Made by a program: the position numbers and the translations under genes. A DNA stretch of 64,000 nucleotides from positions 286,433 to 350,432 of the forward strand of contig MEUZ01000003.1 in assembly GCA_001772615.1 (NCBI GenBank), read 5' to 3'. Under the pieces are notes generated by a model. That model was given only the letters and a program-made list of their open reading frames with translations, was not told the origin of the DNA and did no database searches. Source of the stretch: a candidate division WWE3 bacterium RIFCSPHIGHO2_01_FULL_40_23 (GTDB lineage Bacteria > Patescibacteriota > WWE3 > UBA101185 > 2-01-FULL-41-18). This document shows, piece by piece, positions 1 to 64,000 of the stretch. Numbering within the stretch: the stretch's first letter is position 1; every line of letters starts with the position of its first letter.

Positions 1-3000
1 ACTTTTGAAGGAAAAACATAATTGGATTTTGCCACAGATATTGAGTAGGCTCCGGGTTCCACAATGAACTCATACCTTCCGTAAATATCTGAAATACCCT
101 GAACCTGCTGGCCTGTTTTAGTGTCTTTTAAGGTAATAACAGCAGGATCAAGCGGTTGTTTGGTCACGGAATCGTAAACAACGCCCCAAGGATGCCTTTT
201 CTTTTTTAAGAGACCGAAAAGGGCATACGGTATATTGTAAATCGGTATTTTTGAGATTGCGGTAAGATATATTTGCGTGAAGTTGTAAACACTAGGCAGG
301 TTAAGAAGTGTTACGGAAGTAGCAAGGGTTAAGGCCGATGCCCATCTTTTTGCAAATGCATCGTCTATTGCGGTTACGGCTCTACCAAAAAGAGGAATCT
401 TTTTTAGGGAATCCACTGATCTTTTTATGAGTGTGGGTTTTCTTAGCTCTTCCTTGGTTTCTGGGACTAATGCAAATAGCTCACTTCCCGAAGTAGTTGT
501 TTCAAACTCATGCCTTGCGTCAAACACATAGTTTTTATTCTGGCTCATTACCTCATAGTAGTAAATGGTTCCCGGCTTTAATCCTGTTATCTTAAGTTTA
601 TGTTCAGTTGTCTTTTCTTTTGAATAAACATCCGACCCGTAGTCGTAGCTTAATCCGTAGTTTACCTTGCTTGTGGCATGATGATTTGTTTTCCAGTAAA
701 TAACAGCGTAGTCCGTACCTACTTCTATTACCTTTACATCACTGATTATGGTGGGATCCCTGTCAAACCACACCTCGGCGGTAATGACTATGTTTTCAAC
801 AAGTTGGTCTATTACAGGCTGTATGGGACTTAAAAGATTTCCCGCAAACTCAATTAGTTCGGCAGGAAGTAAAGAAATAGCATCAGCTAAACCATCGGCT
901 ACGGTAGTTACAACGGTTGTTACGGTATCTACGGTATCCCAATATAAATCGGTAACTGCATCTACCACGTCTTCAATGATGGGAGTAATGGGTTCAATTA
1001 TGGAAGGGGGGGGAGTTTCGGATGGTGTCACTGTTGGTGTGACGGTTTCTGAAGGAATTGGAGTTGGGGTAGGTGTTGGGGTAGGAACGGGCGGGGGTTC
1101 CGAGATGGTAAGGTTAAATGTCTTTGACTCCCCTTCATTATCAAGTTCGTCCTTTCCGGATAGAGTTATTCTGTAATCACCATAGGGCATATCTTCATTT
1201 ACCCTGTAAGAAAAATCCGAATATTTATCCGATGTGTTCTTGGTGTTATCCGTTACCTCTGATCCATCAGAGGAAAAGAAGGTATCGGAGATGTTGATGT
1301 TTGAGATAAGGAATGTTGAATAGGTTCCAAGAGCCCCCTTCTTTTCTATTGTCAGTTTAACTTCTTTAGGGCCGACGGCTACCTCATTCTGCTCGCTGTC
1401 CCCATTTAGCGGATCAGTTATCTTTCCGTAAAAGGTTGGCCTTTGGCTTGTTATGTCAAAGGAGCTTCCAGACGCGTTAGAGCTATCTACTCTATTTAGA
1501 TTTACCGTTGGGCCCGTGAGATCAACAAAGACTGTTGATGATTCAGTTCTATCGTTATCCGCATCATCTATAGCCTTGACAGTCCATCTTCTTTTACCTT
1601 CTTTAAGCTTTCCGTCATTTCCCGATCCCCATGATCCTGATGATTTGGTATAAAGGGATATCTTATCATCAGAGTCGGAGGAAGTATTAAAACCGCTGTA
1701 GGAAATTACATAGCTTGACGTCTTTTTATCTTTTGTTCCGCTAGGCTTGATGTTTTCTATCTTAAAGTCACCGCTTGCTCCGTTATCTACACTAAAGGTA
1801 TAACTGTCAAGACCGTCATCATCTATAGCACCTTCCCATTTAAAGGTTGGTCTTTGATCATTGATGTAAGACTTATCATCAGGAAGGATGAGATCAAAAG
1901 ATTCAGGGTCTGTAGTATCATCAGAAGTAGCCGGGCCTGTTATCAGTTTTGAGATAGTTGCGGCAAAGGCTTCATTTCCAAAGTTATCTATAGCCCATAT
2001 TCTAAAGTAGTATGTGCTGCCGGTTGTTAAGCCGGTTATTATGGTGGAGGTAGCTGAAACATTGGTTAAGTCTGTATCATCGCTGTTATCCCATTCTGAA
2101 GCCGTTCCACTCCTTGCTTCTACATCAGTCTGATTTGTTCCATACCATATTTCATAATGGTTAAAGTTAGCTTCCGTTGCTCCTGCCCAGGTGAGAGGAG
2201 CCGTAGTGGATGTGGAAGTAGCTGTTAAGCCGCTAAGTCCGGATGGATCAAGATTATCAACCTCAAAGGAAGAGGAGGTAGCCACCGAGCCATCTTCCGA
2301 GAAATCACTTGGAGTTACCCTAACTCTGATATCCGTCTGGTTGGTGTCATCTAAAGATCCGTTACCATTTGATGATGATTTGGTATCCCATACTACGGTT
2401 AAGGTAATACTCCCCGTGGATGTGTCTATGGGATTGGACTGACCTACCTGGTAAGTGTCGGAGTCACTAAGGCTAACTGATCCTCCCGAAGGAGTAGCGG
2501 ATACTAGATCCAAATCATACCAGCTTGTCCCTGCATCATCCGAGTATTCAACCTTAAGTCTTGTATCCTGGCTATCAGTTTCTGAAACCGTAGTAGAGAA
2601 TGTAATGTATCCTGTTCCATCAGTGGCTTGAGATATGGACGTGGGAGCTGTTGCCGAGGGTGCATTAAAGTCCCATCCTGTGTTATTTAAAGAGTTGGTG
2701 ATATTAAACCCCGAAGTTTCAATAAAAGTAGAATTGACATTGTAGTTATCTTTTACATCAAGGTAAGATATTGTTCTTGTTCCTTGAGGGTCTATCTGGG
2801 CTTGAGTGTCAGTTATGGAAGACCTTAGAGACAATAGGTTACCTAAAGTACCTGATAGATTCATAGTACCTGTAATAGTCTGGGCTACACTTGCAGGAAA
2901 GGTTAAGGTTCTAGCGGGTGTAGTTATGTTTTTAGTAAGGTTAGTAAAGATTGTAGTGCCTGAAATACTTTGGTCTCCCCCATCAAGCACTACACTACCG

Positions 3001-6000
3001 CTTCTTGGTGTAAAAGTATCCGAGTTGCTCCAGTCCCCTCCTACATTTATCTGGTTACTGACTCCGGATTTAGTGTCAAGTGTTCCCCCCGTTATGGTTA
3101 AATCGTCATCTACATCTAAAGGATCCTGAAGTTCAAGAGTTAAAGATCCACCCCCATCATTAATAGTAAGATCATTAAAGGAATCCCCACCGGATGTTAA
3201 CGTTTTGGTTCCGCTCGTCCCGTTAAAGTTAACCAAGCCCGAGTTATGGGTAAAGTTTGCAGAGTTGGTGAAGTTTCCTCCGATGTTTAAAGTTGTGGGA
3301 GAGACAAAAGTCCCACCGGAAACCGTAACGTTATCTGTTACTGTTCTGGAGGAAATAGCCATTGTAGTAAAACCTGCGGACAAAGCGTTCATTTCATTCT
3401 GGGTTAAGGCTCTGGTGTACACTCTTACTTCGTCTATTTGGCCGTCATAGTCATTTCCAGATTTATCCTCATCTATTCCTATCGAACTTCTCTGGCTGGC
3501 TGTGTTTGAAGTGGATGTTGCGGTAAAAGTTATCGTGCCCGTAGCGGATTGAGAGACACTGTTAAGATACATGGTAACGGTATCGTTGGTATAGTCTATA
3601 GTGCAAACAACGTGATACCAAAGACCGGTAATAAGATTGGTAGCAGAGGTAGTTTTGGTTTGAACTGCTTCAGTATCACCGGCGGAACCAAAGCACTGCA
3701 GTTCATCACCGCTTGTCGCAAATCCCGCGCGGGTATCGGCGGTGCTATCCCCTGTAGATAAGCCAAAGATCTGATCAACCCCGGAATTGGAGTCTTTTCT
3801 TATCCAGGCGGCCATGGTAAAGACACTAATATTTTGAGCGAGATTTAAGCTATCACCCATGTTGAGGTAATCTCCAGCTCCATCAAAGTCCATGGCAAAA
3901 GGGTTGGTGTCTTCTATGTCAGGGGCAGTTGCCGTAAAAACAGCGTTGGTCGGTGTAGCGGTATTATTGTTGGTAGATGAATCTTCCACTGTTCCACTCC
4001 CTTCATTCATTTTCCAGTACCCAACTTCGGAGCTAGTTAAAGTGTCCGACGTAGGTGCGTCAAGCGTGTCAGAGGCATCAGTGAATAACACAGTGAGATT
4101 TTTGTAGGGCCAATCCCTGATTGGGAATGATTCAGCCGATCCGTCTCCATCTCCTTTATATGTAACAGTGGTGCCTGTGTTGAGGGTAGGCGTTTCTATG
4201 GGATCTGAACCGACTAGTCTTAGAGTCCCCCCGTCTTCCACGGTAAAAGTTGAGCCGCAGTCAAAGGAATAGCCATTGGTGTCAAAAATGCCCTCAACAA
4301 CGGTGCAGGTCTGGCTACTGGTTCTAAAGCCGGAGATAAGAGATGCGGCGTTGGAGCCCGTTTTATTAATCCTTAGAACTGAGGAGAAAGTACCACCAGT
4401 CATGCTAAGTGTTTGAGCGGCCGATCCCGTGAGGTCAATGGTTAGGTTCGCCCCTCCAAAAGTCCCTCCTGTCTGCGAAAAATTGCCGGTGACTGTAAAG
4501 GAAACTGCGGACGCGGGGTTTAAAATAAGTGTGCCTATTACGGTTAAGTCACCCATGGCGCAACTATCGTTTAATGCAAGGTCATCCGATCCACCCTTGT
4601 TTATAGTCATAGAATCCCAGGTAACTGTGCCGCACGTTAAAGTGTCATCGCCGAGGGATGAATTTAAAGTTAAATCTATGCCGTCGGGAAGCACATTTCC
4701 GCTGTTATTAATGCTGTCAGTCACACTTAAGGTGGTAATACTGGGGAATGTACCCCCGTTAAGAGTCAGATTACCGGTGAGTGTAATGGTGGTGCCTGTC
4801 ATGATAAGTTCCGCACCAACGTTTGAGGTGTAGCTTCCGGTTGATGTCCAGTTCCCGGTGATGTTAATAGTGCCGTTGTTAGTTATGGCTCCTGAAGTTG
4901 AGGGATTGGTACCGGCTATGGGTATTATGCAACTACTAGTAAATGTAATACCATGCGTTGAAGCCTTACTCAAGGTTACGGAATTCCAGGTAACTGTTCC
5001 GCACGTTAAAGTGTCATCGCCGAGAGAATCAGTTAATGTCAAATCTATGCCGTTAGGGAGCAAATTTGTTGCGTTATAAAGGTCGCCGGCCACGCTTAAA
5101 GTGGTGATGCCTGCAGGGAAAGTGCCCCCGTTAAGAATTAAAGTCCCGGCGGTAATGGATGTACCTGTCACTGTCAGGAACGACCCAGCGTTTTGTGTGT
5201 AGGGTCCGCTGTGAGTCCAGTTACCAGTTATGTTAATGGTGCCGTTGTTTTTTAGAACCGCTGTTGTGGTTGGATTAGTGCCGGCTATGGGAAGTACGCA
5301 GCTGCTACCTATGTTCATGTCGTATTGTAAACCCTTGGATATAGTTACGGAATTCCAGGTAACTGTTCCGCAAGTCAAAGTATCATCACCGGAAGTATTG
5401 GTTAATGTTAAATCTATGCCATTGGGAAGCACATTGCCGGTGTTATTCAGGCTGTCACCTACGCTTAAAGTGGTGACACCTGCGGGGAAAGTACCTCCGT
5501 TAAGGGTGATTACTCCCCCCGTGAATGTAACAGAAGTACCTGTCATAATAAGGAACGCCCCTGTGTTTGATATATAACCCCCGTTGTGAGTCCAGTTACC
5601 AGTTATGTCAATAGTGCCGTTGTTTGTGATAGCTGCGGTGGTAGACGGATCTGTGCCTGCTATGGGGAATGTGCAGTTGCTTGAGATTGTGACAGAGTTT
5701 GAGGAGGAACCTTTACTGATATTTATGGCATTAAATGTGACTGAATTGCAGGAATAAACGGAGGTGGTAGTGCCATCAAAAGTTATTGTTCCACCGCCAG
5801 CGCTAAATACGGGGGAACCCGAGATGGTCAGGGAGGAGGAAATAGTCATTGTTTCGGAAGTGGCGGTAAAAGTTCCTGCAGATAGTGTGAAGGCTCCATT
5901 CAGGTCAATTGTTTGGGAGGTACTGTCAAAAGTACCGGCCGCCTGATCAAAGTTACTGGAACCGATTGCTAAACCCGTGTTTGCGGTAATGATACCCGTG

Positions 6001-6353
6001 TATCCGGAATTAATATCAATGCCTGCTACTGAACCCGCAAAGCCTGAATCAATGTTGGAGTTTTTGGTTGATGTTGAACTAAAAGTCGCGATGTCTGATG
6101 ACCCGGGTTGCGTATCATCTGACCAGTTAGCATCACATGACCACTTTTCCCCGTCTCCCACACCTCCCCCGCATGTACCATCTGTTCCCTCCCCATCCCA
6201 GGTTCTTACTACTGCGTAAGATTTCCCGGAATACAAAAGAAGTAAGAATATAAAAATACACAGAGCTGCAAAAAACCTTAAGCAGACGTTTACAAAATTA
6301 ATTTTTGCAAAAGCAAAAACACCGAAACTTAATCCGCGGTTAGAAAATTTCAT
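1..6353 (-). CDS. Giant secreted/surface repeat protein, partial: the C-terminus lies beyond the window start. It is interrupted by paired frameshifts near 5100 and 4978.
   Basis: The ATG at 6353-6351 opens MKFSNRGLSFGVFAFAKINFVNVCLRFFAALCIFIFLLLLYSGKSYAVVRTW..., a signal peptide/TM N-terminus. Manual translation downstream gives Gly/Thr/Asn-rich repeats (GTFTA, ITGNWTHNGG, LTLNGGTFPAG, DDTLTCGTVTW). A LamG_3 motif set spans ~3400-3900 (FAMDFDGAGDYLNMGDSLNLAQNISVFTMAAWIRKDSNSGVDQIFG ... GIDEDKSGNDYDGQIDEVRV). An FN3-like ITGLTTGSTYYFRIWAIDNFGNE sits at ~1980-2040 and a PT linker PTPTPTPIPSETVTPTVTPS at ~1020-1080. Frame 0 relative to 6353 was spot-checked open at 1020, 1980, 3420-3900 and 4440-4979. 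The ORF track lists no minus-strand ORF here. Confidence 0.75.
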   Translation of the reverse strand, partial: MKFSNRGLSFGVFAFAKINFVNVCLRFFAALCIFIFLLLLYSGKSYAVVRTWDGEGTDGTCGGGVGDGEKWSCDANWSDDTQPGSSDIATFSSTSTKNSNIDSGFAGSVAGIDINSGYTGIITANTGLAIGSSNFDQAAGTFDSTSQTIDLNGAFTLSAGTFTATSETMTISSSLTISGSPVFSAGGGTITFDGTTTSVYSCNSVTFNAINISKGSSSNSVTISSNCTFPIAGTDPSTTAAITNNGTIDITGNWTHNGGYISNTGAFLIMTGTSVTFTGGVITLNGGTFPAGVTTLSVGDSLNNTGNVLPNGIDLTLTNTSGDDTLTCGTVTWNSVTISKGLQYDMNIGSSCVLPIAGTNPTTTAVLKNNGTINITGNWTHSGPYTQNAGSFLTVTGTSITAGTLILNGGTFPAGITTLSVAGDLYNATNLLPNGIDLTLTDSLGDDTLTCGTVTWNSVTLSKASTHGITFTSSCIIPIAGTNPSTSGAITNNGTINITGNWTSTGSYTSNVGAELIMTGTTITLTGNLTLNGGTFPSITTLSVTDSINNSGNVLPDGIDLTLNSSLGDDTLTCGTVTWDSMTINKGGSDDLALNDSCAMGDLTVIGTLILNPASAVSFTVTGNFSQTGGTFGGANLTIDLTGSAAQTLSMTGGTFSSVLRINKTGSNAASLISGFRTSSQTCTVVEGIFDTNGYSFDCGSTFTVEDGGTLRLVGSDPIETPTLNTGTTVTYKGDGDGSAESFPIRDWPYKNLTVLFTDASDTLDAPTSDTLTSSEVGYWKMNEGSGTVEDSSTNNNTATPTNAVFTATAPDIEDTNPFAMDFDGAGDYLNMGDSLNLAQNISVFTMAAWIRKDSNSGVDQIFGLSTGDSTADTRAGFATSGDELQCFGSAGDTEAVQTKTTSATNLITGLWYHVVCTIDYTNDTVTMYLNSVSQSATGTITFTATSTSNTASQRSSIGIDEDKSGNDYDGQIDEVRVYTRALTQNEMNALSAGFTTMAISSRTVTDNVTVSGGTFVSPTTLNIGGNFTNSANFTHNSGLVNFNGTSGTKTLTSGGDSFNDLTINDGGGSLTLELQDPLDVDDDLTITGGTLDTKSGVSNQINVGGDWSNSDTFTPRSGSVVLDGGDQSISGTTIFTNLTKNITTPARTLTFPASVAQTITGTMNLSGTLGNLLSLRSSITDTQAQIDPQGTRTISYLDVKDNYNVNSTFIETSGFNITNSLNNTGWDFNAPSATAPTSISQATDGTGYITFSTTVSETDSQDTRLKVEYSDDAGTSWYDLDLVSATPSGGSVSLSDSDTYQVGQSNPIDTSTGSITLTVVWDTKSSSNGNGSLDDTNQTDIRVRVTPSDFSEDGSVATSSSFEVDNLDPSGLSGLTATSTSTTAPLTWAGATEANFNHYEIWYGTNQTDVEARSGTASEWDNSDDTDLTNVSATSTIITGLTTGSTYYFRIWAIDNFGNEAFAATISKLITGPATSDDTTDPESFDLILPDDKSYINDQRPTFKWEGAIDDDGLDSYTFSVDNGASGDFKIENIKPSGTKDKKTSSYVISYSGFNTSSDSDDKISLYTKSSGSWGSGNDGKLKEGKRRWTVKAIDDADNDRTESSTVFVDLTGPTVNLNRVDSSNASGSSFDITSQRPTFYGKITDPLNGDSEQNEVAVGPKEVKLTIEKKGALGTYSTFLISNINISDTFFSSDGSEVTDNTKNTSDKYSDFSYRVNEDMPYGDYRITLSGKDELDNEGESKTFNLTISEPPPVPTPTPTPTPIPSETVTPTVTPSETPPPSIIEPITPIIEDVVDAVTDLYWDTVDTVTTVVTTVADGLADAISLLPAELIEFAGNLLSPIQPVIDQLVENIVITAEVWFDRDPTIISDVKVIEVGTDYAVIYWKTNHHATSKVNYGLSYDYGSDVYSKEKTTEHKLKITGLKPGTIYYYEVMSQNKNYVFDARHEFETTTSGSELFALVPETKEELRKPTLIKRSVDSLKKIPLFGRAVTAIDDAFAKRWASALTLATSVTLLNLPSVYNFTQIYLTAISKIPIYNIPYALFGLLKKKRHPWGVVYDSVTKQPLDPAVITLKDTKTGQQVQGISDIYGRYEFIVEPGAYSISVAKSNYVFPSK
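4440..5760 (-). repeat. Tandem array of about 3.5 near-identical ~369-bp (~123-aa) coding repeats inside the giant gene
   Basis: The motif gtaactgt(t/g)ccgca(c/a)gt(t/c)aaag recurs at 4621, 4991 and 5359, with spacings of 370 and 368 bp. The translated units are nearly identical: ...PIAGT(D/N)P(S/T)T..ITNNGTI(D/N)ITGNWT...LNGGTFP...NGIDLTL...GDDTLTCGTVTW. Confidence 0.85.
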
Positions 6354-6402
6354 TTGTATTTAAATTTTACATGTGGACGACGGACATTTCCACCTCTATG
6401 AT

Positions 6403-6487
6403 GTCATTCTGGTGAAAGCCCAGAATCTAGGATTATAGATCCCGGGTCAAGCCCGGGATGACATGAAGTCAGTTCAGGATGACAAGC
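6403..6487. repeat. Array of 2-3 short hairpin repeats (GTCAT-stem-loop-ATC family) in the tsaB / giant-gene intergenic region
   Basis: Unit one is gtcatTCTGGtgaaagcCCAGAatc. Unit two is gATCCCGGGtcaagCCCGGGATgacat. A half-unit tcaggatgac follows. The same flank motif recurs at 20862-20952, 23323-23336 and 50696-50760. Confidence 0.7.
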
Positions 6488-6496
6488 GATGCGGAT

Positions 6497-6808
6497 TCAA
6501 GAAGGCTCGTCAAACTTACTTCGTTGATAATTTGGGATAATTAACCTTTTAGAACTCTTTTTTAATACGGCCCAGTTTAAAGCATTCACAACCGCAGCCG
6601 AAGCTTTTAATCCCGTAAAAGAACCCGGACCTTCATTCATCTCAAAAGAAGTGATATCGATAACTTCAAGTTTATTTTTTCTAAAAAGTTTCTCAAGAGA
6701 TGAAACTACATCAATACTCCCCAAGATTTCATCCAAAACCTTATTATCTTTATACAAGATCACTTTATCATTTCCTCTTTCAGTACAATCAATGTAAATC
6801 CGATACAT
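6497..6808 (-). CDS. tsaB: TsaB/YeaZ-like t6A biosynthesis protein, N-terminal domain only (103 aa, apparently truncated)
   Basis: Carries the GPGSFTGLKASAAVVNALNWAV motif typical of the TsaB N-terminal domain. It ends directly at the hairpin-repeat array. Confidence 0.6.
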   Translation of the reverse strand: MYRIYIDCTERGNDKVILYKDNKVLDEILGSIDVVSSLEKLFRKNKLEVIDITSFEMNEGPGSFTGLKASAAVVNALNWAVLKKSSKRLIIPNYQRSKFDEPS

Positions 6809-7226
6809 TTATCCTCCTTTTGTTTTTTCCCATAACTTCAAATTCAACTTTTATGAAGCCTCTTGGTAAATAACTCTCAATTAGTTTGGGCCACTCAATC
6901 ACCATAACCGAATCCCTGCTCCCGATTACATCCAAAACCCCAAGGTTTAAAATCTCCGAAGCCTCCGTAATCCTGTATAGATCCACATGATTAATAACAC
7001 TAATTCTTTCTTTCTTGCTAACGTTTTTGTAATGTCGCATAAGAACGAAGGTTGGGCTTATCACGGAAGCTTTTATTCCGAAAGCCTTAACAAGCCCTTT
7101 AACAAAAGTCGTTTTTCCGGAGCCAAGATCTCCATATAAAGTTAAGACTTCCCCACCCTTTAAAGATGAAGCTATTCTAAAAGCCAGCTTTTCAGTTTCG
7201 CTGGAAGAATTGGAAATAATTTCCAT
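6789..7226 (-). CDS. tsaE: tRNA threonylcarbamoyladenosine biosynthesis ATPase TsaE (YjeE)
   Basis: P-loop LYGDLGSGKTTFVKGL at about 145 aa, adjacent to tsaB. Confidence 0.8.
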   Translation of the reverse strand: MEIISNSSSETEKLAFRIASSLKGGEVLTLYGDLGSGKTTFVKGLVKAFGIKASVISPTFVLMRHYKNVSKKERISVINHVDLYRITEASEILNLGVLDVIGSRDSVMVIEWPKLIESYLPRGFIKVEFEVMGKNKRRINVSDLH

Positions 7227-7549
7227 AAAATAAACCCCGTTGTTAAACTTGCAATACTATCTATTAGAACGTCACTCACTTTGCCAGTTCTTGTCGGAGT
7301 GAGGTTTTGGTGAAGTTCGTCAGTCAGTGCAAAAATAACGGCAAGACCCGCAGATACAAAAGCGTTTTTGCTTCCTCTGTAATAAGTTAAAACAAGAATG
7401 GAGTATTCAATAACATGAAGCGTTTTTCTTATTAAAAAGTCAGCTCCTTTGGTTTTCGCAAAATCAGCCCCTGGAAGAGATGAGAGAACAAAGATAAAAA
7501 CACTCCAGAAAATTGCGGGAAGCCATAATCTCACGAACTTAGCATTCAC
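7172..7549 (-). CDS. VanZ-like family membrane protein
   Basis: Multi-TM 125-aa protein with TDELHQNLTPTRTGKVSDVLIDSIASLTG, matching the VanZ-family DExHQ..PGR..D..N..G pattern. Confidence 0.6.
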   Translation of the reverse strand: MNAKFVRLWLPAIFWSVFIFVLSSLPGADFAKTKGADFLIRKTLHVIEYSILVLTYYRGSKNAFVSAGLAVIFALTDELHQNLTPTRTGKVSDVLIDSIASLTTGFILWKLFPILPAKLKSWLLE

Positions 7550-7564
7550 CCCGCCATTCTACCA

Positions 7565-8785
7565 TCAGCGGATGTGGAAGTAATAACTTATAACACCACC
7601 TCCATGCTCAATGGCCGCGTAATTCATGGAGGAGCCGTAACAGCCCGCAGTGCCCTTTACAATCCTTCCGTCATCAGGAGCGTATATATAAGTGTTTGAA
7701 GAAACCATGTCTATTCCCGTATGCTTTCCGCCCGAATATCTCCATGACCACGGCGTTTTTCCATAGCGCTGTGTAACTTCCGCGTTTTTCATAGGCCATT
7801 CCCATTTGCCTGATCCTATCGTTTTGTATCCGCTTGAATAATCATCAACATAAACGCTTTTTGACTTTAAGTAACTTTCCGCGTTTACAACGGAGCCGTT
7901 TTTCCTGACTTCAAAATGAAGATGCGCCCCCGTTGAGCAGTTTGGATAACCACTGTTTCCCATCACGGCTATTACGTCACCTTTATCAACTTTGGAGCCA
8001 TTAGCAAAATTTACACTTTTAACCGCGCCTTCTATCGCATCTAGCTCCGCCTTGGCCTTACTTAAAAGTTCCTGGTAAGTTGCCTCGTCTCCTCTCGTCT
8101 GCGCCAAAAGTGAATCTTTTTCGCGCTTTTGCACACTAAGCGAAGCATTATAACCCTCAAGATTAGCTCTTTCAATTTCTATCTTTTTCTTAACCTCTTC
8201 AACCTTAGTCTTCTTTTCCTCAAGGGTTGTCTTTTGGATTTCATAGTTGGTTTTGGTATCTTTAAGCTGATTAATCAACCTTTTATCATTCTTTTCTATA
8301 ACTTTTATATACTGGGCTTTTAACACAAAATCGTTTACGTCAAGATTAAAAAAATACTCAAGCGGTGAAATCGTTTCAAGCTTGTATCTTGATTTAATCC
8401 TTTCATTAAAAAGAAGCGACTGGTAATTCATCGCGATTCTTAACTTTTCTATCCTCTCTCCTATTTCTCCAATTGATTCTTCAAGACTTTTAAGTTCACT
8501 CTCCCTAAGCAAAATATTCTTATTCGCTTCTTGAATTTTAAGAAGAATTAAATTTATCTGATCATCAAGGGAACTAATCTGATTCTGAAGAGTTTTTTCT
8601 TTTCCCTGCAGGTCTTTAATTTTTTTCTCATACTCTTTTATTTTTTTCTTAAGATCATCCGTATCGTCGTCATCACTGCTTTGCCCAATCGCGTGATACT
8701 TAACATCATGAGCAGAAACTTTCCAAAAGCCAAAGTTAAATATTAGAAAAAGAAAAACAGGAATGAAAACCGATTTTTTTAGCAT
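7565..8785 (-). CDS. Coiled-coil M23/LytM peptidase, EnvC/PcsB-like FtsEX partner
   Basis: N-terminal signal/TM, a long coiled coil (KKKIKEYEKKIKDLQGKEKTLQNQISSLDDQ...), and a C-terminal LytM domain (GIDMVSS ... HLHFEV). Sits immediately downstream of ftsE-ftsX. Confidence 0.8.
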   Translation of the reverse strand: MLKKSVFIPVFLFLIFNFGFWKVSAHDVKYHAIGQSSDDDDTDDLKKKIKEYEKKIKDLQGKEKTLQNQISSLDDQINLILLKIQEANKNILLRESELKSLEESIGEIGERIEKLRIAMNYQSLLFNERIKSRYKLETISPLEYFFNLDVNDFVLKAQYIKVIEKNDKRLINQLKDTKTNYEIQKTTLEEKKTKVEEVKKKIEIERANLEGYNASLSVQKREKDSLLAQTRGDEATYQELLSKAKAELDAIEGAVKSVNFANGSKVDKGDVIAVMGNSGYPNCSTGAHLHFEVRKNGSVVNAESYLKSKSVYVDDYSSGYKTIGSGKWEWPMKNAEVTQRYGKTPWSWRYSGGKHTGIDMVSSNTYIYAPDDGRIVKGTAGCYGSSMNYAAIEHGGGVISYYFHIR

Positions 8786-8790
8786 AAGGG

Positions 8791-9669
8791 TTAATATTTA
8801 AGATATTTTCTGATAGCAAGGGCGCTTCCTATATACCCAAGGGCAATTCCGAAGATAAGCTCAATAAAAAGCATTGAGAAAAGCACTGTTGCATTAAGAT
8901 TTATAGTTCCGGCGCTTCTAAACAAAGAGTTTAAAATAGGAACTATAAAAGGGAGCGCTATAAAAATAATTACAGTTGAGATAAAGGCCGCTGTAATACC
9001 GTAAAAAACACCCTGAAGAATTAGAGGGCCTTTTACATATTTATCGGTTGCTCCCACAAGCTTTAAAATTTCAACCTCAAGGCCTTTACCATGTATTGTT
9101 ATCCCAATTGTCATTAAAACGGTTGAAATAGAAACAAGAAAAAGCACCGATAAATAAACAAGAGAAGAAACTCTGACAATTGTCACCCATTTCTTAAACT
9201 TATCAATTACATCTTTGTAAAATCGTACGTCATCAACATTTTCCATTTTAGAAAATTCATCGGCTAAAGGGGAAAGCTGTGAAAGCTCTTTGGCTTTTAT
9301 TTCCAGACTCGCGGGAAGCGGATTTGTCGTAACCGATTCAAGAAGTGCAGGCTGATCTTTTGATATTTCAGTAAAGATTTTTAATGCGTCTTCTTTTGAA
9401 ACATACCTAACTGATTGGACTCTTTCATCCTTTTCATATTTTTCTTTAAGCTTTAATATATCCTCTCTTGCCATTACATCCGAAAAAAACACGCTTATTT
9501 GGGCTTTGTCGGAAAGATAATTAAGAGCTTTATGCGAAAAATACAAGGATAGAACAAAAAGATTTAATGAGAGAAATGTTATCGTAAGCATTGCAACTGC
9601 GCTTGCCGCGATATAAGGCTCCCTTGATAAATTGCTTTTTAAAACTTTTATAGTTCTGTCAAACTTCAT
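8791..9669 (-). CDS. ftsX: Cell division permease FtsX
   Basis: 292-aa protein with a 4-TM topology and a large first extracellular loop. Follows ftsE with overlapping stop/start. Confidence 0.8.
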   Translation of the reverse strand: MKFDRTIKVLKSNLSREPYIAASAVAMLTITFLSLNLFVLSLYFSHKALNYLSDKAQISVFFSDVMAREDILKLKEKYEKDERVQSVRYVSKEDALKIFTEISKDQPALLESVTTNPLPASLEIKAKELSQLSPLADEFSKMENVDDVRFYKDVIDKFKKWVTIVRVSSLVYLSVLFLVSISTVLMTIGITIHGKGLEVEILKLVGATDKYVKGPLILQGVFYGITAAFISTVIIFIALPFIVPILNSLFRSAGTINLNATVLFSMLFIELIFGIALGYIGSALAIRKYLKY

Positions 9670-10339
9670 ATCTGCCTACTTTTTCATCTTTTACTATTTT
9701 TCCATCATGCATTAAAACAACCCGCCTTTTCATTCTGTTTACTATTCCTACCTCATGGGTTGCCATAATAACGGTTGTCCCTAGTGTATTTATTTTCTCA
9801 AGAAGATGAACCACTTCATCGCTTGCGACAGGATCAATATTTCCGGTTGGCTCATCCGCAATTAAGACTTTAGGTTCATGCGCGAGAGCTCGCGCGATAG
9901 CAAGCCTTTGCTTTTCACCCCCCGAAAGCTGATAAGGAAAACATTCCGACTTATTTAAAAGACTTACAAGATTTAAAACATTTGGAACAACCTGCTTGAT
10001 TTCTCCTTCCGGCCTCTCAACAACTTCAAGCGAAACGGCAACATTTTCAAAAACCGTTTTTGAATCAAGAAGCTTAAAATCCTGAAACACAACTCCTATT
10101 TTTCTTCGGAGTGAAGGAAGGAGATTCTTTTTAACTTTTGTAACATCAGTATCTTCAAAAAAAATAGATCCCGTTGTAGGAAGCTCTTCCCTTATTAAAA
10201 GCTTAACAAGGGTGGTCTTTCCGGCGCCGCTTGGACCGACTATAAATACAAACTCTTTAGGCAAAATGACTAAATTTACCCCCTCCAGTACCTGGGTGCC
10301 GTTTTCATATGATTTTGAAACATCTTCAAACTTTATCAT
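9659..10339 (-). CDS. ftsE: Cell division ABC ATPase FtsE
   Basis: Walker A GPSGAGKTT, signature LSGGEKQRLAIARAL, Walker B VLIADEPTGNID. 226 aa. Confidence 0.9.
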   Translation of the reverse strand: MIKFEDVSKSYENGTQVLEGVNLVILPKEFVFIVGPSGAGKTTLVKLLIREELPTTGSIFFEDTDVTKVKKNLLPSLRRKIGVVFQDFKLLDSKTVFENVAVSLEVVERPEGEIKQVVPNVLNLVSLLNKSECFPYQLSGGEKQRLAIARALAHEPKVLIADEPTGNIDPVASDEVVHLLEKINTLGTTVIMATHEVGIVNRMKRRVVLMHDGKIVKDEKVGRYEV

Positions 10340-10764
10340 TTTCCGAAAATAACTTTGTCAACAAGTAAAACATCTTCTTTTCCATCAGCTGTTTTTGAAA
10401 GCTTTCCCTGTAATTTCACGGTTGCTCCTTCAATTACTTTAAGTTTGTCATCTGTTGCGGAAAGGAGGATAACAGCCTTTCCGGAGGAATCTAAAAGCTT
10501 ATATGAAATATTATCATTCGGATGAAGTGACGGATCGCTGTAAACAACCTTTCCGCTCATTTCAACGACTTTCTCAACAGGTTTTTGATTGCCTTCAGTT
10601 ACTATTATGGTTTCTCCCCCTCTGTTATCAAAAAGGATAGGGATTTGACCTATAGCTACACCAAGCGACAAAAAGATGATAAAAAAAGCAACCAGAAGCG
10701 CTATTAATCTTTTGCCCTGGAACTTTTCAAAGTAATTATAAAGACGCGAAGCGTATGGCAGCAC
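10336..10764 (-). CDS. Hypothetical membrane-anchored protein with a possible OB-fold extracytoplasmic domain
   Basis: N-terminal TM helix (LIALLVAFFIIFLSLGVAIG) followed by a beta-rich domain. Function unknown. Confidence 0.4.
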   Translation of the reverse strand: MLPYASRLYNYFEKFQGKRLIALLVAFFIIFLSLGVAIGQIPILFDNRGGETIIVTEGNQKPVEKVVEMSGKVVYSDPSLHPNDNISYKLLDSSGKAVILLSATDDKLKVIEGATVKLQGKLSKTADGKEDVLLVDKVIFGK

Positions 10765-10776
10765 GGAAAGATTATA

Positions 10777-11844
10777 CTAAAGTTTAATCTCCGCCTCAAT
10801 GAAATCGTCCAAATTCCCATCAAGAACGGCTTCAGGATTTGTAGACTCAAAGTTCGTCCTCAAATCCTTGACGAGCTTATAAGGCTGAAGAACATAGCTT
10901 CTTATCTGATTTCCCCAACCGGCGCTTTTATGTTCGCCTTTTAAAGCTTTCTTTTCAAGAGAAAGCTTTTCTTCCTCCACTGCGTAAAGCTTTCCCCTTA
11001 AAACCCTTAATGCAAGTTCTCTGTTTCTCCCCTGATACCTTTCTGTCTGGCATTCAACCACAATTCCAGTTGGCTTATGCCTAAGCCTAACTGCGGTTGA
11101 GACTTTATTAACATTTTGCCCTCCGTGTCCTGATGAATGTATGGCCTCAAACTCCAAATCTTCCGGCTTAATGTCAACTTCTATATCTTCGTTTATTACC
11201 GGAAGTACCTCAACCAAAGCAAAAGATGTCTGCCTTAAGTTATTCGCATTAAAAGGGGAGAGCCTAACGAGCCTGTGCGTTCCTGCTTCTTTCTTTAAAT
11301 ATCCATAGGCATATTCCCCGTCTACCTCATACGTAATGGATTTAACACCCACTTCTTCGCCCGGAGTTTTGTCAATTTCCATTACCGAAAAACCTTTTGC
11401 CTCGGCATATCTCAAATACATTCTCAAAAGGGTAGACGCCCAGTCGCACGCTTCCGTACCCCCCTGTCCCGCGTGTATTGATAAAATTGCACTCTCTTTA
11501 TCATATTTCCCAGAAAGAAAAGCCTTAATTTCAAGCTTTTTTAATAAACTTTCAAGCTCAACTTCTTCTTCCGATTCAAGATAAAGCTCAATCAGATCCA
11601 CATCTTCAAGCTCTTTTTTAAGGCTTGATAGCTCCTGCATTAAAACCTGCCCCTTTTTAAAATCTTTCCATAAATCTTCCGAGGAAGCCTTTTTTGAAAG
11701 CTCTTCAAGCCTTTTTTTCTTTTCGGAAACGCCAAGTTTGCTCTTTAATTTTTCAAATCTTTCCCTTTGCTCATTCATAGGAAGATTGTATAGGGACACG
11801 GCCCTCCCCGCAAACAACCCCTCATCTGTCTCAACCGGATGCAT
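10777..11844 (-). CDS. prfB: Peptide chain release factor 2
   Basis: GGQ motif (SGHGGQNVNK) and SPF tripeptide (RLSPFNANNLRQTSFA). It is a single uninterrupted ORF with no +1 frameshift site. Confidence 0.9.
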   Translation of the reverse strand: MHPVETDEGLFAGRAVSLYNLPMNEQRERFEKLKSKLGVSEKKKRLEELSKKASSEDLWKDFKKGQVLMQELSSLKKELEDVDLIELYLESEEEVELESLLKKLEIKAFLSGKYDKESAILSIHAGQGGTEACDWASTLLRMYLRYAEAKGFSVMEIDKTPGEEVGVKSITYEVDGEYAYGYLKKEAGTHRLVRLSPFNANNLRQTSFALVEVLPVINEDIEVDIKPEDLEFEAIHSSGHGGQNVNKVSTAVRLRHKPTGIVVECQTERYQGRNRELALRVLRGKLYAVEEEKLSLEKKALKGEHKSAGWGNQIRSYVLQPYKLVKDLRTNFESTNPEAVLDGNLDDFIEAEIKL

Positions 11845-11864
11845 GGGTGGTAAAATAAAACATT

Positions 11865-13688
11865 ATGAATGAGGAAGTGAGCCCAGAAAATAAAGAGATA
11901 CAGTTTCGTGAATTTATTAATATAGCAAAATGGTGCGTAAAGCTTATCTTTAAGAATGAGCCATGGGCACTTTCCTTGATGGTCATCGGAACAGTCCTGA
12001 TACAGCTAAGGGGGATTGTTTACAGCTATCTTTTCTCAAAAATGCTTGACGCTCTAATAAAAACTGCTCAAACTCCAAACGCGAATGTAATGTCACTTTA
12101 CCCTTATCTTGGCGTCTTGTTTGCGTACTACATCTTGTCTAACATAATTTTCTTTATCAGAAACGTAGCAAGAACAACTTTAAATACTCGAAGCAGACCC
12201 AAAATGAGGCGGGAACTTTTTGATAAGCTCCATTCTCTTGGAATTCAGACTCTTGAAGATCCCGAGGTAAATAATAAAATCCACAGAGCTGATGAAAGTC
12301 TAACAGATATAGTACCCTTCCTCCAGCAGACTGTGGACCTCGTAGCATCTTTCATAAAAATGACCGTCAGCGCGATCATTATATTTAGATTCCTCCCCCA
12401 GCTTATCATTTTGATCTTTATCGCTCATATTCCTTACTTTTTTAATGACAGAAGATTCAGGGGCTTACTTTGGAAATTCTCGCTTGACACAACAGAAGGG
12501 CAAAGGAGAGCGGGGTGGAGCTCCGGCTATTTAATATCTTCATCGTCTCTACATGAGGTTTACATAAATGGAGCTTTTAAATTCTTATCTGAAAAGTATT
12601 TGAACTTTCACAACTGGTTCTCCAGTGAAAGGATAAAGCTTCAAAAAAAATGGCTTTCATCAACCTATTCTTCAAGTCTGCTTGCAGACCTGGTTGTTCT
12701 TTCGGGGTACATAAGACTTTTTGGGAATTTCATAAGAAAACAGATTTCAATAGGAGATGTTGCTTTCCAGGGAAATATGATTTCAAGCCTATCGGATTCA
12801 ATAATAGATGTTTTAAATATGACAAATGAACTCATGGGGTTATCTCTTAGATTAAGGGACACATACTCACTGTTTCAAACACGGTCAGGTTTTACTGATG
12901 GAGAAAACATTCTTCCAAAACTTGAAAGTGGACCAGAGATTGAGTTTAAGAATGTAAAGTTTAAATACCCCAAGTCCGAAAAGCATATATTTGAAAACCT
13001 AAACTTAACGATTAAACCCAATGAAAAAATAGCAATAGTCGGGCATAACGGAGCGGGAAAAACCACTCTCATAAAGCTTATTTGCAGATTTTATCAAGTG
13101 GAAGAAGGGAGTATACAAATTAATGGTATAAATATTAATGACATAAGCACAGAAAGCCTTTACAAAAATCTTGGAGTCCTCTTCCAGGATTACAACAACT
13201 ATTCCCACTTAACGGTTAAAGAAAATATTTACATTGGAAATACAAATGATCCCATTAATGATACAGCGGTAAGGCTTGCCGCAATGAATGCCGACGCATC
13301 CGAATTCATAGAAGAGTTCCCTAATAAATTTGATCAGATTTTAAGTGAGAAGTTTAAAGGTGGGACAAGACCAAGCACTGGCCAGTGGCAAAAAATTGCC
13401 ATTGCAAGATTTTTTTACAGAAACGCGCCTCTTGTAATTTTTGATGAGCCCACGGCATCAATTGATGCGGTTTCGGAGTACAACATATTTAATAAGATTT
13501 ATGAGTTTTTTAAGGGTAAAACAGTGATTATTATTTCACACAGATTTTCAACCGTGAGAAATGCGGATCGGATCATAGTTTTAGACAAGGGCGAGATTAT
13601 TGAAGAAGGATCACACACACAGTTAATGAACAAAAACGGCCACTACGCTAAAGCCTTTTTACTTCAGGCAGAAGGCTACTCCCAGTAA
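11865..13688 (+). CDS. ABC transporter permease/ATPase fusion (exporter, MsbA-like)
   Basis: N-terminal 6-TM domain, then Walker A GHNGAGKTTL, signature TGQWQKIAIAR, Walker B IFDEPTASID. 607 aa. Confidence 0.85.
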   Translation: MNEEVSPENKEIQFREFINIAKWCVKLIFKNEPWALSLMVIGTVLIQLRGIVYSYLFSKMLDALIKTAQTPNANVMSLYPYLGVLFAYYILSNIIFFIRNVARTTLNTRSRPKMRRELFDKLHSLGIQTLEDPEVNNKIHRADESLTDIVPFLQQTVDLVASFIKMTVSAIIIFRFLPQLIILIFIAHIPYFFNDRRFRGLLWKFSLDTTEGQRRAGWSSGYLISSSSLHEVYINGAFKFLSEKYLNFHNWFSSERIKLQKKWLSSTYSSSLLADLVVLSGYIRLFGNFIRKQISIGDVAFQGNMISSLSDSIIDVLNMTNELMGLSLRLRDTYSLFQTRSGFTDGENILPKLESGPEIEFKNVKFKYPKSEKHIFENLNLTIKPNEKIAIVGHNGAGKTTLIKLICRFYQVEEGSIQINGININDISTESLYKNLGVLFQDYNNYSHLTVKENIYIGNTNDPINDTAVRLAAMNADASEFIEEFPNKFDQILSEKFKGGTRPSTGQWQKIAIARFFYRNAPLVIFDEPTASIDAVSEYNIFNKIYEFFKGKTVIIISHRFSTVRNADRIIVLDKGEIIEEGSHTQLMNKNGHYAKAFLLQAEGYSQ

Positions 13689-13772
13689 CAACCTCCTATC
13701 TCTCAATTGGACACTATAGGCTACTTGAGGTATGATACCTTAAAATAATCAGACCTCATAAGGAGAGGAAAG

Positions 13773-13985
13773 ATGAAGGGATTTCTCAAATTCCTTGGGG
13801 TGTGGGCCATATTTTGGCTCATCACCATTGGAATAGTATTTGGGTACGATGGCAGCCTGCCGATCTCAGACAAGGTTACCATCGCGGAGAACCTTGGCAG
13901 GATCTTGATCTCATACGTCTCCTGGCCTTTCACTTTGGGGATGGTCACAGGGCAGGTGATTAATATCCTAGTATCAGGTGGTTAA
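13773..13985 (+). CDS. Small hypothetical membrane protein (70 aa, 2 TM)
   Basis: Strong SD aaggagagg placed 6 nt before the ATG. Followed by an intrinsic terminator. Confidence 0.5.
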   Translation: MKGFLKFLGVWAIFWLITIGIVFGYDGSLPISDKVTIAENLGRILISYVSWPFTLGMVTGQVINILVSGG

Positions 13986-13989
13986 CCCA

Positions 13990-14031
13990 AACGGGGAGTT
14001 TTTCCAAAGGAAACTCCCCGTTAATTTTTCC
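13990..14031 (+). terminator. Rho-independent terminator
   Basis: 12-bp perfect stem AACGGGGAGTTT / AAACTCCCCGTT with a 9-nt loop, then aatttttcc. Confidence 0.75.
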
Positions 14032-14073
14032 TAAAACCTCGTTTAAGACCCCCGACTAGATTAGAGACTGCAC

Positions 14074-14577
14074 TCAAATAATTCTTTTATTTCCTTTTAG
14101 ATTCCAGATAATACATGAAGCTTCCCAGAAGATTATGATTGCACACGGAAGGTAAATCAGAAACACAAGCCCGCGCAAGGTCTGCATAAATGAGACCAGC
14201 CTGCCAAGCAGTGGAATCACTATTAATACCTTTCCAATAACCTCCTCCTCTTTTACACTCCAGTCGTCTACTTCTTTATTCGCGTCACCCTTTGTAAAAT
14301 AAACATTTCTTCCATCTTCAAAATCCTTTTCTTCAATTCTATGTGAAACAAATTCACCCGTGGCAGGGCTTTTAAAAGTTACCACATCTTTAGGAAAGTA
14401 ATTATCAAACCTCACGCTCACTAAAAGCGACCCGGATTTTATAACCGGTTCCATTGAACCAGATCTCACAACAAAAAAATTAACATTCTTAAACACCTTT
14501 CCGCTTCTTTCCGAGAAAAGTGAAAGAGAAATCAAAAGAAGAATTACTATTAAACATACTTCCAGAATCTCCTTCAT
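14074..14577 (-). CDS. sipW: Signal peptidase I, SipW-like (archaeal/eukaryal type S26)
   Basis: N-terminal TM, catalytic VVRSGSMEP motif, 167 aa. Immediately downstream of a TasA-like substrate gene. Confidence 0.7.
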   Translation of the reverse strand: MKEILEVCLIVILLLISLSLFSERSGKVFKNVNFFVVRSGSMEPVIKSGSLLVSVRFDNYFPKDVVTFKSPATGEFVSHRIEEKDFEDGRNVYFTKGDANKEVDDWSVKEEEVIGKVLIVIPLLGRLVSFMQTLRGLVFLIYLPCAIIIFWEASCIIWNLKGNKRII

Positions 14578-14625
14578 TTTTACAATTTTTAAACGCTCTT
14601 CGGTCTTACCCGAAGCGCAGTTAAA

Positions 14626-15228
14626 CTAAATACCTTCCTGACCCACCCCATCCGTACTTACAGTAAATTCAAAATCATATATTGCGTTTTGCCCCATTTT
14701 GCTTTCCGGCAGGGATTCGGACGAGAACCTTAACACATAACCCTTTTCCTCTCCGGCAGACAACTCCCCAAGTCCCACACCTTCGCTCTTCCACTTAAGA
14801 ATTGTTTTTCTGATTAAAGGGACTTCCCCGAGTTCCCCCAACTCCAGTATACCATCCCCGTCTACATCATCCCATTCATAAAAATCAACATTAATATATT
14901 CTCTTAAACTTCCCGGATCATCCGCCGTCGCGTAATCTGACTTTGAGGAAAGACCTACTCTAAATGTACTATTGTTAAAAAGCTTAATCGGATAATCGCT
15001 AACCCATCCAGGATATAAATTGTTAAACCTCGGGCCTTCTTTTTCATCAAGAAGATTAGCTGAATCGGGGGCCAAAGATAAATCATTTAACAGCTTAATA
15101 TCGGCAGTTCCGACGCTAAAGGTTGCGCCGGAAACCTTCCCGGTATCCAAAAAAGCGGCTCTTGTTGATAAAGCAATCACGGCAAGAGAAGACATTATGA
15201 GAAGAAAACTGATAAGACTTTTTTTCAT
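14626..15228 (-). CDS. TasA/camelysin-family secreted protein with a SipW-cognate signal peptide
   Basis: MKKSLISFLLIMSSLAVIALSTRAAFLDTGKVSGATFSVGTADIKL matches the SipW-cognate AAF.D...ATF..GT.D pattern. Perfect SD aaaggaggtga. 200 aa. Confidence 0.7.
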   Translation of the reverse strand: MKKSLISFLLIMSSLAVIALSTRAAFLDTGKVSGATFSVGTADIKLLNDLSLAPDSANLLDEKEGPRFNNLYPGWVSDYPIKLFNNSTFRVGLSSKSDYATADDPGSLREYINVDFYEWDDVDGDGILELGELGEVPLIRKTILKWKSEGVGLGELSAGEEKGYVLRFSSESLPESKMGQNAIYDFEFTVSTDGVGQEGI

Positions 15229-15306
15229 GATTCACCTCCTTTCAAATAAACCTTTATAAACTCTTCAGTAACGCCGCAGAATTTATTTACACTCATAAAC
15301 TCATTG

Positions 15307-15370
15307 CTAGGATTTAGGTGTTAGTTGCACAACCTCCCAAAAGCAACTCTGATGTATCCCTAAATCCTAG
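15307..15370. promoter_or_regulatory. Perfect 12-bp inverted repeat (CTAGGATTTAGG ... CCTAAATCCTAG) flanking a 40-nt spacer. Sits upstream of the tasA-like gene and downstream of rpsI.
   Basis: The arms are exact reverse complements. The spacer holds a nested GTTGC..GCAAC repeat. No T-run follows on either strand. Confidence 0.35.
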
Positions 15371-15555
15371 AAAGGAATGTACAATATTAATTGTAATTAT
15401 ATATGTTGTTAACAAAAATTGCAATAAGGAACTTTGTAATATTGGGAGAATCGCTTCGCTATACCCGCAATGACAAAAAGGCCTGACTTTGCGGTGACGA
15501 AGGAGGTTACTTGGAAACTCACACTTTGCAATGGTACAAGAAATATTTGAATAGA

Positions 15556-16017
15556 TCAGCGTTTAGAGTACTGTGGTCTTTTTCTGGCTTTTCTTAAGAA
15601 ATATTTCTTTCTTTCAACTTCTCTCGGATCTCTTGTAAGTAGTCCATATTTTCTTAACAAATCTCTATATTCGGGATTGCTCTCAATAAGAGCCCTTGAC
15701 AAACCTAGTACAACCGCCGAAAGCTGGGAGGAAGTCCCGGAACCGGAAACTTTAATCGTTGCACTGTAGGAGCTTTCGGGATGTGAAACTCCCACCAGAT
15801 GGAAGGGCCTAAGATAGGATAGTTTTTCTTTTTCAGTTCTGAAAAATTCCGATATTTCTTTATCATTGACTATAAAATCTCCCTTTTTTGGATATAAAAA
15901 CACCGATGCAACCGCGCTTTTTCTTCTTCCCGTTCCAACAAAGGCTTTTTCCTTTTTAGCTTTTATTTTTTCTTTTACGTTAGTTTCTTTTTCCCCGCTC
16001 TTTTTTGTTCTTGGCAT
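15556..16017 (-). CDS. rpsI: 30S ribosomal protein S9 (Lys-rich N-terminal extension)
   Basis: C-terminal ...YFLRKARKRPQYSKR. Follows rplM. Confidence 0.9.
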   Translation of the reverse strand: MPRTKKSGEKETNVKEKIKAKKEKAFVGTGRRKSAVASVFLYPKKGDFIVNDKEISEFFRTEKEKLSYLRPFHLVGVSHPESSYSATIKVSGSGTSSQLSAVVLGLSRALIESNPEYRDLLRKYGLLTRDPREVERKKYFLRKARKRPQYSKR

Positions 16018-16018
16018 A

Positions 16019-16438
16019 TCAATTTCCTAACTGCGCTTTATGAGGATGTTCCAAACCTTTATACACATAAAGATTTAATATCCTTTTCCTCCTTAATTTA
16101 TTCACGGGAAGCATACCCCACACCGCCTTTTTTATTACCTCTTCCGGCTTTCTTTCTAAAAGGCTTTGAAGCGTTTCTTCTTTAAACCCGCCGGGGTATC
16201 CAGAGTGCCTGTAATATTTTTTGGATATTAATTTCTTTCCTGTAACGGCAACTTTTTCGGCGTTAACCACAACCACCTTCCCACCGACATTTATATTTGC
16301 GGAAAAATTCGGTTTGTCTTTCCCTAAAAGCAAAGTTGCGGCTCTCGTTGCCACTCTTCCAAGAACCTGGTCTGAAGCGTCTATTAAATGCCAGTCTTCT
16401 TTTATGTCTTTACGTCTTACGGCGTATGTTTTTTTCAT
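16019..16438 (-). CDS. rplM: 50S ribosomal protein L13
   Basis: MKKTYAVRRKDIKEDWHLIDASDQVLGRVATRAATLLLGK. Confidence 0.92.
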   Translation of the reverse strand: MKKTYAVRRKDIKEDWHLIDASDQVLGRVATRAATLLLGKDKPNFSANINVGGKVVVVNAEKVAVTGKKLISKKYYRHSGYPGGFKEETLQSLLERKPEEVIKKAVWGMLPVNKLRRKRILNLYVYKGLEHPHKAQLGN

Positions 16439-16911
16439 TTCTTTGCCTCTTTAACTTTAGCTACCTTAGGAGACGCTTTTTGGGTCTCGCCGCTTTTCAC
16501 AACTTTGTTTTTAACAGACTCTTTCTCTTTACCTTTTTCTTTGGATTTTCCGTAATCAACCTTTTCACTCCATTCAAGCTTTGCTAGAGGGGCGTTATCC
16601 CCCTCCCTAAACCCAAGTTTTGACATTTTTGTAAACCCGCCGTTTCTTGATGCAAACTTAGGAGCAACAGTATGCAAAAGAGTGTCGATTGCAAACCTTG
16701 TATTTAACGAGGCTTTAAGGGAAGAAAGAGAAGTAGGCCCAGCCTTTGCCTTTGTAACGAGCTTCTCAACATAAGGTCTTACAAACCTCGCTTTGGCTAA
16801 AGTAGTCACGGCGTAACCCTTTTCAATAAAAGAAGTGGCAAGAAACCTGTTTAAGGCTTTTCTATGGTCGGTATCAATATTCAGATTAGTGCCGTGTACT
16901 CTATGCCTCAT
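16435..16911 (-). CDS. rplQ: 50S ribosomal protein L17 (Lys/Glu-rich C-terminal tail)
   Basis: MRHRVHGTNLNIDTDHRKALNRFLATSFIEKG. Sits after rpoA. Confidence 0.9.
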   Translation of the reverse strand: MRHRVHGTNLNIDTDHRKALNRFLATSFIEKGYAVTTLAKARFVRPYVEKLVTKAKAGPTSLSSLKASLNTRFAIDTLLHTVAPKFASRNGGFTKMSKLGFREGDNAPLAKLEWSEKVDYGKSKEKGKEKESVKNKVVKSGETQKASPKVAKVKEAKK

Positions 16912-16914
16912 AAA

Positions 16915-17838
16915 TTATCTTAAACCTTCTTTTTTAAGAAGCTTGTTTATTTCCTCAATGGACTTGTCTCCAAGGTTTTTAACTTCGGAAAGTTCTTCAG
17001 GCATAGTCTGGGAGAGATCAGATAAAGTTTTAATTCCCGCTTTCTTTAATGCGTTTACTGTTCTTGTGGGTAAGGGAAGCTCTTCAAGATAAACATCTTC
17101 TCTTTTTACTGTGGAGGGTTTATCCTCATCTTTGACCCCTTCTTCTCCACCCACCTCTTCAATACCGGATGAAATTCTGCCGAAGAAGCTCTCAAGAATT
17201 GAGGATGCTTTAGTGAGGGCTTCAAACGGGGCAATTGTCCCATCTGTTTCTATGATTAACACTAACTTATCAAGCCCTGTTTCTCTTCCTACCCTTGTAG
17301 GCTCAACCGAATATGAAACTACCGTTACGGGAGAAAAGACGCTGTCAAGAAGAATAACACCGATCTTAGAAGTTTCTCTTTCCTCGGCGGGAACATATCC
17401 TGTACCGCTTTCGGCAACTACCTCCATTTCAAGTTTTGCGGATTTATCAGAAAGTGTTGCTATGTGCAGATCCCCATTAATTATTTTTGCCTCCGAAGAA
17501 ACCTCAAAATCCGATGCCTTAACATCACCTGGGCCTGTTTTAGAAAGCTTAAGAACAACCGGGTTATCCCCATGAATCTTAAGCCTGATTTTTTTCAAAT
17601 TAAGACAGATTTCAACCACGTCTTCCTTGACACCCTTGATGGTTGTGAACTGATGCGAAGCTCCCGCAATCTTCACCTGTGACACTGCGGAACCGGGGAG
17701 TGAAGAAAGAAGTACCCGCCTTAAAGAATTCCCAAGGGTGTTGCCATACCCCTGCGGAAGAGGCTCTATAACAAAAGTGCCTTTGTTAGAACTTTCTTCC
17801 TCCCTTTTTAATTTAATATCTGTTGGTTGTATACTCAT
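16915..17838 (-). CDS. rpoA: DNA-directed RNA polymerase subunit alpha
   Basis: 307 aa with the usual N-terminal domain and alpha-CTD. Position rpsD-rpoA-rplQ. Confidence 0.9.
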   Translation of the reverse strand: MSIQPTDIKLKREEESSNKGTFVIEPLPQGYGNTLGNSLRRVLLSSLPGSAVSQVKIAGASHQFTTIKGVKEDVVEICLNLKKIRLKIHGDNPVVLKLSKTGPGDVKASDFEVSSEAKIINGDLHIATLSDKSAKLEMEVVAESGTGYVPAEERETSKIGVILLDSVFSPVTVVSYSVEPTRVGRETGLDKLVLIIETDGTIAPFEALTKASSILESFFGRISSGIEEVGGEEGVKDEDKPSTVKREDVYLEELPLPTRTVNALKKAGIKTLSDLSQTMPEELSEVKNLGDKSIEEINKLLKKEGLR

Positions 17839-17850
17839 AGATTTTCCTTT

Positions 17851-18465
17851 CTATCTTGAATAATACTCTACTATTAATTGCGGATTAAGCTCGCTTGAAA
17901 CCTCTCCCACCTGCGAAATGGAGGGAGATGTAAGAAACTTAACTTTTTTATCGGTAGATGAAACCTCAAGCCATGAGGGAACTTTTATAACTTCCCTGAC
18001 TGAAATCTTATCAGGATTTACGCTCGTTACCTCATCCAAAGGCTTCAACTCATATGATGGAAAAGTCACAACCTTTCCATTGACCGCATAATATCCAAAT
18101 CTTATAAACTGCCTCGCCTGCGCCCTGGAAGCCGCAAGGCCCGATCTGTAAACAACGCTGTCAAGCCTTCCCTCAAGAAGCTGCATCAAGGCCTCTCCCG
18201 TAACTCCTTTTTTCCTTAAGGCTTCCTTAACAAGATTTGCAAATTGCTTTTCCAAAACCCCATAAATTCTTTTGGCTTTTTGCTTTTCCCTTAACTGAAG
18301 TGCATAACCAGTCGGTCTTCTTTTTCTTCCGGCGCCGTGCTGACCGGGTGCTTGCATTCTCCTTGTGATTGCGCATTTTTCCGATTCACACCTTGCACCT
18401 TTTAGAAAAAGTTTTATCCCTTCTCTTCTGCACAATCTACATTTTGGTCCGGTATATCTTGCCAT
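17851..18465 (-). CDS. rpsD: 30S ribosomal protein S4
   Basis: MARYTGPKCRLCRREGIKLFLKG. Confidence 0.93.
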   Translation of the reverse strand: MARYTGPKCRLCRREGIKLFLKGARCESEKCAITRRMQAPGQHGAGRKRRPTGYALQLREKQKAKRIYGVLEKQFANLVKEALRKKGVTGEALMQLLEGRLDSVVYRSGLAASRAQARQFIRFGYYAVNGKVVTFPSYELKPLDEVTSVNPDKISVREVIKVPSWLEVSSTDKKVKFLTSPSISQVGEVSSELNPQLIVEYYSR

Positions 18466-18477
18466 AAAATCTATCCT

Positions 18478-18873
18478 TTATACTCTCCTTCTGTTTTTAG
18501 GCTTGCACCCGTTATGAGGAACGGGGGTAACATCCGCAATTGAAACTACGTTTAATCCCGCGTTTTTAAGAGCTTTTATCGCGGAAATTCTTCCGTTCCC
18601 GGGCCCTTTAACAAATACTGAAACTTCTCTCATACCTTTTTGAGCTGCCTTTCTTGCCACGGCTTCTGTAGCTACGGTTGCAGCAAAAGGAGTTGACTTT
18701 CTTGTTCCTTTAAAACCCGATGCTCCGCTGCTTCCCGTGCAGATAACTTTGCCGGATGAATCGGTGATCGTAACAATTGTATTATTAAAACCCGCACTGA
18801 TATAAACCTTGCCCGAAGATAGGTTTCCTAATGACTGCTTTATTTTAGAATGCTCTGTTTCTATATATGGCAT
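18478..18873 (-). CDS. rpsK: 30S ribosomal protein S11
   Basis: ...[22 protein letters not shown]... Confidence 0.93.
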
Positions 18874-18877
18874 ACTA

Positions 18878-19264
18878 TTATTTCTTGGCTAAAACTTTCT
18901 TCATACCGCCGACTGTTTTCCTCTTGCCTTTTTTAGTTCTGGCGTTTGTTCTTGTTCTTTGGCCCCTTACAGGAAGGCCTTTTTTATGTCTTATTCCCCT
19001 GTACGATTGAATTTCCTGAAGCCTTCTGATATTTTGTGAAACTATCTTTCTTAACTCTCCCTCTACGGGAAACCCTGTTTTTTCAATAGCTTCTCTTATT
19101 TTTGCTATTTCTTCTTCAGTTAAATTCTTAACCCTCTCATCAGGATTTATTTTTGCCAGTGTCAGAATTTTTTTGGACAGGGAAGGACCCACACCATAAA
19201 TATAGGTAAGGGACACTTCAACTCTTTTTTCATTTGGTACATCAACTCCCGCAATTCTAGCCAT
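18878..19264 (-). CDS. rpsM: 30S ribosomal protein S13. The start is probably the internal MARIAGVDV; the full ORF extends to 19321.
   Basis: [26 protein letters not shown]. Confidence 0.9.
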
Positions 19265-19394
19265 AAGGTGAAAATTACCCCTGCCTTTGTTTATGCTTTG
19301 GGGTTCTTGAGCAGATAACAAAAACCTTTCCTTCTCTTCTAACTATTTTACAATTCCTGCACATTTTTTTGACAGAGGGCCGAACTTTCATAAA

Positions 19395-19610
19395 TTATGA
19401 ACGATAGGTAATCCTGCCGCGTGTCAAATCAACGGGGCTAAATTCAACCTTGACTTTGTCTCCGGGCAAGATTTTGATGTGAAACATACGCATCTTACCT
19501 GAAACGGTTGCAAGGGCTTCAGTCCCATCATCAAAGATGATTTTAAACATCGCACTCGGCAATGATTCCTTAACTATTCCTTCTTTTTCAACTACGTCTT
19601 TCTTTGACAT
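19395..19610 (-). CDS. infA: Translation initiation factor IF-1
   Basis: 71-aa S1-like OB fold: ...[33 protein letters not shown]. Confidence 0.9.
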
Positions 19611-19734
19611 CCGGAAAGCTCCGGCAAAAGCCGGTTTTTTAATGCAAGCTGCATTCTAACAAATGGATTTTTACCCGTCAACAAGCTGAAAATCCAGCTA
19701 AACAATAACAAACTTGATAGAAAAACTATAAGAT

Positions 19735-20478
19735 CTAATCAAACAAGGTTAAAATCAAAGGACCGTCTTTTGTGACCGCAATGGTGTGTTCAAATAGCGC
19801 TGAAAGACTCCTGTCCTTGGTGATTATCGTCCACCCGTCTTTTTCATAATCAATTTCATAACTTCCCTTTTGATAAATTACTTCAAGAGCTAAAACCATG
19901 CCTTCTTTAAGAATAGGCCCCGTTCCAGCTTTTCCAAAACCCGGGACAAAAGGGTCTTCATGCAGTGACTTCCCAATCCCGTGCCCGACAAGATCTCTGC
20001 TTACCGTAAAATCTTTACCCTCTATAACTTTCTGAATAGCGTTAGAAATATCCCCGACTTTATTTCCGACTATGCACATACTAACAGCATCACTTAGTGC
20101 GAGCCTTCCCGCGGAAAGAAAGTCTTCCTGAACGTTTGTTTCTACCTCAACTGTATCCGATAAATCAGTATGAAAGCCTTTGTATAAAACACCTAGGTCT
20201 ACTTTTACAAGATCGCCTTTTTTTATAACCCTTTGATTTGGAATCCCGTGAACAACGCCTTCATTGACATTTATACAGGTTGTGAATTTATAGTTTTTAA
20301 CGGTCTTAAATGAGGGTTTTCCCTTATGATTTAAGATATATTCCTCAGCGATTTTATCAAGTTCAATTGTTTTTATGCCGGCTCTCACGTTTTTTAAAAC
20401 TTCTTTTAAAGCGCCCGCGGAGATCATTCCCCCCTCCCGCATCACTTTTAACTCTTCCTCCGTTTTTAGAGAGATCAT
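19735..20478 (-). CDS. map: Methionine aminopeptidase type I
   Basis: 247 aa with the pita-bread fold metal-site residues. Canonical position downstream of secY-adk. Confidence 0.9.
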   Translation of the reverse strand: MISLKTEEELKVMREGGMISAGALKEVLKNVRAGIKTIELDKIAEEYILNHKGKPSFKTVKNYKFTTCINVNEGVVHGIPNQRVIKKGDLVKVDLGVLYKGFHTDLSDTVEVETNVQEDFLSAGRLALSDAVSMCIVGNKVGDISNAIQKVIEGKDFTVSRDLVGHGIGKSLHEDPFVPGFGKAGTGPILKEGMVLALEVIYQKGSYEIDYEKDGWTIITKDRSLSALFEHTIAVTKDGPLILTLFD

Positions 20479-20559
20479 AAGGCCACTTTAGAGTATTTAA
20501 ACTAATTTGCAAACACCTATATATTTGATACAATTTCTACTAACACTTTTTCAGAGGCC

Positions 20560-20860
20560 CATTAGAAAACATAAAAAGACCAGCCCTGGTCCGCCCTAAC
20601 TCAAAAGTGAGGGTAAGAAGAACCTGGCCTTAAGGAGAGAAACACACATGGATCCTGGTTTCAGCCGCAAGACCAATCGCCTTTATGATCACCCCTGCAC
20701 CGCGGCCAACGACAACGGCACCAGCTAGCGCGCCGGCCGGGCCCTAAGGGTTGTAAATGAACACAACCCCCCAAAGGCCAACAAACCCTCGGTTCTTGCG
20801 ACCAATGAACCGGGGGTTCCCTTTTCCCATTTCACATTGAAACTTAAAATGTACCTTCTC
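20560..20860 (-). ncRNA. Candidate structured ncRNA or foreign island. GC is about 57% over ~300 nt in a ~39% GC genome. Class unknown.
   Basis: No ORF of 60 aa or more. Contains strong local helices (GGGTTGT...ACAACCC, GGCC...GGCC, CCGCGG runs). The minus-strand terminator at 20574-20597 lies at its 3' end. Alternatively, on the plus strand, an SD (aaggagag) precedes a 27-codon ORF MDPGFSRKTNRLYDHPCTAANDNGTS. Confidence 0.3.
20574..20597 (-). terminator. Intrinsic terminator on the minus strand
   Basis: Minus strand reads GGACCA gggc TGGTCT followed by TTTTTATGTTTTC. Confidence 0.5.
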
Positions 20861-20861
20861 T

Positions 20862-20952
20862 GTCATCCCGGACCTGCCTGTCGTAGACAGGCACATGATC
20901 CGAGATCTCCACAAAAGATCCAACGGGATCCCTGCTTTCGCAGGGATGACAT
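20862..20952. repeat. Hairpin repeat array of the same GTCAT/ATGAC family
   Basis: gtcatCCCGGACCTGCCTGTCgtagACAGGCA ... gATCCCTGCtttcGCAGGGATgacat. It translates to the VIPAKAGIP-type spurious ORF 20744..20974. Confidence 0.7.
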
Positions 20953-21022
20953 GAGAGCATTTGATCAGGATCAAAATTTGTAGAACAATGCTTTCACATC
21001 AATAAGATAAGGAGAGATCCTC

Positions 21023-21250
21023 ATGAAAACCATCCTTCTAGCAGAGTTTGATAGGAGTTTTGATCTGCAGAAGCTCAAAGAAATCAAAAGAATACCTCAT
21101 GTGCAATCTGCTGAGGTAGTCACCGGGCGGATTGATCTGGTGATTGTGATCATGGCAAGAACCGACGACCAAATTTCCGCAACCGTGCAAAAGATCAGGA
21201 AAATAAAAGGTATTAGATCAATATCAAGTCATGTAGTTCTAAAAATCTGA
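21023..21250 (+). CDS. Stand-alone Lrp/AsnC-type RAM (ligand-binding) domain protein, 75 aa
   Basis: Beta-alpha-beta-beta-alpha-beta pattern ...VTGRIDLVIVIMARTDDQISATVQKIRKIKGIRSISSHVVLKI. SD-like ggagaga upstream. Confidence 0.55.
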   Translation: MKTILLAEFDRSFDLQKLKEIKRIPHVQSAEVVTGRIDLVIVIMARTDDQISATVQKIRKIKGIRSISSHVVLKI

Positions 21251-21288
21251 CCCACCTCCAGGCTCGTTTTACAAACAGCCTGGATTTT

Positions 21289-22158
21289 TTATCTTGCTCC
21301 TACAATTCCGGACAAATCAAGAATGTTGCTTTCACTACCCATAACCGTCGGGAGCTTGCCATCCCATTTTTCAATCCACATCTTCCTTAAAAGTTCATTA
21401 GTTATTGACGCCCTCAAAAGCTCCTGTTCCCTTGCCATACCTTCCGCCTGGGTTATTCTGGCCTCTTTTTGAAACTTTGCCTGTTCGGCTCTATTCTTTT
21501 CGGTTTCAACCCTTACTGCCTCAATCTGCTTAGCCTCAATCGCCTGAATGTATTGAGGGGTAAACTTAATTTCCCTTATCCCAACCTCATCAAGAATAAT
21601 GCCGTTCTCCTCAAAGGAAGGCTTAAGCTGACTTTCCACTCTATTCTGAACCTCAAGAACGTTTCCCGTATAAAGGTCCGCCGCCTCAAATTCTCTGGTT
21701 ACATTCCTTGTCCATATTCTTGAGTCGGTTTTAACTATCTTCTCTACAAGGTCATCCTCCGAACCGATATTTTGAGCCACCCAAGTTGCCTTTTTAGGAT
21801 CAATGCTAAATCTTACCGTATAAAAGATATCAACCTGTTGTCCATCTTTGGTGTTCGTGTCAACCGGATAGTCTTTATAATCCGCTCTTGACCCCTGCTG
21901 TTTCTCAACGGTTGTAGTCTCATATATTACTTTTTTGGTGTTGTACCTAAGAGTTGATTCCGCAATAGGTAAAATAAAACTGGCTCCCGGATGCAAAACT
22001 CTTCCCGTTACCCGTCCAAATCTTGTCACGACTTCAACGGTTCCAGGCTGCACCATTTTTAACGAGGACAAAATAACAATTAAAAGAACCGCGGAAAGAA
22101 AAATGGACCCAAAAGACTTTGCTGCTTTTGCACCAAACGATTCAAATGTTACAACCAC
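21289..22158 (-). CDS. SPFH/band-7 (prohibitin/HflC-like) membrane protein
   Basis: N-terminal TM, a band-7 core, and a C-terminal coiled coil (IEAVRVETEKNRAEQAKFQKEARITQAEGMAREQELL). Confidence 0.75.
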   Translation of the reverse strand: MVVTFESFGAKAAKSFGSIFLSAVLLIVILSSLKMVQPGTVEVVTRFGRVTGRVLHPGASFILPIAESTLRYNTKKVIYETTTVEKQQGSRADYKDYPVDTNTKDGQQVDIFYTVRFSIDPKKATWVAQNIGSEDDLVEKIVKTDSRIWTRNVTREFEAADLYTGNVLEVQNRVESQLKPSFEENGIILDEVGIREIKFTPQYIQAIEAKQIEAVRVETEKNRAEQAKFQKEARITQAEGMAREQELLRASITNELLRKMWIEKWDGKLPTVMGSESNILDLSGIVGAR

Positions 22159-22159
22159 T

Positions 22160-22717
22160 TTACTTCACCTCCTTTAACCTGTTCATTATGTCAAGGAAAA
22201 TTTCCTCAATAGACCTCTCTCCATCTACATCCTCCACAATACCTTTGGCTTTAAAATACTCTATCACCGGACCTGTTTTTAAATCATGCTCCGAAAGGCG
22301 TTTTAAAACCGCTTCCGGTGCTTCATCCGATCTATGCTCTAAATCAACTCTCTTCTGAATTCTTTTCATATATTCGTCAGGGCTCACAATCAAATTAAAG
22401 ACCTTATCAAGCTTGATATTTAATTCCTCCTCCATAAACGGGATCTGATCCACCGTTCTTGGAAAACCCGTGAAAACAAAACCTTTGTTCGCGTCACACC
22501 GGTTCTTAACATATTCTTTTATAATCTGAAAATAAATTTCTTCGGGGACATACTCGCCGCGGTCCATATATTCCTTCGCTTTCATACCCATTTCAGTCTC
22601 GGAGCTTTCTCTTAGCATTGCCCCGCTGTCAAGGAAATTTAAATTTAATTTTTTTGCGATAAGTTTAGCTTGTGTGCTTTTACCCGACCCCTGCGGCCCG
22701 CTTACAAGTATATGCAT
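22160..22717 (-). CDS. Adenylate-kinase-family NMP kinase, second paralog
   Basis: P-loop VSGPQGSGKSTQA, an NMP-binding region and a short LID. 185 aa. Confidence 0.75.
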   Translation of the reverse strand: MHILVSGPQGSGKSTQAKLIAKKLNLNFLDSGAMLRESSETEMGMKAKEYMDRGEYVPEEIYFQIIKEYVKNRCDANKGFVFTGFPRTVDQIPFMEEELNIKLDKVFNLIVSPDEYMKRIQKRVDLEHRSDEAPEAVLKRLSEHDLKTGPVIEYFKAKGIVEDVDGERSIEEIFLDIMNRLKEVK

Positions 22718-22757
22718 AAATTATTATAGGCACCAATAAAAAGAAATGTCCAAAGCA

Positions 22758-23291
22758 CTATGAAGCATTCATATGGGAAGTAATTTGATTAAACACATCT
22801 TCTTTGTCTTTTTCGCCGTCAATTTCTACAAGTCTTCCAAGTCCTCTGTAATAATCCAAAACTTTTGACGTTTTCTCATGGTACCAGGAAAGCCTGTTCT
22901 TAATTCCTTCTGGGGTGTCATCAACCCTTCCTCTTGCCCTTAATCTATTCACAGCAGTTTTATCAGAAATATTAATAAAAAACACGTTACTCACATAGGG
23001 GTCATACATATACAGCTGTTCTATTGAGCGGGGATATCCGTCAAGAACATACCCATTTCTACAATCATTCATTGAGAGCCTTAACTTTAAAATTTCAGAT
23101 GCATACTCGTCGGGGACAAGCTTTCCCTCCTTCATAAGCGAACAGGCTTGTCTGTTAAAATCGGCTTCCACTTTGCAGGATTCTCTGATCAGATCGCCTA
23201 TATCTATAAGAGGTGCGTTGAGCCAATTCGCAAGAAGTTTTGCCTGCGTCGTCTTTCCGCTTCCCTGCGGCCCAAGAATTGTTATTTTCAC
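22758..23291 (-). CDS. adk: Adenylate kinase (short type)
   Basis: ILGPQGSGKTTQAKLLA ... VLDGYPRSIEQ ... RARGRVDD. Canonical position after secY. Confidence 0.85.
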   Translation of the reverse strand: MKITILGPQGSGKTTQAKLLANWLNAPLIDIGDLIRESCKVEADFNRQACSLMKEGKLVPDEYASEILKLRLSMNDCRNGYVLDGYPRSIEQLYMYDPYVSNVFFINISDKTAVNRLRARGRVDDTPEGIKNRLSWYHEKTSKVLDYYRGLGRLVEIDGEKDKEDVFNQITSHMNAS

Positions 23292-23586
23292 TTTTTTATT
23301 ATATATCTAAACTATCGCGGATTGTTTTGTGTCATCCTGAACCCTTTTGGACAACCAATTTTAATAATAGTAATATAGAACAATCCCAAAGGAGTTCTAA
23401 CATGTCCATGCAAAAAGCGGATTTTGAAGAAAACGATCCCGAAACAATGCGCTTGAGAAGGCAATTCATGACCTGGGTGATGATAATCTTCGCTATCGCA
23501 CTGGCGGGGATCATAACCCTTGCCATCCTCCCAATGTTTCTGTACTAGAACCAGACCAAACCGCTGTTTGCCAAAACGGCGGTTTT

Positions 23587-23853
23587 TTACAATCCCGGAA
23601 TACCAAGATCCGAAAGCTGGCCTTTCATTTTCTTGGCCACCTTTTTCTGAACCTCTTTTAAAGCGTCATTAATCACATCTTTTAACCTTTTATCCTCAAC
23701 ACCGTCCACTTCAATCTTTTCTATATGGTTATCCCCTCTTACAACAAGCTTAATACCTCTATTTTCATACTCTACAAAGATCTGCTCCATTTCTTTTTTC
23801 ATAGAGTCGGCTTGCTTTTTTAAATTGTAGAGATCTTTCATTTTGTCAAACAT
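23587..23853 (-). CDS. ybaB: Nucleoid-associated protein YbaB/EbfC
   Basis: 88 aa: MFDKMKDLYNLKKQADSMKKEMEQI...KMKGQLSDLGIPGL. Confidence 0.75.
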   Translation of the reverse strand: MFDKMKDLYNLKKQADSMKKEMEQIFVEYENRGIKLVVRGDNHIEKIEVDGVEDKRLKDVINDALKEVQKKVAKKMKGQLSDLGIPGL

Positions 23854-23874
23854 AAAATATTCCTAGAAACATCA

Positions 23875-25146
23875 CTACTCCAAAAAAGACTCGTAGTTTC
23901 TTGTCTCCATCATTGATTCTATTTGCCTTAAGGTTTCTAAAACTACTGAAACAACAATTAAAAGCCCCGTGCCGCCGACCGTAAGCGTAGTCACGTTTGT
24001 AAAATTCTGAACCACTGAAGGAAGAACTGCAATTGCCCCAAGGAAAAGCGCGCCTGCAAGCGTAATTCTTGTTATAACTTTATTTAAATATTCCGCGGTT
24101 GGCTTGCCGGGCCTTACACCGGGTATAAAACCACCGCCCTTTTTAATATCCTCGGCAATTTTTTCAGGGTTAAACTGAACGGCTGTATAAAAATATGTAA
24201 ACCCAACGACAAGAACAAAATAAGTAACATTGTACCAAAAAGACGCTGTAGAAAAATTAGAAGACAAAAATAAAGCCGCCTTTTGTACAATCGGATTTGA
24301 AACATTTTGAAAATATCTTCCAATAACCGATGGGAGAAGAACTAATGAAACCGCAAAAATTATAGGAATAACCCCCGCCTGATTTACTTTCAAAGGAAGG
24401 TAATTAGTACCGCTCTGATAAGCTCCCTTTACCCTTCTTGCGTATTCAATCGGAACATTTCGCGTACCTTCATTAATAACAACGACCCCCGCTATAACGA
24501 GTATCGCTATTCCAAGAAAAATGAGAATATTTGTAATTCCCTGGCTGGTTACGGTTGAATATGTTTGGGTAAAACTAGTCGGAAGACTTGAAACAATACC
24601 TACAAATATAAGCATGGAAATACCCTGGCCGACACCATATTCTGTAATGAGCTCTCCAATCCACATAAGAAGGAGAGTTCCCGCAGTCATGGTTAAAACC
24701 ATAGTAACTATTTCCAAAACCTTTAAAGATCCCATAATACCCTGGCTCTTTAAAAGAAAGTAAACGCTGTAAGATTGTATAAACGCAAGAGGCACGGTCA
24801 AAAACCTTGTGTACTGATTAATCTGCTCCCGGCCCGCTTCCCCTTCTTTTGAAAGCTCTTCAAGAGATGGGAAAACCATAGTTAAAAGCTGCATGATGAT
24901 TGAAGCGTTAATATAAGGGTTTAGTCCAAGCGTTACAACTGAAAAGTTGCTTAAACCCCCGCCACTGAATAAATTTAAAAGTCCTAAAAAACCGTTTGAT
25001 TCCAGGAGAGCTCTTAAAGAAACAAGATCAACACCAGGAATAGGTACATGGGATAAAACTCTAAAAACCACAATTATAAAAAGGGTGAATAAAATTTTCT
25101 TTCTTAGTTCGGGAAGCCTCCATGCCCCCCTGATAGATGAAAGCAT
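23875..25146 (-). CDS. secY: Preprotein translocase subunit SecY
   Basis: 423 aa, 10 TM. Directly follows rplO with no rpmD between them. Confidence 0.95.
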   Translation of the reverse strand: MLSSIRGAWRLPELRKKILFTLFIIVVFRVLSHVPIPGVDLVSLRALLESNGFLGLLNLFSGGGLSNFSVVTLGLNPYINASIIMQLLTMVFPSLEELSKEGEAGREQINQYTRFLTVPLAFIQSYSVYFLLKSQGIMGSLKVLEIVTMVLTMTAGTLLLMWIGELITEYGVGQGISMLIFVGIVSSLPTSFTQTYSTVTSQGITNILIFLGIAILVIAGVVVINEGTRNVPIEYARRVKGAYQSGTNYLPLKVNQAGVIPIIFAVSLVLLPSVIGRYFQNVSNPIVQKAALFLSSNFSTASFWYNVTYFVLVVGFTYFYTAVQFNPEKIAEDIKKGGGFIPGVRPGKPTAEYLNKVITRITLAGALFLGAIAVLPSVVQNFTNVTTLTVGGTGLLIVVSVVLETLRQIESMMETRNYESFLE

Positions 25147-25151
25147 ATAAG

Positions 25152-25595
25152 CTATTTAGCCTCCCCTGAAAGTTTGGTTATTTTCTCCAAAGCGCTTTTT
25201 GAATAAGTAAAGCCTTCCAGAATAACCTTCTTTGTAAGTGTACCGCTTCCTAAAACTTTAACTCCTCCTTCAGGAACCCTTTTTACCAAATTTAACTCTA
25301 CCAGAGAAAAAGGCGTTATCTTTTTACCCTCCGAGATTCTTTCAAGATCCGAAAGGTTGATGATAAAACGTGAAATTCTGTGAGAGCTGACGAAGCCTTT
25401 TCTTTTTGGCATTTTCATATATAAAGGCACCTGACCACCTTCAAACCCGACAGGAAGGTTATAACCCGTTCTTGCCTTTTGGCCCTTTTGACCTCTTCCG
25501 GTTGTATGTGAACCTTTGCCGCTTCCAATGCCGCGGCCTACCCTTTTCGCTCTTTTGTGAAGTCCTTTTAATTTTGGGAGTCTTCCTAAATCCAT
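25152..25595 (-). CDS. rplO: 50S ribosomal protein L15
   Basis: ...GRGIGSGKGSHTTGRGQKGQKAR... Confidence 0.93.
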   Translation of the reverse strand: MDLGRLPKLKGLHKRAKRVGRGIGSGKGSHTTGRGQKGQKARTGYNLPVGFEGGQVPLYMKMPKRKGFVSSHRISRFIINLSDLERISEGKKITPFSLVELNLVKRVPEGGVKVLGSGTLTKKVILEGFTYSKSALEKITKLSGEAK

Positions 25596-25597
25596 AA

Positions 25598-26041
25598 TTA
25601 CCCCTTTAACTTTTCCAAAGCTTTAATTGTAGCCTCTACGTTTGAAAGTTTATTACTTGAACCAAACATCTTGGCTGAAATATCTTTAATACCGGCAAGC
25701 TCTAAAATCTGCCTGACCGTTCCCCCCGCTATTAAACCTGTACCTTTAGGCGCGGGTTTTAAATAAACTTCGGCAGCGTTTGATTTACATACTACCTCAT
25801 GCGCAATCGTATCTCCCTTTCTTTTAATAAAGTGAAGATTCTTTTTGGCTCCCGTAACAGCTTTGGAGATAGCCTGGCTTACATCCTTTGCTCTTCCGTG
25901 GGCAAAGCCCACTCTTCCATTCCGATCACCTATTGCAACAAGAGCCGAAAAGCTTATCTTTCCTCCACCCTTGGTTTTTTTTGAAACCCTGTTTAATTGT
26001 ATTACTTTTTCTTCAAACTCTTTTTGAACGTATCCTTCCAT
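25598..26041 (-). CDS. rpsE: 30S ribosomal protein S5
   Basis: ...RVSKKTKGGGKISFSALVAIGDRNGRVGFAHGRAKDV... Confidence 0.93.
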   Translation of the reverse strand: MEGYVQKEFEEKVIQLNRVSKKTKGGGKISFSALVAIGDRNGRVGFAHGRAKDVSQAISKAVTGAKKNLHFIKRKGDTIAHEVVCKSNAAEVYLKPAPKGTGLIAGGTVRQILELAGIKDISAKMFGSSNKLSNVEATIKALEKLKG

Positions 26042-26047
26042 ATATCC

Positions 26048-26392
26048 TTAAAATTTTAAACCACCTTTCCTTGCCCCCTCGGCAAGAGATTTAACTCTCC
26101 CGTGGTATTTGTAACTTCCTCTGTCAAATATAACCTCTTTAATACCTTTTTTTAAAGCATTCTCGGAAAGCTTTACTCCTGCCTCAAAAGCTCTTTTGGT
26201 TTTAGTGCCTTTTAAATTTGAGTCTGAAACAGTAATCAAAGTATTGCCTGTTCTGTTATCAATTATTTGAGCATAAATATATTTATTTGATCTAAACACG
26301 GAAAGTCTTGCCTTATCTTTAAAGCTTTTTATTTTGGACCTTGACCTTATTTGCCTTCTTTGTCTGTTAGATTTATAAAGTTTGACTTTCAT
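26048..26392 (-). CDS. rplR: 50S ribosomal protein L18
   Basis: Assigned by position and length (114 aa). [19 protein letters not shown]. Confidence 0.9.
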
Positions 26393-26937
26393 TAGACAGC
26401 CTTTACTCCGGTTTTTCCGGCCTTCCTTCTTACATATTCATTAACATACCTTATCCCTTTTCCTTTATAAGGCTCGGGCGGCCTTACGTTTCTGATCTTT
26501 GCCGCAGTCAACCCAACAAGCGACTTGTCGGCTCCCGCAACCGAAATTTTGGTACTCTCGTCAACATTTAAAGTTATCCCCTCTGGAGCCGTAAATTCCA
26601 CGGGATGTGAATAACCTATGTTTATAACAAGGTCATTTCCTTTTTTAGAAGCTCTATACCCAACTCCCACAATCTCAAGGTCCTTTCTATATCCTTCGGT
26701 CACTCCTTTTACCATACCTGAAACAAGAGATCTATATAATCCCCAACTTGCCCTTGTTTGTCTTTCGTCATCTTTAGCTTTAAATAAAACCTCACCGTCT
26801 TTGACCGCTACATCTATCCTTCCCTTAATCTCTTGTGAAAGTTCCCCTTTCGGACCTTTAACTCTCACAATGCCGGGATCAATAGTAATCGTAACTCCAT
26901 TAGGTATTTTAATAGGTGTTTTTCCAATTCTTGACAT
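26392..26937 (-). CDS. rplF: 50S ribosomal protein L6
   Basis: [20 protein letters not shown]... Confidence 0.93.
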
Positions 26938-26943
26938 AATTTC

Positions 26944-27342
26944 CTACAAAACTATACAAATAACTTCCCCTCCGAGTTTTCTCTTTCTTGCTTCTAGTCC
27001 ATCCATAATTCCCCTTGAGGTAGAAAATATTGAAATCCCAAAACCTGAAGCCACAGCCTTTATCTTATCTTTTGATTGATATACTCTTCTTCCCGGCTTT
27101 GACACTCTTGTAATATTAGAAATCCTTGAAACCCCGTCCTCATACTTTAAATCAATATGAATCATTTTATGCGGTGATCCTTCCTTTTTAAAAACTTTCA
27201 CGCCTTCCACAAATCCCTTTTCCTTCATCACATCAAGAATTCTCTCGTTTATTTTGGTGTATGGAAGTTCAACGAACTTCCTCTTTGCCATTGACGAGTT
27301 TTTAATGGAACTTAACATTGCCGAAATTGTATCTTTTGACAT
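26944..27342 (-). CDS. rpsH: 30S ribosomal protein S8. The start is probably MSKDTISAMLS; the full ORF extends to 27351.
   Basis: DTISAMLSSIKNSSMAKRKFVELPYTKI. Confidence 0.92.
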   Translation of the reverse strand: MSKDTISAMLSSIKNSSMAKRKFVELPYTKINERILDVMKEKGFVEGVKVFKKEGSPHKMIHIDLKYEDGVSRISNITRVSKPGRRVYQSKDKIKAVASGFGISIFSTSRGIMDGLEARKRKLGGEVICIVL

Positions 27343-27356
27343 ACCTCTCATACTGC

Positions 27357-27542
27357 CTACCAGCTTGCCTTTCTAACCCCTGAAAGCTCACCCTTTAAAG
27401 CAAGCTCCCTGAAACAAATTCTGCACAAGCCAAATCGTCTTAAATATCCTCTTGGACGACCGCAGATCTGGCATCTGTTTCTTTTCCTGACTTTATACTT
27501 AGGTTCTTTTTTAGATTTAATAATTAACGCTTTTTTAGCCAT
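27357..27542 (-). CDS. rpsN: 30S ribosomal protein S14, zinc-binding (type Z, 61 aa)
   Basis: [25 protein letters not shown]. Confidence 0.92.
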
Positions 27543-27547
27543 ATAAC

Positions 27548-28090
27548 CTACTTTTCAAAAGGCATTCCAAGTTTTGATAAAAGTAAATACGTTTCCTCGT
27601 TGCTGCCTCCTGAAGTAGCTATTGTAACTTCAAGGCTTTTTATTTTATCAACAGTGTTTGGGTTTATTTCAGGAAACACTGTATGCTCTTTAAGCCCAAG
27701 AGTGTAGTTTCCGTTCCCATCAAAAGCTTTTTTTGAAACGCCTCTGAAATCCCTGACCCTTGGAAGCACAATATTTAAAAGTTTATCAAGAAATACCCAC
27801 ATTTTATCTCCCCTTAAAGTTGCACTCATCCCGATCACATCCCCCTGCCTCACCTTAAAATTGGAAATTGACTTTTTGGCGCTTCTTAATCTTGGCTTCT
27901 GTCCGCAGATAAGTGCAAACTCTTTTTCACACGTAGCAATAAGCCCTTTGTCATCTTTAAATCTGCCGATACCCATATTAACAACAACTTTTTTAATCTT
28001 TGGAAGGGACATATGGTTTTTCCTTCCAAGTTCTTTTGAAAGCTCCTTTAATATTTGATTTTTATACTTTTCTTTAAGTCTTGCTTCCAT
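27548..28090 (-). CDS. rplE: 50S ribosomal protein L5
   Basis: [40 protein letters not shown]. Confidence 0.93.
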
Positions 28091-28101
28091 AAAATTCCAA
28101 A

Positions 28102-28860
28102 CTATCCTGCTTTAAGCTTAAGCTCCTGCCTGATCTTTTCATACATCAATATCCCGCAGGCAACGCTTAAATTAAGCGATTGAATATCATTTCTCATAGG
28201 CACGCGCACAACTATATCGCATTTATCTATGATGGGCAAAGACAAAGCTGAATCTTCGCCTCCTAAAACAAGGGCTAAAGGGCCGGTAAGATCCTCATCA
28301 AAGTAGTCTTTTGTTCCCGTAGTCTCAACACCCACAATCTTTATGCCTGCCCTTTTTATAACGGTAAGGGCTGACAATATGCTTTCCGTACAAACCTTTA
28401 CAACATTACTTGCCCCCATGGAAACTCTCTCAACAACAGGCGTTAAAACCTCTCTGCCCGAAGAGGGTACAACAACTGCGGTGGCTCCCGAAGCTGCCGC
28501 GCTTCTTAAAATCGCTCCAAGGTTATGCTCATATAGAACCTCTTTAATCACAACCAAAAAAGGATTTCTAACGCTTTTTATTACCTCCGAAACGGTGTAA
28601 GTCTTAACACCTTCGGCTAACGCAATAACTCCTTGATGAGAGTCAGTTTTTGATATGTTATCAAGATAACCTCTTTCAACCATTGAGAGCTTCACATGCT
28701 TTCTTTCCGAAAGGTTTATAAGACCCTCTACCTTATCTCCTTTGGCCCCTTTGTCTAAAAATATTTCAAAGATCTTTCTTCCCCTGGTGAGCGCTTCAAT
28801 AACAACGTTTCGCCCTTCAAGATTCACAGTGTTCATATCGTATTGCCGCACCTTTTGCAC
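28102..28860 (-). CDS. SpoU/TrmH-family 2'-O-ribose RNA methyltransferase (RlmB-like) inserted between rplX and rplE
   Basis: N-terminal L30e-like substrate-binding domain, then SPOUT motifs (LALVLGGEDSALS; NDIQSLNLSVACGILMYE). 252 aa. Confidence 0.8.
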   Translation of the reverse strand: MQKVRQYDMNTVNLEGRNVVIEALTRGRKIFEIFLDKGAKGDKVEGLINLSERKHVKLSMVERGYLDNISKTDSHQGVIALAEGVKTYTVSEVIKSVRNPFLVVIKEVLYEHNLGAILRSAAASGATAVVVPSSGREVLTPVVERVSMGASNVVKVCTESILSALTVIKRAGIKIVGVETTGTKDYFDEDLTGPLALVLGGEDSALSLPIIDKCDIVVRVPMRNDIQSLNLSVACGILMYEKIRQELKLKAG

Positions 28861-29135
28861 ACCCTATACTTCTTCCCGTCAACCAACTTTTGCATGGTTC
28901 TGACTTCTCTTTTACATTTCTCACAAACAACCATAACGTTAGAGGCATCAATAGGCTTTTCCATTGAAATTATTCCACCTTCTTTTGATACCTTCCCCGC
29001 TTTTACATGCTTTTTAACGATATTCACTCCTTCAATTACAACTCTTCCGCTTTTTGAAACCTCTCTAACCGTTCCTTCTTTTCCTTTATCTTTTCCTGCA
29101 ATAACTTTTACTTTATCTCCCTTTTTTATTTTCAT
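28833..29135 (-). CDS. rplX: 50S ribosomal protein L24 with a Cys4 C-terminal extension
   Basis: KOW start MKIKKGDKVKVIAGKDKGKEG, C-terminal VVCEKCKREV ... RVCKRCGNTI. Confidence 0.9.
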   Translation of the reverse strand: MKIKKGDKVKVIAGKDKGKEGTVREVSKSGRVVIEGVNIVKKHVKAGKVSKEGGIISMEKPIDASNVMVVCEKCKREVRTMQKLVDGKKYRVCKRCGNTI

Positions 29136-29137
29136 AT

Positions 29138-29506
29138 TTACCAGACCTCCATCGCAGCAGAAACAATTTTTAAAAATCCCTTATCACGCAGTTCCCTTGC
29201 GACGGGCCCGAAAACTCTTGTGCCTTTTGGAAGGCCATCATCGTCAACAACTACCGCCGCATTATCATCAAATCTTATATAGCTTCCGTCTTTCCTTCTG
29301 ACTTCCTTTCTCACTCTCACAATGACGGCTTTTACGATGGAGTGATCTTTTACAACACCCGTTGAAGAAGCTCCCTTAACCGAACAGGTTACAATGTTGG
29401 CTAAAGATGCAAACTTGCGCCTTGAATCGCCCGGTATACCAATAAGCTTAAGGCCTTTGGCTCCGGAGTTATCAGCTACGTTTAAGAAAGTTCCGACCTG
29501 AACCAT
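29138..29506 (-). CDS. rplN: 50S ribosomal protein L14
   Basis: [24 protein letters not shown]. Confidence 0.95.
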
Positions 29507-29508
29507 AT

Positions 29509-29760
29509 TTACTCCTCACCCAAAACCTTAACTACTATAAATGACTTATCTTTGCTTATAGGCCTGCACTCTTCTATCCTGACTTTATCTCCTTTTTTCG
29601 CCCCGATTTCATTGTGGGCTTTAAATCTCCTAGTATTTTTGATCATCTTTGAATACAGCGGATGTCTCTTTGGCATTTCCACAGAAACAACAACAGTCTT
29701 TTGCATTTTGTCAGACACAACCATCCCTATAAATTGTTTCCTTCTAACCTCTTTAATCAT
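29509..29760 (-). CDS. rpsQ: 30S ribosomal protein S17
   Basis: ...[17 protein letters not shown]...[16 protein letters not shown]. Confidence 0.93.
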
Positions 29761-29762
29761 TT

Positions 29763-29966
29763 CTAAACCTCCTCAAGAATTTCTTTCTCCGACAACACTG
29801 TTTCAAGCCTTGCAATATCTTTTTTTAAATCTTTCACCAAAGAAGTATTCTTTTCTTTTTTTAAAAAAATATCCTCTCTTTTTTTTGAAAGCTCCTCTTT
29901 TTTCTTTTGCACTTCGGCCCTTACTTCCTCTTTTGTTTTTCCTCTGTAGTCTTTTATGCTAGTCAT
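29763..29966 (-). CDS. rpmC: 50S ribosomal protein L29
   Basis: 67-aa helical protein. Position between rplP and rpsQ. Confidence 0.85.
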   Translation of the reverse strand: MTSIKDYRGKTKEEVRAEVQKKKEELSKKREDIFLKKEKNTSLVKDLKKDIARLETVLSEKEILEEV

Positions 29967-29967
29967 A

Positions 29968-30375
29968 TTATTTCTCCATAAGAAATCTGGTTTTCAAAGG
30001 GAGCTTGTGTGACGCTCTAAGCAGCGCCTGGCCTGCCATCTCTTTTGTAACACCGCTCATTTCAAGTAGAACCCGCCCGGGAAGAACCAAAACGGCGTAA
30101 TGATCAACGGCTCCTTTGCCGCTTCCCATTCTGGTCTCATTTGGTTTCTTGGTAATAGGCTTTGCCGGGAAAATTCTTATCCAAAGCCTTCCGCCTCTTT
30201 TGGTGTAATGGGCAATCGCTTTTCTTGCCGCCTCTATCTGCCGTGATGTAATATAACCCCTTCCTAAGGCTTTTAAACCATACTCGCCAAACTCAAGGCT
30301 GTTTCCTCTTCCAGAAACCCCCCTCATTTTGCCCGTTTGCTGCTTTCTGTATTTTGTCTTTTTTGGCATTAACAT
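29968..30375 (-). CDS. rplP: 50S ribosomal protein L16
   Basis: [19 protein letters not shown]... Confidence 0.95.
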
Positions 30376-30387
30376 AAATTTCCTTTA

Positions 30388-31023
30388 CTAAATCTTTGTT
30401 TCCCCTCTGTAAATCCACACCTTTACACCTACTATTCCGTATAAAGTTTTAGCATCAACAGCGGCAAAATCCACATCCGCTCTTAAAGTTTGGGAAGGTA
30501 TTGAGCCAAGAAGCATCGTGTCACTTCTTCCGATTGTATTTGCGCCTGATAAAAGTCCCGCGCATCTTACCTTAATGCCTTTTGCACCCTTATTCATTGA
30601 AGCTTCCATAGCCATTCTCACAGCTCTCTTATATGGAATTCTCCTTTCAATTTGAGAAGCTATATTATCGGCAACAATAGGCGCTTCAAGCTCGGGAAGT
30701 TTAACATCCTCAACACTAAAGGAAGAAATTTTTGAGCTTGTCAGTTTCTTCAACTCATCTTTAATTATTTCAGCCCCGCTTCCACCCCTTCCAATAACAA
30801 TACCGGGTCTTGAGACCTGCACTGTAATATTTATTTCGTTAACGGATCTTTCAATTTCTATTGATTTAAGGCCTGCAGGTCTTAACTTTTGTTTTAAATA
30901 CTTTCTGATATAAAAATCTTCAAGAAGTGTTTTTCCATACAATTTCTTATCCGAGAACCATCTGGATTTCCAGTCTTTTGATATTCCTATTCGTAACCCT
31001 ATCGGGTTTATTTTATGCCCCAT
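30388..31023 (-). CDS. rpsC: 30S ribosomal protein S3
   Basis: MGHKINPIGLRIGISKDWKSRWF. Confidence 0.95.
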   Translation of the reverse strand: MGHKINPIGLRIGISKDWKSRWFSDKKLYGKTLLEDFYIRKYLKQKLRPAGLKSIEIERSVNEINITVQVSRPGIVIGRGGSGAEIIKDELKKLTSSKISSFSVEDVKLPELEAPIVADNIASQIERRIPYKRAVRMAMEASMNKGAKGIKVRCAGLLSGANTIGRSDTMLLGSIPSQTLRADVDFAAVDAKTLYGIVGVKVWIYRGETKI

Positions 31024-31024
31024 A

Positions 31025-31372
31025 TTACTTAACCTTTGATAAACCTATTTCTATGTGAGCTGAGCGCTTTAGTATCGGAGAAAATCTTCCTCTGCCTACT
31101 ATTCTCCCCCTTTTTATCATTGGACCTCCGTGGGAAACCGCTTTTGAAACAACAAGATTTTCTGATTTAACGCTATTATTATTTGAAGCGTTCGCGCCTG
31201 CCGATCTTAAAGCTTTTAAAACAACTCTCGCCGCCTTGGTCCTTGTAAACTTTAAAATTCTTTCCGCCTCAACAAACGGTTTAGCCCGAATAAGATCTAG
31301 GGTCATTGCAACCTTTCTTGGTGAAACCCTGACATATTTAGCTGTTGCACTCGTTAATAATTCCTTTTCCAT
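31025..31372 (-). CDS. rplV: 50S ribosomal protein L22
   Basis: ...ATAKYVRVSPRKVAMTLDLIR... Confidence 0.92.
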   Translation of the reverse strand: MEKELLTSATAKYVRVSPRKVAMTLDLIRAKPFVEAERILKFTRTKAARVVLKALRSAGANASNNNSVKSENLVVSKAVSHGGPMIKRGRIVGRGRFSPILKRSAHIEIGLSKVK

Positions 31373-31375
31373 AAA

Positions 31376-31642
31376 TTAAACTTTCTTTGAAGAGTGCGCC
31401 CTGAATATCCTTGTAGGAGCAAACTCTCCAAGCCTGTGCCCGACCATGCTTTCAACTATGTAAACAGGCACATGCGTTTTCCCGTTATGAATTTCCAGAG
31501 TGTGTCCGACCATTTCGGGAGAAACCTGTGATGACCTGGCCCATGTTTTAATAGGCTTTTTTTCACCAAGCTTATTTAGTTTTTGGACCTTCATTAGAAG
31601 CTTTTCATCAACAAAAGGTCCTTTTTTAAGCGATCTTGACAT
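31376..31642 (-). CDS. rpsS: 30S ribosomal protein S19
   Basis: [19 protein letters not shown]...[10 protein letters not shown]. Confidence 0.95.
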
Positions 31643-31647
31643 ATAAG

Positions 31648-32484
31648 TTATTTCTTTCTTTCACTTATAATAAACTTTCTAGTGTGCGTTCTTTTTCTGG
31701 TTTTAAATCCCTTAGTTTTCCATCCCCAGGGAGATTTAGGAGAAGGCATACCAATTCCTGATGTTTTATAGGAACCTGCGTGGGGATGATCTGACGGATC
31801 GGCCATGGCAACACCTCTTGTGTGGGGCCTTCTTCCCTTGTACCTGTTAATGCCTGCTTTGCCAAGATTTATATGCCTGACTTCGGGATTTGATAAAACT
31901 CCTATCGTCGCGTAACAGCTTCCAAGCACCTTTCTTATCTCGCCGCTGGGAAGTTTTATGATACCATAATCACCTTCCTTGGCCATGAGGACAGCCGAAA
32001 GTCCTGCTCCCCTTACAAGCTTGCCCCCTCCCTTTGGATAAAGCTCTATATTGTGAATTAAAGCTCCCAAGGGTGCGTTGGAAAGAGGCATTGCATTGCC
32101 CAGGTTTGCTTGCGCCTCGGGACCTGATGAAACAATATCCCCGACCTTAAGACCGATTGGCGCAAGAATATATCTTTTCTCTCCGTCCGAGTATGAAAGG
32201 AGGGCTATGTTTGGCCCTCTGTTTGGATCGTATTCTATGCTTTTCACAGTCGCAGGAATACCATGCTTATTTCTCTTAAAATCAATAATCCTATAAAGCT
32301 TTTTTGCTCCTTGCTGTCTGGAGTTTGAGGTTATTCTCCCGTGAGTCCTCCCCACGGCTCCTTTTTTTGGAACAGTTAAAGACTTTTCAGGTCTTTTTTC
32401 ATTAACCTCATAAGTTACGGTTTTCCTACCTCTTAATCCTTCGCTTGTGGGCCTATATGTCTTCATAATCTTATTTGCTCTCAA
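31648..32484 (-). CDS. rplB: 50S ribosomal protein L2
   Basis: ...[20 protein letters not shown]... [11 protein letters not shown]... Confidence 0.95.
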
Positions 32485-32761
32485 ATAATTTTATACTCTG
32501 GCCTTTTTTCAAAGTTACAACAGCTTTTTTCCACTTGGGAAGTTTTACGTATTTTCTGCCTTTAAGCATTTTCTTTTGCTTGCCGGGAACTATTTGGGTT
32601 GTTACTTTAACAGCATCCACCCCGAATAAGTCCTTCACTGCTTTAGAAACCGCGCCTTTAGAGCAAGAAATCGGAACTTCAAAAACATATTTGTTTTCTA
32701 TCACTAACGATGTGGTTTTTTCGGTTATCACCGGTCTTTTTATAAAATTATTAAGCCTCAT
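32471..32761 (-). CDS. rplW: 50S ribosomal protein L23
   Basis: Assigned by position and length (96 aa). ...RPVITEKTTSLVIENKYVFEV. Confidence 0.9.
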   Translation of the reverse strand: MRLNNFIKRPVITEKTTSLVIENKYVFEVPISCSKGAVSKAVKDLFGVDAVKVTTQIVPGKQKKMLKGRKYVKLPKWKKAVVTLKKGQSIKLFESK

Positions 32762-33356
32762 ATCTTCCCTTTAAAACTTCGCTACTCCCGTTTAATAAAA
32801 CAACCTCTTTGCTTTTTAAAATATCGTAAACATTTACATCTAAAGCAGATCTGATATTTATTCCTTTAACATTTCTTCCCGCTCTGACAAGTGATGAATC
32901 GTATTTCGGGGTTATAATCAAAGATCCTTTTTCAATATTATTTTCGTCAAGCATTTTAATAAATTCTTTTGTTTTTGGGGCTTTAAGACTAAATCTATCG
33001 GAAGTTTTTATTTGATTTCTTTTAGCTTTTAAACTTAAGGCGGATTCAAGAGCTTTCTTTCTTAAGGCGACAGGAAAATTAAGCGACCAGTCTTTCATCT
33101 TTGGCCCGTGTGCAATACCCCCATGCACAAAATGAGGGGCTCTTATTGACCCCTGCCTTGCTCTTCCCGTTCCTTTCTGCCTCCAGGGTTTCTTCCCACC
33201 CCCCGAGACGTCGCCCCTTGTTTTGGTATTGGAAGTTCCCTGTCTTTGATTTGCTCTATAAACTCTAATGTACAACGCCAAAAGCTCCTCGTTTATGGGA
33301 GAGTTAAAAAGTGTTTCTTTTTTTGTTTGTGTTTCCTTTTTTCCTTTTTTTTGCAT
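32751..33356 (-). CDS. rplD: 50S ribosomal protein L4
   Basis: ...GGGKKPWRQKGTGRARQGSIRAPHFVHGG... Confidence 0.93.
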   Translation of the reverse strand: MQKKGKKETQTKKETLFNSPINEELLALYIRVYRANQRQGTSNTKTRGDVSGGGKKPWRQKGTGRARQGSIRAPHFVHGGIAHGPKMKDWSLNFPVALRKKALESALSLKAKRNQIKTSDRFSLKAPKTKEFIKMLDENNIEKGSLIITPKYDSSLVRAGRNVKGINIRSALDVNVYDILKSKEVVLLNGSSEVLKGRYEA

Positions 33357-33358
33357 TT

Positions 33359-33784
33359 TTATTCCAAAACCTCAATAACAACTTTTGAATTTCTGGCGCC
33401 CGGAAGCGGACCCGATATCTTCATTCTTTTGGTAGCTGCGTCAACCTCTACTATTTTAAGTCCCTTTAAAGTCACCCTTTTATTTCCATGCCTTCCTGCT
33501 CTCCTCTTGCCTTTATAAACCCTTCCAGGAGTTGTCGTCTGCCCTGAAGAACCAGGGGCTCTGTGTCTGTCTGACTGACCATGCGTTTTCGGACCTCCCT
33601 TAAAATGGTATCTTTTTACAACACCCGTAAATCCTGCTCCCTTAGAAGTCCCTACAACAATCACTTTTTTCCCCGCAAGCTCGGGCAGAGCTTCGGAATC
33701 AATCACAACAAGAGTAACGGGGATCACCGTTCCGTCCTCCATAAAAAATTGAGACATTTCAAGCTTTCTTCCCTCAAGTTTCAT
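33359..33784 (-). CDS. rplC: 50S ribosomal protein L3, unusually short (141 aa)
   Basis: ...GTSKGAGFTGVVKRYHFKGGPKTHGQSDRHRAPGSSGQTTTPGRVYKGKRRAG... About 70 residues of the usual central region are missing. Confidence 0.88.
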   Translation of the reverse strand: MKLEGRKLEMSQFFMEDGTVIPVTLVVIDSEALPELAGKKVIVVGTSKGAGFTGVVKRYHFKGGPKTHGQSDRHRAPGSSGQTTTPGRVYKGKRRAGRHGNKRVTLKGLKIVEVDAATKRMKISGPLPGARNSKVVIEVLE

Positions 33785-33794
33785 AAAACCTTAC

Positions 33795-33820
33795 ATAAAT
33801 AAAAAAGCGCCTTAAGGCGC
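33795..33820 (-). terminator. Terminator/attenuator-like palindrome between rpsJ and rplC
   Basis: Minus strand reads GCGCCTTAAGGCGC followed by TTTTTTATTTATG, ending 7 nt before the rplC ATG. Confidence 0.5.
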
Positions 33821-33939
33821 AAGAAACTAATCCTTAACTTGCAAACCCTGACTAGGTACCCAAATTATTTTTTAATGTTTCTTCCCTTTTAAGGTTTAAT
33901 AACATTTAACTTTTCAAGGTTAAACCTTGTACGTTTTCT

Positions 33940-34251
33940 CTACATCTTTATCTCAATCCCGCATCCTGCAGGAAGGTTAAGATGAGACAGGCTGTCTATA
34001 GTCGTAGACGTTGGATCAAGTATATCAATTAATCTCTTATGTGTCCTTATCTCAAACTGCTCCCTTGATCTTTTATCAATATGAGGTCCTCGTATTACCG
34101 TGTATCTTTCAATTTGTGTGGGCAAAGGGATAGGGCCCGAAATTTTAGCTCCGGTTCTGACTGCCGTGTCCACAATTCGGGATGCCGACTGATCAACAAT
34201 CCTTGAATCATAGGCTTTAAGTTTTATTCTAATTCTTGCCCCTTTTGCCAT
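33940..34251 (-). CDS. rpsJ: 30S ribosomal protein S10
   Basis: ...[24 protein letters not shown]... Confidence 0.95.
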
Positions 34252-34300
34252 AGTTGGTATTGCAGTAAACTATCTTCTTGGTTTGCGAATAAGGTATCTA

Positions 34301-35479
34301 TCAGGCAGTGACTTTTGTAATTACTCCAGCTCCAACAGTATTACCACCTTCTCTAATTGCAAACCTTAACCCATCTTCAAGAGCAACAGGCGTTATAAGT
34401 TTAACCGAAACCTTAACGCTATCTCCCGGCATTACCATTTCTGTTCCCGAAGGAAGCGTGACTTCCCCGGTAACATCAGTGGTTCTGATATAAAACTGGG
34501 GCCTGTATCCCGAGAAGAAAGGTGTGTGTCTGCCGTTTTCCTCTTTGGAAAGGACATAAATCTCACAGTCAAACTCACTGTGAGGCTTTGTTGTACCGGG
34601 TTTGGCAAGAACCTGGCCTCTTTCCACCTGATCTTTCTCAATACCTCTTAATAAAACACCAACATTATCTCCTGCCTGGCCTTCCTGCATCTGCTTCTTA
34701 AACATTTCAACACCAGTCACAACCGTCTTCTGCGTATCTCTTATACCGACAATCTCTATTTCTTCACCAATCTTAACAACACCTTTTTCAATCTTGCCGG
34801 TCACAACGGTGCCTCTTCCCTTTATGGAAAAAACATCCTCAATAGGCATTAGGAAAGGTTTATCAAGCTCTCTTACAGGTGTTGGGATATTTGTATCAAC
34901 CGCATTCATCAACTCTTCAATTGCTTTAACGGACTCTGCATCACCCTCAAGAGCTTTAAGAGCCGACCCTTTAATAACAGGAACTTTAGCCCCATCATAA
35001 CCGTATTTGGTTAAGATCTCCCTGATTTCAACTTCAACAAGGTCCAAAAGCTCTTTATCCGAGACCATATCGCACTTGTTCATAAAAACAACAAGCGCCG
35101 GAACATTAACCTGACGTGCAAGAAGAATGTGCTCTCTGGTTTGAGGCATGGGGCCATCGGGAGCCGAGACAACAAGAATCGCCCCGTCCATCTGCGCCGC
35201 ACCAGTAATCATATTTTTTATGTAGTCTTTATGCCCGGGGGCATCAATATGAGCATAATGTCTTGCATCAGTTTCGTACTCAACATGAGTGATATTAATA
35301 GTAATACCCCTGGCTCTCTCTTCAGGAGCTTTGTCAATTGTTTCATAAGCCCTGAATTCGGCTTTGCCTTTCCCTGCTAAAACCTTGGTGATAGCAGCGG
35401 TAAGTGTCGTCTTACCATGGTCAACGTGACCGATTGTTCCGATATTTACGTGAGGTTTGTTTCTAACAAACTCCGCCAT
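34301..35479 (-). CDS. tuf: Elongation factor Tu. The start is probably [10 protein letters not shown]; the full ORF extends to 35518.
   Basis: [10 protein letters not shown] ... DAPGHKDY ... NKCD. Confidence 0.97.
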
Positions 35480-35629
35480 AACACCTTTCCAAGTTTGTAA
35501 ACCTAAATACAACCGCACGTCCCAGGTCGTATCTAAATTAAACTTTGATAAAATTTAATACTTGCGCCAAATTGTGTTGACGCCAACAAGTTTGCCAAAA
35601 TTCTGCCAAAAAATCAAGCACCAGCTACA

Positions 35630-37708
35630 CTACCCTTTTTTAGTTTTTATCTGCTCAACAACATTCTGCGGAACTTCCTCATAATGAGAAGGCTCCATTA
35701 CAAAGCTTGCTCTTCCTTGAGTCATACCCCTTAAGTCCGTGGCATACCCAAACATTTCCGAAAGAGGGACTAGAGCCGATATTACCTTGGCATTTCCCCT
35801 GATTTCAGTCCCTTCAATCCTTCCCCTTCTTGAGGACAAATTGCCGATTATATCGCCCATAAATTCATCCGTTGAAATTACTTCAACTTTCATTATAGGC
35901 TCAAGAAGAACAGGGTTAGCTTTTCTCATTCCGTCCCTGAAAGCTTCATGAGCGGCCATTTTAAAAGCAAGCTCCGATGAATCAACCTCATGGAAAGACC
36001 CGTCAAACAAAGTTGCTGAAAAATCAACAACCGGGTAACCTGCAACAACTCCACTTTCCATTACCTCCTTAATTCCTTTTTCAACGGCGGGGAAATACTC
36101 CCTTGGAATAGCCCCTCCCACTATTTTATTAATAAACTCATAACCTTCACCTCTTCCCTTTGGCTCAAGTTTAATAAAGACATGGCCGTATTGGCCGTGT
36201 CCGCCTGACTGCTTAATATATTTTCCTTCCTGCTCAACTGATGATTTTATAGTTTCACGATAAGCAACCTGGGGCTTTCCCGTATTTACTTCAACACCAA
36301 ACTCCCTCTTTAAACGGTCAACTTTAATTTCAAGATGCAGCTCCCCCATACCCGATATAAGAGTCTGCCCCGTTTCGGGATTGCTCCCAAGCTTAAATGT
36401 TGGATCTTCTTCAACAAGCTTTTTTAGAACTTCTCCAAGTTTGTCCCTGTCCGCTTTGGTTTTTGGCTCTATGACAAGGGAAATAACAGGGTCGGGAAAT
36501 TTAATATTTTCAAGAATTAAAGGGGTTGACTCGTCGCATAAAGTATCCCCGGTGGCAGTGTCTTTAAGTCCCACTGCTGCGCCGATTTCGCCGGCCGAAA
36601 GTTCATTTATTTCCTCCCTTTGGTTGGCGTGCATTAGAACGAGCCTTGAAAGCCTTTCCTTAGCTCCTTTTGTAGAATTTAAAACATAAGTTCCATTTTT
36701 AAGTGAACCCGTATATACCCTCACAAATGTAAGTCTTCCTATAAACGGATCGGTCTGGATTTTAAAAGCAAGTGCGGAGGTTTTCTTTTCTTTGTTGGGA
36801 GTGAGAAGCTCCATACTTTTACCTGAAGTATCGGTGGCTTCATAGTGCGATCTATCAAGAGGCGAGGGCAAAAAAGAAACAACCGCATCTAAAATAGCCG
36901 TAACAGGGACGCCTCTTCCATCTCCTCCGGTAACAGGGAAAAATTTACCTGAAAGGGTAGCTTTTCTCACAGCTAAGGAAAGTTCATCTTCTGAAAGATC
37001 CTGTCCATTTAAAAACTTTTCCATCAGGCTATCGTCATACTCCACAACTCTTTCCATCAAAAGAGTTCTGTAAATCTTCACTTTTTCCATATACTCTTTG
37101 GGTATCTCTCCTTCAACAAGATGATCTTGATGAAAGTCGGTATAGGTGTAAGCCTTCATTTTAATGAGATCAATTAATCCGTTTACATCTTTTTCAAAGC
37201 CGATTGGAAGGTGAATGGGGGTTGCGTTTTTTCCAAGCCTTTCATGAATTGACCCAAGGCTTTTATAAAAATCTCCGCCTATTTGATTAATTTTATTAAT
37301 AAAACAGATTCTTGGGACATGATACTTGTCGGCCTGCCTCCAAACCGTTTCAGACTGCGGCTCAACACCCATCTTGCCGTCAAAAACCACAACCGCTCCA
37401 TCCAAAACCCTTAAAGATCTCTCAACTTCAGCAGTAAAATCAACATGGCCGGGAGTGTCAATAATATTGATTCTATGGTCCTTCCAGAAACAGGTTGTCG
37501 CGGCGGACGTAATGGTTATACCTCTTTCCCTTTCCTGCGGCATCCAATCCATTTGAGTGTCCCCAGTGTGGACCTCGCCTATCCTATGGATCTTCCCCGT
37601 GTAATAAAGCACAGATTCAGTCGTGGTTGTTTTACCCGCGTCAATGTGAGCTATTATTCCAATGTTTCTTATCCTTTCCAAAGGATATTTCCTGTTAGAT
37701 GTTTCCAT
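35630..37708 (-). CDS. fusA: Elongation factor G
   Basis: [12 protein letters not shown] ... DTPGHVDF. About 692 aa. Confidence 0.97.
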
Positions 37709-37820
37709 TATCAACAAAAAGCTTCCCTTTTAGGAAAGCCTGCCTTTTTCCATAATACTCTTTTTAGCTACGTAAATTTAGCAGGAAGAATTTGTGATGT
37801 CAACGGCAAAAAGGGGTACT

Positions 37821-38396
37821 TTACTGCCTGTTTATGGAGTCAAGAAGCACAGATAAAGCTACGGCTAATCGTCTATCAATAACCTTCCCTGTGTCATTTC
37901 TCAAATCTATGTAATACCTATCTCTTATTAAAGCTCTCTTCTTTTCTATTACCCCTAAAGCCGTATCGCCTTTCACGATATCAAATTTTACGGGGATAAC
38001 GAGTGTAATGAAATCAAAAACCCTCCTTAAAACCGCAAGGACAATTGAATCCTCATGCACCTCTGCAATCATTTCTTCAGAAGGAGAAAGAATTAGCCAC
38101 TTTCCGCGTAAAAGAGATCTTAAACCTTCTCTTTTTATAATCCCCAAAACCGCTCCCGACGAAGAATCAGAAACAGTATATTTGCCTGAAAAATCAATAA
38201 TATTTTGAGCTGAAATTTTTAAAAACTCACTGGTTTCGGCTTGATCCGTATAAAAGCGAAAATCTTCTTTCAGCCTAAAAAGCTTCTGTTTTGAGTATAA
38301 AAGGACATTACTTCCCGCATCCGTAACTATATATTTATTACCAAGTGCAAGCATTTTCTGGGCAAGAAGAAGCTCGTCATATTGATTTAAATCCAT
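37821..38396 (-). CDS. LURP-one-related/YxjI-like (tubby-like, DUF567) protein inserted in the str operon
   Basis: 191 aa with a duplicated beta-barrel-like pattern (KYIVTDAGSNVLLYSKQKLFRL ... KYTVSDSSSGAVLGIIKRE). Confidence 0.45.
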   Translation of the reverse strand: MDLNQYDELLLAQKMLALGNKYIVTDAGSNVLLYSKQKLFRLKEDFRFYTDQAETSEFLKISAQNIIDFSGKYTVSDSSSGAVLGIIKREGLRSLLRGKWLILSPSEEMIAEVHEDSIVLAVLRRVFDFITLVIPVKFDIVKGDTALGVIEKKRALIRDRYYIDLRNDTGKVIDRRLAVALSVLLDSINRQ

Positions 38397-38517
38397 TCCT
38401 TAACACTATCACATAAAAATACGATTGCAAAACACGCTCTGACCATGAAGTGAGAGCCTACTCTCTACTTCATGGCAAACCATTGACTTAAGCCTTTGCA
38501 GGATAAATAATTATTTT

Positions 38518-38712
38518 GTGCTTGATAACCACCTTTACAATCTTTTAAACCAGTTAACGCAGGAGCACAAAAGCCTTTGGCGAATTAAAAATAAATACAT
38601 GGTTGACTCTGACGGCTGTGATAAATGCAAAGAATTCTGGAACAAACTGGAAAAGGATAAAGAAGATCACATTAAAGAGCTAACAGACCTTATAAAATCC
38701 CACATGTCTTAG
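38518..38712 (+). CDS. Small hypothetical helical protein (64 aa, CxxC-like CDKCKEFW)
   Basis: A TTGACT ... GATAAATAAT promoter-like sequence lies upstream. Convergent with the NUDIX gene. Confidence 0.3.
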   Translation: MLDNHLYNLLNQLTQEHKSLWRIKNKYMVDSDGCDKCKEFWNKLEKDKEDHIKELTDLIKSHMS

Positions 38713-39122
38713 CTTTCTACCAGACTTTTAATCTTATCCATAAAAGTATGCATATACTTCTTCAGGCTTTTTGTGAGTGGAAGATTAACAACTTCATCCA
38801 GACTGAAAAACTTTATTTCCTGGCCTTCATTACCAAGCTTCATTTCCTTAATATCTTCATCGTTCACCCGCGAATAGTAATAATGGCTTTCACTTCCATC
38901 TTCTCTTGTGATCTTTGCAAAAAAAGACATGGATTTAAGACTTATATTGGCTTCTTCCAATACTTCACGTTTAGCTCCCTCTTCAAAACTCTCACCTTCC
39001 TCAAGCATACCGCCAACGACACTCCAGCAGTTGGGGTAGGGAATCGCAGGATCGTTGTCCCTGTGAATAAGTAAAATTTTCTTATCTTTGATTATTATTA
39101 CACCGGCGTAATTACTGGTCAT
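38709..39122 (-). CDS. NUDIX hydrolase
   Basis: Nudix box GGMLEEGESFEEGAKREVLEEANI. Confidence 0.85.
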   Translation of the reverse strand: MTSNYAGVIIIKDKKILLIHRDNDPAIPYPNCWSVVGGMLEEGESFEEGAKREVLEEANISLKSMSFFAKITREDGSESHYYYSRVNDEDIKEMKLGNEGQEIKFFSLDEVVNLPLTKSLKKYMHTFMDKIKSLVES

Positions 39123-39586
39123 TAAAACCTGAAGTGGCTAAATGCTTTATTGGCCTCTGCCATTCTGTGAACATCGTCCCTCTTTTTAATTGCGGCTCCC
39201 GTATTTGAGTTTGCGTCTTTTATTTCTGAAACAAGCTTTTCCCACATAGGCTTTCCCTTTTTAGACCTTGCCGCTTGTATAATCCATCTCATCGCCAAAG
39301 CTTCCGATCTATCATGCCTTACAGGAAAGGGGATTTGATATGTGGCACCTCCGACTCTTCTTGATCTTACCTCTTGTCGTGGCATCACATTTTTAACTGC
39401 CTGCTCAAAAATTGAAACCGCTTCTTTTTTATCCAGGTTAAGGTTGGATAATGATGTATATATTATATTTTCGGAAAGGCTCTTTTTTCCATGAACCATT
39501 AGATTATTTACAAATCTGCCGACAACTTTTGATTTATAAACCGCGTCAGGCTGCGCTTGTCTTTTTTTAACCTTAAGTCCTCTCAT
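39122..39586 (-). CDS. rpsG: 30S ribosomal protein S7. The start is probably MRGLKVKK; the full ORF extends to 39667 and overlaps rpsL.
   Basis: ...KSKVVGRFVNNLMVHGKKS ... RHDRSEALAMRWIIQAA ... HRMAEANKAFSHFRF. Confidence 0.93.
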   Translation of the reverse strand: MRGLKVKKRQAQPDAVYKSKVVGRFVNNLMVHGKKSLSENIIYTSLSNLNLDKKEAVSIFEQAVKNVMPRQEVRSRRVGGATYQIPFPVRHDRSEALAMRWIIQAARSKKGKPMWEKLVSEIKDANSNTGAAIKKRDDVHRMAEANKAFSHFRF

Positions 39587-39587
39587 A

Positions 39588-40010
39588 TTAAGCCGCCTTC
39601 TTTCCGCCTTTTTTGGCTCCGTATAAAGACCTTGACGTTTGTCTGTTTGAAACCCCGGCAAGATCAAACTTACCTCTGACTATAGTGTATTTCACTCCTG
39701 GAAGATCCTGGATTTTACCCGATTTAACCAAAACCACGGAATGCTCCTGGAGGTTATGACCTTCTCCGGGTATGTATGCCGTTACCTCTCTTCTATTTGA
39801 AAGCCTTACTCTTGCAACTTTTCTTAAGGCAGAATTTGGTTTTTTGGGAGTTCTCGTCATAACCGAAAGGCATACACCTCTTTTAAAAGGTGAATGAACA
39901 AACTTAGCCCTTCTATCAATAGACGAAAAGACCTCCGATAAAGCCGGTGTTTTAAGTTTTTTTACTTTTTTCTTTCTGCCACGGCGCAGAAGCTGATTTA
40001 TTGTAGGCAT
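39588..40010 (-). CDS. rpsL: 30S ribosomal protein S12 (with a ~13-aa internal insertion)
   Basis: [15 protein letters not shown] ... [18 protein letters not shown] ... [14 protein letters not shown]. Confidence 0.95.
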
Positions 40011-40013
40011 AAA

Positions 40014-43000
40014 TTATTCCAGACGCGCTCTATCTCCCGTAGGGATGAGCCTTCCTATTATAATATTCTCTTTTAACCCTAAAAGCCTATCAACCCTACC
40101 AGAGGCCGAAGCATCGGTCAAGACAGAGCTTGTCTGAATAAATGATGCAGCGGACAAAAAGCTTTCGGTTTCTAAAGAAGCCCTGGTTATGCCAAGAAGT
40201 GTCAGTTCCGCAGTTGAAGGTTCCCCGCCCTCCGCCAAAACCCTTCTGTTTCCTTCTTCAAATGTATATTTCGTAACTATTTCACCCGGTAAAAAGTTTG
40301 TATCCCCGACTGTCTCTATCTTCACCCTGTTAAACATCTGTCTTACAATCACTTCAAGGTGCTTGTCGTTTATAGTAACTCCCTGCGTTGAATAGACCGA
40401 CTGGACTTCATCTATTATATATTTCTGGGTAGCATAGACTCCCACCGTTCTAAGAAGATCCGAGAGATCAAGATGCCCTGAAGTAAGAGCCTGTCCCGAT
40501 ACCACAAGATCGTTATCCTTCACTAAAATTTCAGAAATCGGATCAACTTTATAAGAAGCTTCAGGCGTTTCCGAGGCAGGATCGGTTGAAACAACCGTAA
40601 TAGATCTTTCATTTTCAGAAGAATCCACTTTAACCTTACCGGTGATCTCACTCATTATGGATAAATCTTTAGGCGTTCTTGCTTCAAAAAGCTCTTCAAC
40701 TCTTGGAAGACCCTGGGTAATATCCTTTCCCGCAATTCCTCCTGCGTGGAATGTCCTCATGGTTAGCTGTGTTCCAGGCTCACCTATTGACTGTGCGGCT
40801 ACAACGCCTACCGCGGTTCCCACCTGCACAACCTCTCTTGTCATAAGATCCACACCGTAACACTTGGAACAAACCCCATACTTTGCCTCGCAGGTTAAAA
40901 CCGATCTGATTTTCACTTCGGGAACTTCGGCTTCCAAAATATTTTTTGCTATTTCGGCAGTTATAAGTTCATTTCTTTTAACAAGAATTTTATTCCCGCT
41001 TTTAACGTCCTTTGCCGCAAACCTTCCGACAATCCGATCCGAAAATGTGGTCAATATTCTTTTCTCATCCGCTCTTATTACTCTTCCCTCTTCGCAGTCG
41101 CAGTCTTCAATTCTGACAATCATATCCTGCGCCACATCTACAAGCCTTCTTGTGAGATAACCTGAATCCGCCGTTTTTAAAGCTCGGTCAGCAAGACCTT
41201 TTCTTGCACCCCTTGAAGACGTAAAGTACTCAACTCCCGAAAGCCCTTCCTTATAATTCCCAAGTATGGGAAGCTCAACCAGCTTTCCCGTAGGATCACT
41301 TTTCAGACCAACCATGCCTGCAATCTGCTTTAACTGGTCTCTTGAGGCCTTGCTTGCCCCCGATCCGATTAAAAGCTTCACTGGGTTTTCACTCTCAAGC
41401 TTATTCCATGCAAGCTCATCAATTTTTGCGGTGGTTTCATTCCATACACCCTCCGAAAGTCTTCTTGCTTCATTTCTAGTAATAAGACCTCTCTTAAAGT
41501 TTCTTTCTATTTCAGAAGCCTGTTTTCTTCCTTCCATAATAATTTCATCTCTCTCAACAGGTATCAGACAGTCCGAAAGAGCAACCGATATACCCGAAGA
41601 AGTTCCATATTTAAGGCCGAGATCTTTCATATCGTCAATAAGTTTTACAACAACTTCGTTTGGCTCTGTGTCTAAAACCTTTGCGATTGTACTATTCACA
41701 ATTTTTTTATCCACAGCCGCATTTATAAACGAGAGAGAGCTTGGAAGTATCTCATTAAATATTATCCTTCCAATGCAGGTTTCAATTATTTCGTTCCCTA
41801 TTTTTGCTTTAATTTTCTGTCTTAATTTAATTTTTAATAGGCCGTATGCCAAAAGAGCTTCCTCCCTTGATGAAAACACTGCTTTATATTCCGGGATACC
41901 CTCGTCAAAAGAAGTCATGTAATAAGTTCCGAGAAGCATAATTCTTGCTGGAACGGCAATCGGGGCCCCATCTGAAGGCTTCAGAAGATTATTTGTGGAA
42001 ATCATCACCTCTTTAGATTCTTTTATAGCAAGGTCTGAAAGAGGAAGGTGAACCGCCATCTGATCCCCGTCAAAGTCGGCGTTATACCCCGCGCACACGC
42101 AAAGGTGTAAAGATATTGCATTTCCATCAACAAGCTTTGGATAAAATGCCTGGATGCCAAGCCTCCATAAAGTAGGTGCTCTGTTAAGAAGCACGGGGTG
42201 ATCTTTAACAACTTCTTCAAGAATATCCCAGACCTCGGCTCCCCTGGCTTCAAGCACAAATCTTGCACTTTTGACATTTGGTGCAAGGCCTCTTGCAAGA
42301 ACCTCTTTTAGTACAAAAGGCTTAAAAAGTTCAAGAGCCATTTCTTTTGGAAGCCCGCATTCATTAAGTTTCAGCTCCGGCCCGTTTACTATTACTGATC
42401 TACCCGAATAATCAACTCTTTTTCCAAGAAGATTCTGCCTGAATCTTCCCTGCTTGCCTTTTAACATATCGGCAAGGGACCTTAACTGCTGCTTTCCTCT
42501 TAAGTTTCTTGCGGTCTGCCTTTGTTTGGATGAATCAAGCAAAGCATCAACTGATTCCTGAAGCATTCTCTTTTCATTTCTCACTATGATTTCAGGGGCT
42601 CCAAGCTCCAAAAGCCTTTTTAACCTGTTATTTCTGTTTATAACCCTTCTGTAAAGGTCATTTAAGTCGCTTGTTGCAAATCTGCCGCCCTCAAGCTGAA
42701 CCATCGGCCTTAAATCAGGAGGTATAACTGGAATTACATCTAGTATCATCCTGGAGGGCTCAATTTTCGCTCTTCTGAAACCCTCAACAACCCTTAGTCT
42801 TTTTGAGAGTCTGACGAATCTCTGGCCTTTGGCTGACTGCATTTCCTCTTTAAGGGAAAGGGCCGTAGAGTTTAAGTCCATCTCTGAAAGAATGCCTTTT
42901 ATGGCTTCGGCTCCAATTCCAACCTTGCAAAATTTGTTAATGTATTCATAAGAAGCTATATACTCATTATCGCTTATCACACTATGCACATCTAAAATTT

Positions 43001-43706
43001 CCAAACTTTTCTGCAAGGCCTTAAAATCCTTTTCAACCTTTTCCATCTTCAAAACCGTTTGATCCCTTAGCTTTGCGGCGTGCTCTCTCATTTTTAATCT
43101 CATTTCTGATCCGGCAAACTCCTTTTGAGTTTTATCCGAAATATCAAGAGATCTGATTTTGGCTTCAAGTTCTTTTCCCACTTTTTTTATCTCATCTTCA
43201 GTATTCTCGGATGCTTCTTTTCTTGCTTTATCCAAAGCTTTCTCCACTTCAGAGATAACTGAAGCTTTTTTGTCATGGTCAATATCCTTAACAATATATG
43301 AAGAAAAATAAATAACGTTTTCAAGATTTCTCGGCGACATGTCTAATAGTGTGGCCATCTTTGAAGGTATACCTCTGAAAAACCAGACGTGAGCAACGGA
43401 AGCGGCAAGCTTAATATGCCCCATTCTTTCTCGTCTTACCCTTGAGTGTGTAACTTCAACTCCGCACTTATCACAGACAACTCCTTTGTATCTAATTCTT
43501 TTATACTTTCCGCAGTAGCATTCATAATCTTTTATCGGCCCGAATATTCTTTCATCAAAAAGACCGTCTTTTTCAGCTTTAAAAGTCCTGTAATTTATAG
43601 TTTCAGGTTTAATAACCTCGCCATGAGACCACGCAAGCATGTTGTCTGTTGACGCAAGAGATATTTTTATAGCATCAAAATCTTTTAATCTCATTAATTC
43701 TTCCAT
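40014..43706 (-). CDS. rpoC: DNA-directed RNA polymerase subunit beta'
   Basis: Zn-finger CYCGKYKRIRYKGVVCDKCGV and catalytic NADFDGDQMAVH. 1230 aa. Confidence 0.97.
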   Translation of the reverse strand: MEELMRLKDFDAIKISLASTDNMLAWSHGEVIKPETINYRTFKAEKDGLFDERIFGPIKDYECYCGKYKRIRYKGVVCDKCGVEVTHSRVRRERMGHIKLAASVAHVWFFRGIPSKMATLLDMSPRNLENVIYFSSYIVKDIDHDKKASVISEVEKALDKARKEASENTEDEIKKVGKELEAKIRSLDISDKTQKEFAGSEMRLKMREHAAKLRDQTVLKMEKVEKDFKALQKSLEILDVHSVISDNEYIASYEYINKFCKVGIGAEAIKGILSEMDLNSTALSLKEEMQSAKGQRFVRLSKRLRVVEGFRRAKIEPSRMILDVIPVIPPDLRPMVQLEGGRFATSDLNDLYRRVINRNNRLKRLLELGAPEIIVRNEKRMLQESVDALLDSSKQRQTARNLRGKQQLRSLADMLKGKQGRFRQNLLGKRVDYSGRSVIVNGPELKLNECGLPKEMALELFKPFVLKEVLARGLAPNVKSARFVLEARGAEVWDILEEVVKDHPVLLNRAPTLWRLGIQAFYPKLVDGNAISLHLCVCAGYNADFDGDQMAVHLPLSDLAIKESKEVMISTNNLLKPSDGAPIAVPARIMLLGTYYMTSFDEGIPEYKAVFSSREEALLAYGLLKIKLRQKIKAKIGNEIIETCIGRIIFNEILPSSLSFINAAVDKKIVNSTIAKVLDTEPNEVVVKLIDDMKDLGLKYGTSSGISVALSDCLIPVERDEIIMEGRKQASEIERNFKRGLITRNEARRLSEGVWNETTAKIDELAWNKLESENPVKLLIGSGASKASRDQLKQIAGMVGLKSDPTGKLVELPILGNYKEGLSGVEYFTSSRGARKGLADRALKTADSGYLTRRLVDVAQDMIVRIEDCDCEEGRVIRADEKRILTTFSDRIVGRFAAKDVKSGNKILVKRNELITAEIAKNILEAEVPEVKIRSVLTCEAKYGVCSKCYGVDLMTREVVQVGTAVGVVAAQSIGEPGTQLTMRTFHAGGIAGKDITQGLPRVEELFEARTPKDLSIMSEITGKVKVDSSENERSITVVSTDPASETPEASYKVDPISEILVKDNDLVVSGQALTSGHLDLSDLLRTVGVYATQKYIIDEVQSVYSTQGVTINDKHLEVIVRQMFNRVKIETVGDTNFLPGEIVTKYTFEEGNRRVLAEGGEPSTAELTLLGITRASLETESFLSAASFIQTSSVLTDASASGRVDRLLGLKENIIIGRLIPTGDRARLE

Positions 43707-43711
43707 AGTAT

Positions 43712-46700
43712 TTATTCCTCCACCGCCTCATTTAAACTTTTAATATTCTCATTTAATTTAGTCAGCTCCTCCGTATTTGGTTCCCCCTTTTCTATATCCA
43801 AAGCAACCTTCTCGGCGCCAATCGTTTCTATGCTAAGACAAAGACCATTAAGCTCTTTTACTAGAAGTTTAAAAGATTCAGGAATAGCGGCTTCAGGAAT
43901 CTTTTCTCCCTGAAGAATTGCTCTAAAAGCCTGTGTTCTTCCTACAAGGTCATCCGATTTAATTGTGAGAATTTCCTGAAGAGTGTGGGCCGCCCCGTAT
44001 GCCTCAAGAGCCCAAACTTCCATTTCTCCAAACCTCTGGCCTCCAAACTGGGCTTTCCCCCCAAGAGGCTGCTGGGTTATAAGCGAATATGGTCCCGTTG
44101 ACCTAGCATGCATTTTTTCTTCCGACATATGAATAAGCTTTAATATATAGGTATCCCCCACAACAATTTCATGATCAAAGTAATCACCGGTTCTGCCGTC
44201 AATGAGTTTTGATTTTCCCGACACGGGAAGCCCCGCCTGCCTTAATTCATCTTCAATTTCTTCATAAGGGACTTTTTCAAATACTGGGAATGAATATTTC
44301 TTACCCATTTTTTTCGCAGCGGTTCCTACCTGCGCTTCAAGAATCTGCCCGACATTCATTCTTTTTAAAACCGCCTCCGAGGAAAAAATAATATCAACAG
44401 GTGTTCCGTCTTCAAGGTGAGGCATATCGGCTTCATTAACTATCTTAGAAATTACTCCTTTATTTCCATGCCTTCCCGCAAGCTTGTCCCCAACCTCAAT
44501 CTTTTTAATCTGGGCTACATAAACCCTTATTTCCTTAATGACTCCTGTTGGAAGCTCGTCATTTTCTTTCTTTGTTATTATCTTCACTCCAATTACGGTT
44601 CCCTGCTCTCCGTGCGGAAGAACCAAAGAATTATCTCTTACTTCTCTTGCCTTCTCACCAAAAATTGCTCTTAAAAGCCTTTCTTCCGCTGATAACTCTG
44701 TTTCCCCTTTCGGTGCGATTTTTCCGACAAGAATATCACCGGCCTTGACCTTTGACCCTATGGCAACAATACCTTCATCATCAAGATTCCTTAAAGCATC
44801 TTCTGAAACGTTTGGAATATCTCTTGTAACTTCTTCAGGACCAAGCTTGGTCTCAAGAACCTGAACTTTATGATCCGTTATATGAATTGAAGAGAGCACA
44901 TCTTCTTTAACAAGTCTGTCTGAAATAAGAATGCCATCTTCAAACTCATATCCTCCCCAAACCATATACGCAACTTTAAGATTAGTTCCGATTGCAAGCT
45001 CCCCATCCCAAACGGAAGGTCCTTCAAAAATCACCTGCCCTCTTTTAACTTTGTCACCGGCCTTGACTTTTGTCCTCTGGTTATAGCAGGTATCCATATT
45101 TGATTTAACAAACTTTTTAAGATGATATTCTTCTTTCTCTCCTTTGGCGTATTTAATTACAACTTTTGAAGCATCTGAAAATTCGACTGTACCGTCCTCT
45201 TTGGCCTTAAAACACGCACCCGCATTCTCGGCAATAACAGGCTCAAGCCCTGTCCCAACCAGAGGGGCCTCGGGCTTAATTAAGGGAACAGCCTGTGAAG
45301 TCTGCTGTGTTGCAACAAGAGTTCTGGTTGTATCATCATTTGCTAGGAAGGGGATTAAAGCCGCGGATATGCCAACTACCTGTTGAGGTATTACATCCAT
45401 AAATTGAGCAAGTCTGACATCCCCAAGCAAAAACTCGCCTCTGTACCTTAACGGGACTTGAGTATCGGTAATATATCCTCTTTCATCAATGTTTACGGAT
45501 GCATCGGTAATATAAAGCTCATATTCATCATAAGCCGCAAGATACATCACCTCATCCGTAACTCTGACCTTCCCATCGTCATCTTTTTCAAGCTTATAAT
45601 AAGGGGCTTCAAGAAATCCGTAGTCATTCACTCTTGCATAAGTTGCTATGTAGTTAATAAGCCCGATGTTTGGACCCTCCGGAGTTCTCACAGGACAAAT
45701 CCTTCCGTAATGAGAATAATGGACGTCCCTCACGGGAAGGCTTGCTCTTTCTTTTGTTAGACCTCCCGGTCCCATGACTGAAAGCCTTCTTAAATGATCA
45801 AGGGAGGTAAGAGGATTTTGCTGATCTTGAAACTGCGAAAGCTGTCCAGAAGCAAAAAAGCTGTGAATCCTTGCGGCAACCGGCCTTGTTGAAATAAGAA
45901 CACCGGGATCACAAAGTTTATCTCTTGGCTGAATGCTCATTCTTTCTTTAATATTTCTCTCCATCTGTAAAAACCCAATTCTTATCTGATTCTGAAGAAG
46001 CTCCCCGACGCTTCTTACCCTTCTGTTTCCAAGATTATCAATATCGTCAAACTGCCCCACACCATTATTAAGCTCAATTATTCTTTGAACGATTTTAATA
46101 AGATCCTCAAGTTGCAAAAGCCTGTATTTACCTTCATTAGGAAAAGTCAAGCCAAGCTTCTGATTAAGCTTAAATCTTCCCACCCTTCCAAGAGAGTACC
46201 TTCTTGAACTAAAGAAAAGAGACTCAACTAAAGCCTTCGCGTTTTCTAAAACTAAAGGCTCGCCGGGCCTCATTTTTCTGTATATTTCAATGTAAGCTTC
46301 ATTAAGAGACTTTGCGGGATCTTTCTGAAGCGTAGTTGCTATGTAAAGTTTTTGAACGTCGATATCAACGGATGTAAATGCTTCTTCTATGTCTTTGTCA
46401 GAGGACAAACCAAAAACTCTCAAAAGCGCGGTAATGGCTATTTTTCTTCTTCTGTCTATCTTTACGCTTATCACACCGCTTCTTGAGGTTTCAATTTCAA
46501 GCCAAGCTCCGCTTTTTGGAAGGATTTTGGCACCTGCAAGGTTTTTTCCCGTAGACGGATCGGTCTCTCCTATAAAAAACACTCCCTCGGAGCGCGTAAG
46601 CTGATTTACCACAACCCTCTCAACTCCATTAATGATAAAGGTCCCGTTCACGGTCATTAAAGGAATATCCCCCATGTAAACGTCCTGGGTTTTTGATTTA

Positions 46701-46978
46701 TTTGTAAGTGTGTCTTTTAAAGTTGTTGAAAGGTACCACTGGGCATCATAGGTAACACCTTTTTCAAGTGCTTCGTCAACTGCAGTATTGGGTTTATCCA
46801 CCCTAGGGTTTGAAAAGTAAAGCTCCCAACCTCTTCCGGTCGTGTCGGACACCGGGCTTATTTCCGAAACAACTTCTGAAAGTCCTTTCCCTTTTAACCA
46901 GTCATAAGAATCAATTTGAACACGGGAAAGGTCAGGAAGCGGATAATTATATTTTCGTTTAGAAAACTGTTGTCTCAT
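43712..46978 (-). CDS. rpoB: DNA-directed RNA polymerase subunit beta
   Basis: 1088 aa with conserved rpoB blocks, directly upstream of rpoC. Confidence 0.97.
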   Translation of the reverse strand: MRQQFSKRKYNYPLPDLSRVQIDSYDWLKGKGLSEVVSEISPVSDTTGRGWELYFSNPRVDKPNTAVDEALEKGVTYDAQWYLSTTLKDTLTNKSKTQDVYMGDIPLMTVNGTFIINGVERVVVNQLTRSEGVFFIGETDPSTGKNLAGAKILPKSGAWLEIETSRSGVISVKIDRRRKIAITALLRVFGLSSDKDIEEAFTSVDIDVQKLYIATTLQKDPAKSLNEAYIEIYRKMRPGEPLVLENAKALVESLFFSSRRYSLGRVGRFKLNQKLGLTFPNEGKYRLLQLEDLIKIVQRIIELNNGVGQFDDIDNLGNRRVRSVGELLQNQIRIGFLQMERNIKERMSIQPRDKLCDPGVLISTRPVAARIHSFFASGQLSQFQDQQNPLTSLDHLRRLSVMGPGGLTKERASLPVRDVHYSHYGRICPVRTPEGPNIGLINYIATYARVNDYGFLEAPYYKLEKDDDGKVRVTDEVMYLAAYDEYELYITDASVNIDERGYITDTQVPLRYRGEFLLGDVRLAQFMDVIPQQVVGISAALIPFLANDDTTRTLVATQQTSQAVPLIKPEAPLVGTGLEPVIAENAGACFKAKEDGTVEFSDASKVVIKYAKGEKEEYHLKKFVKSNMDTCYNQRTKVKAGDKVKRGQVIFEGPSVWDGELAIGTNLKVAYMVWGGYEFEDGILISDRLVKEDVLSSIHITDHKVQVLETKLGPEEVTRDIPNVSEDALRNLDDEGIVAIGSKVKAGDILVGKIAPKGETELSAEERLLRAIFGEKAREVRDNSLVLPHGEQGTVIGVKIITKKENDELPTGVIKEIRVYVAQIKKIEVGDKLAGRHGNKGVISKIVNEADMPHLEDGTPVDIIFSSEAVLKRMNVGQILEAQVGTAAKKMGKKYSFPVFEKVPYEEIEDELRQAGLPVSGKSKLIDGRTGDYFDHEIVVGDTYILKLIHMSEEKMHARSTGPYSLITQQPLGGKAQFGGQRFGEMEVWALEAYGAAHTLQEILTIKSDDLVGRTQAFRAILQGEKIPEAAIPESFKLLVKELNGLCLSIETIGAEKVALDIEKGEPNTEELTKLNENIKSLNEAVEE

Positions 46979-47184
46979 TCAAAAGAGCAGGATAAATCCC
47001 AAGTTAAAAATCCGTAAATATAAATACGAAAGACAAAAGAAAAGGCCGCGGGCACAGCTATCCCGCACCGCTTTGAACTTTTGACTATAGATTGTGGGGA
47101 AAGCCTAACACAAGGCCTTGGGGCTGTCAAGCAAAACCGAATTTGATTTTTTGATGGAATCTGGCTTATTATGTAGGTACATTT

Positions 47185-47619
47185 ATGGAGAAAACGCTTT
47201 CTCTAAAGGCTGTAGTTTCAAGCGAACTTGAAAAAAATACGGGACAGGCGACCATTTATCTTCTGGAGGAGGAAACTCAAACCATACTGCCGATATGCGT
47301 TGACTCAAGCTCCGCCGAATCCATCATACTCGCTCAACAAAATCTGATCCTTCCAAGACCGCACACACATGATCTTATGAAAAGGCTCATTAACTGCTTC
47401 GGCGGAAAACTTAATGATGTAATCATTTATGATCTTGAAGATGATATTTTCTACGCTTATCTAAGATTAATAAGGGGTACAGAACTTGTTGAGATAGACG
47501 CAAGACCAAGCGACGCAATAGCAATGGCCTTAAGATATGAGGTGCCAATCCTTGCGAAAGAAGACGTCTTATTAAGAGGCGGTATAAAAATCTCCGAGAA
47601 TGTAATGGGTGTGGCTTAA
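47185..47619 (+). CDS. Bifunctional nuclease (DUF151/BFN) domain protein
   Basis: RPSDAIAMALRYEVPIL motif. 144 aa. Confidence 0.7.
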   Translation: MEKTLSLKAVVSSELEKNTGQATIYLLEEETQTILPICVDSSSAESIILAQQNLILPRPHTHDLMKRLINCFGGKLNDVIIYDLEDDIFYAYLRLIRGTELVEIDARPSDAIAMALRYEVPILAKEDVLLRGGIKISENVMGVA

Positions 47620-48593
47620 AGGTATTTTACCTTATTGGCTTCGTGCTCTTCTAAAGTTTTTGCAAATCTGACTTTTCCGTCTTTATCATGAAGATAATAT
47701 CTAAAAACCGTTTCTTTAAAAGAGAGTACAGCCTTTACTGCTGATAGGGATGGGTTGCAGATAGGTTTTGGCGGAAGACCTAAAACCTTTCTTGTGTTAT
47801 AGGGACTTTCCGTTTGAAGCTGTTCAGAAGTAAGGTTTTTTGGCCAGTAATCTTCTTTTGTCCCAAAAATATACTGTACAGTCGCGTCCGCACCAAGTAA
47901 GGCGCCTTCGTTGTATCTATTAATAAGAATCCCTGCCACAACAGGTCTGTTTTCATCTTCTGGCTCTTCCCTCTCTACAATTGAGGAAAGAATTAAGATT
48001 TCCTCCATGCTTAATTTAGTTTTATTTCCACTAAAAAGATCCTTAGTTTTTTGATCAAAGGTATCGGTCAAAAGTTTAATCAGCTCTTCGGTTGAAATAT
48101 CCTGATCTAAAAGATAAGTATCAGGAAAAAGCTTTCCTTCAAGGGAACGGGAAATAACCTCACTCATAAACTTTTCATAATTTACATTTTTAAATTTAGA
48201 GCTTGTAATTTGGGCAATTTCTTCAGCCCTTAAGCCCTCTACAATGGTTACTTTAATATCATTTGTACCGTGCGTTAGAAGAAGCGCGAGTTCAGGAATA
48301 GCTAAATCGGAAGGCAATGTATATGTTCCTGCCTGAAGGGTAAAATTATTAATCCTTGCGTAGAAAACAAAAAGAGAAGAGGAATTAATTAACCTATTTT
48401 CTCTTAAAAGTTTAGCAATATCCGAGGTGGCCATACCTTCCTCTATTATTATTGTTTTAGGCTCACTCCCGTTATAATTTTTTCGGGTTACAGCCACTTT
48501 ATAGTAAGCGAAGGCCAAACCGGAAAAGAATATAAAAGAAATTATAAAGATTGCTATTTTTTTATAAAGCTTATTTCTCATCATTTTTAACAA
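47616..48593 (-). CDS. mltG: Endolytic murein transglycosylase MltG (YceG-like)
   Basis: N-terminal TM and a YceG domain ending ...YLHDKDGKVRFAKTLEEHEANKVKYL. Confidence 0.8.
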   Translation of the reverse strand: MLKMMRNKLYKKIAIFIISFIFFSGLAFAYYKVAVTRKNYNGSEPKTIIIEEGMATSDIAKLLRENRLINSSSLFVFYARINNFTLQAGTYTLPSDLAIPELALLLTHGTNDIKVTIVEGLRAEEIAQITSSKFKNVNYEKFMSEVISRSLEGKLFPDTYLLDQDISTEELIKLLTDTFDQKTKDLFSGNKTKLSMEEILILSSIVEREEPEDENRPVVAGILINRYNEGALLGADATVQYIFGTKEDYWPKNLTSEQLQTESPYNTRKVLGLPPKPICNPSLSAVKAVLSFKETVFRYYLHDKDGKVRFAKTLEEHEANKVKYL

Positions 48594-48957
48594 ACTCCTG
48601 ATAAATCACTTCTACAGTTTTAGCACAAATTTTTCTTTTACCAAAACACTTATGGGGAACAAGACTCCCCGAGAATGTTTTTGGGATATGCATCAGCTCA
48701 TGAATCAAAACCCTATCCATATCGGATCTTGCAAGTTTATCAAATCTTTCTGAAATTACCTCAATGACATACTTTGGAGTTAACTTTAATGCAAGCTGCC
48801 ACACTCTGGGAAATGAATATATCCTTGCAATTGCCCTTCCCCTTGAACCACGTGACTTTACACAAAAAAGACCTTCAGCTTTTATATAGGGCATGTCAAC
48901 TTTTTTTAGAATATACCTTACCCTTTCCAGAGTTTTTTCATCTTCTCTAAATTCCAT
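48571..48957 (-). CDS. Predicted small zinc metallopeptidase (HExxH; SprT/Wss1-like fold)
   Basis: HELMHIP motif plus a downstream H. 128 aa. Confidence 0.45.
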   Translation of the reverse strand: MEFREDEKTLERVRYILKKVDMPYIKAEGLFCVKSRGSRGRAIARIYSFPRVWQLALKLTPKYVIEVISERFDKLARSDMDRVLIHELMHIPKTFSGSLVPHKCFGKRKICAKTVEVIYQEFVKNDEK

Positions 48958-49032
48958 GCGGTAATCAATTATAGCCCTTTTTGACAGTGAGCCAACCCTC
49001 TGTTATTATCACCTGTCCGGCCCAAAAAGAGT

Positions 49033-49314
49033 ATGAAAAAAGATCAGTTAAAAAGAGTCCACATCAAAATCAAGGGAAAAAGGCACGAAAAGGAGTCTAA
49101 AACCATCATCCTTAAATTGGCCCGTAAATTTAAACTTACCGGGTTTGTTTCAGGCAGGGAAGGTGTCGTTGAGGTAATTGCTGAAGGTGAGAAAGTAAAC
49201 CTTTTTGAATTCTTAAAAAACTATACCTCTATAAACATGAAATCCAAGATTAAGGAAATTCTTTTTTACTTTAAAGAAGCCGAAAACAAGTTTACGGGGT
49301 TTAGCTTAAATTAG
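49033..49314 (+). CDS. Acylphosphatase-like domain protein, degenerate (93 aa)
   Basis: RVHIKIKGK...LTGFVSGREGVVEVIAEGEKVNLFEFL resembles AcyP topology but lacks the VQGV motif. Confidence 0.35.
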   Translation: MKKDQLKRVHIKIKGKRHEKESKTIILKLARKFKLTGFVSGREGVVEVIAEGEKVNLFEFLKNYTSINMKSKIKEILFYFKEAENKFTGFSLN

Positions 49315-49502
49315 CTCTCTTTATTTAGCTCTTCAAATTTAAGCTTTGCACTCTCTAGCTTTGATAAGCATTTTTTATGAAGCTTAACGCCCTCCTCATA
49401 AAGCTTTAATGCTTCTTCAAGCTCAAGATCCCCCTTATCAAGCTCTTCAGTTATTTCTTTCAGTCTGTTTAAAGCCTTTGTAAAAGATATATCTTCCTTC
49501 AT
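49311..49502 (-). CDS. xseB: Exodeoxyribonuclease VII small subunit
   Basis: 63-aa helical protein ...FTKALNRLKEITEELDKGDLELEEALKLYEEGVKLHKKC... Overlaps the xseA stop. Confidence 0.8.
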   Translation of the reverse strand: MKEDISFTKALNRLKEITEELDKGDLELEEALKLYEEGVKLHKKCLSKLESAKLKFEELNKES

Positions 49503-50692
49503 TTCTCTTTCTTTGTAACTACTGTATCAACGGAACCATCATAAAATCTGACTTTCATTTTATCATTAACAAAAACCTGGGAAACCGAAGACACAAGCGA
49601 CCCATCAGTAAGGTAAGACATACTATAGCCTCTTTTTAAGATATTCTTGGGACTTAGCGCGTTAACTTTCTCATAAAGAGATGAAAGGTGAAGCTTAAGC
49701 GAAGATAAATTTTGCAAAAAAGAAGAGTCAAATCTTTTTTTCAGTTCTAAAAGCTCCCGCGGAAGAGTTTTAAAATTAACCCAAGATCTTTTTAAAGAAG
49801 CTTCCCTTATATCAAGCTCATAAAAAAGGTCAAGAAAGATTTTTTTAAACTTCTCTCCCAGTTTTTCATATTCATTTTCAAAGTTAATTCTGAAATTAAC
49901 AAAAGATCCCGATATTAGCTCCGCGGCTTTTGTCGGTGTTGAAACTCTTAAGTCGGCCGCGAGATCCGAAAGAGTATAGTCAACCTCATGACCAACAGCG
50001 GAAATAACGGGAATGGGACAGGCTCTTATTGCCTTAACAACTTCTTCGGTATTAAAGCACATCAAATCTTCAATATCACCCCCGCCTCTTGTCAAAACCA
50101 CAACGTCAAGCTTTTCTTTTGAGAGCCTTTTAAAGGCCCCGGTGATGCTTGCTACTGCGGCATCGCCCTGAACAATAGCGTCAACAAAATAAATTTCCAA
50201 CCCCAAAAAGCCTTTTACAACATTGGTTTTAAAATCGGAAATAGCGGCGCCTCTTTTGGAGGTAATAAGACCTATCTTAATGGGAAGTTCCGGTATCTTT
50301 CTTTTTATTTCTTCATCAAAGTAGCCCTGTGCAAGAAGCTTTTTTCTTAACTCTTCCCGTTTTCTTAAAAGCTCTCCTTCACCGTAACTTTCAGCCTTTG
50401 AAATAATAAACCTGTAAGTTCCGTTCTTTGGATAAATCGAGAGAGTGCCAAAGGCAAGTATTTTCTCCCCGTTTTTCGGGTAGTACCCAATATCATCAGT
50501 CTTCCATGAAAGACATGGGAGCACACATTCCCCATCTTTAAGCTTAAAGTAAATTGCCGATTTATATGAATCCGAATAATCATCAACCTCGCCAATGACC
50601 CACACGGAAATCTCGGATAAAAGCTTATCGGCTATTTTATTAACCTGTGAAACAGTGAGTATCCGCCTGTCTTCATTCATATGTTTACACAA
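49499..50692 (-). CDS. xseA: Exodeoxyribonuclease VII large subunit
   Basis: N-terminal OB fold, then RGGGDIEDLMCFNTEEVVKAIRACPIPVISAVGHEVDYTLSDLAADLRVSTPTKAAE. Confidence 0.9.
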   Translation of the reverse strand: MCKHMNEDRRILTVSQVNKIADKLLSEISVWVIGEVDDYSDSYKSAIYFKLKDGECVLPCLSWKTDDIGYYPKNGEKILAFGTLSIYPKNGTYRFIISKAESYGEGELLRKREELRKKLLAQGYFDEEIKRKIPELPIKIGLITSKRGAAISDFKTNVVKGFLGLEIYFVDAIVQGDAAVASITGAFKRLSKEKLDVVVLTRGGGDIEDLMCFNTEEVVKAIRACPIPVISAVGHEVDYTLSDLAADLRVSTPTKAAELISGSFVNFRINFENEYEKLGEKFKKIFLDLFYELDIREASLKRSWVNFKTLPRELLELKKRFDSSFLQNLSSLKLHLSSLYEKVNALSPKNILKRGYSMSYLTDGSLVSSVSQVFVNDKMKVRFYDGSVDTVVTKKEK

Positions 50693-50695
50693 AGT

Positions 50696-50760
50696 GTCAT
50701 TCCCGCGGAAGCGGGAATCTCACTAGATTTTCGCTGGAGTTTACCCTACGAAAGCAGTGA
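50696..50760. repeat. Hairpin repeat (gtcatTCCCGCggaaGCGGGAatc) plus a degenerate second unit, same family
   Basis: Same GTCAT...ATC flank as the 6403 and 20862 loci. Sits between xseA and the small membrane ORF. Confidence 0.65.
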
Positions 50761-50778
50761 ATATATTCCTGGTGCAGG

Positions 50779-51009
50779 TCAAACTTCGGGTTCTGTTTCG
50801 GAAACAAGATTTTTAGGCACTTTCCCCCTTCCCTTTCTGGTAAGTCTGTAATACATCCAAAGTGCATTCAAAGGAACAAGTATCGGGGCAAAAAGGGTAT
50901 TTACAGGTATTGACATTATGTTGTCACCGCCTTTTAAAACGGCGTATATAGCATAAGTAAAACCAAGAGAGAGGTAAACTATCGCAATAATGATCAAAAC
51001 TTGCTCCAT
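50779..51009 (-). CDS. Small hypothetical membrane protein (76 aa, 2 TM)
   Basis: Hydrophobic pattern only. Confidence 0.4.
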   Translation of the reverse strand: MEQVLIIIAIVYLSLGFTYAIYAVLKGGDNIMSIPVNTLFAPILVPLNALWMYYRLTRKGRGKVPKNLVSETEPEV

Positions 51010-51013
51010 ATTT

Positions 51014-51457
51014 CTATTTTAACAAACCAGCCTCTTTCTCCCTCTGACTTTCAAAATACCTTTTAACAATAATTTCTGCCGAAAGGCTGTCAAGAATATT
51101 TCTTCCCTTTCTTGAAGCACCAAAATCAACGGCTTTCTTTAAAGCCTCTTTAGTTGACATAAACTCATCAACGGTTTCAACCGGGACCCTTAACTTTGAC
51201 TTTAACCTTTTAACAAAAGTTCTTACTTTTAAGGTCTGCGGAGTGGATTTTCCATCAGGCAGAAGAGGCAGGCCAACAATTACCTTATTAATCTTATTAT
51301 CAATAACGGTTTTTAAAATACTACCTAAAATTTCCTCTCTATTTGTGGAAGAAATCCTTGTCAGAGGCATTGTAAGACCTGAGGACCCAAAAGCAAGGCC
51401 GACGTTTCTGTCACCTAAATCAACTCCAAGAACTTTTTCGCTTCCTTCGTTTCTCAT
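51014..51457 (-). CDS. ruvX: Putative pre-16S rRNA nuclease / Holliday-junction-resolvase-like YqgF
   Basis: LGVDLGDRNVGLAFG ... KVIVGLPLLPDGK ... VDEFMSTKEA. Confidence 0.8.
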   Translation of the reverse strand: MRNEGSEKVLGVDLGDRNVGLAFGSSGLTMPLTRISSTNREEILGSILKTVIDNKINKVIVGLPLLPDGKSTPQTLKVRTFVKRLKSKLRVPVETVDEFMSTKEALKKAVDFGASRKGRNILDSLSAEIIVKRYFESQREKEAGLLK

Positions 51458-52980
51458 TCTCTTTCAATCTCAATCTCAATATTTTTTTCATTTTCGGGAA
51501 GTTTATTCAAAAACGCTACGAATCTAGGTGAGAAATCCACATTAAGCGTCCCGACACCCTCTATTTTCCCTAAATAATCTTTCGCATAGGAGACATCTGC
51601 TCCTTTTAATTTTGCTCTAAGCTCCGATTCGTCAATTTTCGGAATTGTATAAGCTTTTATCTTAACCTGGAGGCTAACTTCGGAAACCTCCTTTGATGGA
51701 TCAATTGTATCCAAAACACCCACTTCGGTGTCATTGTCTCTTTTTGACACCTGAAAACCGGGTCGCACAAATTCCTTCAAAAGCTCCTCAAGAAGCGAGG
51801 AAAGTTCATCGCTTAAATAATAAAGCCCTCTTGCGGAAACCGTGAGCTTTAATGAGAGCTTGTCAGCCTCCTCACCTATATTTTTATCAAAAGCCTCGGA
51901 TAATCTTCTATACGTTACGGTTGATTCCAAAAGCTTTTGTTCTTTTGAAAGCTTTGAGCTTTTTAGATCCAAAAGCGCTGTCCCTTTCAAAGCCTCAAAA
52001 AGCGTATTTGAAAGTTTAACTTTATCCTCTTCCGACACCGCTTTCACTTTCTTTGATTTGCCTCCCGTAAACTCCTCTTCATTTGTTGCAATAAGATCAT
52101 CCGTGTCAAATCCCGAAATTTTAAAATTCTTGCCGTCTTCAAGGTTATACTTGGAACCAAAAACTTCGGCTTCAACTTTAAGTTTCTTTTTGCCATAAAC
52201 AGGGGCGGGAGCTGGCTCAAGCTCCGACGGAGCAGGTTCTTGTGTAAGTTTTGGCACTGTTACTTCCTCGTCAGCAACAAACTTAAGGGCTTCTTTGCTT
52301 GTTATTAAAGTAATAGAAGTCCCTTTCTTAATTTTCTTATCATCCGTTGTTTTATTCACAACCGTAACTTCTCCTTTGGCCTTTTCACCTACGGTCTTTT
52401 CCCCCGTTGTATCAATCTCCATTGAAGCAGAAGCTGTAGCTTCAACAGGTCTTCCGGGAATAAGTCTTCGCTTTGCATCAACTGACGAAACGAGTGTGGA
52501 AAGCATAACAGTTTCACTTTTAACAAGAGGCTGCGAATTAACTTTAAGCCTTATCTTTGCCTTCGGATACACTTTCAGAAAAAAGTAAGAGAGGGGCACT
52601 ATCACAAGGATAAAAATAAGCAAAATAAGAAACAGACTTTTTGAGAAGTGAAACTTAAAAGGAATCTTTAGGAAAGGTTTTTTTGATTCTTTAAAGGCGT
52701 CTCTGCTTTGAGATATAAACCCGGTATCCTCATCAATTTTAGCGGCTTCCATCGGATCCAAAAGCTCAATAAGATTTTTTCCAACCTCATCTTCCGTTTC
52801 AAACTCAACGCTCTTCCCCGACTTTTCAAGCTCTTTTCTTATTAGTTTTAAGTTTAGGGCATTTTCAAACAAAACCGAATTTTTAGGAACCTCAACAATA
52901 AGATTTGAGACACCAAGCTCCCTTATCTTTTTTAAAGTATCCATTACATCATCATTTATATCTATTGTTATTTTTTCCAT
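51454..52980 (-). CDS. Bitopic membrane protein of unknown function (508 aa), co-operonic with the ftsA/pilM-like gene
   Basis: ~110-aa cytoplasmic N-terminus, one TM (LFLILLIFILVIVPLSYFFL), and a ~380-aa extracytoplasmic Lys/Glu-rich domain. 9-nt gap to the upstream gene. Confidence 0.6.
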   Translation of the reverse strand: MEKITIDINDDVMDTLKKIRELGVSNLIVEVPKNSVLFENALNLKLIRKELEKSGKSVEFETEDEVGKNLIELLDPMEAAKIDEDTGFISQSRDAFKESKKPFLKIPFKFHFSKSLFLILLIFILVIVPLSYFFLKVYPKAKIRLKVNSQPLVKSETVMLSTLVSSVDAKRRLIPGRPVEATASASMEIDTTGEKTVGEKAKGEVTVVNKTTDDKKIKKGTSITLITSKEALKFVADEEVTVPKLTQEPAPSELEPAPAPVYGKKKLKVEAEVFGSKYNLEDGKNFKISGFDTDDLIATNEEEFTGGKSKKVKAVSEEDKVKLSNTLFEALKGTALLDLKSSKLSKEQKLLESTVTYRRLSEAFDKNIGEEADKLSLKLTVSARGLYYLSDELSSLLEELLKEFVRPGFQVSKRDNDTEVGVLDTIDPSKEVSEVSLQVKIKAYTIPKIDESELRAKLKGADVSYAKDYLGKIEGVGTLNVDFSPRFVAFLNKLPENEKNIEIEIERE

Positions 52981-52988
52981 ATTTTTTA

Positions 52989-54206
52989 CTAAACTTTATC
53001 CTTAAGCTCAAGATAAACTTCGGATAGCGCGGCGGGCATCACATCATCATGCCCCACGGTCTTTCCCGTAAGATCGGAAATGTAAGAAAGATCCGAGACC
53101 GAAACCCTCTCAAAAACGGGAGGCTCCTTAAAAGGTATGTTTCTTGTCCACGGCTCTTTTTCAAGAAGAGTCAAAACATCACCCAGTGAACTTCCCCCGC
53201 CTATTAGGTATATTTTAGAGGGGAAGGTCTTAACTCCGTCAAAATCCGAAAATAAAAGCTCAACTCCCGAAATCCAGATCTCTAAAACATTTCTTAAGCA
53301 TGCTTCCACGTTTTCCATCTCTTCCGGGGAGAGAGTACCTAATGAATATCTTAACTTTTTTTCTTCAGCATCCGTAAAAGGAAGTCCGAAAGTTTCACTT
53401 ATTGCTCTTGTTAAGTGCCTCCCGCCAAGAGAAAGAGTTCTTGTTGCAATAAGCCCGCCGCCGAAAACAATCCCCACATCCGTGGTTTCCCCGCCAATGT
53501 CCATTAAAATCATATTCGGATCTTTTGAAGAGTTGGTTAGGGATTTACTTAAAGCGTACATTTCAGAGCTGACTGCGAGAATCTTCAATTTAAGCTTCTT
53601 TGCAAGCTTATCCAAAATTTCAATATGAAATGATGGGGAAAACGCGGTAAACAGGGCTATTTCTATCCTTTCGCCTGTCATTCCGATCGGGTTTCCTATA
53701 AAAGTTCCGTCAATTTTAACCGAAGAGATGGACGAATTGGTAAGATCCAATTCCAGATCAGGATTGCCTGTCATCATTGCAACCTCTTTTGAGGCCTCAA
53801 GAAAAGCCGTATCCTGAATTTTGGCAACAACTTTTGAAAGCTCCCCTTCCGAAATGGGATCATTTGGATTAGTCCTTGTAAGGCGCACCGTGGTTACAAG
53901 GCCTTTTGTCATTTCCCCGGACAGGCCTATGACTACGTCTCTTGTTTTAGAATCCGCGGATGAAAGAGCCTCGGCAATTGCCACCTCCGATGCTTCTTTA
54001 ACGCCCTCATAATCAACAATAGCGCCGCCTCTCGTGTACAAATACCCAAGAGGCTGTTTCCCAATACCTTGAATAGACAGCTTTCTTACCGAGGGGAGAG
54101 CTGTATCAAAAACAAGGCATTTAACATAATCCGTACCAATATCCCAAGTCAAAAACTGCCTGGGTTTTGACGGTTTGCCAAAAAGAGAAGGTAGTTTAAA
54201 CATCAT
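52989..54206 (-). CDS. Actin-like ATPase of the FtsA/PilM family
   Basis: LTWDIGTDYVKCLVF (phosphate 1), MDIGGETTDVGIVFGGGLIATRTLSLGGRHLTRAI (phosphate 2 / adenosine), IYLIGGGSSLGDV. 405 aa. Confidence 0.7.
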   Translation of the reverse strand: MMFKLPSLFGKPSKPRQFLTWDIGTDYVKCLVFDTALPSVRKLSIQGIGKQPLGYLYTRGGAIVDYEGVKEASEVAIAEALSSADSKTRDVVIGLSGEMTKGLVTTVRLTRTNPNDPISEGELSKVVAKIQDTAFLEASKEVAMMTGNPDLELDLTNSSISSVKIDGTFIGNPIGMTGERIEIALFTAFSPSFHIEILDKLAKKLKLKILAVSSEMYALSKSLTNSSKDPNMILMDIGGETTDVGIVFGGGLIATRTLSLGGRHLTRAISETFGLPFTDAEEKKLRYSLGTLSPEEMENVEACLRNVLEIWISGVELLFSDFDGVKTFPSKIYLIGGGSSLGDVLTLLEKEPWTRNIPFKEPPVFERVSVSDLSYISDLTGKTVGHDDVMPAALSEVYLELKDKV

Positions 54207-54234
54207 TAAAAGTTAGTTTCACAATCATTATATA

Positions 54235-56085
54235 CTATGAAAGGACGGCTTTTATCCTCCTTACGCCTTTTGAAGAAGCCTCCTCCTTTAAGATCTTAAA
54301 CCTCCCAAGCTCCCCGGTATTTTTAACATGAGGGCCGCCGCAGTATTCTTTTGAGTAGGCATCCTTTAAATCCTTCCCTATGCAATAAACCTTCACCGTT
54401 TCCCCGTACTTCTCGCCGAAAAAATGCAAAGCCCCGCTTTTTTCCGCCTCCTCTTTTGAAAGATCAACCGAAGAAACAGGGAGATCCTCGGAAATTTTAC
54501 CGTTTACAATTTCTTCAACTTTTTTAATTTCTTCTTCGGTCATCTTCCTATCAAATGAAAAATCAAATCTTAATCTTTCGGTTGTGATATTGCTTCCCAT
54601 TTGCCTTACCTCACTGCCTAAGGTGTCTCTTAAAGCCTGATGAAGAAGATGTGTCGCAGTGTGATATTTAATATGCATTTCGGAGGTCCCTTCAAGACCC
54701 CCTTTAAATTTCACTTCTGAAGCAAGTTTTGACTTCTCTTTATGCTTTTCAAAAGCTTTGTTAAAAGTTTCGGTGTCAACTTCCACATTCACTTCTTTTG
54801 CAACCTCAATAATCAGTTCCAAAGGAAAACCATAAGTTTCATAAATCATAAAAGCATCCTCTCCCGATAAAGTCCCTTTCATGGCAAGAAGATGCTCAAG
54901 TTTTTTAAGACCCTTTTCCAAAGCATCGCCAAATCTCTCCTCCTCTTTTAACAGTTCCGAAATTATTTGTTCTTTTTTTGTCAAAAGATGAGGATAGGGT
55001 TCTTTAAAAGTTTCAATTACGGCTCCCGCGAGATCCTTAGAAAAACCCTTTTTTATACCAAGTTTCTTGGCAAATCTTATAGCCCGTCTTACAAGCCTTC
55101 TTAAAAGGTAACCATGCTCTTTGTTTGAAGGCAAAACATCCTCCGCAGTTAAAAACACGGACGTTCTGATATGATCTGCGATAATTCTGAAACATTTATC
55201 AAAATCATCACTTTCTCCATAAGTTTTACCTGAAAGTTTCTCAACCCTCTCTACAACTTTTGAAAATACATCTGTTTCATAATCATCGTCCATTCCGTTT
55301 GCAACAAGAAGAACTCTTTCAAAGCCATAGCCCACATCAACACTATTTTTCTTAAGAGGTTTGTATGAACCGTCCTCCTGTTTTTCATACTGCATAAAAA
55401 CGTTATTGCAGATTTCAATAAACCTTCTGCAGTTACAGTTTACATGGCACAAATCTCCATACTTTGGGTCATGAGCTCTTCCCGTATCATAAAAGATTTC
55501 CGAATCGGGACCCGCGGGATCTCCTGCTTTAGCCCCGCTTCTTTCCCACCAGTTTTTATTTCTTGGATAAGAAAAAATTCTTAAATTTCCTTTACCGACA
55601 AGATGAATGTCCCCTTCCTCGGCCGTTATCCCATATTTTTTAAACTCCTTTTTCCAGATTTCTAGTGACTCTGTATCTTTTGGTATTTTTGCATCACCTT
55701 GAAAGACGCTGACATAAAGCTTTTCAACAGAAAGACCAATAATATTTACAAAAAATTCAAGAGACCAGCCTATCTGCTCTTTTTTAAAGTAATCTCCTAA
55801 AGACCAGTTTCCCATCATTTCAAAAAAAGTGTGATGGACGGGAGTTTCCCCAACTTCATCAAGATCTTCAGCCCTTATGCATTTTTGGATATTTACAAGT
55901 CTTTTTCCCTCTGGGTGAGGCTCACCTAAAAGATATGGGATTAAAGGCTGCATTCCGCTTCCCGTGAATAAAGTTGTCGGGTCGTTTTGAGGAACAAGAG
56001 GGGAGTTTTGTATCTCAACGTGTTTTCTAACGCTATCCGTATAAAACTCTATAAATTTCCTTCTTAAATCAAGGTGTGAAAGCAT
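54235..56085 (-). CDS. alaS: Alanine--tRNA ligase, short form lacking the C-Ala domain (616 aa)
   Basis: Class II motifs (FTGSGMQPL; VGETPVHHTFFEMMGNWSLGDYFK) and editing-domain HxxxH/CxxxH (HTATHLLHQAL ... CGGPH). Confidence 0.9.
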   Translation of the reverse strand: MLSHLDLRRKFIEFYTDSVRKHVEIQNSPLVPQNDPTTLFTGSGMQPLIPYLLGEPHPEGKRLVNIQKCIRAEDLDEVGETPVHHTFFEMMGNWSLGDYFKKEQIGWSLEFFVNIIGLSVEKLYVSVFQGDAKIPKDTESLEIWKKEFKKYGITAEEGDIHLVGKGNLRIFSYPRNKNWWERSGAKAGDPAGPDSEIFYDTGRAHDPKYGDLCHVNCNCRRFIEICNNVFMQYEKQEDGSYKPLKKNSVDVGYGFERVLLVANGMDDDYETDVFSKVVERVEKLSGKTYGESDDFDKCFRIIADHIRTSVFLTAEDVLPSNKEHGYLLRRLVRRAIRFAKKLGIKKGFSKDLAGAVIETFKEPYPHLLTKKEQIISELLKEEERFGDALEKGLKKLEHLLAMKGTLSGEDAFMIYETYGFPLELIIEVAKEVNVEVDTETFNKAFEKHKEKSKLASEVKFKGGLEGTSEMHIKYHTATHLLHQALRDTLGSEVRQMGSNITTERLRFDFSFDRKMTEEEIKKVEEIVNGKISEDLPVSSVDLSKEEAEKSGALHFFGEKYGETVKVYCIGKDLKDAYSKEYCGGPHVKNTGELGRFKILKEEASSKGVRRIKAVLS

Positions 56086-56123
56086 GGTAAAAGTATAAAC
56101 GATAAAAAACCCAAGTCAAAAAA

Positions 56124-56438
56124 TCACTGTGGCGGAAGAACTGGCACGGGGGGTTCTGTGTCATTTACTATCTCATCAAACTGGCCGGCAATTTTATTAA
56201 ACTCCTGATCAAAGCCTTCCTTTGATTTTGACAGCTTGTCATAATATTTGGCTTTTACTAACGCCTCCCCATTAACTATAAGAAGTCTTATCACACTTAA
56301 CAAAAGCTTGTGAAGATTTTTCTCATCCGATCCGTCATAGGTTTCTATAAACTCCTTAAGATGCGCCACAACAGGATCTTCGGATTTAAGGTTATCTAAA
56401 AGATTTATATATTTTTCTTTTATTTCTTTATTTATCAT
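56124..56438 (-). CDS. Hypothetical protein (104 aa)
   Basis: ORF only. Confidence 0.4.
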   Translation of the reverse strand: MINKEIKEKYINLLDNLKSEDPVVAHLKEFIETYDGSDEKNLHKLLLSVIRLLIVNGEALVKAKYYDKLSKSKEGFDQEFNKIAGQFDEIVNDTEPPVPVLPPQ

Positions 56439-56444
56439 ATATTT

Positions 56445-58004
56445 TTAAATAATCGCTTCGGGCGGCGGCGTCTCCTCGGGTTTGGTGTTCCCGTTTCCGC
56501 CAGCCCCAGGTTGAGTTTCGGGTTGAGCTTCAAGTACCACTGTTGCGGTACCTTCTACTACCTGTTGGCCTGCTGGTTTTGCCTCTTCCGGCGCTTCAGG
56601 TGCTTTTTTGGTCTCTGCCCCTCCGCCTGCTTCTCCCACACTTTCCCCCTCGGGTTTTTCACCCGAAAGGCTTCTTCTTACACCTTCCGCAAACGCATCC
56701 ATTTGGGCCCTAAAGGATTCTTCAGCCCTAGCAACTCTTTCATCAGCCGCCTTTTGCGCATCCGCCAACTGTTTTGCCATTCTTTCTTCAAACTCTCGTC
56801 TTTCCTTAGCTTCCCGCGCAGAAGCCTCATCAGCCTTCTTTAGCGCCTCTGTAAGATTTAATTGAAGCGTCTGAATTGTCTTAAGAAGTTCTGCCTGGGA
56901 CTCTGTCAGATTTTTCACAGCACCCTCCGCCTTTTGAGCTCTTGTTTCGGCGGCTTTATTTGCCTCATCCTGCGCTACCTGCCTTGCTTGTTTTGTGGGA
57001 GCCTGTCCGGCATCTTCTTTCTCATTCTCCCGCTTCACTTTTTTCGCTCTAGCGCCAAATAGTGTTTCGGCGGCTGATAGATCTTCAACCGAGAGCCCAT
57101 AGGCATCTCTTAAAATTGAAAGCTCCGAGATTATTTGAGCGTCTGAAAGGCCTTGGCCCATAAGCTCTTCCGCAAAAGTCATCAGCTCTCTGGCTGCCGC
57201 TCCACGGGTGTTATAGTACTCCCTAAGCTCCTTCGCAGCCTGTTGGTGAAGTCCGGCCGCTTCATCCCTTGCTTTTTGAAGGTTTTCCGCGTATTCACCA
57301 TTGAGCCTTGCAAGAAGGTCCTCTCTATTCTTTTCAGAAACCCATCTTTCAAGCGGGTGTCCTTTGTTATTGTGCCCATCCCAATCCTGTTCAAGAGATC
57401 TTCCACCGTGCTGGCGCTTATACCCGGTTCTAAACTCATCCACCGTAAGCTCCCCTCTCATCCATTGATCGGTCAACCCAAATCTATTTCTAACAACCCC
57501 AGGCTCAAGCGCCGCGTCCACATCCGTTTCGGATGCAACTTTATAAAGATTCCTGGAGTCATCCCACTGCGGAACACCTTTAACCTGCTTCACCTGCGCA
57601 ACAATAACTGTTTGTTTCTCCGGGTCCCTGTTGCCATTATTAAGACGCACATAAACTACTACGTCATCCTCATATTCTTTTTCTCCCTTCATCTTCCCCC
57701 AAAAACCGGTTTTCTCCTTCAGCCTATAAAAAACTTGAGGTGCGGCACTAAAACTTTGCTCTTCTACAATCTGTCCTTTGCCAAGCTCTTTGGCATCCGC
57801 CAGGTTTTCTATTCCAAGAGTTTTAAAAGCTCCCATGGCAGCTTGTTTGGCAATTTCAATCCTTGTACTTGAATCGCCGCCTTTATAAACATCCATTATT
57901 TCATTATGCATTGGGGGAGTCTCAACTTTTTTTTCAAGTTTTGAAATTTCGGCCTCGTTGGCCGCAAGTTCCATTTCTGCCGGCAGGGGAGTTCTTTCAG
58001 ACAT
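56445..58004 (-). CDS. Hypothetical coiled-coil protein with a Pro/Glu/Ala/Gly-rich C-terminal tail (519 aa)
   Basis: The central region is Ala/Glu/Lys/Arg-rich coiled coil and the tail is low-complexity. The 3' third of the gene is locally GC-rich from amino-acid composition. Confidence 0.6.
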   Translation of the reverse strand: MSERTPLPAEMELAANEAEISKLEKKVETPPMHNEIMDVYKGGDSSTRIEIAKQAAMGAFKTLGIENLADAKELGKGQIVEEQSFSAAPQVFYRLKEKTGFWGKMKGEKEYEDDVVVYVRLNNGNRDPEKQTVIVAQVKQVKGVPQWDDSRNLYKVASETDVDAALEPGVVRNRFGLTDQWMRGELTVDEFRTGYKRQHGGRSLEQDWDGHNNKGHPLERWVSEKNREDLLARLNGEYAENLQKARDEAAGLHQQAAKELREYYNTRGAAARELMTFAEELMGQGLSDAQIISELSILRDAYGLSVEDLSAAETLFGARAKKVKRENEKEDAGQAPTKQARQVAQDEANKAAETRAQKAEGAVKNLTESQAELLKTIQTLQLNLTEALKKADEASAREAKERREFEERMAKQLADAQKAADERVARAEESFRAQMDAFAEGVRRSLSGEKPEGESVGEAGGGAETKKAPEAPEEAKPAGQQVVEGTATVVLEAQPETQPGAGGNGNTKPEETPPPEAII

Positions 58005-58006
58005 AT

Positions 58007-60394
58007 TTAAGTTTGCGTTCTTCTATTAATATCCTCTTCAACTATATGCTTCTCTACTCCGTACTTCAAGCGTGATTTCTCTCTTATTCTTTCGGATAAT
58101 GACTTTTTTTCAGGAGACTTGGCGAGAGTTTGAAGCTTACTTATCTCATCCCAATTAACTTTTAGAGAAAAAGGCGGTGAGGGGTGACCGTTAATAAGAA
58201 GCCTAATATACGAATTTCCTATTGGAAGGTTAATTAAATCGGTTTTATCAAAAACGGGAGTGAACTGATTTTCAAGATAAACGGCGTCATCAACACCAAC
58301 TCTAAAAGAATTAATCGTGCCCACATTTCCAAAAACGGCTGTTTTTATATCATCCGAAAGCTGGGCAACAAACTGATTTGCCATTATCATGCATAATTTA
58401 TACTTTCTTGCTTCGGATAAAATAGTTGCGATATCGGGAGTAGAAAAATTCTGAAATTCATCAATGTAAAGATAAAAATCAGGAAAATCAACTTTTCCCA
58501 AAGCATCCGCACGGCTTAAAGCCGCCCCAAGAAGCCTCGGAACCATTAAAAGACCCAAAAAGTTTGAATTTTCCTCCCCTATTTTCCCTTTTGAAAGATC
58601 AACAAGAAGAATTTTCTTGCTATCCATTACTTCCCTGAAATCAAAAGCCGATTTTGACTGACCGATTATATTTCTCATAATCCTTTCGGTGACAAATCTA
58701 TCAACTTTTGAAACAAAATAACCTGTTTTTTCGCTTTTATGAAACTCCGAGGTCCCTGCCATTTCATCAGTCCAGTACTTTTTAACAAGCGGGTCTTTGA
58801 TTAAAGGGATTTTTTCCTTGGCGTAATTTTTGTCAATTATCAGCCTTAAAACTTCTACCATCGTGTTCCCCGGCTCTTCCATTGCCGTAAGCATTACGTT
58901 TCTTAAAGCCCTTTCAAGCTGAGGGCCCATAATACCCTGATGATTGGGGTCATAAAGTTTATATAAGAGTGAAATAAAAGAGTTTACGATCAAATGCTTC
59001 TGGGTTTCGCTTTTTGCTTCAAGAATGTTTAGGCCAAGCGGGCGCTCTTCATCTCCCGCGTCAAAATAAATGACGTCCTCCAGCCTCTCCTCCGGTATCA
59101 AGGGGAGCATGTCCTCTATTGCGCTTCCGTGAGGGTCAATAAATCCAACTCCTTTTCCTTCTTTTATGTCCTGTATCGCCATAAATTTCATTAACTCCGA
59201 TTTTCCTGTTCCAGTCTGACCGATTATGTAAAAATGCCTTCTTCTATCCTCGGTTGTGATTTTTACTTTCTTTTCAACCCCTCTAAAAATGCTGTCGCCA
59301 AGATACAAGCCTTCCTCGGGAAGATTAGGAGGAGCTGATGCTCTTTTACTTCTTAACCAGTTGATCCTTGGAGTTTTAATTTCTTTGTTTGGAAAATGGA
59401 AAATCGTTGCAAGTTCAACGCTGTTTAAAGTACTTGTGTTTTTATAAAGATAAATATCAAAAAAGGGTATAAAAATAGTTTTTGAAGAAAAAAACCTATA
59501 AATAAAATCTTCAACAAATTTCTTTTTAAAAAGAGTCAGTTCTTTTTTAAATCTGTTGTATTTCACATCGGAAAACTGCTCAAAAGTTCCCGTTAAATTT
59601 CTTAGATTGGCCTCGGCTTTAAACTTATCATCCGAAACCGAAACATATCTTAAGACAACATCAAAACCCGGTTTTGAAAGCTTTTTCTCAACGCCTTCAA
59701 GAAAGCTCTGATCTATATTGATCGGCTTTTTTTCAGGATTTGCCTGATGAGCTTTAATGCCCCCCACAAATCTATTACCCGCCGAAACCCATGCTTCCGA
59801 AGCGGGGCGCACTGAAATTTGAAGCGCTAAAACTTCCTCGGAAGAAAGTTTGCTCATAGCCGATGTAATACTGCTTATTCCATCCGAAGGAAGATCCTCA
59901 AAAGTTCTTAAAGGATAAAAAGGAGGGGCAGCAAGCTTTAAGGATGCGACGGCCACTTTGCCTCCCCTATCCCAGATTTTAGGTGGTTTGACTATATCAA
60001 TTTCAGCCGAAGGGTAAGCCCCGTTTATCTGCTTTTCAACAAGTGTTGCTAAATGGTTTGGGCATGAAACATAAAAGCTTATATCGGATTCTTTCCCAAT
60101 AATTTCAAAAGTGATATGCTCCTGCTCTGAAAAAAGGCCCTGGAAGAATCCTTTTTTTAAGGAGTACAGGGAAGCAAACATTTGTTCAGCCACTTTTATT
60201 TCAATTTCATTTAGTTCGGGCACCCTCACAAGAAAAAAAGTTGTGTTTAAAGCGTTTTTCTTTTTCAGGCCCGATTTTATAAAACCCGTAATAAGGCGGA
60301 GTAAAAAATACAAAAAGAGAAGAAAAATAACAACATAAAGAGCAATAAAAGCGAGGTCTATTATAGATTGAGAGGAGAAAGAATCTATTCTCAT
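58007..60394 (-). CDS. Membrane-anchored P-loop ATPase of the FtsK-HerA superfamily (VirB4/VirD4-coupling-protein/DUF87-like)
   Basis: N-terminal TM (LAFIALYVVIFLLFLYFLLRLITGFI), Walker A HFYIIGQTGTGKSELMKF, Walker B FYLYIDEFQNF, C-terminal MIMANQFVAQL...GTINSFRVG. 795 aa. Confidence 0.65.
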   Translation of the reverse strand: MRIDSFSSQSIIDLAFIALYVVIFLLFLYFLLRLITGFIKSGLKKKNALNTTFFLVRVPELNEIEIKVAEQMFASLYSLKKGFFQGLFSEQEHITFEIIGKESDISFYVSCPNHLATLVEKQINGAYPSAEIDIVKPPKIWDRGGKVAVASLKLAAPPFYPLRTFEDLPSDGISSITSAMSKLSSEEVLALQISVRPASEAWVSAGNRFVGGIKAHQANPEKKPINIDQSFLEGVEKKLSKPGFDVVLRYVSVSDDKFKAEANLRNLTGTFEQFSDVKYNRFKKELTLFKKKFVEDFIYRFFSSKTIFIPFFDIYLYKNTSTLNSVELATIFHFPNKEIKTPRINWLRSKRASAPPNLPEEGLYLGDSIFRGVEKKVKITTEDRRRHFYIIGQTGTGKSELMKFMAIQDIKEGKGVGFIDPHGSAIEDMLPLIPEERLEDVIYFDAGDEERPLGLNILEAKSETQKHLIVNSFISLLYKLYDPNHQGIMGPQLERALRNVMLTAMEEPGNTMVEVLRLIIDKNYAKEKIPLIKDPLVKKYWTDEMAGTSEFHKSEKTGYFVSKVDRFVTERIMRNIIGQSKSAFDFREVMDSKKILLVDLSKGKIGEENSNFLGLLMVPRLLGAALSRADALGKVDFPDFYLYIDEFQNFSTPDIATILSEARKYKLCMIMANQFVAQLSDDIKTAVFGNVGTINSFRVGVDDAVYLENQFTPVFDKTDLINLPIGNSYIRLLINGHPSPPFSLKVNWDEISKLQTLAKSPEKKSLSERIREKSRLKYGVEKHIVEEDINRRTQT

Positions 60395-60439
60395 AAGGCA
60401 GATTTACTTTTTAATTATACAGGTAAAAGCGGGAAGGCT

Positions 60440-60790
60440 CTATGAAGATACAGAATGTATGTAAGCACCCTCCATTTCAGAGGCGTCCTTAAATAACCCA
60501 TCGGCCCCCAAAATTACAGGGTGTTGTTGGGAGGGTTCACCAGGGGAAACGGCGGCGCCCTTGGATTCACCTTCGGGTGCAGGAGGAGGAGACACTCCCA
60601 AAGGAGGCCTTTCACTGATAGCAGGAGGCACAGGCGGGGGAGCCGTTTCGGTTTCTTCGGCCAAGATCCCTTGGAGTGTTTCAAGATGTCCAACAGGAGC
60701 CTCAGATCCCGGCGCCGCTTCCGAGGGCTCTTTCAGAGGAGGCGTTGGTTCAGTAGTGGGTGAGAAGTTAGGAGTGTAGGCAGTAGCCAT
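60440..60790 (-). CDS. Pro/Glu/Ala-rich low-complexity protein (116 aa)
   Basis: TEPTPPLKEPSEAAPGSEAPVG...APPPVPPAISERPPLGVSPPPAPEGESKG. GC-rich from composition. Confidence 0.4.
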   Translation of the reverse strand: MATAYTPNFSPTTEPTPPLKEPSEAAPGSEAPVGHLETLQGILAEETETAPPPVPPAISERPPLGVSPPPAPEGESKGAAVSPGEPSQQHPVILGADGLFKDASEMEGAYIHSVSS

Positions 60791-60832
60791 AACTTTATTA
60801 TAACGTATGAAAAATCAATCTGTAGTATGAGA

Positions 60833-61267
60833 TCAGTTATGGCTTCTTATACCTTTAAAAAATCTCTGCTTCCTTTCACCTTCGTCATCGCCATCCTGTT
60901 TTTCAGAAGGCTCCCCGGAAATCTCATCTTTAAGATCCGAAACATAGTCTTCAACCTGTTCTCTAACGGGCTCCGACACCTCTTCCACTTTTCTTAAAAT
61001 GGGTTCAATCTTTTCCTTAATCTCTGAAAGTTTCGGCTCGGCCTTCTCTCTGGCTTCAGAAACTTTCTCTGATATATCTCTTGCCAAATCCCCCATAGCT
61101 TCTTTTTTATCATCATATAAAGCTTTGAGCCTTGTTCTTGTTTTTTTACCTTCATCAGGAGCAAAAAGTAGCCCCAAAACACCTCCGATGATGGCTCCTA
61201 CAGCAACTCCGAACAAAAACCCCTCGGCTTCCCTTTTTTCACACATTTTAATCACCCTCCTTTCCAC
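60833..61267 (-). CDS. YtxH-like (DUF948) membrane protein
   Basis: GFLFGVAVGAIIGGVLGLLFAPDEGKKTRTRL, then a Glu/Lys-rich helical region. Confidence 0.65.
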   Translation of the reverse strand: MERRVIKMCEKREAEGFLFGVAVGAIIGGVLGLLFAPDEGKKTRTRLKALYDDKKEAMGDLARDISEKVSEAREKAEPKLSEIKEKIEPILRKVEEVSEPVREQVEDYVSDLKDEISGEPSEKQDGDDEGERKQRFFKGIRSHN

Positions 61268-61652
61268 CCTTTTTAAAATCTTTTATGGCGCCAAGCACTT
61301 TAAGGCTTGAAACAATACCAGTGGTCAAACTTGATATAGCAGTAATCGGTCCCGCAACTGAATCCGTAATATTCTCCGCATTATCTAAAACACGGTTCAT
61401 TTTCTTAATTGTTTCGCGAAATTCCTTAAGAACAGTAACAACATAAATCCCTACAACAATAAGGTTGATTGTAAGTAAAGTGAGAATAATAACAAGAACA
61501 ATCTGATAATCTATCACAGGCAGTACCTTTCTTTTGGGGATCAAAACGAGTATCACACAGGGCAAAGAGGTAGTCAAGAGAAAGGGGCCAAAGGCAGACA
61601 GGCCCCCAAAACCAAAGCTAAAGGAAGCGTCCGGGAAGCTTTTTAATTTCAC
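61248..61652 (-). CDS. DUF948-like membrane protein (start uncertain; the N-terminus may be shorter)
   Basis: TM (IVLVIILTLLTINLIVVGIYVVTVL), then a helical domain ...RVLDNAENITDSVAGPITAISSLTTGIVSSLK. Confidence 0.45.
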   Translation of the reverse strand: MKLKSFPDASFSFGFGGLSAFGPFLLTTSLPCVILVLIPKRKVLPVIDYQIVLVIILTLLTINLIVVGIYVVTVLKEFRETIKKMNRVLDNAENITDSVAGPITAISSLTTGIVSSLKVLGAIKDFKKGGKEGD

Positions 61653-62022
61653 TTTTTAACTCACTAAGCTTTCCCACAACTTCCTCCGGAGGAAAACCAG
61701 GTGTGGTATAAACCGCAACGGACCTACCTAACACCCTCCTTTCTGCTATCATCAACCTCCAAGGAAAAAGGATCAGCATCTTTTCATGGCGATCCGCACG
61801 TGTTGAACAAAACTCCAGACCGGCAAACCACTCATAAGAATCATCCGTTTCAATCCCACCCCGCGCTCCTATAAAACCGGGAACTTTCTCCGCCGCCATG
61901 GCAAGATCCGCTCCGACACTAATAAAACGCGACCTAAACATTTGGTTCAACTTCAAAACCCCCCAGGGAAAAAACGGGCCATTAAAACCTTGAAGTTGGG
62001 TTTTAACCCTCTTTCCGCTCAT
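61618..62022 (-). CDS. Hypothetical protein (134 aa)
   Basis: ORF only. Locally GC-richer. Confidence 0.3.
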   Translation of the reverse strand: MSGKRVKTQLQGFNGPFFPWGVLKLNQMFRSRFISVGADLAMAAEKVPGFIGARGGIETDDSYEWFAGLEFCSTRADRHEKMLILFPWRLMIAERRVLGRSVAVYTTPGFPPEEVVGKLSELKSEIKKLPGRFL

Positions 62023-62039
62023 TAGAATCTCTCCCTTTT

Positions 62040-62954
62040 TTAAAAGTTTTTGAACTCTTCTTCTTTTTCCTCCCCCTCTTTGCCAAAAACCCCAAGGTCA
62101 TTTCCGTTAAACTTCACAGTTAGCACACCGGCGTTTCCTGCCTTTAACTTTATGGATGAAGAAGCCTCAAACACCCTTGATGTGCCAAAAAGCATCGTTC
62201 CTTCAAACTCCTTCCTTCCGTCGCTAAAAACCAAAACAGGGCTTGATCCCGACTTGGCAAAAAGCTCAAGCTTTAGCAAGGAGACCTCCGCCGCGCCCTC
62301 TTTTTTCACTACCACGCTTCTTGTAATTCTTGTTTCCTTTCCAAGTTTATTAACGGACAAAAAGTTTAAAGAGTTTAAGCCCTCCGACAAATCAACCCTG
62401 AAAACAAAAGTGCCATCGGGATTAATATTTATTTTCTGCCCGTTTAAAAAAACCGATGAGTCTCGGTCCGTCCTTCCCACAACCTCAAGACTTTCTTCGG
62501 AGTAGGCTATATCAGAGCTTGGGCTTTCCACAACCAAAGAGGGTGCTCCTGTATAAGATCGGTATTGATAAAAAAGGTATGCAAAAAATGCGAGTATTAA
62601 GATGAGCGTTGAAAAAACAATCACGGTTGCGGGCGTTATTAAAAACCCGGGCGATTCAATAGGCCTTATAACCCTTGGTTTTTTGACTTTTTTTTCATCA
62701 AATTCTCTTCTGAAAAACGCGAGAACTTCATCAACATTTAAATCAAGAACACTAGCATAAAGCTTTAAAAAGCCTTTAGTGTGCACAAGGCTTGAAAACT
62801 GCGAATAGTCATTTTCCTCAAGGGCCAAAAGATACTTTGGATGAATCTTTGTAAACTTCTGAACATCCGTTAAGGAAAGCCCTTTTTTCTCCCGCGCGGA
62901 TTTAAGCATTTCTCCGACAGTTTTCATTGACGAACCTATCTTAGCTTCATTCAT
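62040..62954 (-). CDS. rodZ: Cytoskeleton protein RodZ-like (HTH_XRE + TM + DUF4115)
   Basis: HTH GEMLKSAREKKGLSLTDVQKFTKIHPKYLLALEEND, a TM, and C-terminal ...KLKAGNAGVLTVKFNGNDLG. Confidence 0.75.
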   Translation of the reverse strand: MNEAKIGSSMKTVGEMLKSAREKKGLSLTDVQKFTKIHPKYLLALEENDYSQFSSLVHTKGFLKLYASVLDLNVDEVLAFFRREFDEKKVKKPRVIRPIESPGFLITPATVIVFSTLILILAFFAYLFYQYRSYTGAPSLVVESPSSDIAYSEESLEVVGRTDRDSSVFLNGQKININPDGTFVFRVDLSEGLNSLNFLSVNKLGKETRITRSVVVKKEGAAEVSLLKLELFAKSGSSPVLVFSDGRKEFEGTMLFGTSRVFEASSSIKLKAGNAGVLTVKFNGNDLGVFGKEGEEKEEEFKNF

Positions 62955-63876
62955 ATGTGTATATTTTTGATACGTCTAACTTTTTTGACACTTTAGTTTT
63001 TGGCGTCTTCATAAGCGTATACAAGTTGCTGCTTGATCCTATTGATAAAGCGCTTTCATACCTATTGAAATTAAAAAGCGCATAAATTATTGCTAGATTA
63101 AATTCATTTATTATACTCTGCACCAAAAGAAACCTCTCAAGCGACCTTTCGCTTGATCCGAAGCAGATATATGCTTTCCCAAAACTACCCCATAGAGCCT
63201 CAAGCTCTCGTGATAGAAAAAGCTTAAAGCCTGAAGGAGTGTAAGGAGGATCTGAAAATACCACATCATAACTTTCAATTAAATCCTTGGGAAGCCCCTC
63301 TCTTAAATCGGCATAGTAAAGCTGTATATCAAAGCTTTTCTTTTTTGCAACGCTTTCTATAAAAGAAAGCTGGGATGGATCTATGTCACATACTGCAACA
63401 TTTTTAAACGCACCTATTTCCAAAAGGCAAAGAGAAGTAAGATCATCATCACCAAGAAAAAGTATTGAGGCATCTTCATAGGCTTCATTCTCCATTAAAA
63501 ACTTGATTCTTTTTACCTGCGTGTCTTCGGTGGAATAAAACTGGTCATATTCTCTTTTAGGTTTAGGTCTGGAAGTGGCACACTCTTTGTAAAGACTATG
63601 GATCAAAAGCTCATCTGAAGCCTCAAAAGCCTTCTTATTAAAAGTAAGAGAGGATAAAAACTTTTTCCCGTTATCATTTAAAATAAAAAAGTTTGAAACA
63701 GGTTCTAGATAAGAAGAAAAATTATCGCGAAACTTTTTAAGGGTTTCTTTTGAAAATCCGGTTTTTCCTATAAGATCATGTGTTGAAATTCTTCCCTCTC
63801 TTTTAATATTTTCAAGAATAAGAAAAAGGTCGCCGGAAGAAATCCCAACTTTTTCGCTAAGATTTTTTAGATCCAT
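62947..63876 (-). CDS. DUF43-family protein (BpsA-like aminopropyltransferase/methyltransferase fold) with an N-terminal wHTH
   Basis: DVVFSDPPYTPSGFKLF motif, a Rossmann-like LFLGDDDLTSLC, and an N-terminal wHTH-like region. Confidence 0.55.
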   Translation of the reverse strand: MDLKNLSEKVGISSGDLFLILENIKREGRISTHDLIGKTGFSKETLKKFRDNFSSYLEPVSNFFILNDNGKKFLSSLTFNKKAFEASDELLIHSLYKECATSRPKPKREYDQFYSTEDTQVKRIKFLMENEAYEDASILFLGDDDLTSLCLLEIGAFKNVAVCDIDPSQLSFIESVAKKKSFDIQLYYADLREGLPKDLIESYDVVFSDPPYTPSGFKLFLSRELEALWGSFGKAYICFGSSERSLERFLLVQSIINEFNLAIIYALFNFNRYESALSIGSSSNLYTLMKTPKTKVSKKLDVSKIYTYE

Positions 63877-63880
63877 AACT

Positions 63881-64000
63881 TTAAATTTCTTCTTCGGCAG
63901 GAGTTAACATGCTCTCGGGGTTTCTAATAAGCACATCCCGCGGTTTGCTTCCGTCGGCGGCTCCAACTATTCCTTTTGCCTCAAGCTCATCTAGAAGCCT
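63881..64000 (-). CDS. ftsK: DNA translocase FtsK/SpoIIIE, C-terminal gamma domain (partial; the 5' end is beyond the window)
   Basis: ...LLDELEAKGIVGAADGSKPRDVLIRNPESMLTPAEEEI*, the classic FtsK gamma wHTH end. Confidence 0.7.
   Translation of the reverse strand, partial: RLLDELEAKGIVGAADGSKPRDVLIRNPESMLTPAEEEI

Follow-up and report, generated by a model that had tools for sequence, protein, structure and literature searches.

Introduction

What is encoded in the first 6.35 kb of the analyzed window (64,000 nt of contig MEUZ01000003.1, assembly GCA_001772615.1), for which the supplied list of open reading frames holds only short entries, all but one on the plus strand, and what might the product do for the cell? 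A preliminary description, made from the letters alone, had proposed a giant secreted lectin-bearing protein encoded on the minus strand of a small-genome organism, and the source is indeed a CPR bacterium of candidate division WWE3. Our analysis confirmed that this region comprises most of the gene for a surface protein of 2,314 residues, predicted to be secreted and membrane-anchored, in a groundwater CPR bacterium. The gene is of a sort previously reported as common in CPR bacteria and is, in this respect, largely ordinary.

Results

Gene and reading frame

Translation of the reverse strand yielded a stop-free minus-strand frame 1 of 2,117 codons, running from the ATG at 6353 (with an upstream in-frame stop at 6362-6360) to window position 1. 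Over 6.6 kb, the two remaining minus frames contain 212 and 168 stops, and the probability of 2,117 codons without a stop, computed from base composition, is ~1e-52. The gene continues for 591 nt past the window, and an identical public contig of 416 kb (18,785 of 18,785 nt) completes it with a second helical hairpin, a second CarboxypepD_reg domain and a stop codon. The preliminary description was thus correct as to the course of the frame and to a length of more than 2,100 aa extending past the window; the two indel sites that it mentioned are not there, the frame being uninterrupted. Frameshifts and a pseudogene were ruled out by the continuity of the frame and its identity in independent assemblies.

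The gene is absent from the list of open reading frames, as had been pointed out, but this is an artefact, since the list omits frames that run off the window end; the protein is already deposited in GenBank (OGC50433.1) and UniProt (A0A1F4VDA4) under candidate division WWE3, annotated as a hypothetical or FN3-domain protein. Public contigs from several samples match the gene at 100% identity, and a comparison of independent assemblies and samples revealed no strain-level variation in the repeats and, thus, no hint of the fast change that adhesins commonly show. The array of hairpin repeats claimed for the 5' region (6354-6496) exists in the form of two 25-nt units in opposite orientation and a partial third, but the intergenic region as a whole folds no better than shuffled sequence (z = -1.19).

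Table 1. Features of the giant gene and its 5' region (window coordinates; residue numbers refer to the 2,314-aa protein)
Feature	Position	Strand	Basis
Candidate promoter-like site TGGAAA-17 nt-TAAAAT, 11 nt upstream of ATG	6364..6392	(-)	consensus scan, pattern match only
Start codon and signal-peptide-like N-terminus (aa 1-47)	6213..6353	(-)	translation, hydropathy
N-terminal cap, W/C-rich 'TWDGEGTDGTCGG..WSCDANWS', then beta-helix segment 1 (aa 48-790)	3984..6212	(-)	
Tandem ~123-aa (369-nt) repeats within beta-helix	4284..5753	(-)	self-BLAST, DNA period, repeat alignment
LamG / concanavalin-A-like lectin jelly-roll (aa 824-987)	3393..3884	(-)	Pfam Laminin_G_3
Beta-helix segment 2 (aa 1000-1230)	2664..3356	(-)	repeat-unit BLAST, model strands
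Beta-rich conserved domain, Asp-box-like 'YSDDAGTSWY' motif (aa 1231-1370)	2244..2663	(-)	sequence
Fibronectin type III domain (aa 1375-1463)	1965..2231	(-)	Pfam fn3, 1.2e-8, 35.4 bits vs. cut-off 25
Ig-like stalk domains (aa 1480-1753)	1095..1916	(-)	sub-threshold Pfam matches only: Big_13, Y_Y_Y, Ig_J, MG2
Pro/Thr-rich linker (aa 1754-1786)	996..1094	(-)	sequence 'EPPPVPTPTPTPTPIPSETVTPTVTPSETPPPS'
Membrane-proximal FN3-like sandwich (aa 1870-1952)	498..746	(-)	'IYWKTNHHATSKVNYG'
First hydrophobic helical pair of anchor (aa 1987-2047)	213..395	(-)	model helices, low pLDDT 40-60; position conserved in homologues
Basic motif 'LLKKKRHPWG' and start of transthyretin-like (CarboxypepD_reg) domain 1	1..212	(-)	

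Beta-helix head, lectin domain and stalk

Judged by eye, the N-terminus has K/R residues in aa 2-26, a hydrophobic core at aa 26-42 (Kyte-Doolittle up to 2.6) and an S-Y-A↓V cleavage-type site at aa 45-48; a lipobox is absent, and homologues align with an AxA motif directly before a conserved TWDG. The conserved Cys/Trp cap contains the Cys pair C61/C73. A signal-peptide-like N-terminus and a Cys-containing module, as read from the letters alone, are recognizable. The tandem repeats at aa 201-322, 321-445 and 445-568 (201-322, 323-445 and 446-568 when delimited without overlap) are 59-64% identical in self-BLAST, and a degenerate fourth (aa 568-673, or 569-690 in the delimited set) reaches 38%, so that of the at least four units originally counted three are strong. 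Their DNA period of 369 nt is maintained at 70-75% identity, and each unit carries a conserved Cys pair.

As the proposed beta-solenoid-like character implied, the head adopts the stacked coils of short strands of a right-handed parallel beta-helix. Pfam and NCBIfam contained no match at E<=1 to Beta_helix, Pectate_lyase, PATR or TPS/haemagglutination domains, PDB sequence searches with this head returned no matches (likewise with the head of the paralogue described below), and NCBIfam scans gave nothing meaningful. BLAST with one repeat unit matches aa 985-1176, which relates beta-helix segment 2 to the N-terminal repeats; this segment is common to about 80 of 120 homologues, and the cap with the beta-helix module recurs in some Omnitrophota proteins. 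Inserted between the two beta-helix segments is the LamG domain, which folds as a jelly-roll beta-sandwich and matches Laminin_G_3 (PF13385) over profile positions 1-149 of 151 with 67.4 bits (cut-off 27.6; E 2e-18).

The beta-rich domain with the Asp-box-like motif aligns at 40-63% identity in many homologues and corresponds to no Pfam family. The fn3 domain (PF00041) exceeds its gathering score and has the FN3 sandwich fold; Pur_ac_phosph_N also scores above its Pfam cut-off, and a locus search with a single protein returned only two loci, both matching the FN3-like domain. The preliminary description, nearly all of whose structural statements hold, had placed a LamG_3 domain at ~3400-3900, an FN3-like module near 2000 and a Pro/Thr linker near 1050, in good agreement with Table 1. 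Of the Pfam families that it led one to expect, Laminin_G_3 and fn3 are above cut-off, Big_13 is below threshold and a beta-helix-type family is missing.

C-terminal anchor module

Extension of the contig, suggested earlier as a way of finding an anchor, revealed a conserved, putative C-terminal membrane module made of two units (helical hairpin, (R/K)KKRxxWG motif, transthyretin-like sandwich) joined by 'IPMDP..DWNQEEK'. By hydropathy, the first hydrophobic pair is only weakly hydrophobic in the giant protein; CarboxypepD_reg (PF13620) scores above its gathering cut-off and has a seven-strand sandwich fold. A sortase-type [LI]PxT[GAS] motif occurs nowhere in the protein. A profile search with the anchor recovered 2,929 clusters at E<=1e-30, in which it is almost always located at the extreme C-terminus, behind heads composed of typical extracellular domains (PA14, DUF11, Calx-beta, NHL propeller, PG_binding) and also on small proteins that have hardly any head or none. 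Alignments of the anchor were built on trimmed segments, as whole-protein alignment misplaced the C-terminal half onto N-terminal parts of mosaic homologues. Automatic counts of hydrophobic segments across the anchor homologues were noisy.

Pfam and NCBIfam provide no family-level description of this module beyond its CarboxypepD_reg domains, and literature searches found no description of it in CPR and nothing relevant on WWE3 surface proteins. The positive-inside rule suggests that its beta-sandwiches are possibly cytoplasmic. We advance as a speculative and rather doubtful proposal that the module, shared by at least ~2,900 clusters (50% identity), is a device for anchoring or sorting surface proteins across the CPR that has not been described before, with cytoplasmic sandwiches that would couple diverse heads to an intracellular partner.

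Paralogue and gene neighbourhood

The next gene encodes a paralogue of 2,443 aa that shares the stalk and anchor but has an unrelated head; this paralogue contains Asp-box motifs as in sialidase-type propellers. Identity between the two proteins (48.5%, the value also obtained for the Ig-like stalk at aa 1480-1753) is confined to the C-terminal ~880 aa. Homologues are mosaics with swapped heads, and those from other phyla bear SLH or PG_binding domains. The giant gene adjoins cell-division and wall genes (FtsE, FtsX, M23 peptidase, VanZ). The neighbourhoods of three homologues contain no conserved context and no sortase-like, secretion or partner genes and, thus, the neighbours lend no functional support.

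Discussion

Probably, the giant protein is a glycan-binding surface fibre (adhesin) of the WWE3 bacterium. The precursor would leave the cytoplasm through Sec and be cleaved by signal peptidase I, its C-terminal module would hold the protein in the cytoplasmic membrane, and the stalk of FN3/Ig-like domains with its Pro/Thr linker would carry the head some tens of nanometres outwards, where LamG, possibly together with the beta-helix flank, may bind a glycan on another cell or a polymer. A role in host attachment is plausible by analogy with published surface proteins: a CPR bacterium typically has several of them, built with concanavalin/lectin, pectin-lyase-fold and FN3 domains (PMC5220378), in Absconditicoccaceae very large ones that contain FN3 and concanavalin A domains have been proposed to recognize the host (PMC13059738), and the epibiotic growth of a Saccharibacterium requires glycan-binding envelope proteins (PMC10633639). 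The paralogue, with its different head on a shared stalk and anchor, suggests that the organism may diversify binding by swapping heads on a common chassis.

LamG and beta-helix folds occur in enzymes and structural proteins as well. The giant protein might be a surface-displayed polysaccharide-degrading enzyme, with the beta-helix as a pectate-lyase- or tailspike-type lyase or hydrolase and LamG as its carbohydrate-binding module, breaking down polymers of the host envelope or the environment on behalf of an auxotrophic cell. The Asp-box motifs of the paralogue and the listing of 'pectin lyase' fold surface proteins for CPR (PMC5220378) would fit this reading, which we nonetheless consider improbable, as the protein has no Pfam, NCBIfam or PDB sequence match to any lyase or glycosidase family and no catalytic residues were identified. 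To a similar degree, we find it hard to favor a structural envelope component (S-layer-like or a wall-spanning scaffold) serving envelope integrity or spacing rather than cell binding. The extreme frequency of the anchor even on nearly headless proteins, the adjoining division and wall genes and the SLH or PG_binding domains of homologues from other phyla speak for such a scaffold; against it, a single lectin domain on a long rod-like architecture is typical of adhesins, the mosaic, head-swapped homologues point to diversified binding specificity instead of a conserved scaffold, and their neighbourhood is not conserved.

A further reading, which the preliminary description had raised for checking, makes the protein the variable target of a diversity-generating retroelement (DGR). 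DGRs are known to abound in CPR genomes (bioRxiv 10.1101/2020.04.01.020958), and giant surface proteins are often their targets. Among the genes called up to 10 kb away in both directions, none encodes a reverse transcriptase, and there is no near-identical template/variable pair, the DNA repeats being all 70-84% identical, within or between the two paralogues; hence there is no sign of a DGR. Furthermore, the sequence is identical in independent samples, and the protein ends in a membrane anchor instead of a C-type-lectin variable region. This highly improbable reading is effectively refuted.

Among the known systems nearest to the putative adhesin are the CPR surface proteins described by Castelle et al. 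(2017; PMC5220378) and for Absconditicoccaceae (PMC13059738), which belong to the same lineage group and share the LamG/ConA, beta-helix and FN3 vocabulary, a signal peptide with transmembrane anchoring (both putative in the WWE3 protein), a length of more than 1,500 aa and a suggested part in host-cell recognition. These reports, which also list beta-propeller domains, are domain inventories; a LamG domain inside a repeat-built beta-helix combined with a double hairpin/transthyretin-like anchor was not described in the literature searched. The essential envelope proteins that Tn-seq identified in Southlakia epibionticum (Saccharibacteria) likewise belong to a CPR envelope, and their lectin-like, FN3 or dockerin domains presumably direct them to host glycans, for adhesion or degradation; they differ in their VCBS and dockerin domains and in having genetic support (PMC10633639).

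Beta-helix adhesins and tailspikes (Caldicellulosiruptor tapirin, phage CBA120 TSP2) and type V passengers (FHA, Fap2) offer another comparison, from which the giant protein, anchored by C-terminal membrane helices, departs: it ends in helices and transthyretin-like sandwiches in place of the type V beta-barrel translocator, Pfam yielded no outer-membrane barrel, TPS domain, PATR or Autotransporter match, and no TpsB-like gene was found among its neighbours. The organism is presumably monoderm. The giants of DPANN archaea ('SPEARE', nanohaloarchaeal LamG-domain proteins; PMC10266531) are also Sec-exported, membrane-anchored proteins of ultrasmall symbionts, with Ig/FN3-like and LamG domains and proposed host binding, but they reach 8,000-9,400 aa and contain a VirB4/TraG-like ATPase domain; Pfam scans of the whole WWE3 protein detected no ATPase domain, and the resemblance is analogous, not homologous. 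Omnitrophota giant genes (West-Roberts et al., 2023; bioRxiv 10.1101/2023.11.21.568195) come from the phylum in which the cap and beta-helix module recurs, and the 'dockerin-type' giants among them, with an extracellular N-terminal part and transmembrane regions at the C-terminus, have been put forward as attachment factors; the Omnitrophota giants exceed 10,000-30,000 aa, and most of them contain SecA-DEAD domains and numerous transmembrane regions, neither of which is present here.

Overall, surface proteins with lectin, beta-helix and FN3 domains have already been reported as typical of CPR genomes, and one more will be no surprise to a specialist. Outside Saccharibacteria and Absconditabacteria, almost no CPR bacterium has a known host, and attachment molecules are largely unknown; the giant protein, with its lectin head on a beta-helix rod, provides a concrete, well-modelled attachment candidate for WWE3/Katanobacteria. 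Together with its paralogue, it illustrates how CPR organisms may exchange the binding head while keeping stalk and anchor. If the anchor were indeed a CPR-wide device, heads as diverse as lectin/beta-helix, PA14, Calx-beta and NHL propeller domains would be coupled to an intracellular partner, the tandem of paralogues being an example of head-swapping on the anchor chassis. The recurrent module itself could be used as a sequence marker to catalogue the CPR surface proteome.

Results

Reading Frame, Extent and Database Status

The giant surface-protein gene g1, which the preliminary description had read on the minus strand from the ATG at 6353 off the end of the window, is a continuous open frame: no stop occurs from the one at 6362-6360 to window position 1, the ATG at 6353 is the first, and the resulting run of 2,117 sense codons has a chance probability of ~1e-52 (from base composition). 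The remaining two minus frames contain 212 and 168 stops across the same 6.6 kb, and the two indel sites invoked earlier do not exist. As had been noted, the ORF track shows only short ORFs over this stretch (nearly all on the plus strand), because it omits ORFs running off the source end. An exact match of the nearby M23 peptidase, which also matched other contigs from Rifle-type groundwater samples, led to a 416-kb ENA contig with 100% identity to the window across 18,785 nt; here g1 ends 591 nt past the window edge, giving a protein of 2,314 aa, in keeping with the proposed minimum of 2100 aa. Contrary to what had been implied, g1 was already annotated, the exact protein being deposited in GenBank as "hypothetical protein A2716_04475" (OGC50433.1 and OGC55129.1) and in UniProt as "Fibronectin type-III domain-containing protein" (A0A1F4VDA4); database records give its source as a candidate division WWE3 bacterium of the CPR/Patescibacteria lineage. 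Partial copies in three further assemblies are identical, so no variation in repeat number or sequence was seen between these samples, and a pseudogene reading was rejected on the grounds of the unbroken frame and these identical copies.

Domain Architecture of g1

Features of the g1 locus (aa, residues of the g1 protein; window, window coordinates; L007, locus on the identical public contig)
Feature	Position	Remarks
Signal-peptide-like N-terminus	aa 1-47	Basic n-region, hydrophobic core (Kyte-Doolittle up to 2.6), S-Y-A|V
Trp/Cys-rich cap	aa 48-~200	TWDGEGTDGTCGG...WSCDANWS
Tandem 123-aa repeats	aa 201-690	Three at 59-64% identity, degenerate fourth at 38%
Laminin_G_3	aa 824-987	Pfam, E = 2e-18
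Additional repeat-related sequence	aa ~1000-1230	
Conserved beta-rich domain	aa 1231-1370	Asp-box-like motif
fn3	aa 1375-1463	Pfam
Ig-like domains	aa 1480-1753	Sub-threshold Pfam hits only
Pro/Thr linker	aa 1754-1786	
FN3-like domain	aa 1870-1952; window 498-746	Purple-acid-phosphatase N-terminal type
Anchor	aa ~1987-2314; window 1-395, L007:15953-16942	Hydrophobic helical pair, LLKKKRHPWG, CarboxypepD_reg 1 (D1), IPMDN..DWNEEEK, second helical hairpin, IKIKPWG, CarboxypepD_reg 2 (D2)
Hairpin units (25 nt)	window 6403-6427 (+), 6438-6462 (-)	Opposite orientation
Partial third hairpin unit	window 6477-6484	TGTCATCC
103-aa ORF	window 6497-6808 (-)	Overlaps TsaE end
RF2 ORF	window 10777-11844 (-)	355 aa, single frame
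g2	L007:17020-24474	2,443 aa as called
340-aa polytopic membrane protein and RDD-family membrane protein	L007:24538-26212	Directly 3' of the giant pair, same strand

The Cys-containing N-terminal module, LamG_3 domain, FN3-like module and Pro/Thr linker of the preliminary description were all recovered, as was the anchor that it had suggested seeking past the window; of its four or more tandem ~123-aa repeats, three are well preserved and a fourth is degenerate. Every repeat has a conserved Cys pair, and at the DNA level (period 369 nt) the units are only 70-75% identical, indicating that the duplications are old. Judged by eye, the N-terminus resembles a signal peptide of the Sec/SPase I type, and no lipobox is present in its 47 residues.

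An AlphaFold2 model of aa 48-1240 (input alignment of 38 sequences, mean pLDDT 86.9) is all-beta, with short strands at regular, solenoid-type spacing flanking the LamG domain on both sides, which bears out the predicted beta-solenoid-like character of the repeats. The accompanying structure table, which carries no column labels, gives 21.4 for domain 4 of the GH43 arabinanase AbnA, 19.4 for tetanus toxin Hc, 16-17 for sialidase CBM40 modules and 15-17 for pentraxins.

At least 170 large proteins have modules in common with g1 (Shapiro-, Andersen-, Kerfeld-, Peregrini- and Saccharibacteria, Omnitrophota, Planctomycetota). These relatives are mosaics in which cap and solenoid are common (the cap, in ~94/120 database homologues, is the commonest module), roughly one in four has LamG and some twenty have the anchor. 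Counterparts of the membrane-proximal FN3-like domain (IYWKTNHHATSKVNYG) in a Beckwithbacteria genome and another Patescibacteria genome (L009:2738-3013, L010:2179-2457) share 66-70% identity with it, far above the remainder of the protein, which reaches no more than 52% identity to any homologue; such high conservation suggests a conserved interaction near the membrane or cell wall.

Neighboring Genes and the Paralogue g2

Housekeeping genes lie 5' of g1 on the same strand (a 103-aa TsaB-like fragment, TsaE, VanZ, M23 peptidase, FtsX, FtsE and RF2), and 3' of it, beyond the window, are g2, the 340-aa membrane protein, the RDD protein and, on the opposite strand, DinB. The 103-aa ORF has a sub-threshold match to the TsaD/TsaB family over its N-terminal part (of the family; 22.8 bits, cut-off 24.8) and could be a TsaB in minimal or truncated form. 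The same-organism NCBI record of RF2 has 333 aa, which is a start-site difference. The 340-aa protein has no Pfam match, and neither it nor the RDD protein was found beside three architecture-sharing g1 homologues elsewhere; the neighbors of these are unrelated housekeeping genes, and comparison of the three neighborhoods revealed no conserved operon.

The second giant gene, g2, is a paralogue with 48.5% identity to g1 across the C-terminal ~880 aa (stalk and anchor) and an unrelated head of two ~550-aa repeats carrying Asp-box motifs, for which no Pfam or PDB sequence match was obtained. Its public start is probably mis-called, since no signal peptide follows the called ATG and an in-frame TTG 123 nt upstream provides one.

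The hairpin units lie in the 143-nt spacer that separates the TsaB-like ORF from g1. The two full units share the consensus GTCATYCYGR-loop-YCRGRATS, which occurs nowhere else in the 64-kb window (chance expectation, 0.01). As a whole, the spacer folds no better than shuffled sequence (z = -1.19).

A Widespread Predicted C-Terminal Anchor Module

Among 1.84 billion representative proteins, an anchor-only profile matched 21,941 at E<=1e-3; at the stricter limit of E<=1e-30 it matched 2,929 clusters. In nearly all strong single-stretch matches (proteins of 265-3,490 aa) the complete module lies at the extreme C-terminus; heads in sampled proteins include PA14, DUF11, Calx-beta, NHL propellers and PG_binding, and stand-alone anchors of 265-350 aa (e.g., in Paceibacterota) carry the name "carboxypeptidase-like regulatory domain-containing protein". 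A dedicated model was found in neither Pfam nor NCBIfam, and the literature searched contained no paper on the module.

Each of the two units of the anchor combines a helical hairpin with (R/K)KKRxxWG and a transthyretin-like sandwich (also in homologues P0134-P0315). Every K/R cluster flanks the sandwiches, so that by the positive-inside rule both D1 and D2 would be cytoplasmic, which requires an odd number of spans ahead of D1. Structure models, however, have two helices before D1, only weakly hydrophobic in g1; four full spans would place D1, D2 and all basic clusters outside. One homologue, P0299, starts right at the basic motif, without a preceding hydrophobic helix.

Discussion

Apart from the indels and the unannotated status, the preliminary observation and its structural interpretation were correct. 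The g1 protein, public as a hypothetical protein, belongs to the CPR lectin/beta-helix/FN3 surface proteins, a kind already known. Its precursor would be exported by Sec and its signal peptide cleaved, the C-terminal helices probably holding the protein in the cytoplasmic membrane. The ectodomain is predicted to be rod-like, at a rough estimate a few tens of nm long (from ~970 beta-helix residues, some six sandwiches and the 33 residues of the P/T linker), with a LamG head that may bind glycan.

A role as a surface depolymerase, to which the tailspike-like fold, the CBM-like LamG and a possibly sialidase-like neighbor g2 could point, appears unlikely, as g1 is devoid of any catalytic signature; that g1 is a structural envelope protein we likewise regard as improbable. 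A DGR variable region or reverse transcriptase had also been proposed as worth seeking: no reverse transcriptase is encoded among the called genes within 10 kb either side of g1 and no near-identical template/variable repeat pair exists, and g1 as a DGR target was therefore rejected.

The candidate role put forward in the preliminary description, that of attaching the cell to a host or partner, fits the literature on CPR surface proteins (PMC5220378, PMC13059738, PMC10633639) and on analogous DPANN proteins (PMC10266531). Only two features of this locus go beyond expectation, namely the C-terminal anchor module, which is widespread and undescribed, and the tandem paralogue with its swapped head.

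Follow-up and report, generated by a model that had tools for sequence, protein, structure and literature searches.

The closest known counterparts of the hairpins considered here are the NTS of Neisseria, an oriented 28-nt element with the consensus CGTCATTCCCGCGMAVGCGGGAATCYRG, and the enzyme that acts on it is SsnA, a single-domain GIY-YIG nuclease of about 94-95 aa (CDD cd10448) that binds the NTS and cuts a few bases upstream (Chenal et al., Nat Commun 2025; PMC11893778). SsnA acts on ssDNA only, and only on the strand that reads as NTS, with RNA left uncut; its binding depends above all on the C directly 3' of the palindrome, its cleavage is governed by the three bases upstream of the palindrome, and the N. 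meningitidis enzyme loses its activity on an altered stem sequence with the hairpin shape retained, while extensions at the loop position of the NTS are tolerated (PMC11893778). Copies of the motif typically lie on both sides of the ssnA genes, a layout (NTS-ssnA-NTS) that has been likened to REP/RAYT, and in Neisseria the enzyme lowers the integration of transforming DNA bearing NTS (PMC11893778). NTS-like sequences, termed “Ssn-related motifs” or SRM, were found across many phyla, the search pattern being HGTCWYN(0-2)YYVSBRHN(0-5)WNVSBRGN(0-2)RNCYNB, and 19% of the SRM-rich genomes were without ssnA (PMC11893778). There is also an overlap with a second Neisseria repeat, dRS3, half of whose copies lie within NTS and which is known to be targeted by a phage recombinase (PMC11893778, introduction).

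The DNA analysed here is a 64,000-nt stretch (hereafter the window) from a candidate division WWE3 bacterium of Rifle groundwater, a member of the Candidate Phyla Radiation (CPR). CPR bacteria are known for their minimal genomes, their episymbiotic lifestyle and their reliance on DNA uptake. Nearly all genes of the window lie on the minus strand, and they include ribosomal-protein operons, rpoBC and the gene for a giant surface protein (2314 aa). A sequence-only reading of the window had proposed a dispersed, REP-like family of short hairpins with conserved GTCAT and ATC flanks, and the hairpins are indeed where it placed them, with the stems it named. A scan for GTCAT and ATC enclosing a perfectly paired stem (5 bp or longer) with a 3-9-nt loop returned exactly four sites, with the stems TCTGG, CCCGGG, CCCTGC and TCCCGC, against a chance level in first-order Markov shuffles of 0.01 per window (maximum 1). 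A stricter scan, for GTC, a palindrome of at least 7 bp with AT at both ends, and C, found the same four, with 0.03 expected. The GTC…C hairpins of the window are real, and far above chance. When long loops and one stem mismatch were allowed, a fifth unit appeared at 20862-20907. The AT after GTC pairs with the AT before C, so the unit is better written as GTC-[AT…AT palindrome]-C, a notation in which the paired stem is 7-8 bp long; of the flanks originally described, GTC and C hold up, and the AT on either side belongs to the outer stem. Unpaired and invariant in all five complete units are thus the GTC 5' and the C 3' of the palindrome; a T precedes GTC in all window units, and mostly a T follows ATC.

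Site 1 is flanked by a 103-aa TsaB-like ORF and the giant gene. Unit 1a (6403-6427, plus strand), an intact SRM-type hairpin, GTC-ATTCTGG-tgaaagc-CCAGAAT-C, is the left half of an inverted pair with heads outward, and 10 nt separate it from the right half, unit 1b (6438-6462, minus strand), also an intact SRM-type hairpin, GTC-ATCCCGGG-cttga-CCCGGGAT-C. Beyond them lies copy 1c (6472-6484, minus strand), consisting of the head only, TGTCATCCTGAAC, with the complementary 3' arm absent. Site 2, where map and a 75-aa AsnC-type ORF diverge across a spacer of 544 nt, likewise has an inverted pair with heads outward. Its left half, unit 2a (20862-20907, plus strand), is a composite, GTC-ATCCCGGA-[26-nt loop]-TCCGAGAT-C, with 7 of 8 stem positions paired and a nested hairpin, CCTGCCTGTC-gta-GACAGGCA, in the loop; its right half, unit 2b (20927-20950, minus strand), is an intact hairpin, GTC-ATCCCTGC-gaaa-GCAGGGAT-C. 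The earlier description of 20862-20952 as plain hairpins therefore suits the right unit and not the left. Both pairs give a branched ssDNA fold closed by ATGTCAT/ATGACAT, with z = -4.5 at site 1 and about -4.5 to -5 for the two. ARAGORN finds no tRNA or tmRNA, so an origin of the branched folds from either was rejected.

Site 3 is the spacer of 98 nt that separates xseA from a 76-aa ORF. Unit 3a (50696-50719, plus strand), an intact hairpin, GTC-ATTCCCGC-ggaa-GCGGGAAT-C, precedes the xseA start codon (50680) by 16 nt, with its reverse complement on the transcribed strand. Whereas this left hairpin of the stretch 50696-50760 was correctly recognised, the right part is at best a decayed copy, 3b (50739-50762, plus strand; GTTTACCCTACGAAAGCAGTGAAT), for which the evidence is weak: by eye, 16 of its 24 bases are identical to unit 2b on the GTCAT strand, and there is a 14-nt match with one mismatch. 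The remaining copy, unit 4 (23330-23342, plus strand), which had been placed about 7 nt off at 23323-23336 as a half-unit, is a head of the same 13-mer, TGTCATCCTGAAC, as 6472-6484(-), and the adk start codon is ~40 nt downstream of it; a distant 3' arm was searched for with both head-only copies, 1c and 4, and none was found. The count for the window is thus five complete and two or three partial units, every copy intergenic, and as the additional 20 kb around the window (10 kb per side) held no further copy, the copy number is low, at about 5 per 84 kb. Between sites, the common sequence is confined to heads of 11-13 nt and never exceeds 13 nt, so the units are not pieces of one longer duplication, and the original description of a dispersed, REP-like hairpin family that did not arise by simple duplication stands.

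Compared with the published SRM pattern, the window gave exact matches at 6402-6430(+) and 6435-6463(-), i.e., units 1a and 1b, where 0.145 are expected per shuffled window. Only two of the four short-loop units pass this strict pattern; the regions of the other two, 50695-50722 and (counted by hand) 20924-20951, are each two substitutions off. At up to two substitutions the pattern also yields dozens of coding matches and is unspecific, for which reason it was left out of the counting, and the membership of 3a and 2b rests instead on the oriented hairpin itself: in all five complete units there is a palindrome with GTC directly 5' and C directly 3', the very positions on which cleavage and binding by SsnA depend (PMC11893778). 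The region of unit 3a (50695-50722) shares 24 of its 28 positions with the NTS consensus; within it, 50699-50718 is an exact ATTCCC-N8-GGGAAT, the Neisseria dRS3 repeat. In the other units, ATYC…GRAT encloses other inner bases, and the dRS3 label suits only 3a. The long-loop unit 2a fits the tolerance of the NTS for loop extensions. As a matter of motif, membership in the SRM is well supported, and the best explanation of the window hairpins as a whole is probably that they are SRM/NTS-like repeats, putative targets of an SsnA-type enzyme.

The same kinds of hairpin recur in other DNA. A pilot scan of IMG/VR for GTCATYCCYGCGRAAGCRGGRATC returned at least 120 loci; among the matches listed, 252 of 282 GTCAT hairpins end in ATC, stems outside the scan pattern co-occur with the selected ones, the TCCCGC and CCCTGC stems both recur, and the bases before GTC and after ATC are mostly C. 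The stem of unit 2b was seen at least four times in the IMG/VR sample, the 25-mer of unit 1b (GTCATCCCGGGCTTGACCCGGGATC, loop included) is identical in seven unrelated IMG/VR contigs, and the TCTGG stem of unit 1a recurs more weakly, in four stretches. Apart from this weaker case, the other three of the four stems are seen elsewhere, one of them with its loop, and the window thus holds members of several conserved stem subfamilies shared with unrelated organisms. The flanks of the 25-mer in L241-L251 look GC-rich, and the window genome has 40% GC; the presence of the 25-mer in GC-rich surroundings suggests either a strong constraint on loop and stem or horizontal spread. The sequence-only reading had regarded the elements as selected for structure with stems free to vary, which was an overstatement, given that three of four stems recur elsewhere and that SsnA also reads stem sequence (PMC11893778). 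The arrangement of the hairpins recurs as well, since close pairs elsewhere were heads-outward in 37 cases and heads-inward in 8 among the matches listed, with unlike stems in half of the outward pairs listed. At one locus (L046), hairpins at 3005-3028(+) and 3354-3377(-), heads outward, flank a 97-aa GIY-YIG ORF (PF01541, E = 2.6e-15), and this locus independently reproduces the published NTS-ssnA-NTS layout.

Syntenic WWE3 relatives were reached via two protein searches and contig look-ups, with XseA 55-66% and Map 63-67% identical to those of the window. The order ruvX - small ORF - xseA is common to the window and three relatives (L234, L235 and L236), and the spacer from the small ORF to xseA is shortest in L234 (6 nt), followed by L236 (18 nt) and L235 (68 nt, with an ordinary T-run terminator), and reaches 98 nt in the window, where it holds hairpin 3a and the possible decayed copy 3b; hairpin 3a is absent from the orthologous spacer in all three relatives. 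Upstream of map, the spacer is 37 nt in L240 (adk2-map), about 143 nt in L238 (adk-map), 54 nt in L239, behind a divergent RF-1-domain gene, and 544 nt in the window, counted from the AsnC-type ORF. Strict units are lacking in ~86 kb of the syntenic WWE3 relatives and in 896 kb of other metagenome loci, and there is one (in L142) in 255 kb of other CPR loci. In two contig collections, the best relatives of Map and the ABC transporter are 47-55% identical along most of their length, three short fragments being closer, and the ABC-transporter loci, which are non-syntenic, serve as background only. At the other extreme, contigs with variants of the Map 90% cluster and contigs from other samples are 99.2-100% identical to the window, representing the same genome or nearly so, and comparison of the hairpin sites among them yielded no informative polymorphism, the differences in L148 being scaffold gaps. 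The units are missing from the xseA spacer, the single orthologous spacer in the direct comparison, and from all DNA retrieved from the syntenic relatives, so they were gained in the lineage of the window.

One of the relatives, L239 (GCA_964373525.1), has an SRM-like cluster of its own, in which nested hairpins are packed into the infA-rpmJ spacer of ~200 nt (4578-4756). It includes a complete long-loop unit, GTC-ATCCCGAA…TTCGGGAT-C, with a loop of ~39 nt, that opens with a head, GTCATCCCGAAC, closely similar to copy 1c, and an adjoining nested hairpin, CCTGCCTACC…GGTAGGCA, like that inside unit 2a; this neighbour has no GTC head, and its inner CCTGCCT…AGGCA is common with unit 2a. SRM-like units thus occur at non-orthologous sites of two or more WWE3 lineages, which argues for gain and loss rather than for an inherited regulatory element.

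This bears on whether the hairpins might work at the level of RNA, as terminators, mRNA 3'-end stabilisers or translational regulators (e.g., of xseA), a role that the sequence-only reading had entertained together with an association with terminators. Their intergenic locations, their stability and GNRA-like loops (GAAA, GGAA), and the position of one unit, 3a, where the ribosome-binding site of xseA is expected, are what such a role would predict. However, there is no T-run at any unit, and in a terminator scan none passes and no site overlaps any unit. The orientation relative to the surrounding genes is mixed, 1a and 3a being antisense and 1b and 2b sense, so that no single RNA reading fits, and the xseA-proximal hairpin is missing from three relatives with the same gene order. 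Nothing in the whole window reaches the gathering threshold of Rfam, the same exact sequences stand beside unrelated genes in unrelated organisms, and SsnA is inactive on RNA (PMC11893778). We consider an RNA-level function very improbable. The sole sub-threshold Rfam match near site 2, to Poribacteria-1, was rejected, with 22 bits against a threshold of 74.2 and E = 0.2.

The gene contexts of the three sites had been named correctly in the sequence-only reading, with the exception of “tsaB”: the ORF in question, 6497-6808(-), has 103 aa, its match is to the TsaD family of Pfam at 22.8 bits, below the threshold of 24.8, and it could represent a TsaB in truncated or highly reduced form. The association with operon boundaries amounts to no more than “intergenic”. 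Right after site 1 begin two consecutive genes for giant surface proteins (window 1-6355(-) onward; 10874-20438 in L007), of 2314 aa and >2443 aa, with matches to fn3, Laminin_G_3 and CarboxypepD_reg, and internal DNA repeats of ~700 nt at 72-74% identity lie at window positions 4593-5681. Tandem adenylate-kinase paralogs occupy 22160-23291(-), and the adk-map interval holds a Band-7 gene and the 75-aa AsnC-type ORF, which is on the opposite strand and has the ligand-binding domain only; L240 differs from the window in having adk2 directly before map. Between the site-2 pair and map there is also a GC-rich stretch of ~290 nt, 20570-20860(-), which ends in a terminator-like hairpin and T-run (20592-20577(-)), and has no Rfam match and an RNA fold z of -2.5; the stretch could represent an unannotated small RNA or a leader upstream of map.

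A practical consequence of these hairpins concerns gene calling. The 76-aa ORF 20744-20974(-), with its VIPAKAGIP, exists and was rightly called spurious, since VIPAKAGIP is the translation of hairpin 2b. In the spacer of site 2, one assembly annotates a 50-aa gene (L003 2583-2735). SRM-like hairpins explain a class of spurious ORFs from gene callers, those with VIPAKAGI…-type peptides, and hairpins of this type probably seed many of the “hypothetical proteins” in the databases; a search of the literature for peptide words (VIPAKAGIQ, RFRGNDG and similar) found no papers.

A hairpin family of this kind is most likely explained by a protein partner of its own. The search for an ssnA covered the window and 10 kb per side, 84 kb in all, in which tblastn found neither an Ssn gene nor any other of the GIY-YIG type, no GIY-YIG domain is among the precomputed Pfam calls of all genes, and an Ssn HMM (120 homologs) has no match in the six frames. 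In a protein-database search with two Ssn homologs as queries, which gave at least 8000 matches in a family of >8000 clusters, the source contig was absent among the 120 matches listed. As the 84 kb are part of a 434-kb contig in a multi-contig genome, the absence of ssnA from them says little.

A partner that reads the stem raises a question of its own, since five stems in one small genome would call for several nucleases or a tolerant one, unless the units are inactive relics. If an ssnA does accompany five stems in a genome of ~1 Mb, it would constitute a compact natural system for the study of stem reading by Ssn enzymes. The relic state, in which the nuclease was lost or never present and the SRM-like repeats are orphans, is a real alternative given the stem sensitivity of the N. 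meningitidis enzyme, the five stems and the low copy number. Such orphans might have spread as targets of an IS110/IS1111-type recombinase, as reported for Neisseria dRS3, or might have been carried in and be decaying now. The head-only and decayed copies, the few copies overall and the lack of an ssnA within 84 kb are in keeping with this, and precedents are at hand in the 19% of SRM-rich genomes without ssnA and in the phage recombinase that targets dRS3 (PMC11893778). Nevertheless, the four perfect stems with intact GTC and C flanks speak of a recent origin or an ongoing constraint, the 84 kb contain no recombinase or transposase either, and they are a small fraction of the genome, the contig alone being 434 kb. 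On balance, we think it unlikely that the repeats are orphans.

If, as we favour, the hairpins are targets of an SsnA-type enzyme, the palindrome would, in single-stranded DNA, fold into a hairpin on the strand that reads GTCAT, and an Ssn-type GIY-YIG nuclease would bind it and cut the single strand a few bases upstream. The WWE3 genome would then encode, or would recently have encoded, an Ssn nuclease elsewhere, and the units, rather than being RNA signals, would act at the DNA level, on strands exposed in uptake, recombination or replication. Because CPR bacteria live as episymbionts and take up DNA, a single-strand “restriction” directed at incoming DNA would matter to their biology. In the same scheme, the gene-less inverted pairs would be non-autonomous relatives of the NTS-ssnA-NTS cassette. 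A bolder version, which we put forward as a long shot, is that the pairs at 6403-6462 and 20862-20950 and the nested composites, which are found in a second WWE3 lineage also, are mobile, non-autonomous derivatives of NTS-ssnA-NTS, possibly served by one stem-tolerant nuclease. If true, this would amount to a MITE-to-IS relationship for a GIY-YIG single-strand nuclease and to direct evidence of SRM transposition, the host being a CPR episymbiont of ultra-small size with a life based on DNA uptake.

Set beside MITEs, sites 1 and 2 do resemble gene-less cassettes with inverted ends, TGTCATYC… / …GRATGACA. However, the “ends” in the window are independent hairpin units that are also found singly, and the flanking bases (TGA/TGA at site 1, CTC/TGA at site 2) form no consistent target-site duplication.

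The likeness to REP, BIME and REPIN elements lies in the short intergenic hairpins, the inverted doublets and a presumed dedicated enzyme that acts on single strands. The conserved head of a REP is a GTAG-type tetranucleotide. Doublets mobilised by a RAYT (a TnpA-REP Y1 transposase) or by an IS200/IS605 relative, the partners suggested in the sequence-only reading, would explain short intergenic palindromes that often form inverted pairs and fold into larger structures, and the analogy between NTS-ssnA-NTS and REP-RAYT has been drawn in print (PMC11893778). The head in the window is GTCAT, however, and the motif, with its exact matches to the SRM pattern, is that of SsnA targets, so that the partner indicated is a GIY-YIG enzyme and not a Y1 HUH transposase; the Pfam calls over the 84 kb include no Y1 transposase domain (PF01797), and no RAYT was seen there. 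A REP-type origin is thus hardly to be expected.

There is a likeness to the Neisseria dRS3 and NIME also, in that unit 3a is an exact dRS3 and the pairs resemble the dRS3-bounded mosaic elements, although the RS units of 50-150 bp are not present between the pairs and the host phylum differs. The family that the hairpins match is that of the NTS and SRM themselves, with which the window shares the GTC + AT…AT palindrome + C in intergenic positions, the inverted pairs with heads outward, as around ssnA, and the neighbourhood, one window cluster adjoining a giant surface-protein gene as Neisseria NTS clusters adjoin membrane-protein genes. The differences are that there are few copies here and hundreds in Neisseria, with no ssnA within 84 kb, that five units have five stems, that a T stands before GTC and mostly after ATC where elsewhere it is mostly C, and that the host belongs to the CPR, the main text of PMC11893778 making no mention of CPR or Patescibacteria. 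What is new with respect to that main text is the host lineage (CPR, WWE3), the composite long-loop units, the pairs of unlike stems and the T before GTC; the repeat family was already described in 2025, and hairpins that match it are a case of a new host, not of a new kind of element. A recent repeat/nuclease system is thereby extended to the Candidate Phyla Radiation, and the current picture of the family is left unchanged.

Follow-up and report, generated by a model that had tools for sequence, protein, structure and literature searches.

A GC-rich island upstream of map in a candidate division WWE3 bacterium, tentatively read as a lineage-specific micro-gene with two palindromic hairpins

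A GC-rich island next to map in a groundwater candidate-phyla-radiation (CPR) bacterium is tentatively interpreted here, at rather less than an even chance, as a lineage-specific plus-strand micro-gene accompanied by two palindromic hairpins, set in a permissive slot upstream of the promoter of map. The island stands out by its composition, contains two hairpins that are significantly more stable than shuffled sequences, and carries an open reading frame (ORF), a Shine-Dalgarno (SD) sequence and a promoter-like site; it is absent from relatives, and neither an Rfam match nor a homologue was found. From these signals we infer that the plus strand would be the one transcribed, that the small ORF may be translated and that the hairpins could act as a terminator or insulator. 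As envisaged, the island would be an insert in a permissive slot of the spc/alpha operon, divergent from map, which would not be cut off from transcription. A sigma-70-like promoter on the plus strand (TTGCAA-16-TGaTACAAT, 20507-20534) would give rise to a transcript with a leader of about 107 nt, an AAGGAG Shine-Dalgarno sequence and an NNC-rich small ORF of 26 codons (20648-20728); the hairpins H2 and H1 would stabilise or terminate this transcript, insulating the neighbours in both directions, and beyond them a REP-like hairpin repeat of ubiquitous type would follow in two copies. GC-rich third codon positions together with GC-rich stems would then account for the GC excess, rather than a large folded RNA.

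The whole stretch of DNA that was analysed (the window) is 64 kb long and includes a gene for a 75-aa RAM-domain protein identical to A2716_04585 of candidate division WWE3 bacterium RIFCSPHIGHO2_01_FULL_40_23. The island lies within the minus-strand spc/alpha ribosomal-protein gene cluster (Table 1). The intergenic region that holds it is, on a rough gene map, the longest of the window, and the length given for it by an earlier reading of the letters alone (the sequence-only reading) was exact. The GC content of about 57% over some 300 nt reported in that reading holds for the core of the island at 20640-20830 (57.6% vs 40.5% in the window) but not for 20560-20860, where it is 51.8%; for 20687-20824 it is 61.6%. 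The 150-nt GC maximum in the island is 0.607 against a window mean of 0.405 (sd 0.053), and this is the sole non-coding GC peak in the 64 kb, the two other comparable peaks (at ~56.5 kb and ~60.5 kb) lying inside long ORFs with low-complexity Pro/Gly/Ala-rich coding. The statements that the island has no long ORF and that a hairpin-repeat array adjoins it were both borne out. The RAM-domain gene beyond the repeats matches Pfam PF01037 at 45.1 bits (cut-off 25), and the sole database match of its protein is the protein itself, in WWE3 RIFCSPHIGHO2_01_FULL_40_23.

Table 1. Features of the map locus and of the island, with positions in the window.
Feature	Position	Strand	Description
secY, ybaB-like, adk, adk		minus	first genes in transcription order
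Band-7 gene	21289-22158	minus	
RAM-domain gene	21023-21250	plus	75-aa Lrp/AsnC ligand-binding (RAM) domain, stand-alone; 3' of the island, same strand
REP-like hairpin repeats (two)	20861-20951		bounded by inverted 9-mers TGTCATCCC / GGGATGACA
H1	20784-20818	either	12-bp stem, AACCCTCGGTTC / GAACCGGGGGTT, 92% complementary
H2	20740-20779	either	outer GGCC/GGCC, inner GGGTTGT/ACAACCC, 8-nt loop
Small ORF	20648-20728	plus	26 codons + TAG (20726-20728), MDPGFSRKTNRLYDHPCTAANDNGTS
Putative 5' leader	20541-20647	plus	small hairpins 20577-20592, 20594-20613
Weak hairpin	20577-20592	minus	GGACCA/UGGUCU, loop GGGC, then UUUUAUGUUUUCU
Divergent control region	20479-20570		AT-rich, GC 0.304
map promoter motif	20512-20485	minus	-35 TTGCAA 20512-20507, 16-nt spacer, -10 TAAAGT 20490-20485
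map/RAM-domain intergenic region	20479-21022		544 bp
map	19735-20478	minus	
infA, rpmJ, rpsM, rpsK, rpsD, rpoA ...		minus	after map in transcription order

The best site of a promoter scan of the region is TTGCAA (20507-20512)-16-TGaTACAAT (-10 at 20529-20534), which has 9/12 matches and an extended -10 TG, and which faces into the island. This site may act as a promoter, and the start of the plus-strand unit was placed from its position. In the predicted fold of the putative leader an outer helix joins the 5' end to the SD region (AAGGAG, 20632-20637), and for 20541-20650 the folding energy is -26.5 kcal/mol (z -2.76). The SD-preceded ORF of the sequence-only reading is indeed present, with the AAGGAG placed 10 nt before the ATG in a 10-mer context, TAAGGAGAGA, that is the same as the SD context of a neighbouring real gene. 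A start codon, an SD and an upstream promoter-like site are all found, as consensus matches only, and the combination of AAGGAG, a start and an ORF of 24-29 codons occurs about five times elsewhere in the window (p ~0.1). The small ORF was left uncalled by gene callers in all 15 assemblies.

The second half of the small ORF consists almost exclusively of NNC/NNG codons. At 20687-20725 the GC content by codon position is 0.54/0.62/0.92; GC3 is 0.92 in the last 13 codons and 0.54 in the first 13, vs 0.30-0.43 in host genes (r-protein genes, map and secY). The bias extends over an unbroken run of 18 NNS codons (G or C at the third base; 20687-20740), which passes the TAG by five codons; in the frame of the small ORF, GC3 is 0.92-1.0 across 20687-20739, and past the TAG this frame stays open for 84 more codons. 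The peptide, MDPGFSRKTNRLYDHPCTAANDNGTS, has no Pfam or NCBIfam match and is absent, as an exact sequence, from a collection of 15 billion proteins; an example of a tryptic peptide that it would yield is LYDHPCTAANDNGTS. Read from the sequence it is hydrophilic and without a hydrophobic stretch, and a type I toxin-antitoxin system, which needs a hydrophobic membrane-spanning peptide, was rejected on this ground.

The -10 of the map motif ends 6 nt from the ATG (20478), and its -35, TTGCAA at 20507-20512, is palindromic and so forms part of both the map motif and the plus-strand promoter-like site. An upstream motif of the form TTGCMA-N16/17-TAAAGT/TAGAGT-6nt-ATG is kept in the window and in three related lineages (L024, L016 and L017), and it persists even where adk ends immediately upstream. 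The motif looks like a promoter, and its position suggests a transcript that would begin at the ATG or beside it, so that the map mRNA would be leaderless. Provided that map is driven from a promoter of its own, an insertion immediately ahead of this promoter would spare expression of the operon, and a slot tolerant of insertion would explain the differing cargo found there among lineages. L016 carries an RF-1-like gene in the slot (a divergent RF-1-domain gene of 219 aa) and L024 a small ORF; L017, L022 and L025-L030 carry nothing, and in these adk abuts or overlaps map; in L018/19 a gap of 143 nt lies upstream of map.

The closest Map homologues among 5.8 billion proteins are 60-67% identical, and the r-proteins of the five nearest lineages all lie at much the same distance from those of the window. 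Eight related lineages with Map homologues in this range lack the island at the syntenic site, and a comparison by nhmmer with L016-L019 gave no match. The idea that the island is a pseudogene of the RF-1-like gene of L016 was dropped after tblastn gave no similarity, and a GC peak in L016 (565-715) was rejected as a counterpart, being an unrelated small membrane-protein gene on the opposite strand.

A positional analogue occurs in L024 (strain variants L023 and L031-L033), in which the adk-map gap is 505 nt long and contains a GC island of 61-66% GC that matches the island of the window in slot and orientation. Its sequence marks it clearly as a small gene that diverges from map: it has 61 codons, a TTGACA-17-TAGAAT promoter and an AAGGAG SD, a GC content by codon position of 0.38/0.57/0.93 over the 61 codons, and it was predicted by gene callers in three assemblies. 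Its 3' hairpins end in a bidirectional terminator common to adk, and no gene lies downstream. No nucleotide or peptide similarity was detected between the two islands, BLASTP of the peptides giving no alignment. Among the four L024 variants, four of the seven SNPs in ~1.4 kb fall within the first 48 nt of the small ORF and all four of these are nonsynonymous; the L024 ORF would thus be either fast-evolving or unconstrained, with no sign of purifying selection.

Each helix of the island was folded and scored against dinucleotide shuffles, and among the sub-structures only H1 and H2 beat the shuffles individually, on both strands. H1 has an energy of about -21 kcal/mol (z -3.4) on either strand, and H2 one of -16.5 kcal/mol (z -2.35) on the plus and -22.9 kcal/mol (z -3.52) on the minus strand. 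The sequence-only reading had described the island as dense in helices; this stood for H1 and for GGGTTGT/ACAACCC, which is in H2 (z -2.4 to -3.5 for the two hairpins), but CCGCGG and GGCCGG proved to be mere 6-nt palindromes, and a hairpin built on them, H3, was no stabler than shuffles. On the plus strand H1 is followed by a weak U-tract, CCCTTTTCCCATTTC (20819-20833), which failed the terminator scan. The fold of the whole island has modest z values (minus -2.27, plus -1.84) at energies of -108.7 kcal/mol on the minus vs -83 kcal/mol on the plus strand; as the z values are similar against composition-matched shuffles, the advantage of 26 kcal/mol for the minus strand reflects its richness in G+U. 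The minus-strand intrinsic terminator of the sequence-only reading exists as a hairpin and U-run (20592-20564; a 6-bp stem with three G-C pairs and one G-U, a 4-nt loop, then TTTTATGTTT) and passes the terminator pattern scan, but it is weak, at -7.1 kcal/mol and z -0.10 vs shuffles. Three terminator-like sites were found in the region vs 1.0 expected. When read on the plus strand, the same hairpin lies ~36 nt into the putative 5' leader.

On the minus strand a scan of 20780-21060 for a sigma-70-like promoter gave none, even with only 8/12 matches required. Coding on this strand, through the GNN-periodic frame GPAGALAGAVVVGRGAGV, was considered and rejected, since the frame lacks an SD and any start from which 25 aa or more could be read; it is further weakened by L024, in which the equivalent codon-aligned frame of the map strand lacks a start codon and is interrupted by a TGA.

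Homology searches covered RNA families, genomes, metagenomes and proteins. With Rfam 15, which includes RNase P RNA, SRP RNA, 6S, tmRNA, riboswitches and r-protein leaders, the whole 64-kb window gave no match at the gathering threshold, and at E<=10 the segments 20400-21100 (701 nt) and 20560-20860 (301 nt) gave chance-level matches only (sR40 at 16.5 bits vs 50; Poribacteria-1 at 22 bits vs 74.2, the latter outside the island), so that the Rfam check proposed in the sequence-only reading produced no family for the island even at this threshold. ARAGORN found no tRNA and no tmRNA. A 'distant' blastn search against phages and plasmids returned only ~30-nt chance matches in GC-rich genomes, and three exact 20-22-mers of the island had no match in IMG/VR. 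At the protein level, nine concatenated reading-frame segments, representing 5/6 frames (the remaining plus frame is without an open stretch of at least 25 aa), had no match among 5.8 billion proteins, and the longest open frame (56 aa) had none by phmmer among 1.84 billion representatives. A single match of the back-translated 56-aa frame in GTDB genomes, to an Acidobacteria MAG of 67.5% GC, lacked DNA similarity and was discarded as spurious. Assemblies of several samples in ENA, JGI and Logan supplied fifteen other contigs with the region, all matching it at 100% identity throughout the 544 bp; they therefore represent the same organism and carry no covariation information. Within the searches made the island is an orphan, in no known RNA family and with no relative, and the comparative check thus returned the lack of conservation that the sequence-only reading had named, together with a lack of transcription, as telling against its proposals.

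The hairpin repeats next to the island have further copies in the window at 6400-6485 and 50695-50722, and their consensus, TCATYCCNGCGRAAGCNGGRATC, matches at least 120 IMG/VR contigs. Judged from these matches the repeats at 20861-20951, which do occur in multiple copies, are a very widespread palindromic family that is not specific to the island. The island itself is absent from 1.08 Mb of IMG/VR contigs with the hairpin repeat (among the matches listed, at least 120). A search for other copies, as suggested in the sequence-only reading, likewise produced none in the window, and in the JGI metagenomes an RY-degenerate pattern for H1 matched no contig but that of the organism itself. As repeat-bearing DNA occurs without the island, island and repeats appear to be independent neighbours and not one composite element.

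The plus-strand micro-gene is favoured by the promoter-like site, the SD context, the GC3 bias and the position of H1 and H2 directly 3' of the ORF, and also by the L024 analogue, the conserved map motif and the weakness of the minus-strand alternative. Of the three alternatives offered in the sequence-only reading, it is the SD-preceded ORF that fared best, through the promoter-like site, the codon-phase GC of its 3' half and the coding analogue in L024. The micro-gene is weakened by the codon periodicity that runs for ~18 codons through the TAG, which may have arisen by chance or be left over from a longer ORF that has decayed, and by the chance rate of the SD, the orphan peptide, the uncalled ORF, the poor U-tract and the nonsynonymous SNPs of L024. 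A rival reading is a non-functional relic, left by the decay of a GC-rich small gene that was acquired horizontally or was once longer, together with accumulated palindromic hairpins; it would be tolerated if the slot ahead of the promoter of map is selectively neutral. We regard such a relic as possible, if on the unlikely side. In its favour, the island is confined to a single species, with eight related lineages lacking it at the same site and no homologue in any search, the periodicity crosses the TAG into a frame that stays open, the overall fold z-scores are unremarkable and REP-like repeats have piled up alongside. However, the promoter-like site, SD and ATG are intact, and 350 nt of junk would be rare in compact CPR genomes, this gap being the longest intergenic region of the window; the 100% identity in 15 contigs also speaks against decay, though it is a weak point since the strains behind those contigs differ by only ~0.1% overall. 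If, instead, the slot divergent from map had repeatedly been filled in WWE3 with unrelated, fast-evolving, GC3-rich small ORFs or dual-function RNAs that are expressed, then the islands of the window and of L024 would be two members of a new lineage-specific small-gene class, not junk; this we consider improbable.

A structured small RNA (sRNA) of ~230-280 nt read from the minus strand, from ~20850 to the hairpin/U-run at 20577-20564, and either acting in trans or serving the map-infA-rpmJ-rpsM operon as a long leader, is unlikely. Its appeal lies in the G+U-rich strand with its lower folding energy and stabler H2, in the terminator-like site at the end of the island, ~90 nt before map, and in the enrichment of structured RNAs in GC-rich long intergenic regions of AT-rich genomes, on which the GC-IGR approach is founded (PMC11109978), but the energy gain vanishes vs shuffles, the terminator hairpin does not exceed them, the sigma-70-like promoter search between 20780 and 21060 was empty at 8/12, neither an Rfam family (at E<=10) nor a homologue, and hence no covariation, was found, and the conserved promoter of map lies downstream of the terminator, so that the island would be unneeded as a leader. 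The novel structured RNA proposed in the sequence-only reading was accordingly neither refuted nor strengthened, having gained no Rfam match, no homologue and no promoter-like site on the minus strand, and having a weak terminator. Its suggestion of a leader peptide or attenuator is specifically unsupported. Here translation of the 26-codon ORF, which ends ...Asn-Asp-Asn-Gly-Thr-Ser, would control H2/H1 and read-through into the RAM-domain gene, whose product would bind amino acids. The ORF stop lies 12 nt before H2, the H2 5' arm GGGUUGU could pair, as read from the sequence, either with its own ACAACCC or, at the foot of H1, with ACAAACCC, a U-containing tract follows H1 and the RAM-domain gene is on the same strand; this arrangement is nevertheless made very unlikely by the lack of a run of regulatory codons, by the poor U-tract, by the absence of any gene downstream of the analogous L024 ORF and by the ~190 nt and two unrelated REP-like hairpins that separate H1 from the gene. 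A further point against attenuation is that a promoter of its own is plausible for that gene at 20961-20989, where a promoter-like site with 8/12 matches is found (TTGATC 20961-20966, 17 nt, AACAAT 20984-20989). There is, finally, only a slim chance that the GC island and the hairpin repeats together form a non-autonomous, MITE-like mobile element. The island is lineage-specific and absent at the syntenic sites of relatives, which agrees with the mobile insertion of the sequence-only reading, two metagenome contigs (L011 and L014) break or diverge at the locus, a 10-bp direct repeat, TAAGGAGAGA, flanks 367 bp with its copies at 20631 and 21008, and an imperfect 16-nt inverted repeat (12/16) lies at 20642/20966. 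Against this, no second copy was found in the window, JGI metagenomes or viral contigs, the island is missing from the listed loci with the same hairpin repeat (at least 120 matches), and the terminal repeats are not significant: by our own calculation chance would give ~0.2 10-mer repeats and ~10 inverted repeats of 12/16 in 700 bp, so that the candidate target-site duplication and terminal inverted repeat are within expectation, and both 10-mers are SD sequences.

Should the small ORF or an RNA be expressed, it would be one more orphan micro-gene of a CPR genome, useful for annotation and changing no concept, and the island is a curiosity, not a discovery. It does illustrate that GC-rich long intergenic regions of CPR genomes may be explicable by GC3-rich small ORFs and palindromes, not large non-coding RNAs. 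Of wider use may be that several WWE3 lineages keep a conserved promoter motif for map itself, close to the ATG, which suggests a leaderless mRNA, and that the slot upstream of it appears to be a hot spot for lineage-specific insertions.

H1 and H2 resemble REP/BIME palindromes and bidirectional hairpin terminators in being near-perfect GC-rich palindromes, stable on both strands and 3' of an ORF, and they lie beside genuine members of a palindromic repeat family (20861-20951), but they are single-copy in the window and in the JGI searches and are without the TCATYCC...GGRATC signature of the neighbouring repeats. With sRNA genes that end in Rho-independent terminators the island shares a length of ~250 nt, a richness in GC and in hairpins, a minus-strand hairpin with a U-run and a compact genome, and it differs from them in lacking a promoter, conservation and an Rfam family and in the marginal quality of the terminator. 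A T-box leader (RF00230) was also considered, as the motif UUAGGGCGGACCAGGG of the island superficially resembles the T-box AGGGUGGNACCGCG and coincides in part with a terminator-like hairpin in front of a gene; this was rejected because the motif, UUAGGGCGGACC, lies in the 5' arm of the terminator and not upstream of it and is one base shorter, because there is no Stem I or specifier loop, and because RF00230 gave no match at E<=10. To our knowledge, map is not a class of gene regulated by T-boxes.

The closest parallel in form is with the GC-IGR screens of AT-rich genomes by the Breaker laboratory, which found unannotated small ORFs (sORFs) in GC-rich long intergenic regions; their sORF category demands start and stop codons that are conserved in several representatives (PMC11109978, PMC6429828). 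Unlike these, the island has a single representative, the positional analogue in L024 sharing no sequence with it. In GC-IGR terms it would be an 'unnamed / low-ranking' single-representative candidate, one that shares with the GC-IGR sORFs an AT-rich host genome and a long intergenic region, rich in GC, in which a start codon, an SD sequence and a short ORF are followed by hairpins.

A motif of the form TTTGC(C/A)A-N9-AAAT(A/C)C-YY-TTA(A/G)AGT-6nt-ATG was found directly 5' of map in four WWE3 lineages (Table), and it is kept even where adk ends right upstream. From its sequence it looks like an internal promoter with its -10 element 6 nt from the start codon; with so short a distance to the ATG, the map mRNA would be leaderless.

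The spc/alpha operon is broken by an unusual cargo between secY and map (window 21023-23853), the members of which are listed in the Table. A word search with the 75-aa RAM-domain gene found no homologue. Beyond this gene, a hairpin (CCAGGCTCG...CAGCCTGG) followed by TTTTTT occupies window 21251-21290 and is predicted to be its good plus-strand terminator. In the minus-strand direction, where it follows the Band-7 gene, this hairpin lacks a U-run, and so minus-strand transcription could conceivably read through the RAM-domain gene and the GC-rich island towards the weak terminator (20577-20592). The SD contexts of the RAM-domain gene and of the candidate 26-codon ORF in the island are the same 10-mer, TAAGGAGAGA (window 20631-20640 and 21008-21017), an identity that may reflect a favoured SD context or a small duplication, or may be fortuitous, with about 0.2 such repeats expected by chance.

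In the related WWE3 lineage L024, the slot matching that of the window island also holds a GC island (616-1120, 61-66% GC), which is unrelated to the window island and is also present in the strain variants L031, L032 and L033. It encodes a 61-aa small ORF (MKTRTNSPPSASNVNLELSNFTCGSRARNTAYGTNT...SISDG), preceded by a strong predicted promoter and an SD, with a GC3 of 0.93 compared to about 40% GC for the genome. The strains differ by seven SNPs over about 1.4 kb; of these, four cluster in the first 48 nt of this ORF, every one of them nonsynonymous.

Two metagenome contigs break or diverge at this locus. One terminates within the island, at window 20753. The other, a 3.7-kb contig (L014/L021; JGI Ga0209210_1013968), is 100% identical over window 20390-21327 and changes to unrelated DNA inside map, at window 20390, where the first 29 codons of Map are fused in frame to the C-terminal part of a class-II aminoacyl-tRNA synthetase. 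This fusion contig is probably a chimeric assembly, and possibly a real rearrangement.

At the left end of the window, a giant minus-strand ORF of at least 2119 codons (1-6359) extends past the window end and accounts both for the patchy GC of the first 6.4 kb and for the apparent lack of ORFs listed there.

Coordinates of features at the map locus and of the repeats
Feature	Location	Strand	Context
map upstream motif	window 20478-20516	minus	
map upstream motif	L024 1080-1123		
map upstream motif	L016 3516-3559		
map upstream motif	L017 3345-3388		
ybaB-like gene			secY-map cargo
Small membrane-protein ORF	window ~23403-23548	plus	secY-map cargo
Adenylate-kinase paralogues, two in tandem			secY-map cargo
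Band-7/SPFH gene			secY-map cargo
Stand-alone 75-aa Lrp/AsnC ligand-binding (RAM) domain gene		opposite	secY-map cargo
REP-like hairpin repeats	window 20861-20951		
REP-like hairpin repeats	window 6400-6485		
REP-like hairpin repeats	window 50695-50722		

The REP-like hairpin repeats, which lie at three intergenic sites in the window, have the form TCATYCC-stem-GAAA/GGAA loop-GGRATC. As their consensus matches at least 120 IMG/VR viral contigs, these repeats can be assigned, by sequence, to a very widespread palindromic family.

Follow-up and report, generated by a model that had tools for sequence, protein, structure and literature searches.

Four genes lie in one direction between alaS and a YtxH-domain gene in the tiny genome of a candidate division WWE3 (Patescibacteria, CPR) bacterium, and the largest of them encodes a membrane-anchored ATPase. 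What kind of ATPase is this, and do the four genes work together as one machine?

Gene layout of the locus

The ORF listing of the window (the whole stretch of DNA analyzed, 64,000 nucleotides) places ORFs of 116, 795, 519 and 104 aa in a single co-directional run, as the initial annotation had described. All features given below are on the minus strand. The 116-aa gene (60440..60790) encodes an acidic, Pro/Glu/Ala-rich and probably disordered protein; the 795-aa gene (58007..60394) a coupling-protein-type ATPase of the DUF8128 family, assigned from sequence families and a structural model; the 519-aa gene (56445..58004) an acidic soluble protein that is a lineage-specific accessory; and the 104-aa gene (56124..56438) an acidic helical protein. 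The YtxH-domain gene (60833..61267; Pfam YtxH, E 5e-18) lies upstream of the 116-aa gene and alaS (54235..56085) lies downstream of the 104-aa gene. The intergenic gaps along the run from the 116-aa gene through the 795-, 519- and 104-aa genes to alaS are 45, 2, 6 and 38 bp. All four ORFs are probably real genes, given the homologues of the ATPase, a 115-aa counterpart of the 116-aa protein and 519/104 homologues in four lineages.

GC content is 0.55 in the 116-aa gene and 0.49 in the 519-aa gene versus 0.40 for the window, and GC3 of the two genes shows a modest rise (0.41-0.43 versus about 0.34). The raised GC is explained by the Pro/Ala/Gly/Glu content of the encoded proteins. Rfam and tRNA scans of the whole window gave no match. 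Promoter and terminator matches do not exceed the frequency seen in shuffled sequence, and thus do not fix operon boundaries. Positions 1-6,350 of the window seem free of genes; they are in fact covered by a giant minus-strand ORF that runs past the window edge.

The ATPase belongs to the coupling-protein lineage

Precomputed annotation assigns Pfam PF26449 (DUF8128) to the identical protein P0001 and to all 120 listed homologues, and across the family it gives an architecture of DUF8128 plus DUF87/TraG-D_C. For the TraG/VirB4-like C-terminal block that had been noticed in the translation, Pfam gives a TraG-D_C match at residues 640-681 (22.4 bits versus a cut-off of 22.0). Of the other profiles that the initial annotation had named as checks, DUF87 is also marginally over its cut-off, TrwB_AAD_bind falls under it (18.8 versus 20.5), and T4SS-DNA_transf, which a few homologues carry, has no match on the window ATPase; nor does AAA_10. 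Residues 373-692 match the VirD4-like CD1115 family of NCBIfam, and the NCBIfam TraD/VirD4 equivalogs all score far under their cut-offs. The best sequence-family matches are TraD, VirD4-CD1115 and TrwB. BLASTP aligned residues 48-747 with the coupling protein of an Embleya plasmid (E 2.5e-59, 25% identity) and also recovered a B. subtilis plasmid protein (E 3.6e-37), whereas the VirB4-like ATPases on three comparison plasmids gave no match (E >0.01). The ATPase is a member of the T4CP (VirD4/TraG/TraD) lineage of the FtsK-HerA superfamily, of a monoderm/archaeal subtype with an extra N-terminal DUF8128 domain that is predicted to be cytoplasmic. A literature search for 'DUF8128' found no paper.

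Other identities were considered and rejected. Six genes upstream lies a genuine ftsK gene, whose product has the FtsK_4TM, alpha, SpoIIIE and gamma domains, and Pfam finds no FtsK_SpoIIIE, FtsK_gamma or multi-pass 4TM anchor on the ATPase. The helicase_HerA equivalog NF040819 scores 14.2 bits versus a cut-off of 970, and the N-domain gives no HAS-barrel signal, having a VirB4-like fold instead. An ABC or AAA housekeeping ATPase is likewise dismissed in favor of a translocase of the VirD4/VirB4/HerA superfamily with a single-pass anchor, the identity originally proposed.

Motifs and predicted structure of the ATPase

The elements first read from the translation, a single N-terminal transmembrane helix, Walker A GQTGTGKS and Walker B YIDEFQNF, were all located. 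The helix, IDLAFIALYVVIFLLFLYFLLRLITGF, occupies about residues 12-38 (60281..60361), is the only hydrophobic helix in the protein and is followed directly by a Lys-rich KSGLKKKN; the AF2 model shows a helix across residues 8-47 that spans this anchor. By the positive-inside rule the bulk of the ATPase would be cytoplasmic. Motif searches place Walker A at 59198..59221 and the longer Walker B string YLYIDEFQNF at 58445..58474. Across 62 homologues, residues D645-N649 are invariant, as are G392-S399 with the exception of T396 (at least 90% conserved). Judged by these invariant motifs, ATPase function in the lineage is not lost.

The model of the full-length protein has a pLDDT of 88. An alpha/beta DUF8128 domain with a fold predicted to resemble the VirB4 N-terminal domain (residues 51-331; 59402..60244) precedes a P-loop nucleotide-binding domain defined by motifs, the AF2 model and Foldseek (residues 363-745; 58160..59308). 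In the model the latter contains an all-alpha insertion (residues 463-591; 58622..59008) between strands 441-445 and 595-599. Foldseek matches include TrwK/VirB4, HerA, TrwB and Cagbeta, with TrwK/VirB4 topmost in the PDB; superposition gave a TM of 0.61-0.67 with TrwB and 0.68 with the VirB4 C-terminal domain (4ag6). When the DUF8128 domain was modeled alone (pLDDT 89.6), its top 14 PDB matches were all TrwK/VirB4 (E 3e-7 to 1e-4, TM about 0.5). The predicted likeness of the N-domain to VirB4 is at the level of fold, and would be compatible with either homology or convergence.

The structural matches suggest an alternative in which the protein would be an assembly ATPase of VirB4 type, equivalent to a VirB3-VirB4-like fusion: TrwK/VirB4 heads the PDB matches of both the full-length model and the N-domain, and the N-terminal transmembrane helix could replace VirB3. 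At the level of sequence, however, the VirB4 families CagE_TrbE_VirB and AAA_10 have no match on the ATPase in Pfam or NCBIfam, every match is of the T4CP type (TraD, VirD4, TraG-D_C, TrwB), and reciprocal BLAST selects the protein at the T4CP position rather than the VirB4-like protein of the same plasmids. Patescibacteria VirB4 proteins are moreover separate and monophyletic, and VirB3-VirB4 fusions are unreported (PMC12102498). We consider an assembly ATPase very improbable.

The ATPase is a chromosomal core gene

The family is large. Over 4,356 homologues of the ATPase were counted and at least 598 species are matched. A profile of the N-domain gathers 3,179 clusters at 50% identity, and, fragments aside, the domain begins no later than about residue 115 in the proteins listed. 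The window ATPase is 73% and 69% identical to its counterparts in relatives, where AlaS is 70% and 66% identical, making it the best-conserved protein of its block. That block is a syntenic core consisting of UDG, RNase J, FtsK, RodZ-like, YtxH, the small protein, the ATPase, FtsA/PilM-like and RuvX genes. The position and synteny of the ATPase gene are kept over at least three CPR classes under strong purifying selection, and in WWE3, Microgenomates and Dojkabacteria the gene is, as far as sequence comparison can tell, a vertically inherited chromosomal core gene. The description of the locus as an island outside housekeeping functions does not survive this comparison; the locus is ordinary WWE3 core genome, and neither an island nor a self-contained secretion module.

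The initial annotation had also likened the region to a minimal translocation, pilus or competence module. Pfam, NCBIfam and neighbor annotation reveal no relaxase, pilin, VirB6 or VirB8 gene near the window ATPase, and so the region encodes no self-contained minimal apparatus of any of these kinds. Neither in the window nor in 86 related loci is a relaxase or VirB gene linked to the ATPase. The recurrent neighbors are of another sort. In WWE3 they are FtsK, RodZ-like and FtsA/PilM-like genes, and in several WWE3 relatives the ATPase directly adjoins the FtsA-like gene. An XerC/D-like recombinase is found in 38 of the 86 loci and DivIC in 34; both are mostly convergent with the ATPase gene and not operonic with it.

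Could the locus be what remains of a prophage, a defense island or an integrated conjugative element? Homologues of the ATPase do occur on plasmids and phages (phrog_5156, E 1e-75; Bacillus phage G gp156), its P-loop domain, and that domain only, matches PADLOC mad8 (E 4e-13), a tyrosine recombinase is found nearby in many Microgenomates loci, and GC is raised in the 116- and 519-aa genes. The window nevertheless holds no integrase, repeats or relaxase and no other MADS component, the three flanking proteins being without PADLOC match, and the GC shift is an effect of amino-acid composition. Together with the conserved position of the gene in at least three CPR classes, this leaves a mobile-element remnant with a very slight probability.

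A small, probably disordered protein is the conserved positional partner of the ATPase

The 116-aa protein is Pro/Glu/Ala-rich, as had been noted, with a pI of 4.3 and no hydrophobic or transmembrane segment, and it is probably disordered. It has no Pfam, NCBIfam, PADLOC or PHROG match. Its conserved part is confined to the C-terminus (…HPVILGADGLFKDASEMEGAYIHSV). In L092, where the ATPase is 78% identical, the equivalent position has a 115-aa ORF that is 36% identical to the 116-aa protein (E 7e-6). More generally, a small, disorder-rich, co-directional gene lies directly upstream of the ATPase gene in 68 of 86 loci. The small proteins of WWE3 relatives have a conserved C-terminal motif of their own, of the '...EQEFIEGVEQVH' type, whose profile matched the 116-aa protein weakly (E 0.01, with four sequences tested). 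Those of Microgenomates are of the '...RWLAEWCLRRLK' type. Searched against 5,436 ORFs, the Microgenomates profile returned 40 matches, 37 of them directly upstream of the ATPase and two more as in-frame N-terminal fusions to it (L014 and L035). The same profile scored the window 116-aa protein at E 0.94; with this failed link, homology of the partner proteins between WWE3 and Microgenomates is unproven. Going by the loci compared, the pairing of a small, fast-evolving disordered protein with the ATPase is the sole broadly conserved linkage at the locus.

The 519- and 104-aa proteins present a different picture. In the former, a conserved globular region toward the N-terminus (about residues 20-330) is followed by a helical and putatively coiled-coil middle, the coiled coil being suggested by a weak SMC-type match (residues 240-435, E 0.083), and by a disordered tail whose PEAG richness, reported earlier, is seen in the translation. 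Neither protein has a Pfam, NCBIfam, PADLOC, PHROG or PDB sequence match. A word-indexed search of a 5.8-billion-protein database with both as queries returned only themselves, the 104-aa protein being 'hypothetical protein A2716_04820' of candidate division WWE3 bacterium RIFCSPHIGHO2_01_FULL_40_23. Homologues (25-31% identity) were detected only through comparison of positional equivalents, and they are restricted to four related lineages; for the 519-aa protein they lie only in L003/L004/L093, L005 (two copies) and L006 (inverted). The 104-type gene is always the downstream partner of the 519-type gene, and the 519-aa protein is only 26-27% identical where the ATPase is 69-73% identical. 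The pair is, on this distribution, a fast-evolving insertion limited to one WWE3 sub-lineage.

These observations bear on whether the four genes constitute a single dedicated apparatus of translocation, pilus or competence type. In favor of this, all four point the same way and are 2-45 bp apart, no minus-strand terminator-like site falls between them, and the 519- and 104-aa genes stay paired beside the ATPase in the four lineages. Yet no other WWE3, Microgenomates or Dojkabacteria locus compared has the pair, which is inverted in L006 and in L005 has a second copy away from the ATPase. The flanking proteins are 26-31% identical where the ATPase is 69-73% identical, and all three are acidic and soluble with no transmembrane segment by hydropathy, none of them being a channel or pilin. 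The phyletic pattern of the pair largely refutes a four-gene machine, which we regard as very unlikely; of the module as first drawn, the small protein and the ATPase stand as a conserved pair, and the 519- and 104-aa genes do not belong to it beyond a single sub-lineage.

A possible role for the ATPase and its partner

Patescibacteria depend on host cells. The one genetically tractable member has an essential T4SS whose cluster lacks a coupling protein and whose substrates are uncharacterized (PMC10633639, PMC12102498). Of 3,035 Patescibacteria genomes, 2,417 encode VirB4 and 2,918 have T4CP homologues, identified as VirD4-profile matches; only 148 of 5,713 of these homologues are near virB4, and relaxases are almost absent (PMC12102498). 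The suggestion that such T4SS-like ATPases are poorly characterized is correct as to function; as orphan coupling-protein homologues they have already been catalogued (PMC12102498). With those homologues of Patescibacteria published in 2025, the window ATPase joins a known, functionally uncharacterized kind.

The explanation that we favor, with a probability that we put at about even, is that the ATPase is an orphan membrane-anchored translocase of the T4CP lineage that works with a small disordered partner and feeds substrate to a membrane channel. How the ATPase assembles, sits in the membrane and engages its partner, and what it moves, we infer as follows. It would probably form a hexameric ring on the cytoplasmic side of the membrane. 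The upstream small protein might dock on it through its conserved C-terminal helix, as adaptor or as cargo, and ATP hydrolysis would push a substrate, likelier protein than relaxase-bound DNA, toward the channel. The most plausible channel would be a Patescibacteria-type T4SS (VirB4/VirB3/VirB6/pilins), encoded elsewhere in most of these genomes. The 519- and 104-aa genes would be a lineage-specific add-on outside the core machine, and may encode a cargo/chaperone-like pair. Counting against this explanation, the CPR loci examined show no T4SS component in linkage with the gene, the recurrent neighbors are cell-division and chromosome genes, and the match of the 116-aa protein to the WWE3 partner motif is weak (E 0.01).

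An exapted housekeeping translocase, in which the ATPase and its partner act independently of a T4SS, with chromosomal DNA or envelope proteins as possible substrates in division or segregation, would accommodate several of these points. It fits a vertically inherited gene conserved as AlaS is, the recurrent FtsK, RodZ-like and FtsA/PilM-like neighbors in WWE3, the XerC/D-type and DivIC genes elsewhere, and the lack of VirB linkage in the loci examined; exaptation is a possibility left by PMC12102498 itself. In the available portion of Table S1 of PMC12102498, VirB4 is scored in five of seven ATPase-bearing genomes other than the WWE3 source and undetected in two; these are draft MAGs. Many Levybacteria are scored VirB4-negative in the table. 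The two negative genomes suit exaptation and the five positive ones do not, but for the entries covered five of seven is close to the 80% baseline, and VirB4 co-occurrence is thus non-discriminating. A further point against the favored explanation is that in Southlakia epibionticum the T4SS genes are essential and the T4CP homologue, which may or may not be an orthologue of the window family, is not (PMC12102498). Against exaptation, the neighbor associations vary among clades, with Xer and DivIC mostly convergent, a canonical FtsK is already encoded nearby, and no gamma-like DNA-binding domain was detected in the ATPase. We hold exaptation to be possible, though rather doubtful.

A broader scenario can be offered with similar reserve, as something that we would not expect but take seriously. 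A conjugative coupling protein may have been domesticated early in the radiation of Microgenomates, WWE3 and Dojkabacteria and become an autonomous, T4SS-independent and near-essential membrane machine, with a co-evolving disordered partner that is either separate or fused so as to replace the transmembrane helix. Such a machine might handle the chromosome or the envelope when the cell divides, or mediate exchange with the host, and the 519/104 pair would be a recruited cassette of cargo/chaperone type.

Returning to the favored orphan translocase, its AlaS-level conservation and its disordered partner with a conserved C-terminal peptide make the ATPase family, with that partner, a candidate for the missing substrate-recruitment step of the T4SS. 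If exaptation were instead true, the family would be a clear instance in which a motor of conjugation has become a housekeeping gene. For interaction studies, the paired genes and their natural fusions are a concrete starting point.

Comparison with known systems

FtsK and HerA share the ASCE P-loop superfamily with the window ATPase, and HerA was recovered by Foldseek, but the FtsK_SpoIIIE, FtsK_gamma and HAS-barrel signals are lacking. TrwB (R388), VirD4 and TraD share with it an N-terminal membrane anchor and an all-alpha insertion in the P-loop domain (TM 0.61-0.67 on TrwB). TrwB-type T4CPs typically have two transmembrane helices; the window ATPase has one, carries the DUF8128/VirB4-like N-domain that TrwB, VirD4 and TraD are without, and is not linked to a relaxase. 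The resemblance to TrwK/VirB4 (R388) extends to two domains, with a specific N-domain fold match (E 3e-7, TM about 0.5) and the same C-terminal ATPase fold, although the window ATPase has no sequence-level VirB4 signal and no VirB3 partner. The phage family phrog_5156, which includes gp156 of Bacillus phage G and SPO1-like phage proteins, matches in sequence over the full length and in structure (Foldseek E 5.6e-45, TM up to 0.67); its members are phage-encoded and functionally uncharacterized. The orphan Patescibacteria T4CP homologues of Quinonero-Coronel et al. 2025 (PMC12102498), likened by description, are very probably the same set; the DUF8128/VirB4-like N-domain, the small disordered partner and the fusions go unmentioned in that paper.

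Full-length homologues at the coupling-protein position beside relaxases are found on plasmids of Actinobacteria and Firmicutes. Examples are WP_331738717.1 of Embleya sp. NBC_00896, WP_121549396.1 of B. subtilis MH-1 ('DUF87 domain-containing protein') and WP_154736108.1 of S. epidermidis p14-01514. These proteins have the same full-length N-domain and nucleotide-binding domain with an alpha-helical insertion, and adjoin a replication-relaxation-family relaxase, PrgI/TcpE, a VirB4-like ATPase and a cell-wall hydrolase. The window ATPase, in contrast, is encoded by a chromosomal core gene that has none of those neighbors and is accompanied instead by a small disordered partner.

The four genes and their conservation in WWE3

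The window carries the four co-directional ORFs of the initial annotation, with exactly matching coordinates on the minus strand: a 116-aa protein (60790..60440), the 795-aa ATPase (60394..58007), a 519-aa protein (58004..56445), and a 104-aa protein (56438..56124), preceded by a YtxH-domain gene and followed by alaS. Because the 104-aa protein has the same sequence as 'hypothetical protein A2716_04820' from candidate division WWE3 bacterium RIFCSPHIGHO2_01_FULL_40_23, the window can be assigned to a WWE3 bacterium within the Patescibacteria (CPR). Translation confirmed that the ATPase contains the Walker A (GQTGTGKS) and Walker B (YLYIDEFQNF) motifs and the single hydrophobic N-terminal helix previously claimed for it. 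All three other proteins are acidic and none has a hydrophobic segment; the low-complexity Pro/Glu/Ala(/Gly)-rich composition ascribed to the flanking proteins is found in the 116-aa protein and in the tail of the 519-aa protein.

The locus had been described as an island, a view that our comparisons do not support. WWE3 relatives share the gene order UDG, RNase J, FtsK, (BpsA_C), RodZ-like, small TM protein, YtxH, small protein, ATPase, which continues after the ATPase with an FtsA/PilM-like gene, a ~510-aa protein, and RuvX. When one genome per species was scanned, 598 of the 600 pattern matches listed encoded a relative of the ATPase, corresponding to at least 598 species; the best 80 relatives belong to WWE3, many Microgenomates orders, and Dojkabacteria/WS6. 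Based on the sequence relationships, we take the 'Gammaproteobacteria' and 'Saccharibacteria' titles of several binchicken MAGs to be unreliable labels. A profile of the N-terminal domain matched 3,179 clusters at 50% identity (1,719 of these at E ≤ 1e-10), and the matched domain sits close to the N-terminus. The ATPase is 73% and 69% identical to its counterparts in the related loci L003 and L005, respectively, which is above the values for AlaS (70% and 66%); the FtsA-like protein follows at 55% and 58%, the 104-aa protein at 27% and 31%, and the 519-aa protein at 26% and 27% over a partial alignment only, while the 116-aa protein has no significant full-length similarity to either. The raised GC content of the 116- and 519-aa genes is due to the amino acid composition of their products. 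We conclude that the ATPase locus is part of the core genome.

The AlaS encoded in the window (54235-56085, minus strand) comprises only 616 aa, with tRNA-synt_2c and tRNA_SAD domains; a typical bacterial AlaS is longer, at about 870 aa. The enzymes of L003 and L005 are likewise short (621–622 aa). Elsewhere in the window, an apparently gene-free 6-kb stretch (1-6353) proved to be occupied by a single giant ORF on the minus strand, which exceeds 2,119 aa and continues beyond the start of the window. Its N-terminal hydrophobic segment and Thr/Ser/Gly-rich repeats suggest that it is probably a surface protein. The GC skew of this stretch is opposite to that of the rest of the window. For a 134-aa ORF (61618-62022, minus strand; GC 0.47), neither a Pfam match nor a homologue in the related loci was found; it may be lineage-specific or spurious. 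The next ORF, at 61248-61652, probably encodes only about 88 aa, as its homologues align from residue 47.

Domain architecture of the ATPase

For the ATPase, local Pfam models returned DUF87 and TraG-D_C, each barely above cut-off, and the NCBIfam matches to TraD, VirD4-CD1115, and CedD were all sub-threshold. A profile built from 62 sequences matched DotL and TrwB in the PDB. Precomputed Pfam annotation assigns DUF8128 (PF26449) to the N-terminus of the ATPase and of every listed homologue.

In the AlphaFold2 model (pLDDT 88), residues 8-47 form a long N-terminal helix and residues 51-331 an alpha/beta domain. A conserved linker (…FHFPNKEIKTPRINW…) leads on to a RecA-like domain (residues 363-745), which contains an all-alpha insertion (residues 463-591) and is followed by C-terminal helices. 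The catalytic residues are invariant among 62 homologues. Surveying the PDB with Foldseek using the full-length model ranked TrwK/VirB4 of R388 first, with HerA, TrwB (TM 0.61-0.67 on target), the VirB4 C-terminal domain, and Cagbeta at lower ranks. When the N-terminal domain was modelled alone (pLDDT 89.6), the top 14 matches were exclusively TrwK/VirB4 chains (E 3e-7 to 1e-4, TM about 0.5) and no other fold came anywhere near them. On this basis, DUF8128 is predicted to have a VirB4-N-terminal-domain-like fold.

The ATPase belongs to a coupling protein subtype

Searching plasmids by tblastn revealed full-length homologues, including the N-terminal domain, on Streptomyces/Embleya, Bacillus, Staphylococcus, and haloarchaeal plasmids. 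On the Embleya, B. subtilis, and S. epidermidis elements the homologue adjoins a 'replication-relaxation family' relaxase, in an operon that also encodes PrgI/TcpE (VirB3-like), a separate VirB4-like ATPase, and a cell-wall hydrolase; it thus occupies the coupling-protein position. The window ATPase matches these coupling-position proteins by BLASTP at E 2.5e-59 (residues 48-747) and 3.6e-37, whereas its matches to the VirB4-like ATPases of those very elements have E above 0.01.

Further versions of the family occur on archaeal and phage elements. The Haladaptatus salinisoli plasmid NZ_CP085328.1 (locus L091, 7851-11780) carries a version split into two genes: a DUF8128-only protein of 350 aa (E 1e-18 to window ATPase residues 72-356) and, directly downstream, a 930-aa ATPase-only protein (E 6e-27 to residues 359-779). 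Full-length homologues with the same architecture as the window ATPase are found in large Bacillus phages (phrog_5156, matched at E 1e-75; JN638751.1, phage G gp156; KC595512.2; FJ230960.1, SPO1 gp27.4), and Foldseek aligned them at E 5.6e-45 and TM up to 0.67. Phage G gp155, adjoining gp156, is also a related ATPase.

From the operon position, the BLASTP pattern, and these shared architectures, we conclude that the window ATPase represents a T4CP subtype that mobile elements of monoderms and archaea typically carry. A HerA or defence ATPase was rejected because the PADLOC mad8 match covers the P-loop only. An identity as FtsK was rejected too, since a separate gene six positions upstream encodes a complete FtsK.

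A small disordered partner is encoded upstream of the ATPase

To describe the neighbourhood, ORFs were called in 86 loci and clustered. In 68 of these, the ATPase is directly preceded by a small gene on the same strand, whose product of about 90-230 aa abounds in disorder-promoting residues; this gene often overlaps the ATPase start or sits a few bases from it. Conservation of the neighbourhood thus holds for this gene but not for the 519/104 pair, which is confined to close relatives.

The Microgenomates and Dojkabacteria partners form a true family ending in '…LP(L/I)T…(G)(L)…S.RWLAEWC.R.LK…', an amphipathic, basic, Trp-rich helix. Their profile matched 40 of 5,436 ORFs: 37 directly upstream of the ATPase, one two genes upstream, and two in-frame N-terminal fusions (L014:7587-10328 and L035:233-2773), in which the partner's disordered region and Trp-rich helix stand where the ATPase otherwise has its N-terminal TM helix. 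The C-terminal peptide conserved among the partners in WWE3 relatives is a different one, '…(I/V)VDK(R/T)…TH(R)V…AD..TK.AD.EEQEFIEGVE.VH'. The 116-aa protein matches this motif weakly (E 0.01 in a set of four test sequences), with the match falling at the corresponding C-terminal position. Its homology to the 115-aa protein of the nearest relative is clear (E 7e-6 at 36% identity, compared with 78% identity between the ATPases). Against the Microgenomates profile the 116-aa protein scored E 0.94, and homology between WWE3 and Microgenomates partners was not demonstrated. The upstream linkage, the partner family, and the fusions together define the conserved unit as a small disordered protein with a C-terminal helix plus the ATPase.

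Downstream genes and other neighbours

Downstream of the ATPase, conservation stops at close relatives. Outside the window, the 519/104 pair was found only in L003, L004, and L093, which represent one species, in L005, where it is present twice, and in L006, where both genes are inverted together. Elsewhere in WWE3 the FtsA-like gene adjoins the ATPase directly; 519, 104, and alaS therefore lie between the two in the window lineage. The pair evolves fast, has been duplicated, and combines a larger acidic protein that has a variable tail with a small acidic helical protein encoded after it; speculatively, this recalls cassettes of the cargo/chaperone or effector/immunity type. The duplicated module in L005 (10379-13065) encodes 393 and 106 aa, then 200 and 101 aa; in this locus, an inserted gene for a 737-aa secreted-looking protein also separates YtxH from the small upstream protein.

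Apart from the small partner, the recurrent neighbours are housekeeping genes. An XerC/D-type recombinase is present in 38 of the 86 loci and DivIC in 34 (mostly Microgenomates/Dojkabacteria), and ribonucleotide reductase, SmpB, and SpoIID also recur. The XerC/D-type tyrosine recombinase and DivIC/FtsB-like gene lie just downstream of the ATPase (e.g. L058:8908-9774, L045:11453-11815), the recombinase being convergent with the ATPase in nearly all of these loci, with no operon in common. The WWE3 block has FtsK and a RodZ-like gene instead, the recurring flavour being cell division and chromosome handling. In the window (51454-54206, minus strand) it includes a 405-aa actin-fold FtsA/PilM_2-like gene, a ~508-aa single-pass protein with a weak GlxA beta-barrel match, and RuvX; these three are kept in all WWE3 loci (e.g. 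L002, L006, L008, L009), directly after the ATPase in L008 and L009. One locus (L081:~1100-6469) carries tandem DUF8128 ATPase paralogues of 819 and 858 aa.

Proposed function and relation to known systems

The initial annotation likened the four genes to a minimal translocation or pilus module. The anatomy that it described is correct, but its interpretation as an island or minimal module is only partly supported. No relaxase, pilin, VirB3, VirB6, or VirB8 gene was found in the window or related loci. In Patescibacteria a monoderm-type T4SS is generally encoded elsewhere in the genome (VirB4 in 2,417 of 3,035 genomes), T4CP homologues occur in 2,918 genomes with only 148 of 5,713 near virB4, and relaxases are almost absent (PMC12102498). 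In the model Saccharibacterium, no coupling protein can be recognised in the T4SS cluster (PMC10633639). The simplest interpretation would make the ATPase the remote coupling ATPase of the Patescibacterial T4SS. By analogy with established TrwB/VirD4-type T4CPs, it would form a ring at the cytoplasmic face of the membrane, its all-alpha and N-terminal domains would recruit a partner or substrate, and ATP hydrolysis would hand the substrate on to a channel. As a remote coupling ATPase it would handle protein rather than relaxase-bound DNA, with the small disordered protein as adaptor or cargo.

The main rival is that the ATPase has been exapted and works independently of the T4SS. Exaptation is favoured by conservation at the level of AlaS, by neighbours related to division and the chromosome, by the presence of the ATPase in two draft genomes that are VirB4-negative, and by the report that the T4CP homologue of Southlakia is not essential (PMC12102498). 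VirB4 co-occurs with the ATPase in five of seven genomes, equal to the background rate.

Within a limited literature on T4SS and Saccharibacteria genetics, we found no mention of the VirB4-like fold of DUF8128, of orthology with the relaxase-adjacent T4CPs of Gram-positive plasmids and the split haloarchaeal version, or of the near-universal small disordered partner and its fusions. The window ATPase itself falls within Pfam DUF8128 and among the orphan T4CP homologues of Patescibacteria that were described in 2025.
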